Source: Sphingomonadaceae bacterium (lineage in GTDB: Bacteria; Pseudomonadota; Alphaproteobacteria; Sphingomonadales; Sphingomonadaceae). From it: a stretch of 64,000 nucleotides of DNA. The position numbers and the translations under genes were made by a program. Each line of letters opens with the position of its first letter. The first letter of the stretch is position 1. Under the pieces are notes generated by a model, which searched no databases, was not told the origin of the DNA, and saw only the letters and a program-made list of their open reading frames with translations. The stretch is from contig JANYGC010000120.1 of NCBI GenBank assembly GCA_025359425.1, positions 7,931-71,930 on the forward strand, read 5' to 3'. This document shows, piece by piece, positions 1-64,000 of the stretch.

Positions 1-108
1 AAAACTGGAAAATTTTTTGAACCAATGACGCTGAATTGCCCATTTGTCCTGCGCCGCGTTCGCACCCTAAAGTCAGCTGAACATGCCTCCGCACTGTGAG
101 ACTGATCA

Positions 109-2523
109 ATGCAGACCCAAACGCGTGTAGTTATCATCGGTGGCGGGATCATGGGTGCCAGCCTGCTCTACCATCTGGCCGAGCTGGGCTGGACCGATTG
201 CCTGCTGATCGAAAAGGACGAGCTTACCTCCGGATCGACCTGGCACGCTGCGGGGCAATGCCCGAGCATCACCGGCAGCTTCAATCTGGCGAAGATCCAC
301 GCTTACAGCAATGATCTCTATCCGCGGCTAGAAGCGCTGACCGGCCAATCGGTCAGCTGGCACCGGTCGGGCGGGATCAGGCTCGCCACCAAAGAGCGCG
401 AGCTGGACTGGTTCAAATACATCGCTGGTTTTTCCAGGATCATCGGGTTCGATATGGAGATCATTCCGCCGGACGAAATCCGCCGGATCAACCCGTTCCT
501 GACGACCGACGGGGTGATCGCCGGGGCGCGCACCACCAGCGATGGCCACGCGGACCCCGCAGGGATCTGCAATGCCATGGCGATCGGCGCGAAAGCGCTG
601 GGCGCGACCATCGTCCGCCACAACCGGGTCACCGGGTTGACCCAGCTGCCCACCGGCGAATGGGATGTGGCGACCGAACTGGGAACGGTTCGCGCCGAAA
701 TCGTGGTCAATGCTGCCGGGTGCTATGCGCGCCAGGTCGCGCAGATGGCGGGGATCGATATTCCGGTCACCAACATGGAACACCATTACATCGTTACCGA
801 TCCGATCCCCGCCTTCATGGAGCGCGACGAGGAAATCCCGGTCATGCGGTGCCCCTATGTCTCGGGCTATTTGCGGCAGGAGCAGAAGAGCGGACTGATC
901 GGGATCTATGAAAGCACCGGGCTGGCCGAAGCCTGGGCGCCCAAAGGCATGCCCGAATGGGAATCGACCAGCGAGCTGTTCATCGACGATCTCGACCGGA
1001 TTTCGAAGTGGCTGGAACGCGCAATCGAGCGAATGCCGATATTCGGCGAAGTCGGCATCCGGCGGATCGTGAACGGGGCCATTCCCCACACTCCGGACGG
1101 CGGGCCGCTGCTGGGTCCCGCCGCGGGCCTGCGCAACTTCTGGCAGTGCTGCGGCACCTCGTTCGGGATTGCGCAAGGCGGCGGCTCGGGCAAGTATCTG
1201 GCGCAATCGATCGTCTATGGCGATGCCGACATCAACATGGCCGAATTCGATCCGCGCCGGTACGGGCCATTTGCCGACGAGGCTTACAGCCGCGCCAAGG
1301 TGTTCCTCGATTACCGGCTGACCTTCACCACCCGCCCGCCGGGCGAGGAAGAACCCGACGGCCGCCCCCGGAAAATCAGCCCGCTCTATGGGCGGTTGCT
1401 GGCGGCGGGCGCGGTCTATGGCGAAACCTATGGCTGGGAACGCCCCAAATGGTTCTCGCTCGATGGCCGCACCGAGGAAGCCGGATATCACCGCACCAAT
1501 GTGTTCGAAGTGGTCGCCGCCGAGGTTCAGGCGGTGGCGCAGCGGGTCGGCGTGCTCGATCTGTCGGGCTTTGCCAAGTACGAGGTTACCGGCCCCGACG
1601 CCGAAGCCTTCTTGAACCGGATCTGCGCCAATCGCATGCCGAAAAAGCAGGGCGGAATCGGCTTGGTCCATCCGCTTTCGCGGCTCGGCCGGATCTATGG
1701 CGAAATGACCGTCACCCGGTTGGCCGACGATCACTTCTATTGCCTCTCGGCTGCTGCCGCCGAGCAGCGCGATGAGGACCATATGGTGCAGAGCAGATTG
1801 CCGCACGAGGACGTGACGATCAGCAACGTCACCATGGACCGCGGGGTGCTGGTGCTGAGCGGGCCACATTCGCGCGATGTGCTGGCCAGGCTCACCGCTG
1901 CCGACTTGTCCAACGACGGCTTCCGCTGGCTGAGCGGGCAGGACATCGTGATCGCCGGTCTGCCGGTGCGCGCGCTGCGGGTGTCCTATGTCGGTGAATT
2001 GGGCTGGGAACTGCATCCGGCGATGGACGATCTGGCCAAGCTCTACGATGCTGTCTGGGTGGCCGGGCAGGACTACAGGATCGCCAACTATGGCCTCTAT
2101 GCCGTCAACACGATGCGGACGGAAAAGGGCTACAAGGCCTGGGGCAGCGAACTGACCAACGAATTGACCATGATCGAGGCCGGGATGGACCGCTTCATCC
2201 AGTTCGAGAAGGACGACTTTGTCGGCAAGCAAGCCACGCTCGATGCCCCGGATCGGTTCCGGATCATCTATGGCGAGGTTGCCGCCAGCAATGTCGATGT
2301 GCGCGGCGGAGAACCGTGCATGGTTGGAGGTAACTGCATCGGTTTGACCACCTCGGGCGGCTATGGCCACCGGACTGGCAAGAGCCTGTTCTTTGCCTGT
2401 GTGCCGCTGGAGCACGCGGCGCCGGGCGCGCAATTTGCGATCCAGTTGCAGGGCGAACTGCGCTTGGCGACGGTGCTCGAGCATCCCGCCTATGATCCCG
2501 ACAACGCCAAGATGAAGGTCTGA
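109..2523 (+). CDS. DMGDH/SARDH-family flavoprotein, paralog 1. N-terminal FAD (DAO) domain fused to a C-terminal GcvT-type folate-dependent aminomethyltransferase domain.
   Basis: 804-aa ORF with ATG start. N-terminal dinucleotide fold VVIIGGGIMGASLLYHLA. SGSTWHAAGQ block matches the covalent-FAD His context of dimethylglycine/sarcosine dehydrogenases. GcvT-like C-terminal half contains YVGELGWELH. Confidence 0.85.
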   Translation: MQTQTRVVIIGGGIMGASLLYHLAELGWTDCLLIEKDELTSGSTWHAAGQCPSITGSFNLAKIHAYSNDLYPRLEALTGQSVSWHRSGGIRLATKERELDWFKYIAGFSRIIGFDMEIIPPDEIRRINPFLTTDGVIAGARTTSDGHADPAGICNAMAIGAKALGATIVRHNRVTGLTQLPTGEWDVATELGTVRAEIVVNAAGCYARQVAQMAGIDIPVTNMEHHYIVTDPIPAFMERDEEIPVMRCPYVSGYLRQEQKSGLIGIYESTGLAEAWAPKGMPEWESTSELFIDDLDRISKWLERAIERMPIFGEVGIRRIVNGAIPHTPDGGPLLGPAAGLRNFWQCCGTSFGIAQGGGSGKYLAQSIVYGDADINMAEFDPRRYGPFADEAYSRAKVFLDYRLTFTTRPPGEEEPDGRPRKISPLYGRLLAAGAVYGETYGWERPKWFSLDGRTEEAGYHRTNVFEVVAAEVQAVAQRVGVLDLSGFAKYEVTGPDAEAFLNRICANRMPKKQGGIGLVHPLSRLGRIYGEMTVTRLADDHFYCLSAAAAEQRDEDHMVQSRLPHEDVTISNVTMDRGVLVLSGPHSRDVLARLTAADLSNDGFRWLSGQDIVIAGLPVRALRVSYVGELGWELHPAMDDLAKLYDAVWVAGQDYRIANYGLYAVNTMRTEKGYKAWGSELTNELTMIEAGMDRFIQFEKDDFVGKQATLDAPDRFRIIYGEVAASNVDVRGGEPCMVGGNCIGLTTSGGYGHRTGKSLFFACVPLEHAAPGAQFAIQLQGELRLATVLEHPAYDPDNAKMKV

Positions 2524-2528
2524 GCGCG

Positions 2529-4976
2529 GTGGCTGAACTCCCTCGCAAGGCCCGGGTCGTCATCATCGGCGGCGGCGTGATCGGCTGCTCGATTGCCTAC
2601 CACCTGACCAAGATCGGGTGGGACGATGTCGTGCTGCTTGAACGTAAGCAGCTGACCAGCGGGACGACCTGGCACGCGGCCGGGCTGGTCGGCCAGCTGC
2701 GCCCCTCGATCAACATGACCAAGCTCGCCAAATATACCGGCGAACTCTATCGCGGACTGGAAGCCGAAACCGGCCAGGCGACGGGATATCGCCAGTGCGG
2801 CTCGATCTCGATGGCGACCAATATGGAGCGGTTCGAGGAACTGAAACGCAGTGCCTCGATGGCCAAGGTGTTCGACCTGCCGGTCCACGTCATCACCCCG
2901 CAAGAGATCAAGGACCTGGCCCCTATCGTCAACGTCGATGACGTGGTCGGCGGGATCCACATTCCCAGCGACGGCTATGCCAATGCGGTCGACATCACCA
3001 TGGCGCTGGCCAAGGGTGCGCGCAGCGGCGGGGCGCGGATTTTCGAGAACACCAAGGTCACGCGGATCCGCCATGACGGGACGCGGGCGACCGGCGTCGA
3101 TACTGCCGAAGGGCCGATCGATGCCGACTATGTGGTGATCTGCGGCGGGATGTGGACCCGCGATCTGGCCGCCAGCGTCGGGGTCACCGCGCCGCTCCAC
3201 GCCTGCGAGCACTATTACGTGCTGTTCGACGGCGTCGCGGGCATCGATCCCAGCCTGCCGGTGCTGCGGGACTATGACTATTGCGGTTACTACAAGTACG
3301 ATGCCGGCAAGTTGCTGGTCGGGGCGTTCGAACCCAACGCGCGCGCCTGGGGCATGGACGGGATTTCCGAAGACTTCTGTTTCGATGAGATAGCGGGCAG
3401 CTTTGAGCATTTCGAGCCGTTGCTGATCGACGCCATGCGCCGCGTGCCGGCGTTGGAAAACGCTGGCATCCTGAAGTTCTTTTGCGGACCGGAGAGCTTT
3501 ACCCCGGATGTCCGGTACCACCTGGGTGAAAGTGCGGAATTGAAGGGCTGTTTCGTTGCGGCCGGACTCAATTCGATTGGCCTGCAATCAGCCGGCGGGG
3601 TGGGCAAGGTGATGGCCGAATGGATCCGCGATGGGATCCCGCCGGCTGACCTGTGGGCCGTGGACATTCGGCGCAATATGCCGTTCCAGAACAACCGGAA
3701 GTACCTGCGCGAACGGGTCACCGAGAGCCTCGGCCTGCTTTACGCAACGCACTTTCCCTTCAAACAATACGAAACCGCCCGCGGTGTGCGCAAATCGGCG
3801 ATCCATGACCGGCTGGTTGCTGCGGGCGCCTGTTTTGGTGAGGCGTTTGGGTGGGAACGCGCCAACTGGTACGGCGAGCCGGGGTCATCGCCCCGGTACG
3901 AATACAGCTATGGCCGCCAGAACTGGTTCGCAGCCAGCGCCGCTGAATGCCAGGCGGTGCGCGCGGGTGTGGCGCTGTTCGATCAATCGAGCTTTGCCAA
4001 GTTCCGCCTCGAAGGCCGCGATGCCTGCGCCGTGCTCAGCCGGGTTTGCGCCAACGATATAGATGTTGCACCGGGCAAGCTGGTTTACACCCAATGGCTC
4101 AACGAAAAGGGCGGGATCGAGGCCGACCTGACCGTTACCCGCCTGAGCGAGACCGCCTTTCTGATCATCGGCGGGGCCGAGACCGAGACGAAGGATTTCA
4201 ATTGGCTGAAACGTCACACACCCGGCGATGCCCATGCGGTGCTGACCAACGTCACCTCGGGCATGGGGGTGCTTTCGGTTATGGGGGCCAAGTCGCGCGC
4301 CCTGCTGCAATCGCTGAGCCCCAATGACCTGTCCGGCGGCGCGTTCCCGTTCGGGACCAGCCAGGAGATCGAGCTGGGCTACGCGATCATCCGGGCCTCG
4401 CGCATCACCTATGTCGGGGAGCTGGGCTGGGAGCTGTATGTGCCGACCGAGTTCCTCGCGGGGGTTTACGACGAGATCGTCGCGGCCGGCGCGGCCTTTG
4501 GCTTGAAACATGCCGGCTATCACGCGCTTAATTCGCTGCGCATGGAGAAGGCCTACCGGCACTGGGGGCATGACATTACTGACGAGGACACACCGCTGGA
4601 AGCTGGCCTCGGGTTTGCGGTCAAGCTGGACAAGCCCGGCGGTTTCATCGGCCGCGAAGCCTTGCTGCGGCAGAAGGAGGAAGGGCTCAAGCAGCGCCTC
4701 GTCCAGTTCCTGCTCAAGTCGGACCAGCCGATGCTCTACCACAACGAGCCGATCTGGCAGGGCGACCGGATCGCCGGGTACATCCGCTCGGGGATGTATG
4801 CGCATACGCTCGGCGCTGCTTGCGGACTCGGTTATGTGACCGCTGCCGATGGCGGTGTGCTGGGCCCGATCGGCGCCGATGATTACGAGATCGAGATCGC
4901 CGGGGTGCGTTATCCCGCCACCGCCTCGCTCAAACCACTGTACGACCCCGCCAGCGCCCGGATCAAAATGGTATGA
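2529..4976 (+). CDS. DMGDH/SARDH-family flavoprotein, paralog 2 (FAD DAO domain + GcvT domain)
   Basis: 815-aa ORF with GTG start 5 nt after the upstream stop. Motifs VVIIGGGVIGCSIAYHL, SGTTWHAAGL and C-terminal YVGELGWELY. Its stop overlaps the next start (ATGA at 4973-4976). Confidence 0.85.
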   Translation: MAELPRKARVVIIGGGVIGCSIAYHLTKIGWDDVVLLERKQLTSGTTWHAAGLVGQLRPSINMTKLAKYTGELYRGLEAETGQATGYRQCGSISMATNMERFEELKRSASMAKVFDLPVHVITPQEIKDLAPIVNVDDVVGGIHIPSDGYANAVDITMALAKGARSGGARIFENTKVTRIRHDGTRATGVDTAEGPIDADYVVICGGMWTRDLAASVGVTAPLHACEHYYVLFDGVAGIDPSLPVLRDYDYCGYYKYDAGKLLVGAFEPNARAWGMDGISEDFCFDEIAGSFEHFEPLLIDAMRRVPALENAGILKFFCGPESFTPDVRYHLGESAELKGCFVAAGLNSIGLQSAGGVGKVMAEWIRDGIPPADLWAVDIRRNMPFQNNRKYLRERVTESLGLLYATHFPFKQYETARGVRKSAIHDRLVAAGACFGEAFGWERANWYGEPGSSPRYEYSYGRQNWFAASAAECQAVRAGVALFDQSSFAKFRLEGRDACAVLSRVCANDIDVAPGKLVYTQWLNEKGGIEADLTVTRLSETAFLIIGGAETETKDFNWLKRHTPGDAHAVLTNVTSGMGVLSVMGAKSRALLQSLSPNDLSGGAFPFGTSQEIELGYAIIRASRITYVGELGWELYVPTEFLAGVYDEIVAAGAAFGLKHAGYHALNSLRMEKAYRHWGHDITDEDTPLEAGLGFAVKLDKPGGFIGREALLRQKEEGLKQRLVQFLLKSDQPMLYHNEPIWQGDRIAGYIRSGMYAHTLGAACGLGYVTAADGGVLGPIGADDYEIEIAGVRYPATASLKPLYDPASARIKMV

Positions 4977-6223
4977 CCGAAACTTCGAACGAACTGATGC
5001 AGCGCCTCGCTGCGAACACGCGGGTTGGCTACAGCTTCGAGCAGGAATTCTATACCAGCGAAGCGGTATTCAAGGCTGACTTTGAGCAGGTGATCGGCCA
5101 GAAGTGGATCGTCGCCGGGCACGTGTCGCGCATCCCGAACAAGGGCGACTATTTCCTGTTCCGGATCGGCGCGGAACAGATCATCGTGATCCGCGAAAAT
5201 GCAGATAGCGTCCGCGCGTTCTTCAATGTCTGCCGCCACCGCGGATCGACCATCTGTTCGGCCGAGAGTGGCAACGCGCCCCGGCTGGTCTGCCCGTACC
5301 ATGCCTGGACCTTCGGCCTCGATGGCCGCCTGCTGGCCGCACGGCTGATGCCCGATGATTTCGACAAGGCGGACAACAGCCTGTTCGCCTGCCACATCCG
5401 GGTGTTCCACGGGCTGATCTTCATCAACCTGAGCGAGGATGAACCGGAGGATTTCGACGCGACATTCGGTGATCTGGGGCCGATCCTGGACTATCACGGC
5501 ATCGCGGGTGCCCGGATTGCCCACGCTGGCAGCTATCCCACCGATGCCAACTGGAAGCTGGTCGTCGAGAACTTCTTCGAATGTTATCACTGCGTGCCGT
5601 CGCACCCCGAATTCTGCTCGATGCACGCCGCCGAATCGATCGTTGCGGTGGGGGCCGGGCCAAGTTCCGGTCCAGCTGACGCGATCGCGAGCTTCACGCC
5701 AAAACTGAAGGCATGGGAGACCCGCGCGGCTGCGCTCGGCCGCCCGATCGGCAATATCGATGAACCGCCCGGCAGCAGCCACCTGCGGCTGCTGATGCAG
5801 CGGATGAACAAGGACGGCTGGGCCGCCGAAACGCAGGACGGGAGCGCTCCGGCGCCGCTGATGGGCCAGCGCAGCCAGCCCGATGGCGGGCGCATGCATC
5901 TCAGCTTCAGCCCGTTCACGCAGATCGTGGCGGACGATCATTTCGTGATCCTGTTCCAGTTCACGCCGCGTTCGGCGCTGCGCTCGGACGTCGAGATGAT
6001 CTGGCTGGTCGATGGTCGCGCTACCGAGGCCGAGGTGGACGTGGCCAAGATGATCTGGGGCTATCACGCCACGACGACGCAAGACAAAGTGATCACCGAG
6101 AACAATCAGGCCGGGATCATGTCGAGCCGCTATCGCCCGGGCCGCTATTCGGAGCAGGAAGGCAGCGTGATCAAGTTCCAGCAGTGGTATCTGAACCAGT
6201 TCGGGCTGGCGCACGCCGGGTGA
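4973..6223 (+). CDS. Rieske [2Fe-2S] / mononuclear non-heme iron oxygenase alpha subunit, paralog 1 (GbcA/BmoA/Stc2/CntA-like N-demethylating type)
   Basis: 416 aa. Rieske motif CRHRGSTIC...CPYHAWTF (C-x-H...C-x-x-H). Catalytic-domain block NWKLVVENFFECYHCVPSHPEF with an H-x4-H iron ligand pattern. Translationally coupled to the upstream DMGDH paralog. Confidence 0.85.
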   Translation: MTETSNELMQRLAANTRVGYSFEQEFYTSEAVFKADFEQVIGQKWIVAGHVSRIPNKGDYFLFRIGAEQIIVIRENADSVRAFFNVCRHRGSTICSAESGNAPRLVCPYHAWTFGLDGRLLAARLMPDDFDKADNSLFACHIRVFHGLIFINLSEDEPEDFDATFGDLGPILDYHGIAGARIAHAGSYPTDANWKLVVENFFECYHCVPSHPEFCSMHAAESIVAVGAGPSSGPADAIASFTPKLKAWETRAAALGRPIGNIDEPPGSSHLRLLMQRMNKDGWAAETQDGSAPAPLMGQRSQPDGGRMHLSFSPFTQIVADDHFVILFQFTPRSALRSDVEMIWLVDGRATEAEVDVAKMIWGYHATTTQDKVITENNQAGIMSSRYRPGRYSEQEGSVIKFQQWYLNQFGLAHAG

Positions 6224-6370
6224 ACGTTCCAGCGGCCATGAGTACGGTCCTGCTCTAAAGTAACGGCAGCTTGCGTTCCGATTGCGGACGTTGCCCCAAA
6301 GATTTCAACTTGCGGTGAAAGCGAGACAGATTTAGCATCTCGTAAACAGGCATTCAAAGGGGGGTGTAAG

Positions 6371-7153
6371 TTGTCGATTTTTTACTCGAAGAATTTTTAT
6401 CAGCGGGACTATCAACGTACGTCTCGTTCAGCGCGGGTCGTCGTACCGATTCTGATCGACGCGTTTAAGGGCGGACTACAAAGCGTAATCGACATAGGCT
6501 GCGGCCGCGGCGTCTGGCTGGACGAATTCAAAAAGCTTGGCATTGGTGCCGTTAAAGGCAGGGATGGGCCTTGGGTGCAAAGCGCGAACCCACTCATCAA
6601 GGGCGGAGAATTTCAAGCTACTGATCTCTCCTTACCGTACGCCGAGCCAGATAAGTACGATCTGGCGATGACGCTCGAAGTCGCGGAGCACATCGACGAG
6701 GTAAACGCGGACAACTTTGTGGACAGCCTCGCCAAGTTGTCAGATACGATCATGTTTTCTGCAGCGATTGAAGGACAAGGTGGTCAGCATCATGTCAATG
6801 AGCGCCCTCTTGGCTACTGGATTGTGAAGTTCGCCACGCACGGCTTCAGGCCCTTGGACCCAATCCGGCCGCGTGTTTGGCAGAACGCTGAGGTTTGCTG
6901 GTGGTATCGTCAGAACATCGTAATTTTCTGCCGCGAGGGCTCGCAGATGGAAGCCCGCTGGCAAGAGCTGCATTCGACAGCTCCGCACATTTTCGACCTG
7001 GCGCATCCGGTTGGATTTCAACAAAAGGCAGCGCTGGCGAATTGGTTTTCACCCGAGGAATACATCGGCCTCTGGGTTGCTCGTTTAAAGCGTAAGCTTT
7101 TCAGCAGGCCTGCAGGCGCAATCTTGGTGCAACCGGAAACGCTGAAAGCCTAA
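6371..7153 (+). CDS. Class I SAM-dependent methyltransferase on a low-GC islet
   Basis: 260-aa ORF. TTG start preceded by AAAGGGGGG about 7 nt upstream. SAM motif I VIDIGCGRGVWL and post-I/II-like DLAMTLEVAEHI. Visibly AT-richer than both neighbours. Confidence 0.7.
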   Translation: MSIFYSKNFYQRDYQRTSRSARVVVPILIDAFKGGLQSVIDIGCGRGVWLDEFKKLGIGAVKGRDGPWVQSANPLIKGGEFQATDLSLPYAEPDKYDLAMTLEVAEHIDEVNADNFVDSLAKLSDTIMFSAAIEGQGGQHHVNERPLGYWIVKFATHGFRPLDPIRPRVWQNAEVCWWYRQNIVIFCREGSQMEARWQELHSTAPHIFDLAHPVGFQQKAALANWFSPEEYIGLWVARLKRKLFSRPAGAILVQPETLKA

Positions 7154-7239
7154 GACGAGCGGAAAGGAATACATCATCTTACCTTGCGCTCAATATTGTC
7201 CGATCCCCACCTTTAATCAGACATTGTTCAGCTTCAAAC

Positions 7240-8556
7240 CTACTCCACCCCCTCCACCAGCTCCCCGATCCGCCCGATCATCTCGTCGATGTGCGCCTTC
7301 TCCAAAATCAGCGGCGGGGACAGCGCGATGATGTCGCCGGTGACGCGGACCAGCAGGCCGGTGTCGAAGCATTGGTGGAACAGCTCCATCGCCCGTTTGC
7401 CGGGCGCACCGGGGCGCGGTTCGAGCTCGATACCTGCGACGAGCCCAAGGTTGCGAACGTCGATCACATGGCGCTTGCCCTGCAGGCTGTGGACGGCGTC
7501 TTCCCAGTATCCCGACAAGTCCGCCGTCCGCTCAAACAAGCCCTCGTCACGGTAGAGATCCAGCGAGGCGATGCCTGCGGCGGCTGCCAGCGGATGGCCC
7601 GAATAGGTGTAGCCGTGGAACAGCTCGATCCCGTCGGGCCCGCCTTCGACCACGGTGTCGTGGATCGTCCGGCTGACCGCGACCGCGCCCATCGGGACGG
7701 CGGCATTGGTCAGCCCCTTGGCCATGGTGATCACATCGGGGGACACGCCCAGCACCCCGGCAGCAGTTGCTCCACCGAGCCGGCCGAACGCGGTGATCAC
7801 CTCGTCGAAAATCAGGACGATGCCGTGCCTGGTGCAAATCTCGCGCAGCCGCTCAAGGTAGCCGAGCGGCGGGATCAGCACGCCGGTCGATCCGGCCATG
7901 GGCTCGACAATCACCGCCGCGATTGTCTCTGCACCGTGGAGCGCCACAATCCGTTCCAGCTCCTCCGCCAGATGTCCGCCCCAGGCCGGTTGCCCGCGGG
8001 TGAAGGCGTTGTGCTCCATGTTGTGCGTGTGCGGCAGGTGATCGACCCCGGCCAGCAGCGTGCCGAACTGGCGGCGGTTGTTGACGATCCCGCCGACCGA
8101 GATCCCGCCAAACCCGACCCCGTGATAGCCGCGTTCACGGCCAATCAACCGGGTCCGCGTGCCTTCGCCGCGCGCCCGCTGATAGGCGAGCGCGATCTTG
8201 AGTGCGGTATCGACCGATTCCGAACCCGAATTGGTAAAGAAGATCCGGTCCAGACCTTCGGGCATCAGCGCGGCAACGCGTGAGGCGAGCTCGAACGCCA
8301 GCGGATGGGCGAGCTGGAAGGTCGGTCCGAAATCCAGTTCGCCCGCGGTCTTGCGGATGGCTTCGACGATCGGCGCGCGGCAGTGTCCGGCATTGACGCA
8401 CCACAGTCCTGCGGTGCCGTCGAGAATCTGGCGCCCGTCGCTGCTGGTGTAGTGCATGTCCTTGGCCGCCGACAGCAGCCGTGGGTGGTCCTTGAAGGCG
8501 CGGTTTGCAGTGAAGGGCATCCAGAATGCCGCCAACGGATCGTTTTCGAGTTTCAC
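7240..8556 (-). CDS. Class III PLP aminotransferase, omega-amino acid (beta-alanine):pyruvate transaminase-like
   Basis: 438 aa. N-terminus FWMPFTANRAFKDHPRLLSAAKDMHYTSSDGRQILDGTAGLWCVNAGH resembles my recollection of the N-terminus of omega-amino acid:pyruvate aminotransferases. DEVITAFGRLG block and downstream MAKG (putative PLP Lys). Confidence 0.85.
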   Translation of the reverse strand: MKLENDPLAAFWMPFTANRAFKDHPRLLSAAKDMHYTSSDGRQILDGTAGLWCVNAGHCRAPIVEAIRKTAGELDFGPTFQLAHPLAFELASRVAALMPEGLDRIFFTNSGSESVDTALKIALAYQRARGEGTRTRLIGRERGYHGVGFGGISVGGIVNNRRQFGTLLAGVDHLPHTHNMEHNAFTRGQPAWGGHLAEELERIVALHGAETIAAVIVEPMAGSTGVLIPPLGYLERLREICTRHGIVLIFDEVITAFGRLGGATAAGVLGVSPDVITMAKGLTNAAVPMGAVAVSRTIHDTVVEGGPDGIELFHGYTYSGHPLAAAAGIASLDLYRDEGLFERTADLSGYWEDAVHSLQGKRHVIDVRNLGLVAGIELEPRPGAPGKRAMELFHQCFDTGLLVRVTGDIIALSPPLILEKAHIDEMIGRIGELVEGVE

Positions 8557-8729
8557 TGAACAGCTCCCGCAGCGGCTCGGGCCGCAGCTGCCTTGTCAGC
8601 GATCGGCCAGCGGCTTGCGATTGAAAAGATTGTCGCGATCGGAAAATTTCCCTTGCCGGGGGATGTTCCGCGATATTCGCAATACGGGCCCCGACGAAGC
8701 CAGCAGGCCGCTGCTAAAGATATACTGAT

Positions 8730-8746
8730 TTAAACTATAAGTTTAA
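8730..8746. promoter_or_regulatory. AT-rich inverted repeat TTAAAC-N5-GTTTAA in the divergent aminotransferase / operon-2 intergenic region; candidate operator/promoter element
   Basis: Sequence ttaaac tataa gtttaa read directly. It sits in the only AT-rich patch (about 8715-8752) of an otherwise GC-rich 284-nt divergent intergenic region. Confidence 0.3.
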
Positions 8747-8840
8747 CAGATAGGTGCGGGTGCGGGGGCTTTGGCGGTTGTCGCAACCGGCCCGCGCCTG
8801 ACATAGCTGTCGCTCCAATACGAACAGCCGGGCGGGCGCG

Positions 8841-11351
8841 ATGAAAACGACGGCAAGAGCAGTGGTGATCGGCGGGGGCGTGGTTGGCGTCAGCACGCTG
8901 TATCATCTGGCCAAGCTGGGCTGGACCGATTCAATCCTGCTCGAACGCAAAGAGCTGACCTCGGGCTCGACGTGGCACGCCGCCGGCTTGCTGCCATTGT
9001 TCAATCTCAGCTATTCGGTGGGCAAGCTGCACCAGTACTCGGTCGGTCTGTACCCCAGCCTCGAGGCGGAAACCGGACTGAATGTCGGCTTTTCGCGGGT
9101 TTCGAACATCCGTTTGGCCACCAGCCAGGACCGCCTCGACGAATATCATTATTACGCTGGAGTCGCCAAGACGATCGGGGTGGACGTCAATTTCCTGACC
9201 GCCGATCAGGTCAAGGACATCTGGCCGTTGTGCAACACCGCTGGCATCATCGGTGCAATCCAGCATCCCGACGACGGCTATATCCAGCCCGCTGATCTGA
9301 CTCAGGCGCTGGCCAAAGGCGCGCGGCTGCGCGGGGCATCGATTTATCGCAACACCGCGGTAACCGGCATCACCCAGCTGCCCTCGGGCGAATGGCTGGT
9401 TGCGACCGATCAGGGTGAAATCACTTGCGAACATGTGATTTCCTGCTCGGGCAACTTTGCCCGGCAAACCGGGGCGATGGTTGGCCTCGATATCCCGGTG
9501 ATCCCGGTCGAACATCAGTACATCGTCACCGAACAGCATCCCGCGATCATGGAACGCAAACGTCTGGGGCTGCCAGAGATGGGGGTGCTGCGCGAAGCCG
9601 ACGCCAGCTACTACATGCGCGAGGAAGCCGGCGGGCTGCTGCTCGGCCCTTACGAAATCGGCGCGCCGGCCTGCTATGTCGATGGTCCGGCAGCCCAGAG
9701 CGAATACGAACTGTTCCCCGACGCGCTGGAACGGCTTGAGCCCTACGTTCTGGCAGCGATGCAACGCGTGCCTGCGTTTGGCGAGGTTGGCATCAAGCAG
9801 GTCTATAACGGGGCCATCGCCTATACGCCCGACGGGTCGCCGATCGTCGGCCCGGCGTGGGGGCTGAGCAATTTCTGGCTCAATGAAGGCCACAGCTTCG
9901 GGGTCACCGCGGCCGGCGGAGCGGGGTGGCAGCTGGCGCACTGGATTGTCGATGGTGAACCGACCATCGACATGATGGGGGTCGATCCGCGCCGCTTCGG
10001 CGATTACGCCGGGCGCGGCTACCTGATTGCGAAGAACGAGGAAGCCTACGCCAAGGTCTTCACCGTGCACTACCCCGATGAGGAACGCGAGGCGGCGCGG
10101 GCGCTGCGGCGCACGCCGTGTTACGACCGGATGAAGGAGCTCGGCGCGGTGTTCGGTTCGGTGTTCGGGTGGGAACGCCCCAACTGGTTTGCGCCGCCGG
10201 GCTATGCCCTGGCCGAGGCCGACCTCGCCCGCGCCGACGTGCTGCTCAACCATAACCATCCAGTGGCCGGCGATGGCGCGCCAATCCGCGAGAAGTGGTC
10301 GTTCCGCCGCTCCAACTATTTCGAATATGTCGGCAATGAATGCCGGCACGTCCACGAAAAGGTTGGCCTCCAGGACATGAGCGCCTTCGCCAAGTGCGAA
10401 ATCTCCGGTCCCGGGGCCGAGGCCTGGCTGGGTGGCCTGCTGACCAATGCGGTGCCCAAGAAGCTCGGCCGGGTTTCGCTGTCTTACCTGCTCACCGCAA
10501 AAGGCGGCGTGCGCGCCGAATTCACTGTCTACAAGATCGCTCCGCAGCGCTATTATCTGGTGTCGGCGGGCGCTTATGAACGGCACGATCATGACTATTT
10601 GCGCAAGGCCCTGCCGCGCGACGGGTCGGTGACGATGGAACGGCTGACCACCGCGATGGGCGTGCTGGTGCTCGCCGGACCGCGCAGCCGCGAGGTGCTG
10701 GCCAAGCTGACTGACGCTGACCTTTCGAACGAAGCGTTCCCCTGGCTGACCGGGCAAAGGATCAGCATTGGCGCGGCGCAAGTCGACGCGCTCAGGGTCA
10801 ATTTCATCGGCGAGCTCGGCTGGGAAATCCACCACCCGATCGAGCTGCAGAATTACATCTTCGATCATCTGATGGCAGCGGGCGCAGACTTCGAAATCAA
10901 GCCATTCGGGATCCGGGCGATGACTGCGATGGCGCTGGAAAAGAGTTACAAGCTGATCCCGCGCGAACTGTCGATCGAGTATTCGGCGCATGAAAGCGGG
11001 CTTGATCGCTTCATCAGCCTCAAGAAGCCGGGCTTCTTCGGCAAGGAGGCGCTACTCGCCTGGCGCGAGCGGGGGCTGGCGAACCGGCTGGTTACGCTGG
11101 AAGTGCACGGGGTCACCGATGCTGACGCGCGCGGATCCGAGGCGATTTATCGCGGCGATGCGCTGGTTGGGCGGGTGACCTCGGGCGGCTATGGTTGGCG
11201 CTGCGGCAAAAGCCTGGCGCTGGCGATGATCTCGCCGGTCCTGGGCGAACCGGGCACCCAGCTCGAAGTGGTCATTCTGGGCCAGCGCCGCGCGGCGACG
11301 GTCATTGCCGATTCGCCGTTCGACCCAGACAACCTTGCGCTGCGGAGCTAG
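8841..11351 (+). CDS. DMGDH/SARDH-family flavoprotein, paralog 3 (FAD DAO domain + GcvT domain)
   Basis: 836 aa. Motifs AVVIGGGVVGVSTLYHLA, SGSTWHAAGL and FIGELGWEIH. First gene of an 11-gene coupled operon. Confidence 0.85.
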   Translation: MKTTARAVVIGGGVVGVSTLYHLAKLGWTDSILLERKELTSGSTWHAAGLLPLFNLSYSVGKLHQYSVGLYPSLEAETGLNVGFSRVSNIRLATSQDRLDEYHYYAGVAKTIGVDVNFLTADQVKDIWPLCNTAGIIGAIQHPDDGYIQPADLTQALAKGARLRGASIYRNTAVTGITQLPSGEWLVATDQGEITCEHVISCSGNFARQTGAMVGLDIPVIPVEHQYIVTEQHPAIMERKRLGLPEMGVLREADASYYMREEAGGLLLGPYEIGAPACYVDGPAAQSEYELFPDALERLEPYVLAAMQRVPAFGEVGIKQVYNGAIAYTPDGSPIVGPAWGLSNFWLNEGHSFGVTAAGGAGWQLAHWIVDGEPTIDMMGVDPRRFGDYAGRGYLIAKNEEAYAKVFTVHYPDEEREAARALRRTPCYDRMKELGAVFGSVFGWERPNWFAPPGYALAEADLARADVLLNHNHPVAGDGAPIREKWSFRRSNYFEYVGNECRHVHEKVGLQDMSAFAKCEISGPGAEAWLGGLLTNAVPKKLGRVSLSYLLTAKGGVRAEFTVYKIAPQRYYLVSAGAYERHDHDYLRKALPRDGSVTMERLTTAMGVLVLAGPRSREVLAKLTDADLSNEAFPWLTGQRISIGAAQVDALRVNFIGELGWEIHHPIELQNYIFDHLMAAGADFEIKPFGIRAMTAMALEKSYKLIPRELSIEYSAHESGLDRFISLKKPGFFGKEALLAWRERGLANRLVTLEVHGVTDADARGSEAIYRGDALVGRVTSGGYGWRCGKSLALAMISPVLGEPGTQLEVVILGQRRAATVIADSPFDPDNLALRS

Positions 11352-11355
11352 CCCG

Positions 11356-12606
11356 ATGACGCGCTTTGCCCCCATCGCCCATTGGCTGAGCCAGGATCGC
11401 CCCGGCCATACCTTGCCGCGCGAGCTCTATGTCAGCGAAGCGGCGTTCCAGTTCGACGCCGAGGTGATGCTCAAATCGGTCTGGCTCTATGCCTGCACCG
11501 TCGCCCATGTGAAGCACCCGGGCGACTACTTCGTGTTCGAACTTGCGAACAACTCGATCATCATCGTGCGCGGGCGCGATCAGCAGGTACGGGCATTCTG
11601 GAATTCGTGCCGGCACCGCGGCTCGCGCATCTGCGAGCAGCAGCACGGCCGCGCGGCGCGCCTGATGTGCCCCTATCACCAGTGGACCTACGGCCTCGAC
11701 GGCACCCTGCTGGCCGCCCGCAGCATGGCGCAGGACTTCGTCAAGGCCGACCACGGGCTGGTCCCGGTCGCGGTGGAGAACGTCGCCGGATTGATTTTCA
11801 TCTGCATGGCGGACGATCCCCCGCCGATCGACCGGGTCAAGGCCGATATAGCCGGCCAGATCGCGGTCTATGATCTCGAGAAATGCAAGGTCGCGGTGCA
11901 GGACGACCTGATCGAGCACGCCAACTGGAAGCTCGTGATGGAAAACAATCGCGAGTGCTATCACTGCGATGCCGGACATCCTGAGCTGGTCAGCGTGCTC
12001 GGCACCTATGGCTTTGGCAAGGGCCTGCCCGAAGACGGTGAGCGCGACGTGGTCGATGACAGTGCTTACGATGCCGTGGTCGCGGCCAAGCGGGACGAGT
12101 GGAAAGCCCTGGGGATCGATCGTGGCCTGATCGAATTTCCCGGTGGCTGGTGGCACCGCATCGCCCGGCTGCCGCTGGCGAACGGCGCGGTCACGCAATC
12201 GATCGACGGCAAGCTTGCTTCGAAAAAGTTGATCGGGCCATTTGCGGCGCCGGAAACCTCCAGCCTGTCGGTCTGGACCCAGCCCAACAGCTGGCATCAT
12301 TTCTGCTGCGATCATGTCGTGACGTTCTCGCTCACGCCGTTGTCGGCCGACCGCACGCTGCTGCGCACCAGTTGGCTGGTTCACGAAGACGCGGTCGAAG
12401 GGGTGGACTACGACCGCGATCACATCGCCGCGCTGTGGCGCGCGACCAACAACCAGGACGGCCGCTTTTCGCAGATCAACCACCTTGGGATTGCGACCGA
12501 CGGATACCGCCAGGGCCCCTATGCGGTGGAAGAGAAGCTGGTCGAGGCCTTCAAGGATTTCTATGTCGACCGGGCCAAGGCCGCATTGCAGGGCGTGCAG
12601 GGATGA
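11356..12606 (+). CDS. Rieske/mononuclear-iron oxygenase alpha subunit, paralog 2 (GbcA-like)
   Basis: ATG at 11356 chosen (MTRFAPIAHW...), 4 nt after the upstream stop. The longer ORF start at 11305 would overlap the upstream gene. Motifs CRHRGSRIC...CPYHQWTY and NWKLVMENNRECYHCDAGHPEL. Confidence 0.85.
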   Translation: MTRFAPIAHWLSQDRPGHTLPRELYVSEAAFQFDAEVMLKSVWLYACTVAHVKHPGDYFVFELANNSIIIVRGRDQQVRAFWNSCRHRGSRICEQQHGRAARLMCPYHQWTYGLDGTLLAARSMAQDFVKADHGLVPVAVENVAGLIFICMADDPPPIDRVKADIAGQIAVYDLEKCKVAVQDDLIEHANWKLVMENNRECYHCDAGHPELVSVLGTYGFGKGLPEDGERDVVDDSAYDAVVAAKRDEWKALGIDRGLIEFPGGWWHRIARLPLANGAVTQSIDGKLASKKLIGPFAAPETSSLSVWTQPNSWHHFCCDHVVTFSLTPLSADRTLLRTSWLVHEDAVEGVDYDRDHIAALWRATNNQDGRFSQINHLGIATDGYRQGPYAVEEKLVEAFKDFYVDRAKAALQGVQG

Positions 12607-12947
12607 GCCAAAATCTTGCCCTGCCGTTGGCCGGTTCGAAGAAAATCGACGCCAGCGGCTGGGTCGCGGGCGAGCGCCCCGGTGAACTGGTCCGGCCGCT
12701 GATCGACGATCCGGCCGGCTATCGGACGATGCTGCTGAAGGTGGCAGCGGGTCCGCTGGGCGCGCTGCACGCACATGATACGATCGAGCAAATCTACGTG
12801 CTGGAAGGCGATTTCTTCGACGATGAAGCGAGTTACGCGGCCGGCGATTTCGTGCTGCGAATGCCCGGCACGATGCACCGCGCCGGGAGCCGCGCTGGCT
12901 GCACGATGCTCATCGTTTATGCGCCGCTGGGGAGACCGGCCGGATGA
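12603..12947 (+). CDS. Small ChrR-type (Cupin_7-like) metal-binding cupin
   Basis: 114 aa from the ATG at 12603. ATGA overlaps at both ends (12603-12606 and 12944-12947). Cupin motif 1 GPLGALHAHDTIEQIYVLEG fits G-x5-H-x-H-x3-E-x6-G. Motif 2-like GDFVLRMPGTMHRAG. Confidence 0.7.
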   Translation: MSQNLALPLAGSKKIDASGWVAGERPGELVRPLIDDPAGYRTMLLKVAAGPLGALHAHDTIEQIYVLEGDFFDDEASYAAGDFVLRMPGTMHRAGSRAGCTMLIVYAPLGRPAG

Positions 12948-14197
12948 CCCGGTTCAGTGCGTTCAGCCTGTTCGCCAAGGCGCTCGGCGGGCATCAGGGC
13001 TGGCCCGAGCAATGGCCCGATGCCAGCCCCAAGCCCGCTTATGACGCGATCATCGTCGGTGCGGGCGGGCACGGCTTGGGCGCGGCCTATTACCTGGCGA
13101 AGAAATACGGGATCACCAATGTCGCGGTGATCGAAAAGGGCTGGCTGGGCGGCGGCAATACGGGGCGCAACACCACCATCATCCGCTCGAACTATCTCTA
13201 CGATGAGAGCGCGCACCTCTACGATCACGCGCTGAAGCTGTGGGACGGGCTGAGCCAGGAACTCAACTACAACACGATGTATTCCAAGCGCGGGGTGATG
13301 ATGCTCGCGCACAATGTTCACGACATCCAAAGCTTCAAGCGGCACATTCATGCCAACCGGCTGAACGGCGTCGACAACGAATGGCTCACCGCCGAGCAGG
13401 CCAAGGACTATTGCCCGCCGCTCAACATCTCGCCCGATGCCCGTTACCCAGTGCTCGGCGCGGCGCTGCAACGGCGCGGCGGAACCGCGCGGCATGACAC
13501 GGTTGCTTGGGGCTATGCCCGCGCGGCGGCGGCGCTGGGGGTCGATATCATTCAGAACTGCGCTGTCACCGGCATCCGCCGCGGCGCCGATGGCGCGGTC
13601 CTCGGAGTGGAAACCGAGCGCGGGTTCATTGCCTCGCGCCGGATCGGCGTATCTGCAGCCGGCCACAGCTCGGTCATCATGCAGATGGCCGGGCTCGATT
13701 TTCCGCTCGAAAGCTACCCGCTGCAGGCGCTGGTCTCGGAACCGGTCAAGCCGGTGTTTCCGTGCGTGGTCATGTCCAACACGGTCCATGCTTACATGAG
13801 CCAGTCGGACAAGGGCGAGCTCGTGATCGGGGCCGGTACCGATCAATACGTCAGCTATTCGCAACGCGGCGCGCTCCACATAATCGAGCATACGCTGGCC
13901 GCGATTTGCGAAATTTTCCCGATCTTCCGGCGGATGCGGATGCTGCGGAGCTGGGGCGGGATCGTCGATGTTACCCCTGATCGCTCACCGATCCTCGGCA
14001 AGACGCCGGTACCGGGGCTTTACATCAATTGCGGCTGGGGCACCGGCGGGTTCAAGGCGACACCGGGCGCTGCCGACCTGCTCGCCTACACCATGGCCAA
14101 GGACGAACCGCACCCGATCAACGCGCCGTACAACCTCGACCGGTTCCGCACCGGCCGCTTGATCGACGAGGCCGCCGCGGCAGCGGTGGCGCACTGA
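12944..14197 (+). CDS. soxB: Heterotetrameric sarcosine oxidase beta subunit (set 1)
   Basis: 417 aa. Motifs YDAIIVGAGGHGLGAAYYLAKKYGITNVAVIEKGWLGGGNTGRNTTIIRSNY and RRGGTARHD (FMN-linked His context). Followed by soxD, soxA and soxG. Confidence 0.9.
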   Translation: MTRFSAFSLFAKALGGHQGWPEQWPDASPKPAYDAIIVGAGGHGLGAAYYLAKKYGITNVAVIEKGWLGGGNTGRNTTIIRSNYLYDESAHLYDHALKLWDGLSQELNYNTMYSKRGVMMLAHNVHDIQSFKRHIHANRLNGVDNEWLTAEQAKDYCPPLNISPDARYPVLGAALQRRGGTARHDTVAWGYARAAAALGVDIIQNCAVTGIRRGADGAVLGVETERGFIASRRIGVSAAGHSSVIMQMAGLDFPLESYPLQALVSEPVKPVFPCVVMSNTVHAYMSQSDKGELVIGAGTDQYVSYSQRGALHIIEHTLAAICEIFPIFRRMRMLRSWGGIVDVTPDRSPILGKTPVPGLYINCGWGTGGFKATPGAADLLAYTMAKDEPHPINAPYNLDRFRTGRLIDEAAAAAVAH

Positions 14198-14198
14198 A

Positions 14199-14471
14199 AT
14201 GTTGCTGATCCATTGCCCCTATTGCGACCAGCAGCGCGCCGAGATCGAATTTGCCTATGCCGGTGAGGCGCATATCGCGCGGCCGCTGGATCCTGCGGCG
14301 ATGAGCGACGAAGACTGGGCGCGCTACCTGTTCATCCGCTCCAACCCGCGCGGCCGCCATCATGAGCGCTGGCGGCACATTCACGGCTGCGGACGGTTCT
14401 TCAACGCGGTGCGCGATACCGCCACCGACAAGTTCGAGGCGACCTACCAGGCCGGGAAACCGCGGCGATGA
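14199..14471 (+). CDS. soxD: Sarcosine oxidase delta subunit (set 1)
   Basis: 90 aa. MLLIHCPYCDQ...WRHIHGCGRFF gives a Cys3His zinc pattern. Lies between soxB and soxA. Confidence 0.85.
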   Translation: MLLIHCPYCDQQRAEIEFAYAGEAHIARPLDPAAMSDEDWARYLFIRSNPRGRHHERWRHIHGCGRFFNAVRDTATDKFEATYQAGKPRR

Positions 14472-17329
14472 GCGGGCTCCGGCTCGATCACGGCGGGCGC
14501 ATGGATCGCCGGAGGCCGGTCAGCTTCAGCTTCGACGGAGCGACGTATCAGGGGTTCGCCGGTGATACGCTCGCCTCGGCGCTGCTCGCCAACGGCGTGA
14601 TGCTGTTCGGGCGCTCGTTCAAGTACCACCGCCCGCGCGGGCTGCTCGGCGCGGGCAGCGAAGAACCCAACGCGCTGGTTTCGGTCAGCCGCGGACCGGG
14701 CCGCCACACCCCCAACCTGCGCGCCACCGGGGTGGAAGTTTATGACGGTTTGGTGGCGACCAGCCAGCACCGGTGGCCTTCGCTCAAGACAGATTTGGGC
14801 GCGATCAATGACCGGCTCGGCATGTTCTTCCCGGCGGGCTTTTACAACAAGACCTTCATGTGGCCCCGCTCGTTCTGGGACAAGCTGTACGAGCCGGTGA
14901 TCCGCCGCATGGCCGGACTTGGTGAAGCGCCAAGCGAGGAAGATCCCGATCACTACGCGGCCACCTACGCGCATTGCGACCTGCTGATTGTTGGCGCCGG
15001 CCCCGCCGGGATCGACGCGGCGCTGGAAGCCAGCGGCACCGCCAAACGCGTGATCCTGATCGACGAACAGGACGAGGCCGGTGGCGGCGCGCTGGCCGAT
15101 CCGGCGCTGTGGCCGTGGCTGCAAGAAAGCCTCAAGGACCTGGCCGCCGCGCCGAACATCACGGTGCTGCGCCGGACCACGGCGTTCGGTTATTACCATG
15201 ACAACTTCATTGGCGCGGTCGAACGGCTGACCGATCACCTGGCCCAGATTGGCGATGGCGCGCGCGAAAAACTGTGGCGGATCCGCGCGGGTGAAGTGAT
15301 CCTGGCGCAAGGCGCGATCGAACGCCCGCTGGTGTTTGCCGGGAACGATGTGCCCGGGGTCATGCTGGCTTCGGCCGCACGGACTTACCTTCATCGCTAC
15401 GGTGTCGCCGTGGGCAAATCGGTCGCGCTGGTAGCGGCGCATGACAGCGGCTGGCAAGATGTCTTCGCGCTGGCCCGCGCCGGAGTGATCGTAGCCGCGA
15501 TCATCGAAGTCCGCGATCGTGTCGCTGCCGCGCTACTGGCCGAGGCGGAGGTGCTGGGCATTCCGGTCAAGCTGGGTCACAGCGTGATCGACGTGCACGG
15601 GCGGCTCGCAGTCAAGGGCATAACCATCGCCCGCAACGACCACTCTGGCGCGGCCCGGATCACCTGCGACGCGCTGTTGATGGCCGGCGGCTGGACCCCC
15701 TGCGTGCATTTGTGGTCGCACAGCAAAGGCAGTCTTGCCTGGGATGACGCGCTGGGCGCTTATGTGCCCGATCAGCCCAACGAAAAGGTCCGCTGCGTCG
15801 GCGCCTGTTCGGGCAAATGGAATTTCGGCAGCGGACTGGTGATCGACGCACTGCCCACCCCGCGCGACCAGCACCGGATCAAGGCATTTGTCGACTTTCA
15901 GAACGACGTGACCGCCAAAGACATCACACTGGCGGTGCGCGAAGGCTTCAAGTCGATCGAGCACATCAAGCGCTACACCACCACCGGAATGGCCACCGAT
16001 CAGGGCAAGACCTCGAACCTCAACGGCTTGCAGATCGCGTCGCAGGCACTGGGCCGGCACGTTACCGAAGTGGGCCTCACCACATTCCGCCCGCCCTACA
16101 CCCCGCAGACTTTCGGGGCCTTGGCGGGTCATGCCAAGGACGATCTGTTCCAGCCCACTCGCAAGACCGCCATCGACGGTTGGGCGGAGGAACACGGCGC
16201 AGTGTTTGAGCTGGTCGCGCAGTGGCGGCGGGCGCGCTATTTCCCGCAAGCCGGGGAAGACATGCTCGCCGCGGTCAACCGCGAATGCCGCGCGGTGCGC
16301 TCAGCAGTCGGCATTTTCGATGCCTCGACGCTGGGCAAGATCGAAGTGGTCGGACCCGATGCGGCGGAATTTCTCAACCGGATGTACACCAATCCGTGGA
16401 AGGCGCTCGAGCCGGGCCGGTGCCGCTATGGCCTGCTGCTCAAGGAAGACGGGTTTATCACTGACGACGGCGTCTCGGCCCGGCTCGCACCCGACCGCTT
16501 CCATCTGACGACCACCACCGGTGGCGCGGCACGGGTGTTGAACACAATGGAGGATTACCTCCAGACCGAATGGCCCGATCTTGACGTCTGGCTGACCAGC
16601 ACCACCGAACAATGGGCGGTGATCGCGCTTCAGGGGCCGCTGGCGCGCAAGCTGCTCGAACCGCTGGTTGCGGGCATCGACCTGGCTGGTGATGCTTTCC
16701 CGCACATGGCAATCCGCGAAGGGACGGTTTGCGGTGTTCCGGCCCGCTTGTTCCGGGTCAGCTTTACCGGCGAGCTTGGGTTCGAGATCAATGTACCTGC
16801 CGCCTATGGCCGGGCCTTGTGGGAGCGTCTGATGACTGACGGCGCTGCTTGCGGGATCACGCCCTACGGGACCGAGGCCATGCACGTGCTGCGGGCCGAG
16901 AAGGGGTTCATTATTGTCGGGCAGGATACCGACGGGACTGTAACTCCCAATGACGCGGGGCTTGATTGGGCGGTGGGCAAGAAGAAGCCCGATTTTGTCG
17001 GCCGGCGCAGTCTGTCCCGGCCCGATATTGTCGCACCGGGACGCAAGCAGTTGGTCGGACTGCTGACCGATGATCCCGCAGTGGTGCTGGAAGAAGGCGC
17101 GCAGATCGTCGCTGATCCTGCGCAATCGATCCCGATGAAGATGATCGGCCACGTCACCTCGGCCTACTGGAGCGAGACGCTGGGCCGCTCGATTGCGCTG
17201 GCGCTGGTTGCGGGTGGTCACGCGAGGCTGGGCGAGACGCTGTATCTTCCCATGCCCGGCCAAGTGGTGCGCGCCAAGGTCAGCGGCATGGTGTTTTTCG
17301 ATCCCGCAGGTGCGCGACTGAATGTCTGA
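14468..17329 (+). CDS. soxA: Sarcosine oxidase alpha subunit (set 1)
   Basis: 953 aa. N-terminal FDG..Y.G..GDTLASALLANGV.LFGRSFKYHRPRG, NAD/FAD fold LLIVGAGPAGIDAAL, and a GcvT-like C-terminal half (FTGELGFEI). Confidence 0.9.
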   Translation: MSGLRLDHGGRMDRRRPVSFSFDGATYQGFAGDTLASALLANGVMLFGRSFKYHRPRGLLGAGSEEPNALVSVSRGPGRHTPNLRATGVEVYDGLVATSQHRWPSLKTDLGAINDRLGMFFPAGFYNKTFMWPRSFWDKLYEPVIRRMAGLGEAPSEEDPDHYAATYAHCDLLIVGAGPAGIDAALEASGTAKRVILIDEQDEAGGGALADPALWPWLQESLKDLAAAPNITVLRRTTAFGYYHDNFIGAVERLTDHLAQIGDGAREKLWRIRAGEVILAQGAIERPLVFAGNDVPGVMLASAARTYLHRYGVAVGKSVALVAAHDSGWQDVFALARAGVIVAAIIEVRDRVAAALLAEAEVLGIPVKLGHSVIDVHGRLAVKGITIARNDHSGAARITCDALLMAGGWTPCVHLWSHSKGSLAWDDALGAYVPDQPNEKVRCVGACSGKWNFGSGLVIDALPTPRDQHRIKAFVDFQNDVTAKDITLAVREGFKSIEHIKRYTTTGMATDQGKTSNLNGLQIASQALGRHVTEVGLTTFRPPYTPQTFGALAGHAKDDLFQPTRKTAIDGWAEEHGAVFELVAQWRRARYFPQAGEDMLAAVNRECRAVRSAVGIFDASTLGKIEVVGPDAAEFLNRMYTNPWKALEPGRCRYGLLLKEDGFITDDGVSARLAPDRFHLTTTTGGAARVLNTMEDYLQTEWPDLDVWLTSTTEQWAVIALQGPLARKLLEPLVAGIDLAGDAFPHMAIREGTVCGVPARLFRVSFTGELGFEINVPAAYGRALWERLMTDGAACGITPYGTEAMHVLRAEKGFIIVGQDTDGTVTPNDAGLDWAVGKKKPDFVGRRSLSRPDIVAPGRKQLVGLLTDDPAVVLEEGAQIVADPAQSIPMKMIGHVTSAYWSETLGRSIALALVAGGHARLGETLYLPMPGQVVRAKVSGMVFFDPAGARLNV

Positions 17330-17834
17330 AGCATTGGCCCGCTCCGAGCCGGTTTCGGCCCAGTTTTATAGCGGCGCAGGCGTTAGCTTGAGCTTGGCCG
17401 CGCCAATGGCGCGTTACGCGCTGCGGGCGCGCCAGCCAGAGCCGCTCGAACACCTGCTGGGGTTCGAACTCCCGCGGCAGATTGGCGCGATCAAGGGCGG
17501 TGCCGCGTGCCTTGGCCCCGACGAATGGTTGCTGCGTGGTCCCGTTGCTACGACGGTCGCCACCGGCGCTGGCTTGCCGGTTTCAATTACCCAGGTCAGC
17601 GATCGCTCGGTCTGCCTGCTGGTCGACGGACCGCACGCAGCAGACGTACTTGCCGCGGGCTGTCCGCTCGATCTTGATCGATTTGCAGTCGGCCGCGCGA
17701 CGCGCACTGTTTTTGAGGCGGTGGAAATCCTTCTGTTGCACACGAGCGATGACCGGTTCGAGGTTGAGGTATGGCGCAGCTTTGCCCCCTGGCTCAAAAA
17801 AGCATTGGAAACGGCAGCGAGACAGCTGCGCTGA
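17322..17834 (+). CDS. soxG: Sarcosine oxidase gamma subunit (set 1)
   Basis: 170 aa. 8-nt overlap with soxA. Position and size are typical of SoxG. Confidence 0.75.
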   Translation: MSEALARSEPVSAQFYSGAGVSLSLAAPMARYALRARQPEPLEHLLGFELPRQIGAIKGGAACLGPDEWLLRGPVATTVATGAGLPVSITQVSDRSVCLLVDGPHAADVLAAGCPLDLDRFAVGRATRTVFEAVEILLLHTSDDRFEVEVWRSFAPWLKKALETAARQLR

Positions 17835-17842
17835 GGGGACGT

Positions 17843-19450
17843 ATGGCGGATTGGACCAAGGATATCGATCCCGGAGCCTACGGCCAGTCCAACCGGCGCT
17901 GGGGCGGGATGATTGTCAACCCGGCGGTGTTCGTTCCGACGGCGCTGATCTCGCTGACGGTCATCCTGTACAGCGTGATTGCCCCGCAATCCTCGGCCGA
18001 CTTGTTTGCGGCGATGCGGAGCGGCGTGGTGGCGCATTTCGACTGGTTCTTGATGTCGGTGGGCAACCTGCTGCTGCTGTTTTGCATCGTTGTGGCGCTG
18101 TCTCCGCTCGGCCGGATCCGGCTTGGCGGCAAGGGCGCAACCCCCGATTATTCGCGGTTGTCGTGGTTCTCCATGCTGTTTGGCGCCGGGATGGGGATCG
18201 GCCTGGTGTTCTATGGCGTGGGCGAGCCGGTGACGCATTTCATCGCGTCGCTGGCGGGCGGCGGGGGCGCCCCGCTGGGCGGCGCAGCGGGCGATCCTGC
18301 GGCCGCGCGCAGCCTCGCGATGGCCGCGACGATCTTCGACTGGTCGCTCCACCCATGGGCGATCTTCGCGGTAACTGGCCTCGCATTCGCAGTTTTTGCC
18401 TATGATTTCAATATGCCGCTGTCGATGCGGTCGGCGTTCTATCCCGTGTTCGGCAAGGCGGTGTGGGGCCGGGCCGGCGATTTGATCGAGGTGCTGGCGG
18501 TGCTGGCAACGATTTTCGGGCTCGCCACCTCGCTCGGACTTGGGGCGCAGCAGGCGATGGCCGGGATTACCTATCTTTACGGCGTAGCCAGCTCGCCCGC
18601 CTCGATCCTCGGCCTGATCGCGATCATGGCCGCCATCACCTTTCTGTCGGTTCGCGGCGGGATCGATCGCGGCATCCGCATCTTGAGCGAAGCGAACATG
18701 TGGGTCGCCCTGGCATTGCTGCTGTTTGTGCTGGCGACCGGGCCAGTGCTGCAATTGCTCGGCGATTTTCTGGCTAACATCGTCAACTATTTCAAATTGC
18801 TGCCCGCATTATCCAATCCGGTGGGCCGCACCGACGCCGGGTTTTATGATGACTGGTCGGTTTACTACTGGGCCTGGTGGATCAGCTGGGCACCGTTTGT
18901 CGGCATGTTCATGGCGCGCATTTCGCTGGGCCGGACGGTGCGGGAATTCATCGCCGGGGCGATGATCGCGCCGAGCCTGCTGGGGATCATCTGGCTGACG
19001 ATCTTTGGCGATGCCAGCATCGCCGCGATTTCGGCCGGCCAGGCCCCGGGTCTGACGCAAGCTTCGCTCGAGACGCAGCTGTTCGTGCTGCTGGGCACGC
19101 TGCCCTTTGCGCAAATCACGTCCTTAGTCGCGGTTGCGCTGATCCTGATATTTTTCGTCACCGGCTGGGATTCTGGCACGCTGGTGATTGACACGATGAC
19201 GGCCGGCGGCCGCACCGACACGCCGCTCAGGCAAAAGGTGATCTGGCTGTTCGCGGTTGGCGGGATTGGCGTTGTCCTGTTGCTGAGCGGCGGACTGAAT
19301 TCGCTGCAGGCCGGAGCAATTGCCACGGGGCTTCCGTTGGCGGTGATCCTGCTCGTGATGTGCTGGGGTACGCTCAAGGGATTGTTATCGCTCCACTCGG
19401 CAGATCAAGCTCGGCTGGCTGCCGTGATCAGCGAAGACCCCGATCGATGA
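17843..19450 (+). CDS. BCCT-family (betaine/carnitine/choline) transporter
   Basis: ATG at 17843 (MADWTKDI...), 8 nt after the soxG stop. Multi-TM protein with the BCCT signature-like block YYWAWWISWAPFVGMFMARIS. Confidence 0.85.
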   Translation: MADWTKDIDPGAYGQSNRRWGGMIVNPAVFVPTALISLTVILYSVIAPQSSADLFAAMRSGVVAHFDWFLMSVGNLLLLFCIVVALSPLGRIRLGGKGATPDYSRLSWFSMLFGAGMGIGLVFYGVGEPVTHFIASLAGGGGAPLGGAAGDPAAARSLAMAATIFDWSLHPWAIFAVTGLAFAVFAYDFNMPLSMRSAFYPVFGKAVWGRAGDLIEVLAVLATIFGLATSLGLGAQQAMAGITYLYGVASSPASILGLIAIMAAITFLSVRGGIDRGIRILSEANMWVALALLLFVLATGPVLQLLGDFLANIVNYFKLLPALSNPVGRTDAGFYDDWSVYYWAWWISWAPFVGMFMARISLGRTVREFIAGAMIAPSLLGIIWLTIFGDASIAAISAGQAPGLTQASLETQLFVLLGTLPFAQITSLVAVALILIFFVTGWDSGTLVIDTMTAGGRTDTPLRQKVIWLFAVGGIGVVLLLSGGLNSLQAGAIATGLPLAVILLVMCWGTLKGLLSLHSADQARLAAVISEDPDR

Positions 19451-21120
19451 CTCGGCCAGGCGGTGAGAGCTACGACTACGTGATCGTTGGCGCAGGCTCG
19501 GCCGGCTGCGTCCTCGCCGACCGTCTGAGCGCCGATGGTTCCAATCGTGTCTTGCTACTCGAATTTGGCGGCAGTGACCGGTCGATCTTCATCCAGATGC
19601 CTGCCGCGCTGGCCTATCCGATGAACACCCGGCGATGGAACTGGGGCTACGAAAGCGAACCGGAACCGCACCTCGACAACCGCCGACTGAACTGTCCGCG
19701 CGGCAAGGGGCTGGGCGGCTCCTCCTCGATCAACGGGCTGGTCTATGTCCGCGGCAACGCGCTCGATTTCGAGCGCTGGCAGAACGAGGAGGGCGCGCGC
19801 GGCTGGGGCTATGCGGATGTCTTGCCCTATTTCAAACGCGCCGAGGCCCGGGCCGAGGGCGGCAATGAATATCGCGGCGGCGATGGTCCGCTTTCGACTG
19901 CCTACGGGACGCTGCGCAACCCGCTGCACCAGGCCTGGCTCGATGCCGCGCGGGAGGCGGGCTACAGCCTGACCGAGGATTACAACGGGTTTCGCCAGGA
20001 AGGGTTTGGCCGGATGGACATGACGGTGCGCAACGGCACCCGGTGTTCTGCGGCAAAAGCCTATCTCTATCCGGCGCGCAAGCGCGCGAACCTGCGCGTG
20101 ATCCAGCACGCCTTGGCGACGCGCGTGTTGTTTGAGGGCAAGCGTGCCGTGGGCGTCGAATTCGAGTGCGGCGGACGGCTGCACCAAGTCCGCGCCGAGC
20201 GGGAAGTGATCCTCTCGGGCGGGTCGATCAATTCGGTCCAGCTGCTCAAGCTTTCCGGGATCGGGCCAGCGCAAGAGCTGGCTGAACTTGGGATCCCGGT
20301 GGTGGCCGATCGCCCCGGAGTTGGGGGCAACCTGCAGGATCACCTCGAATTTTATTTCCAGATGGCCTGCACCCAACCGGTGACGCTTTATGGCCAGGCC
20401 AACCTCGTTGGTAAGGCGCTGGCGGGCGCGCAGTGGCTGTTCCTGCGCAGCGGGATCGGTGCAACCAGTCATTTCGAGAGCTGCGGTTTCATCCGCAGCC
20501 GGGCCGGGATCAGGTACCCGGACATCCAGTATCACTTCTTCCCGATGGCGATTAATTACGACGGCAGCGCACTGGCAACCGAACACGGATTCCAGGCCCA
20601 CGTCGGCCCGATGCGTTCCAAGAGCCGCGGTACGGTAACGCTGCGCAGCGCAAACCCGCACGACACGCCCAGGATCCAGTTCAACTACATGAGCCATCCC
20701 GACGACTGGGCCGAGATGCGGGCCTGTGTCCGGTTGACGCGTGAAATCTTCCAGCAGCCAGCTTTTGCCCCCTGGCGCGGGCGCGAAATCAAGCCGGGCG
20801 CGGATTGCACCAGCGACGAGGCGATCGATGCTTTCATCACCGAACACGTCGAGAGCGCCCTTCACCCATCATGCACCTGCAAGATCGGAGACCCAAGCGA
20901 TCCGCTGGCTGTGGTCGATCCCGAACTCAAGGTGATGGGAGTCGAGAGCCTGCGCGTGATCGACAGTTCGGTCATGCCTTCGATCACGACCGGCAACCTC
21001 AACGCGCCGACGATCATGATCGGCGAGAAGGGTGCCGACCTCGTCCTTGGCAAGACGCCACTCGCCGCTTCCAACGCGCCTTTCCATGTCGCGCCCAATT
21101 GGGAAACGTCGCAACGATGA
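19447..21120 (+). CDS. GMC-family oxidoreductase, choline dehydrogenase (BetA)-like
   Basis: ATG at 19447 overlaps the BCCT stop (ATGA). Motifs YDYVIVGAGSAGCVLADRLS and C-terminal HPSCTCKIG. About 557 aa. Confidence 0.85.
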   Translation: MTRPGGESYDYVIVGAGSAGCVLADRLSADGSNRVLLLEFGGSDRSIFIQMPAALAYPMNTRRWNWGYESEPEPHLDNRRLNCPRGKGLGGSSSINGLVYVRGNALDFERWQNEEGARGWGYADVLPYFKRAEARAEGGNEYRGGDGPLSTAYGTLRNPLHQAWLDAAREAGYSLTEDYNGFRQEGFGRMDMTVRNGTRCSAAKAYLYPARKRANLRVIQHALATRVLFEGKRAVGVEFECGGRLHQVRAEREVILSGGSINSVQLLKLSGIGPAQELAELGIPVVADRPGVGGNLQDHLEFYFQMACTQPVTLYGQANLVGKALAGAQWLFLRSGIGATSHFESCGFIRSRAGIRYPDIQYHFFPMAINYDGSALATEHGFQAHVGPMRSKSRGTVTLRSANPHDTPRIQFNYMSHPDDWAEMRACVRLTREIFQQPAFAPWRGREIKPGADCTSDEAIDAFITEHVESALHPSCTCKIGDPSDPLAVVDPELKVMGVESLRVIDSSVMPSITTGNLNAPTIMIGEKGADLVLGKTPLAASNAPFHVAPNWETSQR

Positions 21121-22482
21121 CCCGCGTCGTACACGAACCAGGTCGCACGATCGACGTGATCCGCGAAACCGAAGTCTTGGTGGTGGGCTCGGGGCCGGGC
21201 GGGCTTGCCGCTGCCCTCGCCTCGGCGCGGGCCGGGGCGGAGACGATCTTGCTCGAGCGCTATGGCTGTTTTGGCGGCAATATCACCCAGGTCGGGGTGG
21301 AAGGCTTTGCCTGGTATCGCCACCCGGCCACGATCGACAGCGAAGGCATCGGCCGCGAATTCGAAGAGCGTGCCAAGACCATGGGCGCAGCGATGCCCGA
21401 GCCGCAATCGATCAGCCACAGCCTTGACGCAGAAGGGTTCAAGGTCGTCGCCGACACGCTGGTTGAAGAGGCGGGAGTCATCCCCATGCTCCACCGCCTG
21501 TTCGTCGCCCCGCTGATGGAGGGGGACACGATCGTTGGGGTCATCGTGGAAAGCAAGGCGGGGCGCGAAGCAATCCTGGCCAAGCGGGTGATCGATGCGA
21601 CCGGGGACGCCGATATCGCCCACCGCTGCGGCGCGCCAACGCACAAGCACCCGGTCGGCGAAATGATGTCGGTCTCGGTCATGTTTGCGATGTGCGGGGT
21701 CAACAAGGCGCGCTTTATCGGCGCAGTGAAAGCGGATCCGCAGACCTATGGCGACTGGGGGGCGGGCGGCGAATGGGACGTGACCACCAGCGGCAAGGAA
21801 GATGAGATGTTCTCGCCTTTCCTGCGCAAGCCCTTCAAGGCGGCATTGGCAGCCGGACTGATCCCTGCCGATCTGGCGACCATTGCGGGGACCTTGGGGG
21901 ACCGTTTCCGACTAGGGCGATCTGACTTACCTGAATATGGTGCATCTGTCGCTCGACGGCACTGACCCGGATGCGTTGACCCGCGGCGAGATGACGGGCC
22001 GCAAGCAGGCGATGCACGCAGTAGCAGCCCTCAAGGCGTTCATGCCCGGGTGCGAAGATGCCAAGCTGCGCAATTTCGGCATGACGCTTGGCATCCGCGA
22101 TACGCGCAAGATCGATGCGGTCTATAACCTGACCGGGGACGAGGTGCGCGGTGAAGCCCGGTTCGAGGACAGTATCGGCATCTTCCCCGAATTCATCGAC
22201 GGCTACGGCTATCTTATCTTGCCGACGACCGGGCGCTATTTCCATGTCCCGTACCGTTCGATGCTGCCCTGCGGCGTGAAAAACCTGATCGTCACCGGCC
22301 GCACGATCGGAGGCGACAAGGTGAGCCACGCCGCGGTGCGCAACATGATGTGCTGTGCGGTGGCCGGGCAGGGTGCGGGCGTTGCGGCTGCGATTTCGGT
22401 AAAGTCCGGGCGCGGGTTCGCCGAGCTCGACATCGCAGCAGTGCAACGCGAATTGCTCCGCCAAGGCGCGAGGATCACGTGA
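21117..22482 (+). pseudogene. FAD-dependent oxidoreductase (FAD_oxidored/GR2-like) split into two overlapping reading frames: an apparent frameshift, so either a pseudogene or an assembly error
   Basis: ORF A (21117-21965) carries the N-terminal fold VLVVGSGPGGLAAALASARAG..LLERYGCFGGN. ORF B (open from 21916, ATG at 21937, ends 22482) carries the C-terminal flavin-binding-type block LIVTGRTIGGDKVSHAAVRNMMCCAVAGQGAG. Together about 455 codons. The frames switch between about 21890 and 21937. Confidence 0.65.
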
Positions 22483-22496
22483 CTACGGGGGGAGCC

Positions 22497-23774
22497 ATGG
22501 CCGGATCGCGGGTGAAATGGGTGATGCTGACGCTTGCTGCCCTGACCATCATGGGCAGCTATTACACCTACGACAGCATTGCGCCGGTAACCGGATTGCT
22601 GCGCGATCAGCGGGGCTTTACCCAACTGCAGATCGGGCAGCTCAACGCGGTGTTCAACCTGCCGAACATTGCCTTGGCACTGGTTGGCGGGATCCTGATC
22701 GACCGGATCGGGGCGGCAACGGCAATCCAGATTGCGACCGTGGTCTGCACGATCGGAGCAGTGCTGACTGCCGTGGGTGATCCTTACGAACTGATGCTCG
22801 TCGGGTGCCTCTTGTTCGGACTGGGCAACGAAACCCTCTACATCGCCTTGCTGGTAGGGATTGCGCAGTGGTTCCATCGCGGTGGGAGCGCGTTGGCAAT
22901 CGCACTGTTCTTTGCAATGGCACGGGTCGGATCGTACTCCGCCGATAAATCGACCAGCTGGTTCGCACAGCTCTATGCTTCGGGTTGGCAAGCGCCCTTG
23001 TGGCTGGCTGCCGGGCTGACCGCGGGCGGCTTGGTAACAGCATCGATCTATTTCCTGATCGACCGGCGCTTGGCGCACCTGCGCGTGGCGGGGCAGAAAT
23101 CAGAGGCCTTCCGACTGAAAGATCTGGCCAGGTTCAGCCCTTCATTCTGGTATATCCTGTGGTTGAACGTGCTGTTCGCCAGTGTTTTCTTCCCGTTCCG
23201 TTCGACCTTTTCGATCCAGTATTTCCAGGATGTCAAGAGCATGAACCTGGCCGATGCGGGAACCGCGAACTCCTATGTCTTTGCGGCTGCAATCTTTGCA
23301 ACGCCAGTTGTTGGCTTGATCGCAGACCGGATTGGACGCCGCGCGACCTTGCTCGCGCTCGCGGCTGCCTTGATGCCCCTGACCTTCTTCCTGCTTGCCA
23401 CCACAAATTATGGCCTGTGGATCACCACTGCGCTGATGGGGATCAGTTTTTCGGTCATCCCCGCTCTGATCTGGCCCGCCACGGCAATGCTGGTTGACCG
23501 GCGCCGCGTGGGCACGGCGTTTGGCTTGATCAATATGATCCAGAGCCTCGGGCTCGCCGTTTCGAATTACTTCGCTGGCTGGCTCAACGATCATTTTCAA
23601 GCCGGACCCCAGAACCCGGCGGGCTATAACCCGATGCTGTCAATGTTTGCCGTACTCAGCCTGGTGGCTCTCGGTTCAACGGTGCTGTTGTTGCTGCGCG
23701 AACGCCGGCAGCCATCTGGCGGGATCGAGGCCCGGTTCATCGGCGATGCCGACCCGGCGTTCGTCCGGCCGTGA
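22497..23774 (+). CDS. MFS transporter
   Basis: ATG at 22497 with GGGGGAG upstream. About 425 aa with roughly 12 hydrophobic segments (read by eye) and a DRIGRR-type loop (IADRIGRRATLL). Confidence 0.8.
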   Translation: MAGSRVKWVMLTLAALTIMGSYYTYDSIAPVTGLLRDQRGFTQLQIGQLNAVFNLPNIALALVGGILIDRIGAATAIQIATVVCTIGAVLTAVGDPYELMLVGCLLFGLGNETLYIALLVGIAQWFHRGGSALAIALFFAMARVGSYSADKSTSWFAQLYASGWQAPLWLAAGLTAGGLVTASIYFLIDRRLAHLRVAGQKSEAFRLKDLARFSPSFWYILWLNVLFASVFFPFRSTFSIQYFQDVKSMNLADAGTANSYVFAAAIFATPVVGLIADRIGRRATLLALAAALMPLTFFLLATTNYGLWITTALMGISFSVIPALIWPATAMLVDRRRVGTAFGLINMIQSLGLAVSNYFAGWLNDHFQAGPQNPAGYNPMLSMFAVLSLVALGSTVLLLLRERRQPSGGIEARFIGDADPAFVRP

Positions 23775-23919
23775 TCGCCGTTCCGGCCAAGCCTCCAAGG
23801 GTGCCAGGGCGACTACTCAAAATGGGCCTAGCAGCAACCCGGCACAAGCGTATAGTAGATATTAGGAGTCGGTAATAGTCGGCCGGGACAAGGGCAATTC
23901 TGAACGATCGGGGCATTCC

Positions 23920-24879
23920 ATGAAGCCTGCGCAGGAGTTCGATCTTCACGCAATTCAGGTCTTCATTCTGACTGTCGAACTGGGCGGAATGTCGCAGTGT
24001 GCCGGGCATTTGCAAATCACCCAGTCGGCCGTATCGCAAACCATAGCGCGGCTGGAAGGAAGTATCGGAATGCCGCTATTTGATCGCTCGATGCGTCCGC
24101 TGCGGCTGACGACAAGCGGGCGCTCGATGGTTGAACGCGGCAGGCGGCTGCTCGCGCTGGCACGCAGCACATATGACGATATCCGCGCTGGCGCCAATCT
24201 GCCCTTGAGCAACCTGACGATCGCAATGTCGTTCAGTCTGGCCAATCAGCTCACCGCTGCCATTCTCTCCCGCCTGGGCGACCGGGCCGGGCGGTGGAAC
24301 ATCCGTTCGGGTATTTCGCTTGAGCATCAGGACGAATTTATGGCGCGCGACATCGACATGCTCCTGACCGGCAGCTTCAATCTTGAACACCGGGACAACC
24401 TCGAATTGCACCCGGTGTTCGAGGAATGCTTCGTGATCGTATTGCCGGCGAGTTATAAAAAGCCGCTGCAGATCGACACCGATCCCGGCGAGTTGCCGTT
24501 CATCCGGTTCTCGCGACTGACCGGCATGGGGCAGCAGATCGAACGTCAGATCATGCGGCTCAAGCTTGGCCTGCGCCAGGTGGTGGAAGTGGAATCATCG
24601 CATCAACAGCTGGCTTTGGTAGCGGCTGGTCTGGGCTGGACGATAACCTCGCCAGTGTGCCTGTCCGCATCGCCGGAGTTGCTGCGCAAGACGCGGATCG
24701 AGCCGATGCCGCGCGGCCGGTTTTCGCGCACCGTACAAGTGGTGGCCCGGGCCGGCGAGCTCGGCGCGCTGCCCCAGGAGGTCGCCCGGCTCTGTGCGAG
24801 CGAACTCAAGGCGGTGACGTTCCCACCGCTGATTGCGCAAATGCCTTGGTTGGAGGAGCAGATCACATGGCACGCTTGA
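23920..24879 (+). CDS. LysR-family transcriptional regulator
   Basis: 319 aa. N-terminal wHTH LHAIQVFILTVELGGMSQCAGHLQITQSAVSQTIARLEGSIGMPLFDR. Confidence 0.85.
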   Translation: MKPAQEFDLHAIQVFILTVELGGMSQCAGHLQITQSAVSQTIARLEGSIGMPLFDRSMRPLRLTTSGRSMVERGRRLLALARSTYDDIRAGANLPLSNLTIAMSFSLANQLTAAILSRLGDRAGRWNIRSGISLEHQDEFMARDIDMLLTGSFNLEHRDNLELHPVFEECFVIVLPASYKKPLQIDTDPGELPFIRFSRLTGMGQQIERQIMRLKLGLRQVVEVESSHQQLALVAAGLGWTITSPVCLSASPELLRKTRIEPMPRGRFSRTVQVVARAGELGALPQEVARLCASELKAVTFPPLIAQMPWLEEQITWHA

Positions 24880-26183
24880 CCGCAGCTACCCTGATGGCGT
24901 TCGCCGCATTGCTGGTTGCTGCCAGTCCCGGCGCGCCGCTGCCGCCCAGTGTGCCCGGCATCGATGCACCGCAACTGGCACCGCTTGGTCCGCACGCAGT
25001 AGGGTTTCGCAGCGTGACCCTGGTCCACAAGGCCCAGCCTGATCTGCTCAATGCCGATCCTGCCACCGGGCGCGTCCACCTCCACGACCGTGCGCTGACC
25101 GTCGATATCTGGTACCCGGCCAAGGCCCGGCGCGGCGCGGCTCCGGTGACCTATGCAGGCAGCCTTTACGGGGAGCCTCCCAGACCCCCCGCCAAGTTCA
25201 CCGTGCCCGGTCTTGCAATTCGCGGCGCCGCGCCAGACGGGCAAGGCTACCCCTTGGTGATCTTTTCGCACGGCTACAGCAATGCCCCGGCAGTCATGAC
25301 CTGGCTGACTGAGAATCTGGCCTCAAAAGGCTATGTCGTTGCCGCCATTCATCACGAAGATCCCGACCCCTATATAGTCTCGGCCGACAAGCGGGCTGCG
25401 CCCAACTTCAACCGGCCGGTCGATATTGCCTTCGTTGCGGCCGAATTGCGCCGCGATCTGGGCGCGCTGATCGACCCCGCTGAACTGGCGCTGATCGGGT
25501 ATTCGCAGGGCGGCTACGGAGTCCTTGCCGCTGGTGGTGCCACTCTTGACCCCGATGGTCCGAACATGGGCCAGGTTCCAGGAGGGTGGATGAAACGGCT
25601 AGCGCGCGGTGCTGCGACCGAGGCCGAGGGCAAGGTTCCGGGGGTCAAGGCGATCGTGGCCATCGCCCCGGCCGGCGGCGCGCCGCGCAGTGCATGGGGG
25701 AGCGCAGGCCTGCTCGGCATCACCGCGCCGTTGCTGCTGATCCAGGGCGATGCTGACCTGACCGTCGAGTATAAGACCGGAGCGCTTGCCGATTTTGAGA
25801 ATGCGAAGAACTCGGATCGATATTTGCTGACATTCAGGCAAGCCGGCCACGACATCGGACTCAGCCCCGCACCTGCGCAAATGCGCGGCAACCTGTGGGA
25901 CATAGATTGGTTTCAAGATCCGATCTGGCGGGCCGACCGCGTCAACGCGATCAACCTGCACTTCATAACCGCGTTCCTGGCGGTCCACCTCAAGCATGAT
26001 ACCGGCATGAGCAGTTTCCTCGACCTACCTGTTGAAGATGCCGGCGATGGCGTTTGGAACGCCCCCGACAAAACGCCGTGGAGCGCCTATAGTCCGGGTG
26101 GGAACGGCGTCACTCTGTGGAAGGGCTTCCAGCGCCGTCATGCGCAGGGGCTGACCCTGCGCCATGCGGCTGCAGGACGGTAA
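24867..26183 (+). CDS. Secreted alpha/beta-hydrolase (PAF-acetylhydrolase / dienelactone-hydrolase-like esterase)
   Basis: ATG at 24867 overlaps the LysR end by 13 nt. Signal-peptide-like MARLTAATLMAFAALLVAASPGAP. Nucleophile elbow GYSQGG. About 438 aa. Confidence 0.7.
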   Translation: MARLTAATLMAFAALLVAASPGAPLPPSVPGIDAPQLAPLGPHAVGFRSVTLVHKAQPDLLNADPATGRVHLHDRALTVDIWYPAKARRGAAPVTYAGSLYGEPPRPPAKFTVPGLAIRGAAPDGQGYPLVIFSHGYSNAPAVMTWLTENLASKGYVVAAIHHEDPDPYIVSADKRAAPNFNRPVDIAFVAAELRRDLGALIDPAELALIGYSQGGYGVLAAGGATLDPDGPNMGQVPGGWMKRLARGAATEAEGKVPGVKAIVAIAPAGGAPRSAWGSAGLLGITAPLLLIQGDADLTVEYKTGALADFENAKNSDRYLLTFRQAGHDIGLSPAPAQMRGNLWDIDWFQDPIWRADRVNAINLHFITAFLAVHLKHDTGMSSFLDLPVEDAGDGVWNAPDKTPWSAYSPGGNGVTLWKGFQRRHAQGLTLRHAAAGR

Positions 26184-26186
26184 CAG

Positions 26187-26699
26187 CTAAACCAGCGATT
26201 TTGCCGCGACGGTCCAAAAGTGGATCATGTCGCGAGCATAGCTTAGCGGGACATAGGCCAGGCAGGCGTCATCACTTTCGACATAAAGCCGGACGTTGAC
26301 GTGATCGATCAGCGTTGCGGCGCTGGACCCGGCGGCAAAATCGGCCGATTCAGCATCGAAAACGCCGCCTTCCATCAGCAGGCTGCGCCAGCCGGGCCCG
26401 CCCAGCCGCACTCGCACCACGCCGCCGCCGATCGCCGTCAAGCTGCCATCAGCGCCAAGAATTTCGGCCAAGCCGGCAGGATCGCCCTCGGCCAGCCAGA
26501 CCGTCGGTTCGTAACGGATCAGCCGCATTGCCGACAGTTGCAGAGCTGCACCTAGAACAGGCAAACTGCTACCTAGCGCCGCTTCAAAGCGGTTGGCGAC
26601 GACTGCGGGGTTGCTCCAGATTTCGAACACATGGAGCGGCGCAGCAGGCAAGGCGGTGATCGTTATGTCAGTCACGGTACCGCTCTCCCGCCGTGTCAT
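26187..26699 (-). CDS. soxG: Sarcosine oxidase gamma subunit-like (set 2)
   Basis: Last gene of the minus-strand operon. ATG at 26699 chosen; an alternative GTG at 26675 gives an 8-nt overlap with the soxA2 stop. About 170 aa, the same size as set-1 SoxG. Confidence 0.7.
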   Translation of the reverse strand: MTRRESGTVTDITITALPAAPLHVFEIWSNPAVVANRFEAALGSSLPVLGAALQLSAMRLIRYEPTVWLAEGDPAGLAEILGADGSLTAIGGGVVRVRLGGPGWRSLLMEGGVFDAESADFAAGSSAATLIDHVNVRLYVESDDACLAYVPLSYARDMIHFWTVAAKSLV

Positions 26700-29439
26700 A
26701 GAAGTGCGGAGCGACGACGCGCACCGCCGCGCTTTGGCTGCGGGTGGGCGACGTTGCAACAAGCTCCTCGCCGTGCCGGGCGAAGCCGTCCACCAGCTGG
26801 CCCAGTGCGATCGAGCCGCTTTCGAGCACGCGCCGCGCGGCTGCGGTAACGTGGCCGCCGGCTGGCTGGCCGAGGGCGGTGACGAGCATCGCGCCTTCGG
26901 GGATCGTTCCGGCGATGGCTTCCAGCCCGACCAGTTGCTTGCGCCCGGGTGCGGTCAGCCCCGGGCGGGCGAGCCCGGCGGCGCCGATATAGCCGCCAGC
27001 CTTGTTCAGCATCTTGTCGAGTGCAAGGTCATGCGGGGTCAGCCGGCCGTCGACTTCGCCGCCGACCACCAAATGCCCTTTTTCGATGCGGAGGAATTCC
27101 ATCGCCTCCATCCCGTAAAGGCTGCCACCCTGCGCGGTGACTGCGGCCTCGCAGGCGTTCCAGACCGGTTCGGCAAGGCTGGCTTCGGCATAGATTTCGA
27201 ACGCCCGCTCGCCGCTGTAGCTCGCCGCGAGGACCATGACCGGGCTCCCCGCAATCGAAGCGCCAACTGCCGACATGTGGCGCGGCACCTCTTCGCCGAT
27301 CAGCCCGGCCAGCACTGCTTTGGCGGTTGGCCCGGCCACTGCAATCCCCGCGTAATGCTCCTGCACATTGACCACCGAAACCTTGAGCTGGGGGCACAGG
27401 AACTGGCGGACGTAGGAGAGGTGAACTGCCATCCGGTCGGCCCCGCCGGTCGAACTGGTCAGGAGGTAACGATTTTCGGCCAGCCGCCACACCGTGCCGT
27501 CATCGAAGACCAGCCCGTCTTCGCGCAGCATGAAAGTGTAACGCCCGCGCCCGACTGCCAGTTTGCCCACCGTGGTCGCGCAGACCAGTTCGAGCAGCTG
27601 CACCGCGTCCGGCCCGCTGACTTCGAACTTGGCGAGGGTCGAGACGTCGGTCATGCCCACTGCGGTGCGCACGCTGCGCGCCTCTCGCAAGGCAGCTTCG
27701 GCCAAGTTTTCACCACCCTGCGGATAGGCGCGCGGGCGCTTCCAATACCCCAGCGGCTGCCAGATCGGCGTCTTTGCCTGATGCACATCGAAGAGCGCCA
27801 GACGGCGCAAATGTGCGCCTGCATCGCGCTCGGTCCGGCCCGCGAGCAGCCCCATGGTGACCGGCGTGTAGGGCGGGCGGAAGGTGGTCAGGCCGGCCTC
27901 GGGAATGGCCACGCCCTGCTTTTCAGCGAGCCGGCCAAGCGCCGCCATGTTGCTCGTCTTGCCCTGATCGGTCGCCATCCCCAACGTGGTGTAGCGCTTC
28001 AGGTGTTCGACCGAACGATACCCTTCGGCCCAGGCGAGATCGACATCGCCCAGCGAGACGTCGTTCTGGAAATCGATGAACGCCTTGCCCGGATTTTCCG
28101 GCGGCGGGGTTGGACCGACTGGAGCCACGCTGGCCGCGGACCCGACCGATACAACGTTTTGCCGCGCGCCGCCGGGCAGGAACGACTGGCTGGCGTCATC
28201 CCATTCGAGCGCTGCGCCGCCAGCCTGCATGTGGAGGTGGACCACCGGGGTGAACCCGCCCGACATCGCCAGCAAGTCGGCCCGCCAGTGCATCACCTTG
28301 CCGCCGACCCGGGCGCTGACTTCGCGCAGATGATGCCGCGCGCCTTTGGTCGCCAGCGGCATGGCGTCATTGTGAACCGGAAATCCGCTGGTCGCTCCGG
28401 CCGGCACCGGGCGCGTATCGAGCACCGCGACAATTTCGGCACCGGCATCGCGCAGAGCCGTAGCGGTGAGGTAGGCATCGTCGTTGTTGGCTGCGATCAC
28501 CACGCGGCGGCCCGGGACCACACCGAAGCGCCGCACATAAGTGCGCACCGCCTGGCTGAGCATCACTCCCGGGCGATCATTGTGCGCGAACGCAAGCGGG
28601 CGTTCCAGCGCGCCCGTGGCCAGGATTACCCGGCCGGCACGGACATGCCACAGCCGCTGGGCGATCCCGCCCGCTGGCGGCTCGCCCGGTTCCGCCAGGC
28701 GCTGGCTCACCGTGATGAGGTTATCGTCCCAATAGCCTGCTGCCGTAGTCCGCAGCAGGATCCGACCGCCAAGCTCACCGATCCGCGCCGCCGTGGCTTC
28801 AGCCCAGGCCGGATCGAGGTCCTGCGGATCGCGGACCAGCGACGGCGCAAGAATGCGGTCTTGCTCGACCAGCATGACACGTTCGCCGGCTTCGGCCGCA
28901 GCCAAAGCTGCGCTCAGTCCGGCCGGTCCGGCCCCAACCACCAACACGTCGCAAAACGCCGCGCGCTGGGTAAAGCGATCGGGGTCCGCTGCAGTTGGAG
29001 CATCGCCCAGCCCGGCGGCGCGGCGGATGAACCATTCGTAGAACATCCAGCGTTTGGCCGAGCCGAAAAAGGTCTTGTAGTAGAACCCGGCGGGCAAGGC
29101 TTTCGCGGCGAGCCCAAGCACCGACCCCGCATCGAATGCCAGGCTGGGCCAGCGGTTCTGGCTGCGCGCCACCATCCCGTCATAGACGAACAAATCGGTC
29201 GCGCGGGTGTTGGGCTCTTCGCGGCCCCCGGCTCCGACTGTCACCAGCGCGTTGGGTTCTTCCACCCCGGCGGCCATAATCCCGCGCGGGCGGTGGTACT
29301 TGAAGCTGCGCGCCACCAGCCCGATGCCATTGGCGAGCAAGGCAGCCGCCAGCGTATCGCCCGGGCGGGCCAGCAGCGCCCGGCCATCGAACGTAAAGCG
29401 GATCGCGCCGGCCGCACCGCCACGCCGGGGTCCGTTCAT
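26668..29439 (-). CDS. soxA: Sarcosine oxidase alpha subunit-like (set 2)
   Basis: 923 aa. Motifs FDGRALLARPGDTLAAALLANGIGLVARSFKYHRPRG, VLVVGAGPAGLSAALAAA and a GcvT-like C-terminal half (YSGERAFEIY). Confidence 0.9.
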   Translation of the reverse strand: MNGPRRGGAAGAIRFTFDGRALLARPGDTLAAALLANGIGLVARSFKYHRPRGIMAAGVEEPNALVTVGAGGREEPNTRATDLFVYDGMVARSQNRWPSLAFDAGSVLGLAAKALPAGFYYKTFFGSAKRWMFYEWFIRRAAGLGDAPTAADPDRFTQRAAFCDVLVVGAGPAGLSAALAAAEAGERVMLVEQDRILAPSLVRDPQDLDPAWAEATAARIGELGGRILLRTTAAGYWDDNLITVSQRLAEPGEPPAGGIAQRLWHVRAGRVILATGALERPLAFAHNDRPGVMLSQAVRTYVRRFGVVPGRRVVIAANNDDAYLTATALRDAGAEIVAVLDTRPVPAGATSGFPVHNDAMPLATKGARHHLREVSARVGGKVMHWRADLLAMSGGFTPVVHLHMQAGGAALEWDDASQSFLPGGARQNVVSVGSAASVAPVGPTPPPENPGKAFIDFQNDVSLGDVDLAWAEGYRSVEHLKRYTTLGMATDQGKTSNMAALGRLAEKQGVAIPEAGLTTFRPPYTPVTMGLLAGRTERDAGAHLRRLALFDVHQAKTPIWQPLGYWKRPRAYPQGGENLAEAALREARSVRTAVGMTDVSTLAKFEVSGPDAVQLLELVCATTVGKLAVGRGRYTFMLREDGLVFDDGTVWRLAENRYLLTSSTGGADRMAVHLSYVRQFLCPQLKVSVVNVQEHYAGIAVAGPTAKAVLAGLIGEEVPRHMSAVGASIAGSPVMVLAASYSGERAFEIYAEASLAEPVWNACEAAVTAQGGSLYGMEAMEFLRIEKGHLVVGGEVDGRLTPHDLALDKMLNKAGGYIGAAGLARPGLTAPGRKQLVGLEAIAGTIPEGAMLVTALGQPAGGHVTAAARRVLESGSIALGQLVDGFARHGEELVATSPTRSQSAAVRVVAPHFYDTAGERYRD

Positions 29440-29699
29440 GGCAAAGCCTCCGGGCCGGCGGCGCGGATCGCAGTGATGGCATGGGTCATGCGGTGCCGGG
29501 TCAGCACCAGCCAGGCGCGGCAGCCAAAGGTGTGGCGCCAGATTTCATCGTCGAGCCCGCGCGGGTTGGCACGGGTAAACAGGCGCGCCATTGCTTCGGC
29601 GGGGGCGGCCCCGGGCTGGACGACGGAATCGACCGTGCGTTCGTAACTGAACTCGGTCTGGGCACGCGGGCCGCAGTGGGGGCAGGTAATCAGTAACAC
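29436..29699 (-). CDS. soxD: Sarcosine oxidase delta subunit-like (set 2)
   Basis: GTG at 29699, 13 nt after the soxB2 stop, with AAGGGG upstream. VLLITCPHCGPR...WRHTFGCRAW gives the same Cys3His pattern as set 1. 87 aa. Confidence 0.75.
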   Translation of the reverse strand: MLLITCPHCGPRAQTEFSYERTVDSVVQPGAAPAEAMARLFTRANPRGLDDEIWRHTFGCRAWLVLTRHRMTHAITAIRAAGPEALP

Positions 29700-29712
29700 G
29701 TCAGCGCCCCTT

Positions 29713-30969
29713 TCAGCGGTGGTTCGGCAGCGGGCCGACGCCGTTTTCGTCGATCGTGTCACCGCGGGCAAAGCGGCCGAGATCGAACGGAGCGTTCAGC
29801 TTGTGCGGCGTGCCGGTGGCCAGCGTGTGGGCATAGGTCCAACCCGAGGCCGGGGTTGCCTTGAACCCGCCGTAACACCAGCCCCCGTTGAGGAAGAGAC
29901 CCGGCACCGGGGTCGGGCCGATGATCGGCGAGCCGTCGAAGCTCATATCGGTGACCCCGCCCCAGGTGCGCAGCATCCGCAGCCGCGAGAGCGCCGGAAC
30001 CAGCGCGATCGCCTGCGCAATCGCCCCTTGGGTTACCATCGGCTGGCCGCGCTGGGCATAGCTAGGCCAGTTGTCCGGATCGCCGCCCATCACGATCCCG
30101 CCTTTGTCCGACTGGCTGATATAACAATGGAGCGACTGCGACATGATCACGCCGTTGATCATCGGCTTGACGCCTTCGGTGACCAGCGCTTGCAAGGTCT
30201 GGCTTTCCACCGGTAGTTTCAGCCCGGCCATCGCGGCGACATGACCGCTGTGTCCCGCCACGCAAATTGCCACCCGGCCAGCGCCAATCCGGCCGCGCGT
30301 AGTCTCCACGCCGACCACGGCATCGCCCTGCCGGACAAATCCGGTGACTTCACATTTCTGGATGATATCGACGCCCAGCCGGTCCGCGCCGCGGGCATAG
30401 CCCCAAGCCACCGCATCGTGCCGGGCGGTGCCGCCGCGCCGCTGGATCAGCCCGCCTTCGATCGGAAAGCGCGCATCGCGCGACATATCGAGCTGCGGTT
30501 CAAGTTTTGCCACCTGGTCGCGGCTGAGCAGTTCGGCATCGATACTGTCCACCCGCATCGCATCGCCGCGTTCGGCCAGCCGGGTCATATCGCTATCGCT
30601 GTGCCCCAGCATCAAGGCTCCGCGCGGGCTGAACATCACGTTGTAGTTAAGTTCGTCCGAGAGATGCTCCCACATCTTCAGCCCGAATTCGAAGAAATCG
30701 TGCAGCGGCTTCTGGCGGTAGTTGGAACGCACCAGCGTGGTGTTGCGGCCGGTGTTGCCGCCGCCGATCCAGCTCTTTTCCAGCACCGCCACGTTGCGGA
30801 TTCCGTGGACGCTCGCCAGGTAATAAGCGGTGGCCAGGCCATGTCCGCCGCCGCCGATAATGATCACATCGTAGTTGGCCTGGGGCTCAGGATCGCGCCA
30901 CGCCGGTTGCCAGTGGCTCTGGTCGTTGAAGACCCCGCGCAGCAACCCGAGCGCCGAATAGCTGGTCAT
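29713..30969 (-). CDS. soxB: Sarcosine oxidase beta subunit-like (set 2)
   Basis: ATG at 30969 overlaps the upstream stop (ATGA). Motifs YDVIIIGGGGHGLATAYYLASVHGIRNVAVLEKSWIGGGNTGRNTTLVRSNY and RRGGTARHD. 418 aa. Confidence 0.9.
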   Translation of the reverse strand: MTSYSALGLLRGVFNDQSHWQPAWRDPEPQANYDVIIIGGGGHGLATAYYLASVHGIRNVAVLEKSWIGGGNTGRNTTLVRSNYRQKPLHDFFEFGLKMWEHLSDELNYNVMFSPRGALMLGHSDSDMTRLAERGDAMRVDSIDAELLSRDQVAKLEPQLDMSRDARFPIEGGLIQRRGGTARHDAVAWGYARGADRLGVDIIQKCEVTGFVRQGDAVVGVETTRGRIGAGRVAICVAGHSGHVAAMAGLKLPVESQTLQALVTEGVKPMINGVIMSQSLHCYISQSDKGGIVMGGDPDNWPSYAQRGQPMVTQGAIAQAIALVPALSRLRMLRTWGGVTDMSFDGSPIIGPTPVPGLFLNGGWCYGGFKATPASGWTYAHTLATGTPHKLNAPFDLGRFARGDTIDENGVGPLPNHR

Positions 30970-32102
30970 GCAATCGGCATCCACCCGCGCTGCTCGCGCC
31001 AATCAGCCTCAAGCCCGGCAAAGCGCGACAGGCCCAGAATGCTGATATCGGCGAACGAGCACGCTTCGTCGATCACCAGATCGCGGATGGCATGGCCCGA
31101 AGCCGGTGACAGACCAAATCCGACCCCGGACATCGACGCGACCACGACATTGTCGGGGCTGGTCAGGCGATCGATAATCGGGCGGCCATCGGGCGAATTT
31201 TCGATCACCCCGGCCCAGCTGCGGATCACATTGAGGTGCGCGGCCTTGGGCAACAGCTCGGCCAACCGCCGCGCAAGATTGCGGGCGAGCGGGGTCGAGG
31301 GGCGTGCAGCCGGACCCGTCTCGTCGACGTCGATCCATTCGTGCGGCCCGCCGCCATAGGCAAGGTTGCCGCGCAATGTCTGGCGGCCGTAAAGTTTGTG
31401 ACCATCAACCCCGCCCAGCGGCATCATCGGCGCGGGTTCGGTGACAATCATCTCTGCCCGCGCCGAGGCGAGCGGGATGGTCACACCCAGCTGGGCCATC
31501 AAGTGCGGGATCTGCGGCCCGGCCGCCACCACGACTGCGTCGCAGCCATAGGTCGCGCTGGCGGTCTTGACCGCGGTCACTTTGCCGCCGGCCGTTTCAA
31601 AACCCGTCACCGGGTTATGCTGGATGATCGTCCCGCCAAGATCCTGCAAGGCCCAGGCATAGGCCTGGACGCTGCGCTGCGGATTGGCGTGGCCGCCGAA
31701 TTTGTAGTGAACTCCGCCAAAGCAATTGTCGCCCGCCAGCGGCACGGCGTCCTGCACTTGCTTCACGTCGAGCACCTCGACCGGATGGTCAAGCCGCCTG
31801 TGCCGTTCGGCGACGAAGCGATACTGCTCCCATTGCCGCTCGGTCATCGCAATCAGGATGCGTTCCTTCTGATGCTCGGTCGGATAGCCGAGCAGGTCGT
31901 CCATCTGCGGCCACAGGCGCTGCTCTTCATCGAACAAGGGACTGGAATAATGCGATGCACCGCCGCCGTTGCGGCCCGATGCTTCCCACCCGACGATGAA
32001 CTTGTCGAGCACCGTCACTTTGACGCCGGAGCGCGCCAGCCACCATCCAGCGCTCAGGCCGGTGACGCCGCCGCCGACGATGACAACTTCCGACCCGCTC
32101 AT
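30966..32102 (-). CDS. FAD-dependent (DAO-family) oxidoreductase; opine oxidase subunit B / HcnC / LhpB-like
   Basis: 378 aa. Motif VVIVGGGVTGLSAGWWLARSGVKVTVLDK. ATGA overlaps at both ends. Paired with the upstream OoxA-like subunit. Confidence 0.8.
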   Translation of the reverse strand: MSGSEVVIVGGGVTGLSAGWWLARSGVKVTVLDKFIVGWEASGRNGGGASHYSSPLFDEEQRLWPQMDDLLGYPTEHQKERILIAMTERQWEQYRFVAERHRRLDHPVEVLDVKQVQDAVPLAGDNCFGGVHYKFGGHANPQRSVQAYAWALQDLGGTIIQHNPVTGFETAGGKVTAVKTASATYGCDAVVVAAGPQIPHLMAQLGVTIPLASARAEMIVTEPAPMMPLGGVDGHKLYGRQTLRGNLAYGGGPHEWIDVDETGPAARPSTPLARNLARRLAELLPKAAHLNVIRSWAGVIENSPDGRPIIDRLTSPDNVVVASMSGVGFGLSPASGHAIRDLVIDEACSFADISILGLSRFAGLEADWREQRGWMPIA

Positions 32103-33562
32103 TCGTACATCCCCGTATAAAGCATGCCACGATGCTCGTCCTCATAGGGTGTACCAATGTCTTGGACCGGCACCCATTGCGTCGGGATTCCGAACCACAC
32201 GTCCCATGCCGCTTCCATTTCGGCGGGTTCGTTCCAATCGGCCAGGATCTTCATTGGCAGCGGGCGCACGGGAGCGCGGTGACTGGCCAGCGGGATCGTG
32301 CCGAACGGCTGCCCCGCTTCGATCGCCAGCAGCATCGCAACCTGATCACGGCACCGGCGTCCCTGGCAGACCCCCATCCCGGCGCGGGTCAGCCGCTTGA
32401 TCTGGTCTGGATTGGCCGGGCCGTCCTCTAGCAAGGTTTCCAGCGACCGGGCGCACATCGCAGGCGGGCGGGTGAGGTAATTGGGCGGCTGGACCCCGAT
32501 GAGGTCGGCGCGGGTCACGTCCTCGCACTGGCAGATGATCGTGTCGGGCGCACAAACCGAGGCCAGCGCGCGGACCCAGTCCATGCGGTACTCGACGTGG
32601 TCAAACCCGCTGTCGGCCAGACCGGCACAATCGCCGACGGCGGAGACATACTCTTCGCCGCGCGGCACATAACCGCCGCGCTTGCCATCGAGTTCGCGCG
32701 GGCCGTGCATGGCATCGACCAGTTCGATCGAGGGGACCAGTCCCACCGCTACGCAGATGGTGTCACAAGCGATGATCTCACCCGTGGTCAGCGTCGCAGC
32801 CTCAACTCCGTCGATCCCGCCCTTGGCCGAAACGATCACTGCGCTGCAGTGAATGGCAATCCCGGCCGCGCCCAGCCGGGCGACAAGGTCGGCCGAGCCT
32901 TGCGGTGCGGCGCGCACTTCGACAAGTCCGGCCACTTCGAGCCCATGTTCGACCGCGATCAAGGCGGTTTCCAGCGCCAGGTCATGCGATCCCAGGATCA
33001 GTATGCGGCGGCCGGCAAAGGCATCATAGCGGGTCAGCAGCATCTGCAGGGCGCCCGCGCCCATGACGCCGGGCTGGTTCCAGCCGGGGAAGGCCAGCGC
33101 CAGATCGCGGGCCCCGGTGGCGAGCACAATCCGGCCGAACCCGACCAGCCACGAACGCTCCGCGTCAGCCAGACCGACCACCCGTTCGGGCAGGCTCTGC
33201 ACGCCAGGACCATTGCGGTAGACCCCCCAGGCGCAAGTGCCGAGCAACAGCTCGACTCCGGCCTCCATGGCTTCCTCAAGCGCGGGCATCGACATGAACA
33301 CCGCTTCCAGCATCCGCTCGCTGTGCTGCGTCGCCGCGGTCATCCGGCCACCGAAATAGAGCGGCACGTCATTGCCCATCAGCGCGCCGGAAACCGGGTT
33401 TTCGTCGACCAGCAGCACCGACGCGCCGGCTTGTTTCGCTTCGAGGGCCGCAGCGATGCCGCTCGGCCCGGCCCCGACCACGACCACGTCATAGTTCGCC
33501 TCGGCAGCACTGCGGGTGCCGCCCACCGCGCAGAGGTCCGTTCCGGTGAAATTGAGTTCCAT
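32099..33562 (-). CDS. FAD/NAD(P)-binding oxidoreductase with BFD-like [2Fe-2S] domain; opine oxidase subunit A / HcnB-like
   Basis: ATG at 33562 shares 1 nt with the upstream stop; a TTG lies at 33565. Motifs YDVVVVGAGPSGIAAALEAKQAGASVLLVDE, Cys cluster ICQCEDVTRADL and GMGVCQGRRC. Confidence 0.8.
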   Translation of the reverse strand: MELNFTGTDLCAVGGTRSAAEANYDVVVVGAGPSGIAAALEAKQAGASVLLVDENPVSGALMGNDVPLYFGGRMTAATQHSERMLEAVFMSMPALEEAMEAGVELLLGTCAWGVYRNGPGVQSLPERVVGLADAERSWLVGFGRIVLATGARDLALAFPGWNQPGVMGAGALQMLLTRYDAFAGRRILILGSHDLALETALIAVEHGLEVAGLVEVRAAPQGSADLVARLGAAGIAIHCSAVIVSAKGGIDGVEAATLTTGEIIACDTICVAVGLVPSIELVDAMHGPRELDGKRGGYVPRGEEYVSAVGDCAGLADSGFDHVEYRMDWVRALASVCAPDTIICQCEDVTRADLIGVQPPNYLTRPPAMCARSLETLLEDGPANPDQIKRLTRAGMGVCQGRRCRDQVAMLLAIEAGQPFGTIPLASHRAPVRPLPMKILADWNEPAEMEAAWDVWFGIPTQWVPVQDIGTPYEDEHRGMLYTGMYE

Positions 33563-34839
33563 CAAACTGCTTCCAAGGCCTGCGCGAGATCTGCAATCAG
33601 ATCATCGACATGTTCAAGTCCGACTGACAACCGCATCGTGCCATCGGCAATTCCGCCCTCTAGCCGCTGCCCGGGCGAGAGGGCATAGTGCGTGGTGCTG
33701 GCCGAATGGCAGATGAGCGTTTCCGATCCGCCCAGGCTGACCGCCAGCTTGAGCAGGCGCAGCTGGTCGAGCAGGCGGAAGGCCTCGGCCTCGCCGCCGT
33801 GGAGGTGAAACGAGAAGGTCGATCCCGCGGCCTGGCATTGCCGGTCATAAACCGCGCGCTGGCGGCTGCCTTCGGGCAGGAAACCGAGGTAGGTGACCCC
33901 CGCCACCTTGGGGTGATCACGCAGGAATTCTGCGACCGAGCGGGCGTTGCTCATGGCGCGTTCGGTGCGGACGTGAACCGATTCAAGGCTGCGGGTCACC
34001 AGCCACGCGGTATAGGGGTCGAGGTGGTTGCCCCAGGTGGTGCGCATCGCCCTGAGCGGTTCGATCAGTTCGCGCCGACCGCTCACCCCGCCGGCCAGCA
34101 GGTCGCTGTGCCCGCCGCAGTACTTGGTCAATGAGGTCATGCACAGGTCAACACCTTGTTTGATCGGGCGCTGGGCAAACGGGCCGAGCAGCGTGTTGTC
34201 CACCACGACCAGCGGGCGATGCTCCTGCCGCTCGCCGATCTTATTGGCCAGCCGCACCATCAGATCCAGATCGATGATCGCCGCCGTGGGATTGGCCGGC
34301 GTTTCGGCGATGATCAGTTTGAGCGGGCCTTGGGCCAGCGCCTGATCGGCCGCCGCATGCACTGCCGCTTCGTCAGTTCCATCGAGATAAGCAGCGGCGT
34401 GGCAACCGTACTGCGGCATGACACTGTTGTAGAGCATATCGACGCCGCCATAGATCGGCCTGCCGTGCAGCACGCTGTCTCCCGGGCGCAAGAAGGCCAG
34501 CGCGATCGAGGAATGCGCGGCCATTCCGCTGCTGTAGGCGACCGCCGCCTCGGCCCCGTCGATCGCTGCCAGCCGGGCTTCGAGAATGTCCAGCCCCGGG
34601 TGGCCGAGCCGCGCATAAATGTGCTGCTCGGCCCCTGCCAGCGGGCCGGTGCCGTCAAAGAAGGCTTGGTGGACATCGCGGGCGTGCTGCGCCGAGGGAT
34701 AGACGAAGGTCGAGGTCATGTAGATCGGCGGCTTGACCGATCCCGATGCGCTGTGCGGATCATAGCCGAAAGCTACGGCCAGCGTTTCCGGTCTCAAACC
34801 GGTGGGCGGATCAATCGACATGGGCAGCAAGGTATGCAC
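33562..34839 (-). CDS. Cys/Met-metabolism PLP-dependent enzyme (methionine gamma-lyase / cystathionine gamma-synthase family)
   Basis: 425 aa. Motifs PPIYMTSTF and YARLGHPGLDILEARLAAIDGAEAA. PLP-Lys context MTSLTKYCGGHSDLLAG. Start at 34839, or alternatively 34821 (MSIDPP), overlapping the Rieske gene end. Confidence 0.85.
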   Translation of the reverse strand: MHTLLPMSIDPPTGLRPETLAVAFGYDPHSASGSVKPPIYMTSTFVYPSAQHARDVHQAFFDGTGPLAGAEQHIYARLGHPGLDILEARLAAIDGAEAAVAYSSGMAAHSSIALAFLRPGDSVLHGRPIYGGVDMLYNSVMPQYGCHAAAYLDGTDEAAVHAAADQALAQGPLKLIIAETPANPTAAIIDLDLMVRLANKIGERQEHRPLVVVDNTLLGPFAQRPIKQGVDLCMTSLTKYCGGHSDLLAGGVSGRRELIEPLRAMRTTWGNHLDPYTAWLVTRSLESVHVRTERAMSNARSVAEFLRDHPKVAGVTYLGFLPEGSRQRAVYDRQCQAAGSTFSFHLHGGEAEAFRLLDQLRLLKLAVSLGGSETLICHSASTTHYALSPGQRLEGGIADGTMRLSVGLEHVDDLIADLAQALEAV

Positions 34840-36022
34840 GCGCCTTGTCGCAATACCAGTCTGTAAAGCGCATCACGAGCATCTCGGCGTCTTCGGAGTA
34901 AGGCCCGGGGGTATAGCCCGGACTGATTACGCCCGCCTGGTTGTTCTCGGCCAGTTCCTTGTCCTGCAGGTTGGTGAGGGTCCACAGATCGGTCAGCTGG
35001 TCGAGCTGGTAATCGACCCCTTCGACCGCGTCCTTGTGGACCAGCCATTTGCTGAACACGTGCGTTTCGGTCGGGCCAACCGGCATGCAGCTGAACATGA
35101 AGGTATGATCGGCGGTGGCATGGGCAAACAGGTGCGGGTCGATCGCCCAGCGCATCGAGCCGAGGTCGCCCGCATCCGCTTCGCACATCAGCTTTTTGGA
35201 AAGGTGCTGTCCATCCCCCGAAATCGATCGGCACCCTTCGTTCAATGCGAAGCGCGCTACTTGCCACCAGTGTCCCTCGACCGAAGCATGGGCCAGACCG
35301 AGCCGGTCCATCCGGTCAGCAAAGGCGGCATTGCGAGCATTTTCGCCCAGATCGAAATGCTTGGACATCCCCACCGGGAAAGTTTTGGAAAGTTCAGGAT
35401 GCCCGGTGGCGCAGTGATAGCACTCGCGCGCGTTTTCCATCACCAGCTTCCAATTGGCATGTTCCACCAGCACCGCCGAAGCTGCCAGCTTGGCATTCTT
35501 GAAATCGTGCGGAGCGGCATAAGCGGCGAATTTCGCGGCAAAGTCTGCAATCGGTGGCGGGGTTTCGGCAAGACAGATGAACATGCCCCCGGCAATGCAT
35601 TCGATCGCCAGCGGTTTCAGCCCGTGTTCGGCTTTGCTGAAATCGTCGGGCATGCGCCCCGCCGCAAGCAAGCCGCCATCGAGGTCGTAAGTCCAGCGGT
35701 GATAGGGACAGACCAGCCGTGCGGCCGAGCCGGTGCCCGGCTTGCAAATTTGCGATCCCCGATGCCGGCAACTGTTGTGAAAAGCCTTGATCTCGCCGTC
35801 ACGATTGCGGGTGATCAGCACCGGCCATTGGCCCACGGTCAACGCCAGGTAGCTGCCGGGTTTGGGCAGTTCGCATTCGAACCCGGCCATCAGCCAGCTG
35901 TGGCCATAAATCGCGTCCATATCGAATTCATAGGCGCGCTGATCGAGATAGAGACCCTGCGGCAAGCTATGGTCCTCGCGGCGCACGGCGAATTGGCCGG
36001 CAGCCCATGCCAGATCGGACAT
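34811..36022 (-). CDS. Rieske/mononuclear-iron oxygenase alpha subunit, paralog 3
   Basis: ATG at 36022 with GGGGAG 7 nt upstream; a TTG lies at 36025. Motifs CRHRGSQIC...CPYHRWTY and NWKLVMENARECYHCATGHPEL. First gene of the eight-gene minus-strand operon. Confidence 0.85.
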   Translation of the reverse strand: MSDLAWAAGQFAVRREDHSLPQGLYLDQRAYEFDMDAIYGHSWLMAGFECELPKPGSYLALTVGQWPVLITRNRDGEIKAFHNSCRHRGSQICKPGTGSAARLVCPYHRWTYDLDGGLLAAGRMPDDFSKAEHGLKPLAIECIAGGMFICLAETPPPIADFAAKFAAYAAPHDFKNAKLAASAVLVEHANWKLVMENARECYHCATGHPELSKTFPVGMSKHFDLGENARNAAFADRMDRLGLAHASVEGHWWQVARFALNEGCRSISGDGQHLSKKLMCEADAGDLGSMRWAIDPHLFAHATADHTFMFSCMPVGPTETHVFSKWLVHKDAVEGVDYQLDQLTDLWTLTNLQDKELAENNQAGVISPGYTPGPYSEDAEMLVMRFTDWYCDKARAYLAAHVD

Positions 36023-36073
36023 CAAAATTCTCCCCAGAGCTTGTCAGGCAGGATCATGACCCAGGAACCAGCG

Positions 36074-36122
36074 ATAGAGAAATCGACTTTAGGCATGGCC
36101 CTATCTCGAATAGTCTGCCTAT
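36074..36122. promoter_or_regulatory. Candidate LysR-type operator array in a divergent promoter region: phased ATAG/CTAT half-sites
   Basis: Read directly: GATAG (36073-36077), CTAT (36101-36104), ATAG (36110-36113), CTAT (36119-36122). CTAT-N5-ATAG-N5-CTAT has 9-bp spacing. It lies between the Rieske-3 start (36022) and the LysR start (36180). Confidence 0.35.
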
Positions 36123-36179
36123 CAGGGCAGCGCCGTCACTCGGAACTGAAAAGGCCAGGCCATCGCGAACAAGTCTGCC

Positions 36180-37100
36180 ATGAATCGGCGCTGGCTGCCG
36201 CTTAACGCGCTGCGGGCCTTCGAAGCGGTCGGCAAGCATCTGAGCTTCACCGGCGGCGCTGCGGCGCTGTCGGTTTCACAAAGCGCGATGAGCCGCCATG
36301 TCAGCGCACTCGAAAGCCTGCTGGGCAAGCAACTGTTCGAGCGCGACACCGGCCGCTTGTCGCTCACCCCGGCGGGGGAAGAGCTGCTGGCAGTCGTCGC
36401 CAAGTCGCTGGAACGGATCGAGCAGACGATGAATGCGATCCGCGACGAAAGCGTGCCGGGGCGGGCAATGCGGCTGCATGTGCCGCCCTCGCTGCTCCAG
36501 CAGATGTTCATGCCGATGCTCGGCGACTTCCATCGTGACCATCCAGAGTTCCGGATCGACGTATCCAGCGCCAATGTCACCGGCTTGCCGCCAACCGAGC
36601 TCGACATGGCGATTGTCTATGACCGCCCCAACATCGATGACCGGATCACCGATCTGTTGTGGATGGTCCGGGTTGCACCGCTCTGTTCACCGGCAACTGC
36701 GGCGGCGGCGCCGGGCAAATCGCTGGCGGAGTTCCTGGCCGCGCAGGAGTTGCTGCACCTCAAGCTGGACGGCCTGCCGCGCGATCTGCTGTGGGGCGAT
36801 TACCTGCAGCGCAATGCAATCACCCGGCCGATGCTGGGCGGGCTCGCGTTCGATACGGCGATCGCTTCGGCTAAATATGCGATGACCTCGGGCGGGGTCA
36901 TGCTGGGCGATGTCGACATGTTTGCGGCCGAGGTTGCTGCCGGGCAACTGGTGATGCCGTATGACGCCGTGATCGAGGATGGCTACGGCTACTACCTCAA
37001 GCTGCATGCCGACGATCTGGCCGATCCCGCCATAGCGGTGTTCAGAAGCTGGCTGATCAGCCGCTTCGCAGCTCTGCGTGGCGTCACTCCGCGAGAATGA
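36180..37100 (+). CDS. LysR-family transcriptional regulator (GcvA/AmpR-like N-terminus)
   Basis: 306 aa. Motif LPLNALRAFEAVGKHLSFTGGAAALSVSQSAMSRHVSALESLLGKQLFER. Divergent from the eight-gene operon. Confidence 0.85.
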   Translation: MNRRWLPLNALRAFEAVGKHLSFTGGAAALSVSQSAMSRHVSALESLLGKQLFERDTGRLSLTPAGEELLAVVAKSLERIEQTMNAIRDESVPGRAMRLHVPPSLLQQMFMPMLGDFHRDHPEFRIDVSSANVTGLPPTELDMAIVYDRPNIDDRITDLLWMVRVAPLCSPATAAAAPGKSLAEFLAAQELLHLKLDGLPRDLLWGDYLQRNAITRPMLGGLAFDTAIASAKYAMTSGGVMLGDVDMFAAEVAAGQLVMPYDAVIEDGYGYYLKLHADDLADPAIAVFRSWLISRFAALRGVTPRE

Positions 37101-39438
37101 TCTCCGCCGCTGCATCGAACACGGCCTCGGGATCGAGCCGGTAGGTGCGGTACAGATCGGGCAGGTCGCCGGTCTGGCCGAACCGGTCGATCCCCAACGG
37201 GCTGATCCGGTGACCTCTGACCCCGCCCAGCCATGACAGCGCAGCCGGCGATCCGTCGATCAGGGTGACGATGCCGGCATCGCGGGCCAGCGGGGCGAGC
37301 AGCGTCTCGATATGGCTCGGCTGGCGCTCACTGCCGCCGCCGCGCAAGGCATTGGCTGCCGACCAATCGCGGTGCAGCAGATCGGGTGAAGTAACCGCGA
37401 GCAGCCCCAGCCCGGGCAGGTCTTCGCGCAGCACCTCCCACGCGGCCAGCGCCTCGGGTGCAATCGCGCCGATATAGGCGATCGCCAACCGGCTCCCCGC
37501 TTGCGGTGCGCGCAGCCAGTAGGCGCCGCGCAGCGCGCCGACTTTCCAGCTGTCATCCGCGCGCGCCGGTTGCTCGAGCAACCGGGTCGAGAGGCGCAGA
37601 TAGACCGAGCCGCCTTCGTCCGCCTGGATATGACCGAAGGCCCAGTGCATCAGCAGCGCCAGCTCATCGGCAAAGGCCGGTTCGAAATAGGTCAGACCCG
37701 GTTGGCCCATGCCGATCAGCGGGGTGTTGATCGATTGGTGCGCCCCGCCTTCGGGGCCCAGCGTAAGTCCGGCGGGTGTCGCCACCAGCAGAAAGCGCGC
37801 ATCCTGATAGCAAGCGTAGTTGAGCGCATCGAGCCCGCGGGCGATGAACGGGTCGTAGACCGTGCCGATCGGCAGCAGCCGGTGCCCGAACACGGGGCCG
37901 GACAATCCCAGCGCGGCCAGCAGCAGGAACAGGTTGTTCTCGGCAATGCCCAACTCGATATGTTGCCCGGCAAGATTGCCGGCCCATTTCTGCGGCGAGG
38001 GGATCTTGTAGCCCGCAAAGATGTCTTTGAGCTCCTGGCGCCGGAACAGCCCGCGCTGGTTCACAAAAGCGCCAAGGTTGGTCGAGACGGTGACATCGGG
38101 CGAAGTGGTCACGATCCGGTCGGCCAGGGCATGGCCGGACTTGGACAAGTCCAGCAGGATCCGGCCAAATGCGGCCTGGGTGGATTGCTCGGCCCCGTCG
38201 GGAACCGCGACAGCGTCGGGCACCGGGATGGCCGCTGCGGGCGGTGCGGCGCGGGCGAGCACGGCGCGGGTGGGCTCGATGAATGCTTTGAGATCGCTGA
38301 TGCTGTTATCGCCCAGGCCGGCAAATGGCTCCCATTCAGCGCCTTCGGCAATGCCCAGACTTTCGCGCAGCAAAGCGATCTGGGTCGGGTTCATCAGCCC
38401 GGCGTGGTTATCCTTGTGCCCCTGAAACGGCAGGCCATAACCTTTGACGGTATAAGCGATGAACATGGTCGGGCGCTCATCGTCGGCCTCGGCAAATGCC
38501 TCCAGCAAGGTCTCGATGCAGTGGCCGCCAAGGTTCAGCATCAACGCCGAGAGCGCGGTGTCATCCATGCTGGCAATCAGCGCCAGCGCCAGCTTGTCCG
38601 CCGGCAGATCGGTGCTGAGCCGCAACCGCCAGGCCGCGCCGCCTTGATAGGTCAACGCGGCATACTCGGCATTGGGGCAATCATCGATCCAGCGCTCGAT
38701 CGCCGCCCCGCCGGGGCGCTTGAACACCGCGCGCTGCATCTTGCCGTGCTTGAGCGTCAGGACGCGCCAGCCGCAGGTTTCAAAGATATCGTCAAACCGG
38801 CGGAACATCCGGTCGGCAGTGGTCGAATCGAGCGACTGGCGGTTGTAGTCGACAATCCACCAGCAGTTGCGGATGTCGTGCTTGTACCCTTCGATCAGGC
38901 ATTCGTAGATGTTGCCTTCATCCAGTTCGGCATCGCCCATCAGCGCGATCATCCGCCCGGCATCGGCCTGGGCGAGCTGACCGTGCGCGATCAGGTAGTC
39001 CTGCACCAGGCTGGCAAAGGCGGTGATGGCGACGCCAAGCCCGACCGACCCGGTGGAGAAATCGACCGGGATCTGGTCCTTGGTGCGCGATGGATAGCTT
39101 TGCGCGCCGCCAAGCCCGCGGAAAGCCTGCAACTGCTCGAGCGACTGGTTGCCCAGCAGGTAGTGAATCGCGTGGAGCACTGGCCCGGCATGCGGTTTAA
39201 CCGCGACCCGGTCCTGCGGGCGCAAGGCGTGAAAGTAGAGCGCGGTCATGATCGTCGAGATCGAGGAGCAGCTCGCCTGATGACCGCCGACCTTCAAGCC
39301 GTCGCGGCTTTCGCGCAAGTGGTTGGCATTGTGGATGATCCACGCCGACAGCCAGCGCAGCCGGCTGTCGATCAGCTCGAGCGGGGCGATGCGTTCGCGA
39401 TCGTGGTGCGGTAACAAGGACTCGGTCAGGTGGTTCAT
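37084..39438 (-). CDS. Homodimeric-type 2-oxoacid dehydrogenase E1 component-like protein (AceE-like, short form). No E2/E3 genes adjacent.
   Basis: ATG at 39438 (MNHLTESLL...). The longer 1020-aa ORF would run through the divergent Lrp gene. Motifs GGHQASCSSISTIMTALYFHALRP and GDAELDEGNIYE (ThDP-binding-type GD..E/N motif), plus a transketolase-like C-terminal half. 784 aa. Confidence 0.8.
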   Translation of the reverse strand: MNHLTESLLPHHDRERIAPLELIDSRLRWLSAWIIHNANHLRESRDGLKVGGHQASCSSISTIMTALYFHALRPQDRVAVKPHAGPVLHAIHYLLGNQSLEQLQAFRGLGGAQSYPSRTKDQIPVDFSTGSVGLGVAITAFASLVQDYLIAHGQLAQADAGRMIALMGDAELDEGNIYECLIEGYKHDIRNCWWIVDYNRQSLDSTTADRMFRRFDDIFETCGWRVLTLKHGKMQRAVFKRPGGAAIERWIDDCPNAEYAALTYQGGAAWRLRLSTDLPADKLALALIASMDDTALSALMLNLGGHCIETLLEAFAEADDERPTMFIAYTVKGYGLPFQGHKDNHAGLMNPTQIALLRESLGIAEGAEWEPFAGLGDNSISDLKAFIEPTRAVLARAAPPAAAIPVPDAVAVPDGAEQSTQAAFGRILLDLSKSGHALADRIVTTSPDVTVSTNLGAFVNQRGLFRRQELKDIFAGYKIPSPQKWAGNLAGQHIELGIAENNLFLLLAALGLSGPVFGHRLLPIGTVYDPFIARGLDALNYACYQDARFLLVATPAGLTLGPEGGAHQSINTPLIGMGQPGLTYFEPAFADELALLMHWAFGHIQADEGGSVYLRLSTRLLEQPARADDSWKVGALRGAYWLRAPQAGSRLAIAYIGAIAPEALAAWEVLREDLPGLGLLAVTSPDLLHRDWSAANALRGGGSERQPSHIETLLAPLARDAGIVTLIDGSPAALSWLGGVRGHRISPLGIDRFGQTGDLPDLYRTYRLDPEAVFDAAAEIILAE

Positions 39439-39531
39439 CGCCCGATTGTAGTCGCTCTGCCGAAGCAGGTACTTGCAAGTTTGCGCTGCAAATGGCAATA
39501 AATTGGCATAATTAGCCGAAAAAGAGCAACA

Positions 39532-40008
39532 ATGAGCAATAATGCGCCGTATTTCCTCGATACGTTTGATCACGCGATCCTCGCGCAGCTGCAGGATGAC
39601 GGGCGGATCACGAATCAGGAGCTCGCCGAGCGGATCGGGCTCACCGCCAGCCCATGTTTGCGGCGGACCAAACGCCTCGAACAGTCGGGCGTGATCGAGC
39701 GTTACGTCGCGCTGGTCGATCCGGTTAAAGTCGGGCTGGCGGTCAATGCCTTTGTCCGCGTCCGCCTGGACAGCCAGGATGACAGTACACTGACCACATT
39801 TGAAGCGACAATCGGCGATTTCCCGGAAGTGATGCAGTGCTACCTGATGACCGGAGATGCCGACTATCAGTTGCTTGTGCTGGTGCGATCGCTGGCTGAG
39901 TTTGAGGAATTCCTGCGGTTCCGGCTGACCAAAGTGCCCGGCGTGGAGCAGGTCACCACCGGCTTCGCCTTGCGCTCTGTGGTTTCCCGAACCCGTCTGC
40001 CGGTATGA
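39532..40008 (+). CDS. Lrp/AsnC-family transcriptional regulator
   Basis: 158 aa. Motif LDTFDHAILAQLQDDGRITNQELAERIGLTASPCLRRTKRLEQSGVI and a C-terminal RAM-like domain. The AT-rich 93-nt divergent intergenic region is shared with the E1-like gene. Confidence 0.9.
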   Translation: MSNNAPYFLDTFDHAILAQLQDDGRITNQELAERIGLTASPCLRRTKRLEQSGVIERYVALVDPVKVGLAVNAFVRVRLDSQDDSTLTTFEATIGDFPEVMQCYLMTGDADYQLLVLVRSLAEFEEFLRFRLTKVPGVEQVTTGFALRSVVSRTRLPV

Positions 40009-40072
40009 AACCGGACTCGACCAATATCGGCATCCAGCATTGTCAAAGGGTTGGCCGGGCCAGAAATGCGTT

Positions 40073-40100
40073 GGGCGGGCCTGCCTTGGCAAACCCGCCC
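40073..40100. terminator. Weak candidate bidirectional hairpin between convergent lrp-like and panC genes
   Basis: GGGCGGG (40073-40079) pairs with CCCGCCC (40094-40100) around a 14-nt loop. No clear U-tract on either strand. Confidence 0.25.
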
Positions 40101-40191
40101 ATGCCCCCGGAAGCAAACACAACGGGTTCACTGCCTGGACCCTCAATGCAGGTATTTTCCCTTGGCTACTTGCACAAATGCGCCAAGTTGA

Positions 40192-41049
40192 TCAGCCGGC
40201 CTGAAGCGGCATGTTGTCGATCAGCCGGGTGCCGCCGATCCGTGCCGCGACCAGCAGGCGGGCGGGGTCCGGGCCCAGTTCGGCCAGCGGGGTCAGGTCA
40301 CCGGCATCGCGCACTTCGGCAAAGTCGACCGACGCGAAACCCGCATCTTCCAGCGCGGCAGTGAGTGCGGCCATCGCCGCCCGGATCGGGGCGCCACTCC
40401 GGATCGCGGCAATCGCTCCGGCCATCGAACGCGGCAGCGCCGCCGCCGACTGGCGCTGTTCGGGAGTGAGGAAAGCATTGCGCGAGCTCAGCGCCAGCCC
40501 GTCGGCCTCGCGCACGGTCGGCACCCCGATGATCGCGTCCGCATGCGGGAGCAGCAGATCAAGGTCACGCGCCATGCGGCGGATCACCGCGAGCTGCTGC
40601 CAGTCCTTCTCGCCGAACAGCGCCAGATCGGGCGCGACCTGGTTGAACAGCTTGCACACCACCGTGGCGACCCCGTCGAAATGCCCCGGCCGCGCCGCGC
40701 CGCACAGACCCTGACTGACCCCGCCGACGACGACGTTGGTGGCATAGCCGGGCGGATACATCGCCGCAGCATCGGGTGCCCACAGCAGGTGTACGCCTTC
40801 GGCTGCGAGCAGCGCGGTATCGGCGGCGAGCTGGCGGGGGTATTTCCCAAGATCCTCGTTCGCGCCGAACTGGCGCGGGTTGACGAAGATCGAGACGACC
40901 ACGTGCGCCGCCCGCTTGGCCGCCTCGCGCACCAACGCCAGATGCCCTTCATGCAGCGCTCCCATGGTCGGGACCAATGCCACTGGCCCGTCCGCCTTGA
41001 GCATGGCCACAGCACGGCGCAGGGGATCAAGCTGCGTCACGGTTTGCAC
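40192..41049 (-). CDS. panC: Pantoate--beta-alanine ligase
   Basis: GTG at 41049 with AAGGGAG 7 nt upstream; an alternative GTG lies at 41040. Motifs LVPTMGALHEGHLALV (HxGH), VVSIFVNPRQF, RPGHFDGVATVVCKLFN and LALSSRN. 285 aa. Confidence 0.9.
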   Translation of the reverse strand: MQTVTQLDPLRRAVAMLKADGPVALVPTMGALHEGHLALVREAAKRAAHVVVSIFVNPRQFGANEDLGKYPRQLAADTALLAAEGVHLLWAPDAAAMYPPGYATNVVVGGVSQGLCGAARPGHFDGVATVVCKLFNQVAPDLALFGEKDWQQLAVIRRMARDLDLLLPHADAIIGVPTVREADGLALSSRNAFLTPEQRQSAAALPRSMAGAIAAIRSGAPIRAAMAALTAALEDAGFASVDFAEVRDAGDLTPLAELGPDPARLLVAARIGGTRLIDNMPLQAG

Positions 41050-41148
41050 AGGAACACTCCCTTGGGTAAGACGTTGGCAGTAAACAGCACCCGCATTAGG
41101 CGGCGCGGTTGGCTGCGGCAACACTTGCAAAACAGGTTCAAGCACCAC

Positions 41149-41979
41149 GTGACTTCGCATTCCGGCCCGCACCGCATCGTCTTCGCCAATGAAAAGGGCG
41201 GGACCGGCAAATCGACCACCGCGGTCCATGTCGCGATCGCGCTGGCCTATCAGGGCGCGCGGGTTGCTGCGCTCGATCTCGATCCGCGCCAGCGCACGCT
41301 GCACCGCTATCTCGAGAACCGTGCCGAGACCGAACGCCGCCGCGCGATCAACCTGCCCAATGCGCAGTTCGAGGTGTTCACCGGCGATACCTTGGCCGAA
41401 CTCGAAGCACAGATCGCGGCGCTGAGCGAAAACGCCGACTTCCTGATCTTCGACACCCCCGGGCGCGACGACCTGTTCGCCCGCCATGTCGCGACCGAAG
41501 CCGATACGCTGGTCACCCCGCTGAACGACAGCTTCGTCGATTTCGACCTGATCGGGCAAGTCGATGCGGAAACCTTCAAGGTCCGCAAGCTGTCGTTCTA
41601 TGCCGAGCTGATCTGGGAAGCGCGCAAAAAGCGGGCGATGACCACGATCAAGGACTCCCAGTCAGGTGGGCGCCGCCGCGAGATGGACTGGGTGGTGGTG
41701 CGCAACCGCACCCAGCACACCGAGGCGCGCAACATGAAGCGGCTCGATTCGGCGTTGACCGAGCTGTCGAAGCGGGTCGGCTTCCGCATCGCCAGCGGGC
41801 TTTCCGAACGGGTGATCTACCGTGAGCTGTTTCCTTCGGGGCTTACACTGCTCGACAAGGGCCAGCTGGGCGAGCTTGGTACCAGCCACCTCGTCGCCCG
41901 GCAGGAACTGCGCGCGCTGCTCGCCGCGCTCAAGCTGCCGATGCCGGCGAGCCCTGCTCCCGAACTCGCGCTGGCCTGA
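41149..41979 (+). CDS. mipZ: MipZ/ParA-family P-loop ATPase (division-plane positioning ATPase MipZ-like)
   Basis: P-loop IVFANEKGGTGKSTTAVHVAIALAYQGARVAALDLDPRQRTL resembles my recollection of the MipZ N-terminus. Divergent from panC. Start uncertain: GTG 41149 or TTG 41125. Confidence 0.8.
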   Translation: MTSHSGPHRIVFANEKGGTGKSTTAVHVAIALAYQGARVAALDLDPRQRTLHRYLENRAETERRRAINLPNAQFEVFTGDTLAELEAQIAALSENADFLIFDTPGRDDLFARHVATEADTLVTPLNDSFVDFDLIGQVDAETFKVRKLSFYAELIWEARKKRAMTTIKDSQSGGRRREMDWVVVRNRTQHTEARNMKRLDSALTELSKRVGFRIASGLSERVIYRELFPSGLTLLDKGQLGELGTSHLVARQELRALLAALKLPMPASPAPELALA

Positions 41980-41985
41980 GCGGCA

Positions 41986-42285
41986 GTGGCCAAATTGGTG
42001 TTCGTTGCGTTCTTCGCTTGCCTGGTCTGCCGCTGGGCAACCGGGCGCTGGCCGTGGCAAATCCTTCAGAACAGCGAACAATCTCAAAAAGAAGCGATGG
42101 CGCGTCGGCTCTTGGGGGTTGATCGCGGCGCCTCGCGCATCGACATAGCAGAGGCGCACCGCCGCTTGCTCGCCCAGGTTCATCCGGACCGCGGCGGCAG
42201 CAACGAGGCGGTGCACGCTGCCACCGCCGCGCGGGACTTGCTGCTCGCCCGGCTGACCGAACCGAGACAGGATCTTAGGCCTTGA
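41986..42285 (+). CDS. Small membrane-anchored J-domain protein
   Basis: 99 aa. N-terminal hydrophobic segment [16 protein letters not shown], then a J-domain core [30 protein letters not shown] with the HPD motif. Confidence 0.7.
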
Positions 42286-43694
42286 CCCAATTGACCCACA
42301 CCTTCGATGCCACCGTGCTGCGCGAATACGATATTCGCGGGATCATCGGCGAAACCTTGGGCGAGGCCGATGCCTATGCAATCGGCCGCGGCTTTGCGAC
42401 CCTGCTGGGGGCCGACGGCGGACGCACAATCGCGGTGGGCTATGACGGGCGGACGAGTTCGCCGATGCTCGAAGCCGCGCTGGTCAAGGGCATCAACGAA
42501 GCCGGGCTGGATGCGGTGCGCGTCGGGATGGGACCAACCCCGATGCTTTATTACGCCGAAGCTTCAATGGAAGATGTGCAGGGCGGCATTCAGATAACTG
42601 GCAGCCACAATCCCGCCAATTACAATGGCTTCAAGATGGTATTTCGGGGCCTGCCGTTTTTCGGGCAGGATATCCAGAAGCTGGGACGGATCGCGGCGGA
42701 GGGCGCCTGGGCCAGTGGCAGCGGCAGCCACCAGTCGCGCGAGATCCTTGGGGAGTATGTTGCCCGGCTGGTCGAGGGGCTCGCCGGGCTCGACACCGCC
42801 AAGCTCGCTGACCTCGCGATCGGCTGGGACGCCGGCAACGGCGCGGCTGGCCCCGCGCTCGAACTGCTCGTGAAACAACTTCCTGGCCGCCATTTTACCC
42901 TCTTCACCGAAGTCGACGGGAATTTCCCGAACCACCATCCCGATCCGACCGAGGAAAAGAACCTCGCCGATCTGAAGGAACTGGTCGCGCGCGAAAGGCT
43001 CGATTTCGGGATTGCTTTCGATGGCGACGGCGACCGGATCGGCGCGATCGACGGTGGAGGCCGGGTCATCTGGGGCGACCAATTGCTCATGATCTACGCC
43101 GAGGACCTTCTGAAAATGGAGCCCGGAGCCACGATTATCGCGGATGTGAAGGCTTCGAAGGCTTTATTCGAGAAAGTCTCTCAGCTTGGTGGACACCCGG
43201 TTATGTGGAAAACCGGACACAGCCTGATTAAATCCAAAATGAAGGAAACTGGTGCGCCGCTGGCGGGCGAGATGAGCGGCCACGTGTTTTTCGCGCACCA
43301 GTACTACGGCTTCGACGATGCGCTCTACGCTGCGGTGCGGCTGATCGCCGCCTCAGCGCGGCTGGGCAAATCGGTGACCGAGCTGCGCAGCGAGATGCCG
43401 CCGCTGGTCAATACGCCCGAATTGCGCTTCCAGGTCGATGAAAGCCGCAAGTTCGCGGTGGTGGACGAAGTCAAGGCGCGACTCGCAGCCTCGGGCGCGG
43501 ACGTCAACGATATCGACGGGGTCCGCGTCACCACGCCGGACGGCTGGTGGCTGCTGCGCGCCTCGAACACCCAGGACGTGCTCGTCGCCCGGGCCGAAAG
43601 CAGCGATCAGGCCGGGCTCGACCGGTTGCTGGCTGAGGTTGACGCGCAGCTGGCGGCGTCAGGTTTGGAGCGCGGGGAAGCGGCGGAGCACTAG
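42282..43694 (+). CDS. Phosphoglucomutase/phosphomannomutase (alpha-D-phosphohexomutase family)
   Basis: 470 aa. TTG start overlaps the upstream stop (TTGA). Active-site loop [14 protein letters not shown], Mg loop FDGDGDR and GEMSGH. Confidence 0.9.
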
Positions 43695-43827
43695 GCTGCG
43701 GGCAAATTCCGGCCTGAATGACCGCCTGCTTTCGGCACAGCAACAGCACAAGTTTGATGTCGCGAATGTTGTGGATTCCGGACAGGCCGCTTTTGCGAGG
43801 AAACGGCAAAAAGTCGACGTTCTGCCT

Positions 43828-43853
43828 GTGTCACAACCGTTCGGTTGTGACAC
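43828..43853. promoter_or_regulatory. Palindrome copy 1, GTGTCACAACCG-TT-CGGTTGTGACAC. Candidate operator upstream of the DASS transporter.
   Basis: Perfect 12-bp arms with a 2-nt spacer, read directly. About 190 nt upstream of the start at 44042. A near-identical copy lies at 46092-46119. Confidence 0.45.
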
Positions 43854-44041
43854 TCACATCGGTACAGCTCCTTACAACCTAATTGTGCATTTCAGCGGCG
43901 TCGCTGTCTGCCGAATATGGATCACTTAAACTTGGCTCCCTGAATTTCGTATGGTGTTTGAAAAATGCGGTCAGAACTTGGTCAGGTTTACCTTACGACC
44001 GATTAAGACTATGCCTCGCTGATACGCTGTAGGGGAATTCT

Positions 44042-45505
44042 ATGCGGTCCGTTTGGGCCTGCCTAATTGGCCTTGTTGTTTTCTTGGTCATGCTCGCTGT
44101 GCCGGCTCCAACCGGATTGTCGGCAGCTGGCTGGCATGTCGCGGCAATTCTGGCAATCATGGTCGTCTGGTGGATTGGAGAAGCGGTGCCACCGCCCGTG
44201 ACGGGGCTCCTGCCGCTCATGCTCTTGCCTGTGCTTGGCGTGATGCCAATTGAAGAAACCGTGCGCGCACACGCCTCGCCGCTCCTCGCTTTGACGCTTG
44301 GCGGCATCGTGCTTGCAGCAGCAGCGCGCAAGGCGGGTCTGCACTGGCGGATTGCCCGGCTGGCCGTGCGAGTGTCAGGCGCGTCGCCGCATCGCCTGAT
44401 CCTGGCAGTCATGATCCTCTGCGCGTTTGTTGCGATGTGGATAGCGACAAGTGTCGCTGTCACGATCATGATGGAGGTCGCGGTTGCGTTGACCGCATCA
44501 GTGACCGTCGGAATGCCACGCGAAGACCCCCAGGCGCGCAACTTCGCTTGCGCGATGATTATTGGCGTCGCCTATGCATGCATGTTCGGCAGCCTTGCGA
44601 CGTTGACCGGCAATCCGATGAACGCGCTCGCAGCAGGGATGCTCCAGAAACATACGGGAGAGTCGCTCACTTTTCTCGACTGGATGGCATTCGGCTTGCC
44701 CGTCACGCTTGCGGGTGTCCCGCTATCTTGGTGGATCCTGACAAAGATCGCCTTTCGCTTCCGGTTGACTGCGGCGGGTGGCGGCGTAGCGTCTTATGCT
44801 CTTCCCGACGCAAACAAATGGTCCGGTCAGGAGCGGGGCGTCATTGCAATATTTGCAGTTGCTATCGCCTTCTGGCTGGGAATGCCGCTGCTGCGACTGA
44901 TCCTGCCTGGCGCGTCGGATGCCGGTATTGCGGTTGCAGCTGCAATCCTGCTGTTCGTGCTACCGGGAGGCAGCGGGCAGCGCATGGTCGAGTGGTCCGA
45001 TCTCGACAGACTCCCTTGGGGCATCCTGCTTATCATCGCCGGGGTAATAGCAATGGGCGCAGCTATCGGTCAGACGGGGCTTGATCAGTGGCTAGCAGCG
45101 CCACTCCGTGACATCCACGCAGTCTCGCCGTGGCTGGCGATCGTGCTGCTCGCACTGTGCACGGCATGGCTGACCGAACTGGTCAACAACATTGCGCTGG
45201 TCACGATCGGCGTGCCAGTTGCGATTGCCTTGGCGACTGGGTTGGGCGTCGATCCGGTCCCCTTTGCGTTCGTTGCTGCCGTGTGCGCCAGTCTCGGCTT
45301 CATCGTTCCCGGCCCGCCCTGGCTGGCCATTGCGGTTTCAACGCCTCCAGTGCGGGTGCCCGATCTCGCACGGGCAGGCGCACTCATGCTTATCATTGCA
45401 CCGCTCGTCATTGCAGCGTCGGCGCTGTTTAACGGCGTGGCTCACGAACCGAAGGGAGGATCCAACCGTGACATTGCTGCGTTCCGAAACAGTGCCGCGC
45501 CTTAA
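44042..45505 (+). CDS. DASS/SLC13-family anion (di/tricarboxylate or sulfate):cation symporter
   Basis: 487 aa, highly hydrophobic, with AGGGGA upstream of the ATG. N-terminal block AILAIMVVWWIGEAVPPPVTGLLPLMLLPVLGV is typical of DASS/ArsB-NhaD-superfamily permeases. Family call from memory. Confidence 0.7.
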   Translation: MRSVWACLIGLVVFLVMLAVPAPTGLSAAGWHVAAILAIMVVWWIGEAVPPPVTGLLPLMLLPVLGVMPIEETVRAHASPLLALTLGGIVLAAAARKAGLHWRIARLAVRVSGASPHRLILAVMILCAFVAMWIATSVAVTIMMEVAVALTASVTVGMPREDPQARNFACAMIIGVAYACMFGSLATLTGNPMNALAAGMLQKHTGESLTFLDWMAFGLPVTLAGVPLSWWILTKIAFRFRLTAAGGGVASYALPDANKWSGQERGVIAIFAVAIAFWLGMPLLRLILPGASDAGIAVAAAILLFVLPGGSGQRMVEWSDLDRLPWGILLIIAGVIAMGAAIGQTGLDQWLAAPLRDIHAVSPWLAIVLLALCTAWLTELVNNIALVTIGVPVAIALATGLGVDPVPFAFVAAVCASLGFIVPGPPWLAIAVSTPPVRVPDLARAGALMLIIAPLVIAASALFNGVAHEPKGGSNRDIAAFRNSAAP

Positions 45506-46011
45506 TTTAGAGCACAGATAGACTCGGGGTCGATTGCGCGTCCGACCGGGTTCTCGGCGAACTTGGACGATCGAAGCCAGTCGTGCTGTTCGTCCTGTGT
45601 GCTAAAGCTGTCCACCTTCAACTCGACCTGATTGCCGTCAGGGTCTGCATAGTAGAAAGACGTCGAGGAACCATGATCGGTTGCGCGGGCGGGGATGATC
45701 CCCAGCGACTTTAGTCGTATGTAAGTCGCGGCCAGTTCGTCGAGGTCGCCGTAGGTAAAGGCCAAGTGATCGAGGCCTGCTGCATTCGCGGGGCGCTCGA
45801 CCGTTCCCGGCCGGGCGATGATTGCGAGCCTGTGGTTCTGCTCGTCGAACGAAATAAAGGCGATGGAGTCGTTGCGGAACGCGACATCGGCGTGGAGCAC
45901 CGCACAATACCAGTCGACCATGGGGCCGAGCCGCGCAGTCCTGAGGCCGGCATGCTCAAACTTCAGTGGGGCCAACCTGCCTTGCTCGCGCGCAGTCGGA
46001 TAAGCAGCCAT
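45502..46011 (-). CDS. VOC-family (glyoxalase / extradiol dioxygenase-like) protein
   Basis: ATG at 46011 with AGGAGAG upstream. 169 aa. HAGLRTARLGPMVDWYCAVL... and GLDHLAFTY... blocks are typical of a VOC beta-alpha-beta-beta-beta module. Its stop overlaps the transporter stop (TTAA). Confidence 0.7.
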   Translation of the reverse strand: MAAYPTAREQGRLAPLKFEHAGLRTARLGPMVDWYCAVLHADVAFRNDSIAFISFDEQNHRLAIIARPGTVERPANAAGLDHLAFTYGDLDELAATYIRLKSLGIIPARATDHGSSTSFYYADPDGNQVELKVDSFSTQDEQHDWLRSSKFAENPVGRAIDPESICALN

Positions 46012-46091
46012 GATTGCTCTCCTACAGGACGGATAGAGGCTACCAGAAAGTCTTAATATTAGCAACCCGACCCATTTGGATTACCCATTTT

Positions 46092-46119
46092 GGTGTCACA
46101 ACCGGTCGGTTTTGACACC
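46092..46119. promoter_or_regulatory. Palindrome copy 2, GGTGTCACAACCG-GT-CGGTTTTGACACC. Candidate operator upstream of the VOC gene.
   Basis: 13-bp arms with one mismatch, same core as 43828-43853. About 80 nt upstream of the minus-strand start at 46011. Confidence 0.45.
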
Positions 46120-46293
46120 GACGACCAGCTCACGCTGTTAAGCCGTCCGCCAAGTTTCACAAACGCAGATCAGACAATGTCCGCTTGCGATGCCGAAGCC
46201 AGTGACCCGGTACGTCTGATAAGTTGTCGTTTCCTGACGGTCCACTTTGGGCAAGGGCAAGCAGGAAGCTGTCGAATGATTTGTCCAGACCTC

Positions 46294-47094
46294 CTAACCA
46301 ACCAGCCGCATCCGGAAGAACTCCAGGATCTCGTCACGCGCCTGCACGGTGGGCTGGCCGGCCTCATCGATCAGGTGGAGTGTGACGACGCTGTGCGGGT
46401 TTTTCATCGGCGTATTGGGATTGGCGGCACCATCCGCCAGCACGCGCGGTTCGAACCGGTCGCCGAGGGCTGCGGCGAAAGCGGCGAAGCGTTCGGCTTT
46501 GCAGAAGCTGTCGCCTTCGAACCGGTAGGCGCGCACGGTCAGGTCTTCGGTATCCATCCGCGCCTTGACCGCCTTGAGTTCGTCGGGGCCGATCCCCATG
46601 CCGGCGGCGTTGTTCAGCGGCAGCGACGGCTGCGCCATCACCGGCGCGAGCACGGCGGGTTCGAGCATCATCGACAGCGCGAAGTTGCCGGTGAAGCACA
46701 TCCCGATCGCGCCCACGCCCTTGCCGCCGCATTCCTGGTGCGCGAGTGCCGCCAATGCGCGCAGCCACTGGGTGATCGGGCTTGAGGCATTGGCGCTGAG
46801 CGCGCGGAATTCTTTCGAGATGCAGGCCCGCGCGATCGTCGTGACCGCAGTCAGCACAGTCGGCACCGCGCCGTCCTTGCCGAACATGTGCGGCATATAG
46901 ACGGTGAACCCGGCATCGCGCACCCACCGCGCGAACCGCGCCACATGCGGGCTGATCCCGGGCATTTCGGTCATCACCACCACCGCCGGACCGCTCCCGG
47001 CGATGTAAACCAGCCGGGTCTGGCCATTGAGCGTAATTTCACGCCGGGTGAAATCGTCCAGCGCATCGGTCTGGTTGAGTGGACGGTTTGGCAT
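46294..47094 (-). CDS. Dienelactone hydrolase-family alpha/beta hydrolase
   Basis: ATG at 47094 with GGGGGA upstream. 266 aa. GAIGMCFTGNFA is a Cys-type nucleophile elbow as in dienelactone hydrolases. Confidence 0.7.
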   Translation of the reverse strand: MPNRPLNQTDALDDFTRREITLNGQTRLVYIAGSGPAVVVMTEMPGISPHVARFARWVRDAGFTVYMPHMFGKDGAVPTVLTAVTTIARACISKEFRALSANASSPITQWLRALAALAHQECGGKGVGAIGMCFTGNFALSMMLEPAVLAPVMAQPSLPLNNAAGMGIGPDELKAVKARMDTEDLTVRAYRFEGDSFCKAERFAAFAAALGDRFEPRVLADGAANPNTPMKNPHSVVTLHLIDEAGQPTVQARDEILEFFRMRLVG

Positions 47095-47189
47095 CGTTAT
47101 CCCCCTGTTCGCCGCCGATAGTGGCAGCGCCGGGCGCGGGCGGCAAATGCCTTTCCCAAGTGCCTGCAATCCATGCCAAAGTGCGGGTG

Positions 47190-49676
47190 ATGTCGCTTGA
47201 CCTGCTCCCCCCCGAACTTGCTGGCTGGTTCGCCGCGCGCGGCTGGACAGTGCGGCGGCACCAGCGTGAGATGCTCGAGGTCGCGGCGGGCGGGCGGCAC
47301 GCGCTGCTGGTCGCCGATACCGGCGCGGGCAAGACGCTCGGCGGGTTCTTGCCGACTCTGGCGGACTTCTGTCCCTCGCGGCTGGACGGTGCGCCGCCGC
47401 CCGAGGGCCTGCACACGCTCTATGTCTCGCCGCTGAAAGCGCTCGCGCACGATGTGCAGCGCAACCTGCTGACCCCGGTGGAGGAGCTCGGGCTCAAGAT
47501 GCGGGTCGAGGTGCGCAGCGGCGATACGCCGTCTGACCGCAAGGCGCGGCAACGGGTCAAGCCGCCGCATGTGCTGCTGACCACGCCCGAATCGCTCTCG
47601 CTGCTCCTGTCTTATCCCGAATCCGCCGCGCTGTTCAGCACCCTCAAGCGGGTGGTGATCGACGAGGTCCACGCCTTCGCGCCGACCAAGCGCGGCGATC
47701 TGCTCGCGCTCGCACTGACCCGGCTGCAAGCCTTGTCGCCGGGTCTCCAGCGCGCCGCTCTATCTGCCACCCTGGCCGATCCCGACGCCTTTCGCGGCTG
47801 GCTCGCGCCGTGGGGCGATCTCGATTCGGTGGCGCTGGTGCTGGGCGAGGACGGCGCGCCGCCCGAGCTGTCGATCCTGCTGCCCGAGGATGCGCGGGTG
47901 CCGTGGGGCGGGCACGCCGCCGCCTGGGCGGTGCCGCAGCTGATCGCGGCGATCAAGGCCAACCGGACCACCCTAGTGTTCTGTAACACGCGGTTCCTTG
48001 CCGAATTCATCTTTCAGCGCCTGTGGGAAGCCAACGACGGCAACCTGCCGATCGGAATCCACCACGGTTCATTGTCGAAAGAGGCGCGGCGCAAGGTCGA
48101 GGGGGCGATGGCGCGCGGCGAATTGCGCGCGCTGGTCGCCACCGCCAGCCTCGATCTGGGGGTCGACTGGGGCGACATCGACCTGGTGGTGCAAATGGGC
48201 GCGCCCAAGGGTTCTTCGCGGCTGCTGCAACGGATCGGGCGGGCGGGGCACCGGCTCGATACGCCCAGCCGTGCGCTGCTGGTCCCGGGCAACCGCTTCG
48301 AATTCCTCGAGGCGATGGCGGCGCAGCAGGCGGTCAACGAAGGCCAGCGCGATGGTGAGGCGTTCCGCCCCGGCGGGCTCGATGTGCTCGCGCAGCACGT
48401 CATGGTTTGCGCCTGCGCCGGGCCGTTCGCTGGCGCGGCGCTGCTGGATGAAGTGCGCAGTTCGCTGGCTTACGCGTGGCTCGACACCGCGCAGTGGGAG
48501 CGGGTGCTCGAATTCGTCGCGACGGGCGGTTATGCGCTCAAGGCCTACGACCGCTTCCGCCGGATTACGCGGTTCAAGGACGAGAGCGGCAACGAGCTGT
48601 GGCGGCTGACGCACCCCGAACAGGCGGCGCGGTTTCGGCTCAACGCCGGGATCATCATCGATAGCGAGATGGTCGAGGTGGTGTTCCGGGGGCGTGGTCC
48701 GGGAAGAGGGGGCAAGTCACTCGGGCGGGTCGAGGAAAGTTTCGCTGCGAACCTGCGCCCCGGCGACACGATCCGCTTCGCCGGGCTCGCGCTTGAAGTC
48801 GAAGCGATGAAGGAGACCCAGCTGGTGGTCCGCGCCGCGAAGCAGGACGGCCAGATCCCCAGTTACATGGGCCAGCGCATGGCGATGACCACGCACCTGT
48901 CGGGCCGGGTCCAGGCGCTGCTCGCCGATCGCGCAGGGTGGGCGCGGTTCCCCGACGATGTGCGCGAATGGCTCGAGGTGCAGGACTGGCGCTCCGAACT
49001 GCCCGCGCCGGGCAAGCTGCTGGTCGAGAGCTTTCCGCACGGCGGGCGGCATTACACGGTGTTCTACACGTTTGAAGGCTGGCCGGCCAACCAGTCGCTC
49101 GGGATGCTGCTGACCCGGCGAATGGAACAGCGCGGGCTGTTGCCGCTCGGGTTTGTGGCGAACGATTATGCGCTCGCAGTCTGGGGGCTGCGCGCGGTCG
49201 ATGATCCGGCGGCGCTGCTCACGGCCGAGATCCTGGGCGATGAATTCGCGGCCTGGGTGCAGGACAGCTACCTCCTGCGCCGCGCCTTCCGCGAGGTGGC
49301 GGTGATCGCTGGACTGGTCGAGCGACAGCAGCCCGGCACCCGCAAGACCGGACGGCAAGTAACCTTTTCGACCGACCTGATTTACGACGTGCTGCGCAAG
49401 TATGAGCCCGGCCACTTGCTGATCGAGGCCGCCTGGGCCGATGCGCGCGCGCGGATGACCGACGTCGGGCGGCTGGCCGACTTGCTCGAACGGGCGGCCC
49501 ATGAACTGCGCCACGTCAAGCTCGACCGGGTCAGCCCGCTGGCGGTCCCAGTGCTGGTGATGATCGGGCGCGAAGCGGTGCCGCAAGGCATGGCCGACGA
49601 CGAGCTGCTGCTTGAAGCGGAGGGGCTGGCCGGGGCGGCGATGCGGATCGATCCGGGCGAAGTGCCGAGCGACTAG
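47190..49676 (+). CDS. Lhr-type DEXH-box helicase (ligase-associated DNA damage response helicase-like)
   Basis: ATG at 47190 (MSLDLLPPELAGWF...). Motif I ADTGAGKT, motif II VVIDEVHAF (DEVH), motif VI QRIGRAGHR. About 828 aa. Confidence 0.85.
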   Translation: MSLDLLPPELAGWFAARGWTVRRHQREMLEVAAGGRHALLVADTGAGKTLGGFLPTLADFCPSRLDGAPPPEGLHTLYVSPLKALAHDVQRNLLTPVEELGLKMRVEVRSGDTPSDRKARQRVKPPHVLLTTPESLSLLLSYPESAALFSTLKRVVIDEVHAFAPTKRGDLLALALTRLQALSPGLQRAALSATLADPDAFRGWLAPWGDLDSVALVLGEDGAPPELSILLPEDARVPWGGHAAAWAVPQLIAAIKANRTTLVFCNTRFLAEFIFQRLWEANDGNLPIGIHHGSLSKEARRKVEGAMARGELRALVATASLDLGVDWGDIDLVVQMGAPKGSSRLLQRIGRAGHRLDTPSRALLVPGNRFEFLEAMAAQQAVNEGQRDGEAFRPGGLDVLAQHVMVCACAGPFAGAALLDEVRSSLAYAWLDTAQWERVLEFVATGGYALKAYDRFRRITRFKDESGNELWRLTHPEQAARFRLNAGIIIDSEMVEVVFRGRGPGRGGKSLGRVEESFAANLRPGDTIRFAGLALEVEAMKETQLVVRAAKQDGQIPSYMGQRMAMTTHLSGRVQALLADRAGWARFPDDVREWLEVQDWRSELPAPGKLLVESFPHGGRHYTVFYTFEGWPANQSLGMLLTRRMEQRGLLPLGFVANDYALAVWGLRAVDDPAALLTAEILGDEFAAWVQDSYLLRRAFREVAVIAGLVERQQPGTRKTGRQVTFSTDLIYDVLRKYEPGHLLIEAAWADARARMTDVGRLADLLERAAHELRHVKLDRVSPLAVPVLVMIGREAVPQGMADDELLLEAEGLAGAAMRIDPGEVPSD

Positions 49677-50131
49677 CGCAAGGCTGGCAGCAAGGCTGCC
49701 TTGCCGAACGCGGCGTACTGTTCGTTGCCAATAAAGGCGAAGTTGGTGAGCCCGGCGAGCTTGATCAGGCGAAGGATCCGCGCGGACGAACCGTAAGGCG
49801 CAGCGCCGGCTGGACGGAAGCGCACCAGCGATTCGGGGCTGGTTCTGGCGGCTCGCTGCAACACCGTGAACAGCTCGGCCTCACCGAGCGGCGCACCGTT
49901 CCAGGCCAGCTGGCCGTTTGCGGCGACGGTGAGGTCGTTCTGCCTGAGCAGCTCGGGATGCGCGTCGATCGGCGAGGGTACCGGCAAGTCGATCGGCACT
50001 TGATTTACCGCGGCCGGAACCGCGAGGATGAACATCACCAGCAAAACCAGCATCACGTCGATCAGCGGCGTGGTGTTCATCTCTCCGAGCGGCGGTCCGA
50101 AGGTTGCCGGGGTGCTTGCTGCTTGGGTCAT
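49673..50131 (-). CDS. exbD: ExbD/TolR-family biopolymer transport protein (third copy, separate transcription unit)
   Basis: 152 aa. MNTTPLIDVMLVLLVMFIL. Lies downstream of a terminator at 50217-50243. Confidence 0.85.
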   Translation of the reverse strand: MTQAASTPATFGPPLGEMNTTPLIDVMLVLLVMFILAVPAAVNQVPIDLPVPSPIDAHPELLRQNDLTVAANGQLAWNGAPLGEAELFTVLQRAARTSPESLVRFRPAGAAPYGSSARILRLIKLAGLTNFAFIGNEQYAAFGKAALLPALR

Positions 50132-50216
50132 GTCGCTGCTCCTTCATGCCTGCGCATAGATGAGACAGTATAACATTAAAATGTCAAGGTGGATCTGCAG
50201 AAGCCACGCGCCCACG

Positions 50217-50243
50217 AAAAAGGGGGCGGATCGCTCCGCCCCC
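50217..50243 (-). terminator. Rho-independent terminator after the second exbD
   Basis: On the minus strand: GGGGGCGGA-GCGA-TCCGCCCCC followed by TTTTT. 9-bp GC stem, 4-nt loop, U-tract. Confidence 0.8.
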
Positions 50244-50268
50244 TCGTTCGCATGGTTGTGCGTCCAGC

Positions 50269-50724
50269 TTACTTGGCGGGCGGCGCGTTTGCGGCCTTGC
50301 TGAACTGGATGAATTGCTCGTTGCCGACAAACCCGAAGGCCGACACACCCGATCCCTTGATGATGTTCAGGACCTTGGCGGTGGTATCGTAAGCCGCCTG
50401 CGGATCGGGCTGGAACTGCAATTCGGGCTCGGGCTTGATCTTGAGCGTTGCTTGCAGCTGGTACAATAACTGGCCTGGATCAACTGGCTGGTTGTTCCAG
50501 GTGATCACATTGGTCGGCGTGACCGAGACCTTGTTCTTGTCGTGCTTTGGAGGTGGGACAAGCGGCGGCGGCGTGGGTGCCGGCAGATCGATGTTCACGG
50601 CGTGAGTCGCCACAGGGATGGTGATGATGAACATGATGAGGAGGACGAGCATGACGTCGATAAGCGGCGTCGTGTTCATTTCCATCATCGGCGTGCCATC
50701 ATCGCTGCCGCCTGACATAGACAT
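50269..50724 (-). CDS. exbD: ExbD/TolR-family protein (second copy)
   Basis: 151 aa. MNTTPLIDVMLVLLIMFIITIP. Confidence 0.85.
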   Translation of the reverse strand: MSMSGGSDDGTPMMEMNTTPLIDVMLVLLIMFIITIPVATHAVNIDLPAPTPPPLVPPPKHDKNKVSVTPTNVITWNNQPVDPGQLLYQLQATLKIKPEPELQFQPDPQAAYDTTAKVLNIIKGSGVSAFGFVGNEQFIQFSKAANAPPAK

Positions 50725-50759
50725 GGTGGGGTGCTCCTAAAAAGTTGGTTCTGCGGCGC

Positions 50760-51293
50760 TTAGCCGTTGGGATCGACCGGCGTCGAGATGAACCCGACAG
50801 TCGGATAACCGGCGTACTGGACGTTGGCCACCACACCCGCGACACAGCGCCACGGTGCGTTCTGGTCACCGCGAATGTGCACCTCGGGGATCTGCTCGGG
50901 GTTGTTCTTGATCGCTTCGACCCCGCCGGCCCGTTCGATAATCTTCCTGAGCCGAGTGGCCGAAAGTTCGAGCAGTTCGGTCGAATCGACCGGTGTGATG
51001 CCGTTGAAGTACACGCGGCATTCACCGCCGGTCTGTGCGCCTTCGAACCCGGGGTCACCGGCCGAACGGCCGCCGCTGTCGGTGGTGCTCACGGTGAGCA
51101 GCAGGTTCTCGACCTTGTCCTTCGATTCTTGCGAAGGGAAGATCGGGATACGCAGCTTCTGAATCGACTGGATGGCGATCGGAACCGCGATCAGGAAGAT
51201 GATCAGAAGCACCAGCATCACGTCCACCAGCGGCGTGGTATTGATGTCCGACATCGGCTTCTCTTCGCCGCCGCCGCCTACTGACATTGCCAT
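50760..51293 (-). CDS. exbD: ExbD/TolR-family protein (first copy, longer)
   Basis: 177 aa. INTTPLVDVMLVLLIIFLIAVP. Confidence 0.85.
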   Translation of the reverse strand: MAMSVGGGGEEKPMSDINTTPLVDVMLVLLIIFLIAVPIAIQSIQKLRIPIFPSQESKDKVENLLLTVSTTDSGGRSAGDPGFEGAQTGGECRVYFNGITPVDSTELLELSATRLRKIIERAGGVEAIKNNPEQIPEVHIRGDQNAPWRCVAGVVANVQYAGYPTVGFISTPVDPNG

Positions 51294-51416
51294 GGGTTAA
51301 ATCCTATCCTTAGCATTTGCCCCGGACCGCCGACTTGCACAGCGTGAACTATCCGGTTCGATCCGGGCCGCCGGGCAGCCTGTAGAAGGCCGCCCGGCAA
51401 AGCCCGGCATGGCGAA

Positions 51417-52214
51417 TTACGGCTTGGGCGTGGTGTTCATGTTGGTCATCGGAGCAGTGGCGGGCTTGGGCGGAACTGCCTTGGCAGCCGGTGCCGCAGC
51501 AAACGCCGGCTTGACCACACCCTTGGAATTGATGTTGGCCAGCACGTCGGTCGAGAAGCCCTGAAGATGCTCGGCGATGCGCTTGTTGCGGGCCTGCAGG
51601 AAGTTGTAGGCGAGCACGGCCGGAACCGCGACGAGCAGGCCCAGCGCGGTCATGATCAGTGCTTCACCGACCGGACCCGCGACCTTGTCGATCGAGGCCG
51701 AACCGGCGATGCCGATGGCGATCAGCGCGCCGTAAATCCCGACCACGGTCCCGAACAGTCCGACGAACGGCGAGGTTGCACCCACCGTTGCAAGGAACGG
51801 CAGGCCCGAAGCCAGCCGCGCATTGATCGACTGTTCCGAACGCGCGAGCGAGCCGGTCAGCCAGTCATGCGCGTCGGTCTCGTTGACCATCTTGCTGTGC
51901 TGGTCTTCGGCGGTCAGGCCGTCTTCGACGATCTGGCGCCAGGCACTGTTCTTTTCGAGCTTGGCCGATCCCTCGCGGATCGACGGCGCACGCCAGAACG
52001 AGCTGCGCATGTCGGTGTACTGCTTCATGATCTTCTTCTGTTCGATCCACTTGGTGATCAGGATGAAGAACGTGCCGAACGACATGATCCCCAGAATCAC
52101 CACCGTGGTGATCGAGATCCAGTTGGGCTTACCGCCCGGCATCAGGGCTTCCATGAAGCCGAACTTGTTTTGCGGGGCTGCGTTGGCAGCAGCGGTGAGA
52201 ATGTCAAAAATCAT
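51417..52214 (-). CDS. exbB: MotA/TolQ/ExbB proton-channel protein
   Basis: 265 aa. C-terminal block LPFLATVGATSPFVGLFGTVVGIYGAL...VGEALIMTALGLLVAVPAVLAYN. Confidence 0.9.
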   Translation of the reverse strand: MIFDILTAAANAAPQNKFGFMEALMPGGKPNWISITTVVILGIMSFGTFFILITKWIEQKKIMKQYTDMRSSFWRAPSIREGSAKLEKNSAWRQIVEDGLTAEDQHSKMVNETDAHDWLTGSLARSEQSINARLASGLPFLATVGATSPFVGLFGTVVGIYGALIAIGIAGSASIDKVAGPVGEALIMTALGLLVAVPAVLAYNFLQARNKRIAEHLQGFSTDVLANINSKGVVKPAFAAAPAAKAVPPKPATAPMTNMNTTPKP

Positions 52215-52290
52215 GCGAAAGTCCTCTCAAGCAGAAAAAGTTAAACAGTGTCATGGGGCCGCACCCTGCAAGGCTGCGGCCCGAAATCGG

Positions 52291-52950
52291 TCAGTCGGTC
52301 GGGATCACCCAGCGGATACGGTTCGAATAGCTTCCCGACGTCGGGTTGCCTTCACCGTCGGTGGCCGGGGTAAACCGGCCACGGCGGGTGACGTTCGAAC
52401 AGGTTGCCTCGTCAAGGTCCGGGCTGCCGCTCGATCCGGTGACGCTGCAGCTGGTGACGCGGCCATCCGGGCCAACAGAAACCCGGAAGCTGGCGGTCCC
52501 GGCCCGTTCTTCACGCAAGGCGCGGGTCGGATAGTCGTTGGTTGTCGCCCAGCTGGCCGGGTTGCCCTTGGGCACGGCTGGCTTGGGCTGAATCCGCGGC
52601 GGCGGCGGTGCGGCCGGAGCTGGGGGTGCCGCACGTGGGATCTCAACCGGTGCAACGTACGGCGCCTGGGCTACCGTTTCAACTGGCGGCGGCCGCGTGT
52701 TGATATTCATCAGCGGCGGCGGCACCACGATCGGTGGCGGAGCCGCATCCTTCTTGGGTGGCGGCGGCTTTTCCTCCTTCTTGGGTTCGTCCTTCTTGAT
52801 ATCGATGGTCGTCACCTTTTTGACTATCGCCTTGTAGCCTTCGTAGGCCAAGCCGGTAACCAGCGCATAGCCCAAGGCTAAGTGCAACAAGGCAACGACG
52901 ACGAAAGTAGCAACCTTGTTGCCGCTCATTTCTTGGTCAGCGTAAGCCAT
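52291..52950 (-). CDS. tonB: Energy transducer TonB
   Basis: 219 aa. N-terminal TM segment, Pro/Lys-rich spacer (KKDEPKKEEKPPPPKKDAAPPP), and C-terminal TonB domain (YPTRALREERAGTASFRVSVGPDGRV). Confidence 0.9.
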   Translation of the reverse strand: MAYADQEMSGNKVATFVVVALLHLALGYALVTGLAYEGYKAIVKKVTTIDIKKDEPKKEEKPPPPKKDAAPPPIVVPPPLMNINTRPPPVETVAQAPYVAPVEIPRAAPPAPAAPPPPRIQPKPAVPKGNPASWATTNDYPTRALREERAGTASFRVSVGPDGRVTSCSVTGSSGSPDLDEATCSNVTRRGRFTPATDGEGNPTSGSYSNRIRWVIPTD

Positions 52951-53272
52951 TCAGACGCATCACTCCATTACAGTCCCACCGAGCCGAAACCCGGACCCGG
53001 CGCCAACCCTCCCAAAGGATTGTCGACGCCTGAATACTTATTTTTTTCACCCTGCGGGTCAATCCGGAAAACTTGCGCACACCCTCTGTCCGTAAGTGCC
53101 GGATCGCGAGCCTTTTCTTTTGTTAGGCCCGGTTTTGCGTCAGCCTTAACCGCGAGTAAGCCAACGCGCAACGCTTTATCGGTTAACTCGCGATTCACCT
53201 GTGCTAGGCTCAACCCGCTGGGAAACCCGCCGATTCCTGCGCCTGTCCGCGCGCCATTTTGAGCATTGCCCT

Positions 53273-54136
53273 ATGTCCGGTGAAAAATTGAATCCGTTCT
53301 CACGCAGTTTGCGCTGCATTTTGGCAATGTTCGCCGCAGCGCTTGTGGCGAGCACCGCGCTGGCTGATTCGCGCGCCCCGGTGGCGCTTCCGCCGCCCCC
53401 GACATACGCCGATCTGGCCGACCTTGCCGATGGTACGCCGCTGGTCATCCGGGCCCAGCCGCGCAAGATCGCTGCGGTCGAGCCGGCGCGCGCGCGCGGC
53501 CTGCGTCCCGGCTGGGGCCGGTTCTATGTCGAGGCCAGGACCGAAGCGCTGATCGCCGGCTCGGCACCGCTGGGCGAGGCGCTGCGTTATCTGGTCGACC
53601 TGCCGCTCGACCCCAAGGGCAAGCCGCCGGCATTCAAGAAAAAAAGCGTCGTGCTGTTCGCGCGCACGGTCGCGGGTCGCCCGGGCGAGCTGCAACTGGT
53701 CGCGCCCGATGCACAGCTGCTGTGGGACGCGGGTCTCGACGCCCGGATCAAGACCGTGCTGCGCGAGCTTTATGCCCCCGCCGCCCCGCCGCGAATCAGC
53801 GGCGTGCGCGAAGCGGTCCACACCGGCGGCGAGCTGGCCGGAGCGGGCGAGAGCCAGATCTTCCTTGTCTCGGCGAGCGGTGAGCCGGCCGCAATCACCG
53901 TCAGCCGCGCCCCTGGCCGCGCGCCGCAATGGGGCGTATCGTTCTCCGAGCTGGTCGCCAGTGACACGGCCCCGGCGAGGGACACGCTGGCCTGGTACCG
54001 GCTCGCCTGCTTCCTGCCGCCCGCGCTGCCCGGAAACGCCAATACTTCGCCCGGCGATGATGACCGCAATGCCGCCGTGCAGGACTATGCCTATGTCCGC
54101 GCGCAACTGGGGCCCTGCGCCCGAACGCGGCGTTAA
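53273..54136 (+). CDS. Hypothetical secreted protein
   Basis: ATG at 53273. Signal-peptide-like LRCILAMFAAALVASTALA. No motif recognised. The opposite-strand ORF of similar length is judged spurious. Confidence 0.55.
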   Translation: MSGEKLNPFSRSLRCILAMFAAALVASTALADSRAPVALPPPPTYADLADLADGTPLVIRAQPRKIAAVEPARARGLRPGWGRFYVEARTEALIAGSAPLGEALRYLVDLPLDPKGKPPAFKKKSVVLFARTVAGRPGELQLVAPDAQLLWDAGLDARIKTVLRELYAPAAPPRISGVREAVHTGGELAGAGESQIFLVSASGEPAAITVSRAPGRAPQWGVSFSELVASDTAPARDTLAWYRLACFLPPALPGNANTSPGDDDRNAAVQDYAYVRAQLGPCARTRR

Positions 54137-54159
54137 TGTAAACAGCCGCATTCTTGATC

Positions 54160-54260
54160 GTCATTCCGGTGAAGGCCGGGACCCAGTCAAAGCAAAGGAA
54201 TAGCGGCGCTTCGCGGTTTTCTATTCAGAAGCGCTGGGTCCAGGCCTTCGCCGGGATGAC
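54160..54260. repeat. REP/MITE-like nested palindromic element
   Basis: Left arm GTCATTCCGGTGAAGGCCGGGACCCAG (54160-54186). Right arm CTGGGTCCAGGCCTTCGCCGGGATGAC (54234-54260), the reverse complement with 3 mismatches. Each arm holds its own CCGG..CCGG hairpin. An inner GAATAG...CTATTC inverted repeat is present. Confidence 0.7.
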
Positions 54261-54352
54261 CGGTGGCAAGCGCATCGCGCAATGCACTCATGGCTTCCCC
54301 TTGCCCGCGCGGCGCGCTCTGCCTAAGGCGCGCGGGCACATTGAGGGACACC

Positions 54353-55648
54353 ATGGCTGAACCGCTGAAGATTGCACTTGCCGGGCTGGGTACGGTCGGG
54401 GTCGGCGTGATCCGCCTGATCGAGGCCAACGCCGCCCTGATCGCGCGCCGCGCCGGGCGGCCTTTGCAAGTCACCGTGGTCAGCGCGCGCGACCGGAGCA
54501 AGCCGCGCGGGGTCGACTTGTCGCAATATGCCTGGGAAGACGACATGGTGATCCTGGGCGAGCGCGCCGATGTCGACGTGGTGGTCGAGATGGTCGGCGG
54601 TTCGGACGGACCGGCGCTGGCCTTGGCCCGCACCACGATCGAGGCGGGCAAAGGCCTCGTCACCGCCAACAAGGCGATGATCGCGCATCACGGACTGGAG
54701 CTTGCGGCCAAGGCCGAGGACAAGCATGTCGCGCTGAAGTTCGAAGCGGCGGTGGCGGGCGGCATCCCGGTGATCAAGGCGCTGCGCGAAGGTACCGCGG
54801 CCAACCAGATCGAACGGGTGTACGGGATCCTCAACGGCACCTGCAATTACATCCTGACCGTGATGGAAGACACCGGCCGCGATTTTGCCGACGTGCTGAC
54901 CGAAGCGCAGGCCAAGGGCTATGCCGAGGCCGATCCGGCGTTCGACGTGGAAGGCACCGATGCAGCGCACAAGCTGTCGATCCTCGCCGCGATCGCGTTC
55001 GGCGCGAAGGTCGATTTCGCGCACGTCGAGACCTCCGGCATCACCCGGCTACGCGCCGCCGATATCGCGCAGGCCGAGGCGCTGGGCTATGTCATCCGGC
55101 TGATCGGGATGGCGGATACGGCCGCAGGCGGTCTGTTCCAGCGGGTTCAGCCGCATCTGGTGCACTGCGATCACCCGCTCGCGCATGTCGACGGCGCGAC
55201 CAATGCGGTGGTCGCCGAGGGCAATTTTTCGGGGCGGCTGCTGTTCCAGGGCGCGGGCGCGGGCGATGGCCCGACCGCCAGCGCGGTGGTGGCCGACCTG
55301 ATCGACATCGCGCGCGGCGAAGTCGGAGCGGCTTTCTCAGTCCCGGTCAGCGAGCTCGAGGAGCTGGCCCCGGCCGCGACTGGGCACCGACTGGGCCGCG
55401 CTTACCTGCGCTTCATGGTCGCCGACCGGCCCGGCGTGCTGGCTGAGATTACGGCCGCGCTGCGCGATGCCGGGGTCTCGATCGAAAGCCTGATCCAGAA
55501 GGGCCGCGCGGGCGATAGCGGCAAAGTGATGGTGGCGATGGTCACGCACGAAGGCCCCGAAAGCGCGGTCAGCGAAGCGGTCCGCCTGCTCGACGGCTCG
55601 GCCAGCCTGAGCGAGCCGCCGCTGGTGCTGCACATCCTGGATAATTAG
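54353..55648 (+). CDS. hom: Homoserine dehydrogenase
   Basis: ATG at 54353. Motifs KIALAGLGTVGVGVIRL and GILNGTCNYIL, plus a C-terminal ACT-like domain (YLRFMVADRPGVLAEITAALRDAGVSI). 431 aa. Confidence 0.9.
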   Translation: MAEPLKIALAGLGTVGVGVIRLIEANAALIARRAGRPLQVTVVSARDRSKPRGVDLSQYAWEDDMVILGERADVDVVVEMVGGSDGPALALARTTIEAGKGLVTANKAMIAHHGLELAAKAEDKHVALKFEAAVAGGIPVIKALREGTAANQIERVYGILNGTCNYILTVMEDTGRDFADVLTEAQAKGYAEADPAFDVEGTDAAHKLSILAAIAFGAKVDFAHVETSGITRLRAADIAQAEALGYVIRLIGMADTAAGGLFQRVQPHLVHCDHPLAHVDGATNAVVAEGNFSGRLLFQGAGAGDGPTASAVVADLIDIARGEVGAAFSVPVSELEELAPAATGHRLGRAYLRFMVADRPGVLAEITAALRDAGVSIESLIQKGRAGDSGKVMVAMVTHEGPESAVSEAVRLLDGSASLSEPPLVLHILDN

Positions 55649-56088
55649 GGCGCGGCTTTCTCGCCATTCGCGATCGCTTCTGCATCCGATCCGGCGGGCG
55701 CAGCGGGCAGCTTGGTCACATCGACATAATAGACAGGCGGCGGGACCGAGCCGAAATGCTGGCAGCTGGCGCAATAGCCGCGATCGAACTGTGGCGCGCG
55801 CGGGATGCCGCCATCGAGCGCGCGGCGCGCCGCGCGCGAATTGGGGTCCGTCTCGGCGGTTGAGGGCACCCGCTGGTCCTCGCCGTGATCGGCACAAACT
55901 ACGATCTCATCGCCGACTTTGGGCCGGCAGGCGGCGCGCGGATCCTTCACGCCATAGACTGCCTTGGCCTGTTCGAGCCGTTCGGCAACGGCGCGGTCGG
56001 TCGCAGCCGGATCGGGCGGGGCCTGCGCCTGGACATCTGTCGGCGCGATCAGCACCAGTGCCGTCAAGGCCAAGCCCAAGCGCCGCAT
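55645..56088 (-). CDS. Small hypothetical secreted protein
   Basis: ATG at 56088. Signal peptide MRRLGLALTALVLIAPTDVQA. 147 aa. No recognised domain. Confidence 0.5.
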   Translation of the reverse strand: MRRLGLALTALVLIAPTDVQAQAPPDPAATDRAVAERLEQAKAVYGVKDPRAACRPKVGDEIVVCADHGEDQRVPSTAETDPNSRAARRALDGGIPRAPQFDRGYCASCQHFGSVPPPVYYVDVTKLPAAPAGSDAEAIANGEKAAP

Positions 56089-56233
56089 CACAACTCCCGT
56101 CCCCCTCCGCGGCGGGGACAGAGCGTGATCCGGGCTTAATCTTGAGTGAACGCCGGGCAGCCAACCCGGACCAGTTCGGCGGGACCTACTCGACACGCCG
56201 CCCGCCCGCGTCTAAGCGCGCGCTCACATACCT

Positions 56234-57256
56234 ATGCAGGACAATCAGCCCACCATGACCACGACCGCAACCCCCGCCAGTTCCGTCACTCCCAGTCACG
56301 TGCTTGACCGCGTACTTGTGCTCGAAATGGTCCGGGTCACCGAAGCGGCGGCGATCGGCGCGGCCAGGCTGATCGGCCGGGGCGATGAGAAGGCCGCCGA
56401 TGCCGCTGCGGTCGAGGCGATGCGCGCCGCGCTCAACGAGCTGGCGATGGATGGGACCGTCGTGATTGGCGAGGGCGAACGCGACGAAGCGCCGATGCTG
56501 TTCATCGGCGAAAAGGTCGGCTCGGCGCAAGGCACCGGCCCCAAGATCGACATCGCGCTCGATCCGCTCGAGGGCACCACGCTGACTGCCAATGCCGGGG
56601 CCAATGCGCTGGCCGTGCTGGCCTGCGCCGAGGAAGGCAATCTGCTTAACGCGCCCGACGTCTACATGGACAAACTCGCGGTCGGGCCGGGTTATCCCGA
56701 AGGGATCATCGATCTCGCCAAGAGCCCGAGCGACAATGTCCGCGCAGTGGCCGCGGCCAAGGGCGTGGCTCCGTCCGAGATCATCGTCTGCGTGCTCGAC
56801 CGCGCGCGCCATGCCGACCTGATCGCCGAATTGCGCGGCCTGGGCTGCGGGGTGGCGCTGATCACCGATGGCGACGTGGCGGGCGTGATCGCGGTGACCA
56901 ATGAAGAAACCAACATCGACATGTACATGGGCCAGGGTGGCGCCCCCGAAGGCGTGCTCGCGGCGGCCGCACTTCGCTGCGTCGGCGGGCAGTTCAACGG
57001 CCGGCTGGTGTTCCGCAACGATGACGAGCGCAAGCGTGCGGCCAAGTGGGGGATCACCGATCTCAACAAGATCTACAAGCTTGAGGAACTGGCCAAGGGC
57101 GACTGCATTTTCGCTGCGACCGGAGTGACCGATGGCTCGCTGCTCAAGGGGGTCAAACGCCACAAGAACGGCGTGATGACCACCCACAGCGTGGTGATGC
57201 GCGCCAGTTCGGGCACCGTCCGCTGGGTCAGCGGAGAACACCGCACCAAGAGCTGA
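56234..57256 (+). CDS. glpX: Class II fructose-1,6-bisphosphatase (GlpX)
   Basis: 340 aa. Motifs VTEAAAIGAARLIGRGDEKAADAAAVEAMR, VVIGEGERDEAPML and DPLEGTT. Confidence 0.9.
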   Translation: MQDNQPTMTTTATPASSVTPSHVLDRVLVLEMVRVTEAAAIGAARLIGRGDEKAADAAAVEAMRAALNELAMDGTVVIGEGERDEAPMLFIGEKVGSAQGTGPKIDIALDPLEGTTLTANAGANALAVLACAEEGNLLNAPDVYMDKLAVGPGYPEGIIDLAKSPSDNVRAVAAAKGVAPSEIIVCVLDRARHADLIAELRGLGCGVALITDGDVAGVIAVTNEETNIDMYMGQGGAPEGVLAAAALRCVGGQFNGRLVFRNDDERKRAAKWGITDLNKIYKLEELAKGDCIFAATGVTDGSLLKGVKRHKNGVMTTHSVVMRASSGTVRWVSGEHRTKS

Positions 57257-57360
57257 ACTGCGGATTAGCGCCGCTTGCCGGTTGCAATCGTTAGCCTCGC
57301 CGTTAAGGCCTCCCGCAGACTCAAGTCCCGACAATCGGGGCGCGCGGAAGGGCGAACGCG

Positions 57361-58296
57361 ATGAAGCTTCTGACCGGCAATTCCAATCCTGCCCTGGCCC
57401 GCGCCATCGCCGATTACCTCGAACTGCCCTTGACCGAGGCTTCGGTGCGGCGCTTTGCCGATGAGGAAGTGTTCGTCGAAATCCACGAGAACGTCCGCGG
57501 CGAGGACATGTTCGTGATCCAGTCGACCAGCTTTCCGGCCAACGACAACCTGATGGAACTGCTGATCTGCATCGATGCGCTGCGCCGCGCTTCGGCCACC
57601 CGGATCACCGCAGTGCTGCCCTATTTCGGCTATGCCCGGCAGGACCGTAAACCCGGCCCGCGCACGCCGATCTCGGCCAAGCTGGTCGCCAACCTGATCA
57701 CCACCGCCGGGGCCGACCGGGTGCTCGCGGTCGATCTTCACGCCGGGCAGATCCAGGGCTTTTTCGATATCCCGACAGATAATCTGTACGCCGCGCCAGT
57801 GATGGCGGCGGACATCCTCGAGCGCAGCGGCAGCGATAACCTGATGGTGGTCTCGCCCGATGTCGGCGGCGTGGTCCGTGCCCGCGCCTTGGCCCGACGG
57901 CTCGACAATGCGCCGCTCGCGATCGTCGACAAGCGCCGCGACAAGCCCGGCCAGTCCGAAGTCCAGAACATCATCGGCGAAGTGCGTGGGCGCAACTGCA
58001 TCCTGATCGACGATATTATCGATTCGGGCGGCACCCTGTGCAACGCGGCCGATGCACTGATGGAAGCCGGCGCGGCGAGCGTCACGGCGTACCTCACCCA
58101 CGGGGTGCTGTCGGGCAGCGCGGTCGAGCGGGTCAACGGCTCGGCGCTCAAGGAACTGGTGATCACCGATACCATCCAGCCGACCGAGGCGGCGCGGGCC
58201 TCGAGCAAAATCCGCATCCTGCCGATTGCCCCGCTGATCGGCGAAGCAATCCGCCGGATCGCGGATGAAAGCTCGGTCTCCAGTTTGTTCGATTGA
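57361..58296 (+). CDS. prs: Ribose-phosphate pyrophosphokinase
   Basis: 311 aa. Motifs [30 protein letters not shown], and PRPP loop [13 protein letters not shown]. Confidence 0.95.
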
Positions 58297-59078
58297 TGAA
58301 GCTCGACGCTGAAATCGCCTTGGCGCACCGCCTCGCCGACGCCGCACGCGCAGCGATTTTGCCGCATTTCCGCTCGGGGCTGGCGAGCGAGCGCAAGGCC
58401 GATGCATCGCCGGTGACCCTGGCCGACCGCGCTGCCGAGGAGGCGATGCGGCGGATCCTGACTGCTGAATGCGGCCGCGACGGGGTGCAGGGTGAGGAGT
58501 TCGGGATCAGCGCGGGCAGCACTGGGCGGACCTGGGTGCTCGATCCGATCGACGGGACCACGGCGTTCCTCGCGGGCCGGCCGATCTTCGGTACGCTGAT
58601 CGCGCTGGTGGTCGATGGCTGGCCGGTGCTCGGGGTGATCGATCAGGCGGTGCTGGGTGAGCGCTGGCTGGGGGTGACCGGGCAGGCCACCACGCTCAAC
58701 GGCCAGCCGGTCCGCACCCGCCCATGCCCGGCGCTGGCCGAGGCCGCACTGGCCACCACCGGACCGCACTATTTCGACAGCCATGACGGCGAGCACTTCA
58801 TGGCGCTCGCCGCGCAGACCGATCACAAGCGGATGGTGATGGGCGGTGATTGCTACAATTACGCGATGCTCGCCTCGGGCCATCTTGACGTGGTCTGCGA
58901 GGCCAATCTCAAGCTCCACGACTTCGCCGCGCTGGTCCCGGTGGTCGAAGGCGCGGGCGGGGTGATGTGCGACTGGAACGGTGATCCGCTCCACGCCGGG
59001 AGCGATGGCCACGTGCTGGCGCTGGGCGATCCGGCTCGGGTTGAAGATGTGGTCGAGGGACTAGCCTGCAATCACTGA
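58296..59078 (+). CDS. Inositol monophosphatase-family protein (histidinol-phosphatase HisN-like)
   Basis: ATG at 58296 shares 1 nt with the prs stop; a TTG lies at 58293. Motifs PVTLADRAAEEAMR, WVLDPIDGTTAF and a C-terminal WD-containing block. Confidence 0.8.
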   Translation: MKLDAEIALAHRLADAARAAILPHFRSGLASERKADASPVTLADRAAEEAMRRILTAECGRDGVQGEEFGISAGSTGRTWVLDPIDGTTAFLAGRPIFGTLIALVVDGWPVLGVIDQAVLGERWLGVTGQATTLNGQPVRTRPCPALAEAALATTGPHYFDSHDGEHFMALAAQTDHKRMVMGGDCYNYAMLASGHLDVVCEANLKLHDFAALVPVVEGAGGVMCDWNGDPLHAGSDGHVLALGDPARVEDVVEGLACNH

Positions 59079-60658
59079 AGCGCGGCTTTGATGAAGTCGC
59101 CTGCGCGTTCACCGATCATGATCGAAGGCGCGTTGGTGTTGCCCGAGACCAGCCGCGGCATGATCGATGCGTCGGCGACCCACAGCCCTTCGATGCCGCG
59201 GGCCTTGAGGGTCGGATCGACCACCGCAGCCTCGTCCGCGCCCATCCGGCAGGTTCCAACCGGATGGTAGATCGTGTCCGAAACTTCGCGGATGCGCGCT
59301 TCGAGCGCGCTATCGTCGTCATAATCGACCGGATTGCGTTCACGCGCGCCAAGCTCTGACATCGGCGCGGTCGCAGCGATGCGGTGCATCAGTCGCGCCC
59401 CGTCGCGCAGCAGGTGCAGGTCGCGCTCGTCGGACAGGAAGTTAGGATTGATCGCTGGGGCAACCGCCGGATCTGGGCTGGTCAACCGAACCCAGCCGCG
59501 GCTCTCAGGCCGCAGGACGCAAGCGTGGAGCGAAAAGCCATGCGCCTTCAATTTGTCGCGGCCGTGGTTCTGGATGATCGCGCGGATGAAGTGGTACTGC
59601 AAATCGGGGGCGGGGGCATCGGGGCGGATGGTGGCGAAGCCGCCGCTCTCGGCGAAGTTGGTGGTGAGCATACCGGTGCGAAACCGGCGGTGTTCGACGA
59701 AGGCTTTGGCCAGCTGCCACATGCCGCGCAGCGAGCCGCCGAACAGCGACAGATCGTCAAGCTCATAGCCGACCAAATAGTCGCAGTGATCTTGCAAGTC
59801 GGCGCCAACAGCAGGCTTGTCCAACACCGTTTCGATGCCGTGCTGCTGGAGCTGCGCACCGGGGCCGATCCCCGACAGCATCAGGATCTGCGGGCTGCCA
59901 AACGCGCCAGCGCTAAGCACCACGCCGCCGCGCGCTTTGAGCGTTTCACTTTTTCCACCGACCTTGATGGTAACCCCGGTCACGCGGCCATTTTCAGTCA
60001 CGATCTTCTCGACCAGCGCGCCGGTGCGCAGGCTGAGGTTCTTGTGGCCCGCTAGCGGATCGATAAAGGCGCGCGCCGCGCTCCACCGTTCGCCTTTGTG
60101 CTGGGTCACCTGATACAACCCGAAGCCCTCTTGCTTGGCTCCGTTGAAGTCATCGTTGCGCGGCAGTTGCAGCCGGGTCGCCGCTTCGACGAACGCCTGG
60201 CCGACCGGGCTGGGCGCAATCTGGTCGGTGACGTGGAGCGGGCCCCCCTTGCCGTGCCAGGCATCGGCGCCATGCGCGTTGTCTTCCTGCCGTTTGAACA
60301 CGGGCAAGACATCGTCCCAAGCCCAGCCGGTGCAGCCCAGCGCCGCCCAGTTGTCGTAATCCCACGCGTTACCGCGGATATAGACCATCCCGTTGATCGC
60401 GCTCGAGCCGCCCATGCCCTTGCCGCGCGGCTGGTAGCCGACCCGGCCGTTCAGCCCTGCCATCGGCTCGGTATCGTATTTGAACATGCTTTTCTCGGGC
60501 ATCAGCGCGAGCAGACCGGGGGTGCGGGTAAATGTGTGGGTGTTGCTGCCGCCCGCCTCGATCAGGCAGACGCTGCGCTTGCCGTCTTCGGCCAGCCGCC
60601 CCGCCGCTGCGCTGCCCGCGCTGCCGCCGCCGATCACGATGATGTCGAACTCGTCCAC
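59072..60658 (-). CDS. GMC-family oxidoreductase (choline/alcohol dehydrogenase-like), second copy in the window
   Basis: 528 aa with GTG start. Motifs FDIIVIGGGSAGSAAAGRLAEDG and YHPVGTCRMG. 7-nt 3-prime overlap with the convergent IMPase-family gene. Confidence 0.85.
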   Translation of the reverse strand: MDEFDIIVIGGGSAGSAAAGRLAEDGKRSVCLIEAGGSNTHTFTRTPGLLALMPEKSMFKYDTEPMAGLNGRVGYQPRGKGMGGSSAINGMVYIRGNAWDYDNWAALGCTGWAWDDVLPVFKRQEDNAHGADAWHGKGGPLHVTDQIAPSPVGQAFVEAATRLQLPRNDDFNGAKQEGFGLYQVTQHKGERWSAARAFIDPLAGHKNLSLRTGALVEKIVTENGRVTGVTIKVGGKSETLKARGGVVLSAGAFGSPQILMLSGIGPGAQLQQHGIETVLDKPAVGADLQDHCDYLVGYELDDLSLFGGSLRGMWQLAKAFVEHRRFRTGMLTTNFAESGGFATIRPDAPAPDLQYHFIRAIIQNHGRDKLKAHGFSLHACVLRPESRGWVRLTSPDPAVAPAINPNFLSDERDLHLLRDGARLMHRIAATAPMSELGARERNPVDYDDDSALEARIREVSDTIYHPVGTCRMGADEAAVVDPTLKARGIEGLWVADASIMPRLVSGNTNAPSIMIGERAGDFIKAALQ

Positions 60659-60689
60659 CTGGCCTGCGCCTCCTCAATTCGAGAGGTGC

Positions 60690-60705
60690 TTAACCGCGCG
60701 GTTAA
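60690..60705. promoter_or_regulatory. Perfect 16-bp palindrome TTAACCGCGCGGTTAA between the desaturase-family gene stop and the GMC oxidoreductase start
   Basis: Read directly and self-complementary over all 16 nt. 32-47 nt upstream of the GTG at 60658 on the minus strand. Confidence 0.4.
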
Positions 60706-60716
60706 TTTGGCGCAAG

Positions 60717-61607
60717 CTAGTCGGCGCGGCCTTGCAGGGCTTCCCACCGCGCGCGGATCTGGTCCGAACCCTCGCGGCTGTCATCATGGCTCCAGCCCGG
60801 CTCGCGCAGCAGGTATGACAGCTTGTGCCGCCACGGCGCGCGCACCATATCGCGCGCGATGCCGATCCATTCATGGAATACCGACCAGACCAGGTTGAAG
60901 CTGCCGAGCTGCTTGACGATGCCGTAATGGATCCGGGTGTCGTCGCGCTCGCGCGCGAAGCTGCCAAACAGCCTGTCCCAGACGATGAACACCCCGGCAT
61001 AGTTGCGATCGAGGTATTGCGGGTTGGTGGCGTGATGGACGCGGTGATGGCTGGGCGTGTTCATCGCCGCTTCGAACCAGCGCGGCATGCGTTTGATCGC
61101 CTCGGTGTGAATCCAGAACTGATAGATGAGGTTGATCGCGCCGCAGGTCAGCAGCATCGCCGGGTTGAAGCCCACGAACGCGGGCCAGATCCGGAACACG
61201 AACGACAGCGCGAAGAACCCGGTCCAGGTCTGGCGCAGCGCGGTCGAGAGATTGTAATGCTGGCTCGAGTGATGGTTGACGTGGCTTGCCCAGAACCAGC
61301 GCACCCGGTGCCCGGTGCGGTGCGCCCAGTAATAGTTGAAATCGTCGAGCACAAAGCACGCGACCCAAGCCCACCACGCGAAGCCGATTGTCGCGATTCG
61401 GTGGTCGTAAAGCCAGACCATCGCGGCGACGACCAATGTGGCAGTCAGTCCGCCCGCCGCAGTGCTACCGGTGCCCAGCGCGAGCGAGGTCAGCGTATCG
61501 CGCGGCTCGTAGGCGTCAGGGCGGCGGCGCTTGGCCCAGAGCATCTCGGCAATGATCGCGAGGATGAAGAAGGGGATCGCATATTCGACCGGACCGAGTT
61601 TGGGCAT
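60717..61607 (-). CDS. Fatty acid hydroxylase / sterol desaturase-family membrane di-iron enzyme
   Basis: 296 aa. Histidine boxes HRTGH, HVNHHSS and HHRVHH. Confidence 0.85.
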   Translation of the reverse strand: MPKLGPVEYAIPFFILAIIAEMLWAKRRRPDAYEPRDTLTSLALGTGSTAAGGLTATLVVAAMVWLYDHRIATIGFAWWAWVACFVLDDFNYYWAHRTGHRVRWFWASHVNHHSSQHYNLSTALRQTWTGFFALSFVFRIWPAFVGFNPAMLLTCGAINLIYQFWIHTEAIKRMPRWFEAAMNTPSHHRVHHATNPQYLDRNYAGVFIVWDRLFGSFARERDDTRIHYGIVKQLGSFNLVWSVFHEWIGIARDMVRAPWRHKLSYLLREPGWSHDDSREGSDQIRARWEALQGRAD

Positions 61608-62008
61608 CAGCTGGCCAGTCTGCGCAGGCTGGCCGCCCAGACCTGCGCTTGATCGCCCAAGTCGAGCGTGACTGGGGCGTAGAAGCGTTCGCCGGTGCCG
61701 ATGGTCAGGAAATTGCGGTCGAGCCGCGCGTCAGCGTGGCTGTCGAGCAGCCGCGCGGTGAATTGCGCGCCGTGGCGGCGGAGCAGCATGACCCGGCCGG
61801 TGTCGTCGCGCGCCAGGGCGGCGATTCCGGCGCGGTCGAGCGCCAGTTCGCGTGCATGGAACCCGCAGACCGCCGCCTCGGCCAGTGCGCGCGCTTCGCT
61901 TTCATCGCGCAAACGCACATCGGAGCCGAGCGCGAGCTTACGCGCCAGCCAGGTCACCCCGAGAATCAGCACCACTGACGCGGCAAGCTGGATCGCGAGG
62001 AATGGCAC
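61607..62008 (-). CDS. Hypothetical membrane-anchored protein
   Basis: GTG at 62008 chosen, 7 nt after the upstream stop. N-terminal TM segment VPFLAIQLAASVVLILGVTWLA. Its stop shares 1 nt with the desaturase ATG. The longer ORF start would overlap the upstream gene. Confidence 0.5.
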   Translation of the reverse strand: MPFLAIQLAASVVLILGVTWLARKLALGSDVRLRDESEARALAEAAVCGFHARELALDRAGIAALARDDTGRVMLLRRHGAQFTARLLDSHADARLDRNFLTIGTGERFYAPVTLDLGDQAQVWAASLRRLAS

Positions 62009-62015
62009 CGCCAGA

Positions 62016-62456
62016 TCAGCGATCCTGCGCGGCCAGCATGTCGAGCATCGCCCGGACCGGGCCAAGATCGTATCCCGCCTGTGCGGCAGATGCGGCCAGG
62101 CGGTGCGGCGACTGCCCGCGGCTTGCTTCGGCCAAGGCCCACAGCAGGGTCGAGCGCGTGCCCGAGCGGCAATAGGCAAGGATTGGCGCATGGGTCGAGG
62201 CCAAGGCGTCGGCCATCGCTGCGATTTGGGGCTGCGAGAACCCCGCATGCGTCACCGGAATCGCGACATAGCCGAGACCGGCTGCCACAGCCGCTGCTTC
62301 GATCTCGGACCCGGGGGTCTGGTCGTCGCTCTCGTCCTCGGGGCGGTTGTTGATGATTAGCCCGAACCCGGCGCGCGCAGCTTCCGCCACCTCGGCCAGG
62401 CCGATCTGCGGCGCGGCATAGACCCGCTCGGTCAGTTGGCGGAAAGGCGCGCTCAT
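62016..62456 (-). CDS. DUF442/TIGR01244-type protein-tyrosine-phosphatase-fold protein (sulfur-transferase-like)
   Basis: 146 aa. C-x5-R loop in ILAYCRSGTRST. ATGA overlap with the TerC-family gene. Confidence 0.7.
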   Translation of the reverse strand: MSAPFRQLTERVYAAPQIGLAEVAEAARAGFGLIINNRPEDESDDQTPGSEIEAAAVAAGLGYVAIPVTHAGFSQPQIAAMADALASTHAPILAYCRSGTRSTLLWALAEASRGQSPHRLAASAAQAGYDLGPVRAMLDMLAAQDR

Positions 62457-63253
62457 TGCTTGGCCCCCCGCGCCTTCTCCCGCCGTCCGCGCTGCACGAT
62501 GTTAAGCGACTCGACCATGCCTGCAAACGCCATCGCCATGTAGATGTAGCCCTTGGGAATATGCACCCCGAACCCGTCGGCGATCAGCACCACTCCGATC
62601 ATTACCAGGAAGGCCAGCGCCAGCATCACCAGCGTCGGATTTTTCTCGATGAATTTCGCCAGCGGATCGGCGGCGAGCAACATCAGTCCGACGGTGATCA
62701 CCACTGCGGCGATCATGATCGGGACCTCGTCGGTCATCCCCACTGCGGTGAGGATCGAATCGACCGAGAATACTAGGTCGAGCGCGATGATCTGCGCGAT
62801 CGCGGCGGAAAACCCGATCTGGACGATGCCTTTGTCGTGATCGAGCAGTTCGCCGCTGTCCCCCTCGCGGTCGATCGAGTGGTGAATTTCATTGGTCGCC
62901 TTCCACAACAGGAAGACGCCGCCGGCAATCAGGATCAGGTCGCGTCCCGAAAATGCCGTCTCGAACGTGGCCTCGCCGTGCGGGCCCGGCGCGCCGGTGA
63001 TGCCCAGGTCGATCAGCGGGGCCTGCAAGGTGACGATCCAGCCGATCAGCAGCAGCAGCACAATTCGCAAAGACAGCGCCATAAACAGCCCGATCCGCCG
63101 CGCGCGCGCTTGCTGCGCGGCGGGGAGCTTGCTCGAGATAATGGCGATGAAGACGAGATTGTCGATCCCCAGCACCAGTTCGAGCGCGATCAGGGTGAGC
63201 AACGCGGCCCACGCGGAGGGGTCGATCAGCAGTGCGGCAATGTCCATCGGCAT
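62453..63253 (-). CDS. TerC-family integral membrane protein
   Basis: ATG at 63253 (MPMDIAALL...). Motifs LELVLGIDNLVFIAI and LDLVFSVDSILTAVG (duplicated TerC motif). 266 aa. Confidence 0.85.
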   Translation of the reverse strand: MPMDIAALLIDPSAWAALLTLIALELVLGIDNLVFIAIISSKLPAAQQARARRIGLFMALSLRIVLLLLIGWIVTLQAPLIDLGITGAPGPHGEATFETAFSGRDLILIAGGVFLLWKATNEIHHSIDREGDSGELLDHDKGIVQIGFSAAIAQIIALDLVFSVDSILTAVGMTDEVPIMIAAVVITVGLMLLAADPLAKFIEKNPTLVMLALAFLVMIGVVLIADGFGVHIPKGYIYMAMAFAGMVESLNIVQRGRREKARGAKQ

Positions 63254-63542
63254 GCTCTGCCCAACCGCGCCGAGACTTGCAAGCGCGGGGCAAGCGTGGC
63301 GCAATTTAGCGCAGGAATGAATGACGAAATGCACGGTCTGCGCTGCATTCTTGTTTGCAGAAATGTCACAGTTGCGCCCACTTGCAGGGATGGCGCTGAA
63401 TCCGTTCGCCAATCGACCGCGCTTGGGGTATGTAGAAAGGTGCAGAGGAAGCGGCTTTTGGGCCACAATCCCTGTCGCTCGGTGCGATTCGTCCGCGCAT
63501 TGGGCCGTCTGGATTGGGCGGAACGAAGGTTAGTTCGACTTT

Positions 63543-64000
63543 ATGAGTTTTGATAGAGGGCGTCGCGGACGTGGTCGCGACAAGCGGGACGGTTTCGGCG
63601 AAGAAAGCTTTGATCCGTTTTCGGGCGGTGGCGATCGTGGCGGTTTTTCCGGCGGCGGTGGCGGTGATCGCTATAGCGGCGGCGGCAGTGGCGGCGGCGG
63701 TGGACGCGGCGGCTACAGCGGTGGCGGCGGTGGCGGCGGCGGGTTCAGCGGCGGCGGTGCCCCGCGCGGCGGCGGTGGCGGCGGCTTCGGTGGCGGTGCG
63801 CCCCGCGGTGGCGGTGGCGGCGGTGCAGGCGGGATGCCGGCTCAGGTCGTTGGCGAAGGCACCGGTGTGGTCAAGTTTTTCAACGCGCACAAGGGCTTCG
63901 GCTTCATCCAGCAGGATCAGGGCGGCGAAGACGTGTTTGTGCACATCAGCGCGGTCGAACGCGCCGGGCTCGAAGGCCTGGCTGAAGGCCAGCAAGTCAA
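63543..64000 (+). CDS. Cold-shock-domain protein with a long N-terminal Gly/Arg-rich low-complexity extension. Partial: runs off the window.
   Basis: My own translation, since this ORF is not in the supplied track (it has no stop in the window). ATG at 63543 gives [48 protein letters not shown]..., then the [36 protein letters not shown] (RNP1-like KGFGFI, RNP2-like VFVHI). An alternative start at ATG 63834 would give a canonical short CSP. Confidence 0.6.
63621..63833 (+). repeat. Imperfect GGC/GGT trinucleotide-rich tract (codes poly-Gly if translated)
   Basis: Runs of ggcggcggtggcggc read directly, in frame with the downstream cold-shock domain. Confidence 0.7.

Follow-up and report, generated by a model that had tools for sequence, protein, structure and literature searches.

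An operon of Sphingomonadales with a divergent LysR gene that may serve the breakdown of an N-methylated amino acid

Introduction

Which compound is broken down by an operon that combines a Rieske oxygenase and a Cys/Met-family PLP enzyme with an OoxAB-like flavoprotein and a SoxBDAG set? The question is raised by a locus within the 64-kb stretch of DNA analysed here (the window), for which the original prediction had proposed stepwise N-demethylation of a betaine and a combination of four enzyme types shared with no described betaine pathway. In agreement with the latter, the full-text literature searched yielded no published description or assignment of such a pathway. Glycine betaine breakdown by a Rieske enzyme, then a flavoprotein, then SoxBDAG is a known architecture. 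The operon is also similar to the proline-betaine pathway, which has a Rieske enzyme, a flavin demethylase and an adjacent LysR gene (PMC3950512). The reading that we favour, at about even chances, is that LysR governs an operon for the catabolism of an N-methylated alpha-amino acid, most probably an N,N,N-trimethylated one (a betaine).

Results

Organization of the operon and its operator region

All eight minus-strand ORFs, extending from 36022 to 26187, and the divergent LysR gene were found where they had been predicted (Table 1), and the predicted families (Rieske, Cys/Met PLP, OoxAB-like, SoxBDAG, LysR) were confirmed by Pfam/NCBIfam profile matches.

Table 1. Features of the operon and its immediate surroundings.
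Feature	Coordinates	Strand	Profile or other basis
Rieske non-haem iron oxygenase, Stc2/GbcA-like; proposed first demethylase on quaternary N	34811..36022	-	PF00355 + PF00848
Cys/Met-family PLP enzyme, PRK07049 subfamily, 419 aa; proposed gamma-lyase on demethylated amino acid	33562..34821	-	PF01053
OoxA-like / Sox-alpha-like flavoprotein subunit, BFD-like 2Fe-2S domain, without folate domain	32099..33562	-	Pyr_redox_2, Fer2_BFD
OoxB-like / Sox-beta-like DAO-family flavoprotein subunit	30966..32102	-	PF01266
SoxB, beta subunit, heterotetrameric sarcosine-oxidase family; second copy in window	29713..30969	-	TIGR01373
SoxD, delta subunit, GTG start	29436..29699	-	PF04267
SoxA, alpha subunit with folate-binding GCV_T domain	26668..29439	-	Fer2_4, SO_alpha_A3, GCV_T, GCV_T_C
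SoxG-like gamma subunit, divergent sequence	26187..26699	-	TIGR01375 (weak); position
Divergent LysR-type regulator, GcvA-like subfamily	36180..37100	+	HTH_1 + LysR_substrate
Divergent promoter/operator region, 157 nt	36023..36179	.	conserved box
AceE-like thiamine-diphosphate E1, 784 aa	37084..39438	-	Transketolase_N, Transket_pyr
Exported alpha/beta-hydrolase, 438 aa, GYSQGG nucleophile motif	24867..26183	+	weak PAF-AH_p_II and PETase Pfam matches

Reading the junctions directly from the sequence bore out the predicted start/stop coupling, six of the seven being overlaps. Because homologues of the PLP enzyme are 419 aa long, its start was placed at ATG 34821 and not at GTG 34839; the overlap with the Rieske gene predicted at 34811-34839 thus exists, while its length is 11 nt instead of the 29 nt implied by the GTG start. 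The PLP and OoxA genes have one nucleotide in common (TGATG), ATGA overlaps join OoxA/OoxB, OoxB/SoxB and SoxD/SoxA, and the overlap of SoxA with SoxG is 8-32 nt, according to which start codon is taken. SoxB and SoxD are separated by a 13-nt gap containing AAGGGG, and a Shine-Dalgarno-like GGGGAG lies 5' of the Rieske ATG. No convincing minus-strand intrinsic terminator was found inside the operon, and the eight genes may be co-transcribed.

The LysR gene faces the operon across 157 nt, as predicted, and is divergent and adjacent in 28 of the 31 loci with enough upstream sequence. Its product scores 172 bits with the GcvA subfamily and 146 bits with the choline-sulfate regulator, both below cut-off. 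The predicted ATAG/CTAT repeats are present at 36074, 36101, 36110 and 36119; about 0.5-1 sites would be expected, and four are reached in 1.9% of shuffles. They fall partly within a conserved, operator-like box (CTATTCGAGATAGGGCCATGCCTAAAGTCGATT in operon orientation; consensus TTTGAcATaGGGcTATGCGAAAAnnnGATT from 17 aligned related loci).

Conservation across genomes

A gene-neighbourhood search, as had been suggested for the combination of Rieske, Cys/Met PLP, OoxAB and SoxBDAG genes, demonstrated that it recurs as a unit with conserved synteny. Twenty complete loci and about 14 others truncated by contig ends, from genomes of different Sphingomonadales species (PLP identity 56-92%), have the same gene order, as do further independent metagenome contigs; overall the order is kept in at least 35 species-level genomes of several families, an arrangement far beyond chance. 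Few genes of the operon are as well conserved as OoxB (85-93% in close loci), and the SoxG-like slot after SoxA is kept in about 20 loci. A four-gene core of Rieske, PLP, OoxA and OoxB occurs in other Alphaproteobacteria. SoxBDAG lies outside the invariant core and is absent in three loci (N. capsulatum, L037 and Segnochrobactrum), and the Rieske gene is absent in two Novosphingobium genomes, those of Novosphingobium sp. B 225 and a related MAG. In Segnochrobactrum (L035, L090) a monomeric sarcosine/N-methyl-Trp-oxidase-like gene takes the place of SoxBDAG, and an OpuAC-type betaine ABC transporter lies beside the LysR gene.

Predicted enzymes

The Rieske translation contains the CxH...CxxH and ExYHCxxxH motifs and reaches 430 bits with the NCBIfam GbcA model, below the cut-off of 670; among solved structures it comes closest to Stc2 (3vca/4qup) and 3n0q, with about 360 bits versus 121 for CntA. 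A GbcB-type Rieske reductase was found neither in the window nor in 81 loci. The label OoxAB-like derives from architecture; among solved structures, the two subunits are closest to SoxA/SoxB and to the alpha/beta pair of Pyrococcus PDH1. The OoxA-like subunit matches Pyr_redox_2 (92 bits), Fer2_BFD and, partially, TIGR01372 soxA (133 bits), with 2gag/1vrq and 1y56_A as solved relatives, and the OoxB-like subunit matches PF01266 (210 bits), with 1y56_B and SoxB as solved relatives. SoxB exceeds the cut-off of TIGR01373 (642 bits vs 529), SoxD scores 72.6 bits with PF04267 and 74 with TIGR01374 (cut-off 116.5), and SoxA scores 975 with TIGR01372 (cut-off 1164). The SoxG-like protein has no Pfam match and scores under cut-off with TIGR01375 (30.8 bits, E 2.3e-7). 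A first SoxBDAG set of the window was likewise confirmed at 12944 to about 17800; its SoxB and SoxA are 50% and 42% identical to those of the operon.

The PLP enzyme matches PF01053 (321 bits) and exceeds the cut-off of PRK07049 (514.8 bits vs 504), a subfamily for which no characterised member was found and whose two solved structures are unannotated structural-genomics entries. Aligned with methionine gamma-lyase (MGL), it has the catalytic Tyr/Arg, Asp, Lys and Arg residues. The YGC of MGL is YGG, replacing the MGL-specific active-site Cys with Gly, and the SLG motif is preceded by Val as in MGL, where CGL/CGS have a Glu that binds the distal amino group. Both substitutions hint at a neutral, non-thiomethyl leaving group.

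Discussion

Proposed pathway and substrate

The order of the steps given here is inferred, as are their chemistry and the substrate. The Rieske enzyme, with a reductase encoded elsewhere, would hydroxylate one methyl of a quaternary nitrogen, giving formaldehyde and an N,N-dimethyl compound; the two-subunit OoxAB-like flavoprotein, which lacks a folate domain, would oxidise this tertiary amine to the N-monomethyl compound, and the folate-linked SoxBDAG, divergent in sequence, would take the last methyl as 5,10-methylene-tetrahydrofolate. Only with the alpha-amino group thus freed would the PLP enzyme act, eliminating the side-chain substituent to yield 2-oxobutyrate, ammonia and the leaving group. 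We hold sequential N-demethylation followed by PLP cleavage to be slightly more probable than its opposite. The predicted demethylation logic is supported by neighbouring genes for formaldehyde, formate and folate metabolism, namely S-(hydroxymethyl)glutathione dehydrogenase-like and S-formylglutathione-hydrolase-like ORFs (recognised by eye from sequence), formate dehydrogenase and PurU, by betaine-type transporters in the flanks and by the Segnochrobactrum loci. It is further supported by P. denitrificans, where OoxA and OoxB homologues (41% and 60% identical) directly follow a GbcAB-like pair of Rieske and reductase genes, which suggests a recurring double-demethylase module; by gene content this pair appears to be Pden_4896/97, named the closest GbcAB in a preprint.

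Our best guess for the substrate would be homoserine betaine, either as a free osmolyte or as the glyceryl ether that would remain once algal or fungal DGTS has lost its acyl groups to exported esterases; in the latter case the PLP step would also cleave the ether, and glycerol would be released. A homoserine-betaine skeleton is a tentative assignment that we place clearly below even chances, and a DGTS-derived substrate is rather doubtful. The loci stem mostly from freshwater, glacier-stream and lake MAGs, which fits DGTS-producing algae only circumstantially. Against the homoserine reading, free homoserine is not obviously in need of a dedicated lyase, and the operon loci show no consistent linkage to a gene specific for homoserine or glycerol; GlpK, which would agree with the proposal, was seen once only, upstream in N. 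nitrogenifigens together with a TonB receptor.

Alternative readings

The operon might represent a second, paralogous route for glycine betaine/choline (betaine to dimethylglycine, sarcosine and glycine), in which the PLP enzyme would have a side role such as removing methionine, homocysteine or cystathionine built up from the C1 flood. The Rieske protein scores best with the GbcA model, the Rieske gene preceding the close OoxAB homologues in P. denitrificans is seemingly the GbcA-like Pden_4897, the LysR of the operon is similar to GcvA and to choline-sulfate regulators, and BetA, BCCT and DMGDH-like genes mark the window as a choline/betaine island. However, the same island already holds a full Rieske2-SoxBDAG set and three DMGDH-like genes, the Rieske protein and all Sox subunits except SoxB remain below curated cut-offs, and the PLP gene, which no locus lacks, shows translational coupling to both of its neighbours, its orthologues being confined to the operon context (homologues of at most 48% identity never have these neighbours; 0 of 42 loci). 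To our knowledge, glycine betaine operons carry GlyA or SdaB and no gamma-family enzyme, and we consider this route unlikely. That there is no single pathway, and that a MetB/MetZ-like biosynthetic gene is just an unrelated neighbour of an amine oxidase pair and a sarcosine oxidase, is very improbable: nothing specific favours it apart from the absence of SoxBDAG or the Rieske gene from some genomes, and it is opposed by the overlapping start and stop codons, the order kept in so many genomes and the conserved divergent regulator and operator-like motif. A biosynthetic MetB/MetZ passenger, which the original prediction had named among the findings that would speak against it, was ruled out, as the PLP enzyme misses the MetB, MetZ and MGL equivalog cut-offs and its gene is always found inside the operon.

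The PLP enzyme might alternatively act as a methionine gamma-lyase on an N-methylated amino acid of the methionine type, or on another that contains sulfur, freeing a thiol and 2-oxobutyrate after N-demethylation. MGLs are its nearest characterised relatives outside its own subfamily (about 248 bits), source databases give its homologues that name, and the Val before SLG is common to both; yet it scores 333 bits with the MGL model against a cut-off of 550, the MGL-specific Cys is lost, and the flanks examined contain no thiol or sulfur-oxidation genes. Neither N,N,N-trimethylmethionine nor any similar, abundant compound is known to us from nature, and we regard this reading as quite unlikely. 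A similarly low probability is given to an opine-like or aminocarboxypropyl secondary amine, for example a nicotianamine/phytosiderophore-like or opine-type metallophore, from which the OoxAB-like enzyme would cleave the C-N bond, the PLP enzyme the gamma-amine, and Rieske and Sox enzymes N-alkyl fragments. The two-subunit OoxAB/NoxAB/HcnBC-type architecture would fit, gamma-substituted 2-aminobutyrate units are natural substrates of the Cys/Met PLP family, and TonB-dependent receptors flank several loci, including that of N. capsulatum, which carries little weight because such receptors are very common in sphingomonads. In contrast, the Rieske protein belongs specifically with the quaternary-amine demethylases, methyl removal is indicated by SoxBDAG and by the neighbouring genes for C1 detoxification, and the OpuAC-type and BCCT transporters are betaine-type.

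Candidate accessory genes

Further neighbouring genes are in keeping with the proposed pathway. Directly after SoxG, seven loci (Sphingomonas-type and N. nitrogenifigens) and two metagenome loci have a Spinster-family MFS gene; solved relatives of this family include sphingosine-1-phosphate transporters, and it also carries lysophospholipids. DUF3089 directly follows the Spinster gene in L032, and follows it and PurU in L098. N. nitrogenifigens has a patatin-like lipoprotein gene between OoxB and SoxB, and genes for other exported hydrolases lie in or beside the operon in N. capsulatum (CocE/NonD) and in three lineages (PAF-AH/cutinase-like). Spinster, PurU and TonB receptor genes of these recurrent types are absent from the window.

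The hydrolase gene of the window is convergent with SoxG and overlaps the upstream LysR2 gene. Its product has a signal-peptide-like N-terminus, and its model (pLDDT 70) matched feruloyl esterase 5yae and PETases/cutinases best in Foldseek (TM 0.4-0.6). The gene adjoins the operon in at least nine loci as well as in L037 and L091; in L087, hydrolase and LysR2 lie beside the first SoxBDAG/BCCT module, and the eight-gene operon is missing. It may be an accessory esterase of ambiguous membership, or this PAF-AH-like hydrolase may serve choline-ester use instead. The AceE-like E1 scores 156 bits with the aceE model, far below the cut-off of 860, its best solved relative being E. coli PDH E1. It might possibly handle a 2-oxoacid such as 2-oxobutyrate and is tentatively tied to the operon: it adjoins the cluster in six genomes or contigs, window included, with orthologues of 75-76% identity either beside the LysR gene (L029, L032, L033, L098) or within the operon itself (L023).

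Gene order and control region of the operon

The eight co-directional ORFs of the operon encode a Rieske oxygenase, a Cys/Met-family PLP enzyme, an OoxA-like and an OoxB-like flavoprotein subunit and the SoxB, SoxD, SoxA and SoxG proteins of the second SoxBDAG set in the window, and a LysR-type regulator gene is divergent from them. NCBIfam and Pfam profile searches matched all eight products to the families named in the original prediction. The coupled junctions that it described were confirmed from the sequence, barring the start of the PLP gene. Three of them are ATGA overlaps, one of which joins the OoxA-like and OoxB-like genes, and one is a TGATG; overlaps also occur at Rieske/PLP and SoxA/SoxG, and SoxB and SoxD are spaced by a 13-nt gap with AAGGGG. 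The Rieske/PLP overlap had been drawn to a GTG at 34839; the overlap itself stands, but it measures 11 nt, with ATG 34821 as the PLP start, because the PLP homologues are uniformly 419 aa long. No credible terminator was found inside the operon.

The regulator consists of an N-terminal HTH_1 and a LysR substrate-binding domain (Pfam), and its gene is divergent from the operon in 28 of 31 loci. The ATAG/CTAT repeats noted earlier in the 157-nt region between the LysR and Rieske genes are indeed present, with four tetramers against about 0.5-1 expected. A box in this divergent promoter region, TTTGAcATaGGGcTATGCGAAAAnnnGATT, is conserved across 17 loci and overlaps two of these sites; it contains ATAGGGCTAT, a dyad-containing, operator-like element.

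Positions of the operon and neighbouring features in the window
Feature	Position	Remarks
DMGDH-like genes (three)	109-2523, 2529-4976, 8841-11351	
Further GbcA-like Rieske genes (two)	4973-6223, 11305-12606	Both under the GbcA cut-off
AptA omega-aminotransferase	7240-8556	734 bits
First SoxBDAG set	12944 to about 17800	
BCCT transporter	17771-19450	
BetA	about 19465-21120	TIGR01810, 823 bits
PF12831 FAD_oxidored gene, split over two frames	20805-21965, 21937-22482	Profile positions 1-191 and 241-416
MFS transporter	22350-23774	
LysR2	23920-24879	Overlaps the start of the hydrolase gene
Exported alpha/beta-hydrolase	24867-26183	438 aa
Operon, eight genes	36022-26187	Minus strand
Operon Rieske gene		Minus strand; Pfam Rieske and Ring_hydroxyl_A domains
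Divergent LysR gene	36180-37100	

The left half of the window (1-24879) is a choline/betaine/C1 island. The split FAD_oxidored gene within it is a frameshift, which marks a pseudogene or else stems from an error in sequencing.

Conservation across genomes

With the PLP protein as query against one genome per bacterial species, 38 loci with a PLP identity of at least 56% were recovered, nearly all from Sphingomonadales. Mapping of the window proteins on these loci revealed the full order LysR<>Rieske-PLP-OoxA-OoxB-SoxB-SoxD-SoxA-SoxG in 20 of the 38, and about 14 further loci keep the order up to the contig end. The beginning of the order is also present on a truncated Caulobacteraceae contig, and a metagenome scan with a distant orthologue as seed recovered the same arrangements. 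The predicted combination of Rieske, PLP, OoxAB-like and SoxBDAG genes is thus a real one, its order being conserved across species. Together with the conserved promoter box, the conserved gene order therefore identifies the cluster as a regulated operon and rules out chance juxtaposition. Beside PLP relatives of at most 48% identity (42 loci), none of the operon neighbours was found. Relatives at 45-48% (loci L040-L046) gave no clue to the function of the PRK07049 subfamily, to which the PLP enzyme is assigned below; their neighbourhoods are unrelated and include a peptide ABC transporter, LigB, EAL and glycosyltransferases.

A shorter version, comprising LysR and the four-gene core without SoxBDAG, resides on a 611-kb plasmid of Novosphingobium capsulatum, in Segnochrobactrum (L035 and L090) and in an uncultured alphaproteobacterium (L037); a megablast search of plasmids returned N. 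capsulatum as the sole syntenic record. In Novosphingobium sp. B 225 (L020) and a related MAG (L021), the Rieske gene is missing between LysR and PLP and the operon begins with PLP, so that both are natural Rieske-less variants. MAGs from lakes, rivers and glacier-fed streams make up most of the carriers. In two MAGs one gene maps as two adjoining pieces, OoxB in L010 (11303-12437) and SoxA in L027 (15304-18112), possibly due to a frameshift or an assembly error.

The predicted demethylases

The best NCBIfam match of the operon Rieske protein is the GbcA/BmoA equivalog NF058607; its 430.4 bits remain below the curated cut-off of 670, and an assignment as canonical GbcA was rejected on this ground. 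The two other Rieske proteins of the window also miss this cut-off (415 and 277 bits). The translated operon protein has intact motifs for the 2Fe-2S cluster (CxH...CxxH, SCRHRG...VCPYHRW) and for the mononuclear-iron histidines (NARECYHCATGHP). Among solved structures it lies nearest to the stachydrine demethylase Stc2 (3vca, 4qup) and to 3n0q, with scores of about 360 bits; the carnitine monooxygenase CntA and aromatic dioxygenases score far lower. A tblastn search of the window and of 81 loci with the P. denitrificans reductase detected no GbcB/BmoB/HpbC-type reductase gene; neither the three Rieske genes of the window nor their orthologous clusters are accompanied by a reductase gene of the GbcB/HpbC type. 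The electron donor must either be encoded elsewhere or be unconventional, and it might be speculated that the Fe-S domain of OoxA passes electrons to the Rieske protein. Reductase genes distant from their Rieske genes are common in sphingomonads.

According to Pfam, the OoxA-like protein combines Pyr_redox_2 with a BFD-like 2Fe-2S domain and the OoxB-like protein belongs to the DAO family; neither has a folate domain. Profile searches relate the two in part to SoxA and SoxB. Coupled genes, a small 2Fe-2S domain, a DAO subunit and the missing folate domain correspond to the architecture of OoxAB/NoxAB, and it is on this gene and domain architecture that the predicted OoxAB-like identity rests, the nearest solved relatives being SoxA/SoxB and Pyrococcus PDH1 alpha/beta. 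The nearest homologues by context are found in Paracoccus, on the P. denitrificans DYTN-1 plasmid NZ_CP096595.1 (484016-502099, locus L086), where a Rieske and a reductase gene are followed by OoxA-like and OoxB-like genes whose products are 41% and 60% identical to the window proteins. Judged by gene content, this Rieske/reductase pair seems to be Pden_4896/97, the closest GbcAB according to a preprint. As the GbcAB-like pair directly precedes the OoxA/OoxB homologues, Rieske and OoxAB-like genes are suggested to form a recurring two-step demethylase module. A divergent operon at the same locus encodes MmgE/PrpD, an acyl-CoA ligase, an acyl-CoA dehydrogenase, a nitrilase-like hydrolase and a betaine ABC transporter, and the function of this gene set as a whole appears to be undescribed.

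The second SoxBDAG set has the order soxB-soxD-soxA-soxG and a folate-binding GCV_T domain in SoxA. Among its four subunits SoxB alone reaches the TIGRFAM family cut-off (642 against 529), while SoxA (975 against 1164), SoxD (74 against 116.5) and SoxG (31 against 144) stay below. The set is a divergent paralogue predicted to belong to the sarcosine oxidase family, 42-50% identical to the first set of the window.

The PLP enzyme

The PLP protein passes the model NF005455 (cystathionine gamma-synthase family protein PRK07049) over its full length with 514.8 bits against a cut-off of 504. As the original prediction had left room for a biosynthetic MetB or MetZ, both were considered and rejected: the scores remain far below the cut-offs of the models for O-succinylhomoserine sulfhydrylase MetZ (281 against 522, 274 against 510) and cystathionine gamma-synthase (CGS; 263 against 513, 242 against 505). 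Those for methionine gamma-lyase (MGL) are missed as well, with 333 bits for TIGR01328 (cut-off 550) and 311 bits for NF005695 (cut-off 666), and on account of these equivalog cut-offs and of YGG in the place of YGC the protein was also rejected as a canonical MGL. In an alignment with Citrobacter freundii MGL, the motifs SLTKY, IYGG, VVDNT and RLSVGLE coincide with the catalytic residues, and the residues expected for PF01053 are all present, namely the PLP-binding Lys, the stacking Tyr, the Asp at the pyridine nitrogen and the carboxylate-binding Arg. The same alignment places YGG at the MGL YGC and Val at the CGL/CGS Glu; we take the Cys of the former (Cys115/116) to be an active-site residue specific to MGL and the Val position to be that of the CGL/CGS Glu. 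With its catalytic residues intact but both of these residues missing, the protein is, as judged from its primary structure, therefore an active-looking member of PRK07049, distinct from canonical MGL and from CGL and CGS. The nearest structures, 5ijg and 7swh, are structural-genomics entries without assigned function, followed by methionine gamma-lyases at about 248 bits. Membership in the gamma family points to a substrate with a gamma-substituted 2-aminobutyrate skeleton and to 2-oxobutyrate as the probable product.

A proposed demethylation and cleavage pathway

We read the operon as a betaine pathway because its arrangement mirrors the glycine betaine and proline betaine routes (PMC3950512). 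The Rieske protein would attack the quaternary nitrogen and the OoxAB-like flavoprotein the tertiary amine, and SoxBDAG would finally demethylate the secondary amine; with one N-oxidising system for each of three methyl groups, a primary alpha-amino acid would be left. Demethylation would have to precede the PLP step, since the PLP enzyme binds only the primary alpha-amino acid form. Gamma-elimination of the demethylated amino acid by the PLP enzyme would then yield 2-oxobutyrate, which an AceE-like E1 encoded nearby might process. On balance we lean slightly towards this scheme of demethylation followed by PLP-dependent cleavage. Every component is of a type already known, and the scheme as a whole follows the logic of known betaine pathways; new in comparison are the obligatory step of the PLP gamma family and the OoxAB-like middle demethylase. 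In the open-access full-text literature the gene set was found assigned nowhere, as originally presumed, although subscription journals may hold such an assignment.

In the proline/hydroxyproline betaine pathway of Sinorhizobium, Paracoccus and Rhodobacter (Stc2; HpbB1C1, HpbA, HpbR), a LysR gene likewise lies beside the Rieske gene, followed by a flavin demethylase, and an alpha-N-methylated amino acid is converted to an amino acid that is degraded afterwards (PMC3950512). Its Stc2 is about as close to the operon Rieske as any solved protein. The pathway differs in having two demethylations only and in ending in PutA or D-Hyp enzymes (PMC3950512); furthermore, SoxBDAG and an enzyme of the PLP gamma family are both absent from it, and the Rieske protein comes with a dedicated reductase, HpbC. 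The glycine betaine route of Pseudomonas, Chromohalobacter and Paracoccus (GbcAB/BmoAB, DgcAB or DMGDH, SoxBDAG) shares the entire Rieske-flavoprotein-SoxBDAG series, in which the quaternary nitrogen is the target of the Rieske enzyme, the tertiary amine that of the flavoprotein and the last methyl group that of the folate-linked SoxBDAG, as we propose here, and genes for formaldehyde, formate and PurU lie nearby in both. It might thus be argued that the operon is a redundant glycine betaine route with the PLP enzyme as a bystander. However, DgcAB or DMGDH occupies the middle of that route, whereas the operon has the OoxAB/Sox-alpha-beta-like pair; GbcB is present there, whereas the operon Rieske falls below the GbcA cut-off and has no adjacent GbcB; SoxA, SoxD and SoxG of the operon are below their family cut-offs; and the PLP gene, embedded between those for the first and second demethylase, has no counterpart. 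We regard a redundant route as improbable.

The PLP enzyme shares its fold and the catalytic Lys, Tyr, Asp and Arg with MGL, CGL and CGS; the Cys/Met gamma family converts gamma-substituted 2-aminobutyrates by alpha,gamma-elimination to 2-oxobutyrate and ammonia, and canavanine gamma-lyase is a catabolic precedent. The enzyme differs from these in lacking both the Cys of MGL and the Glu of CGL/CGS and in carrying PRK07049-specific insertions. A substrate of the sulfur or methionine type, on which it would work as a methionine gamma-lyase, has little chance in our opinion. Much the same holds for an opine-like or aminocarboxypropyl-type secondary amine: OoxAB/NoxAB, HcnBC, LhpBEF and Pyrococcus PDH1 resemble the operon pair in their coupled Pyr_redox_2/Fe-S and DAO subunits, and the OoxAB/NoxAB-type subunits are likewise related to SoxA/SoxB and without a folate domain, but the context of OoxAB is opine transport and arginine catabolism, whereas that of the operon pair is demethylation; the likeness is one of architecture. 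That unrelated genes merely stand side by side was rejected on the grounds of the membership tests of the individual components, and we attach hardly any credence to it.

Gene neighbourhoods and a possible lipid-derived substrate

For the preferred scheme of demethylation and PLP-dependent cleavage, the neighbourhoods in other genomes provide further clues. An NAD-dependent formate dehydrogenase cluster and PurU occur near the operon, as do ORFs similar, on visual inspection, to S-(hydroxymethyl)glutathione dehydrogenase and to S-formylglutathione hydrolase. In Segnochrobactrum an OpuAC-type ABC transporter adjoins LysR, and a gene like those for monomeric sarcosine or N-methyl-Trp oxidases takes the place of SoxBDAG. 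The formate/formaldehyde genes, PurU, the OpuAC transporter and the oxidase-like gene of Segnochrobactrum all speak for oxidative N-methyl removal, as does the choline/betaine island of the window. An orthologue of the AceE-like E1 (75-76% identity) adjoins LysR in four loci (L029, L032, L033, L098), a placement shared by the window E1, and lies inside the operon in L023.

Four different exported hydrolases are found in or beside the operon, each in different lineages: a patatin-like lipoprotein gene between OoxB and SoxB in Novosphingobium nitrogenifigens; a DUF3089 protein that carries a signal peptide and the motif GHSQG, following SoxG-Spns-PurU in L098 and directly following the Spinster-family MFS gene Spns in L032; in N. 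capsulatum, a CocE/NonD S15 hydrolase, likewise with a signal peptide, encoded after OoxB; and a PAF-AH/cutinase-like hydrolase that adjoins SoxG in the window as well as in at least 9 loci and also lies near the cluster LysR in L037 and L091. The last of these, in the window the alpha/beta-hydrolase paired with LysR2, was rejected as operon-specific, since the pair also adjoins the module of BCCT and the first SoxBDAG where the operon is absent and is kept there in many sphingomonads (L087, L088, L082-L084); it is an ambiguous accessory, possibly an esterase acting on choline esters or lipids. Its predicted structure, of moderate confidence (pLDDT 70), gave Foldseek matches in the PDB (TM 0.4-0.6) to generic carboxylesterases only, such as feruloyl esterase and PETases, which do not indicate a substrate. 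A Spinster-family MFS gene lies directly 3' of SoxG in seven loci and two metagenome loci, its product best matching HnSpns (6e8j, E 7e-49), then SPNS2 and SPNS1. TonB-dependent receptors recur near the operon, and N. nitrogenifigens has a glycerol kinase gene upstream of the cluster. The exported esterases/lipases, the Spinster carrier, the TonB receptors and the one GlpK fit a lipid-derived substrate.

To our knowledge, homoserine betaine is the only natural alpha-N-trimethyl amino acid with a gamma-substituted 2-aminobutyrate skeleton. It is a metabolite measured in aquatic settings, and DGTS betaine lipids, which carry it as trimethylhomoserine head group, substitute for phospholipids in many algae, mosses, fungi and phosphate-starved bacteria. 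We tentatively put forward the homoserine-betaine skeleton as substrate, as a possible rather than a probable assignment; an origin from DGTS is unlikely. The lipid-derived form would be the glyceryl ether remaining once DGTS is deacylated, and gamma-elimination by the PLP enzyme would double as ether cleavage. DGTS has been reported from snow algae and cold-adapted green algae, and the cold freshwater habitats of the carriers provide a circumstantial link to such algae. In the full scheme, exported lipases would deacylate DGTS, TonB receptors and the Spinster-type MFS would import glyceryl- or lyso-trimethylhomoserine, three different demethylases would strip the methyl groups, and the PRK07049 enzyme would break the stable homoserine ether by gamma-elimination to glycerol, 2-oxobutyrate and ammonia. 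For the degradation of either homoserine betaine or the DGTS head group, the open-access full-text literature yielded neither a gene nor an enzyme. A first degradation pathway for this head group and free homoserine betaine, with every step as drawn, is a doubtful reading of the operon; if true, it would provide the first physiological roles for the PRK07049 subfamily and for bacterial Spinster homologues.

Even with another substrate, a PLP gamma-family lyase coupled to demethylation would be a new end-game of betaine catabolism, a function for the PRK07049 subfamily would follow, and the OoxAB-like pair would gain a role as middle demethylase beside Rieske enzymes. Annotation would also benefit for genes that routinely go by the names 'methionine gamma-lyase', 'sarcosine oxidase' and 'aromatic ring-hydroxylating dioxygenase'. 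The operon, found in dozens of sphingomonad genomes from freshwater and cold habitats, is a well-supported, testable lead and a concrete candidate with cultured carriers, among them Sphingomonas psychrolutea CGMCC 1.10106, Sphingomonas sp. MMS24-J45, Novosphingobium sp. B 225 and, with the core only, N. capsulatum HAMBI 103.

The richest locus variant is that of the cultured strain N. nitrogenifigens DSM 19370 (L026, NZ_GL876926.1), in the order GlpK, TonB receptor, a 293-aa protein, LysR<>Rieske-PLP-OoxAB, patatin-like lipoprotein, SoxBDAG and Spinster-type MFS. In four loci (L013, L025, L034, L091) a gene upstream of the cluster LysR, adjoining a TonB-dependent receptor gene, encodes a TPR-repeat protein whose C-terminal part, judged from its sequence, is sulfotransferase-like. 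In the Sphingomonas MAG L027 (5190-7591), phosphatidylserine decarboxylase-family and class-III aminotransferase genes are located directly upstream of LysR.
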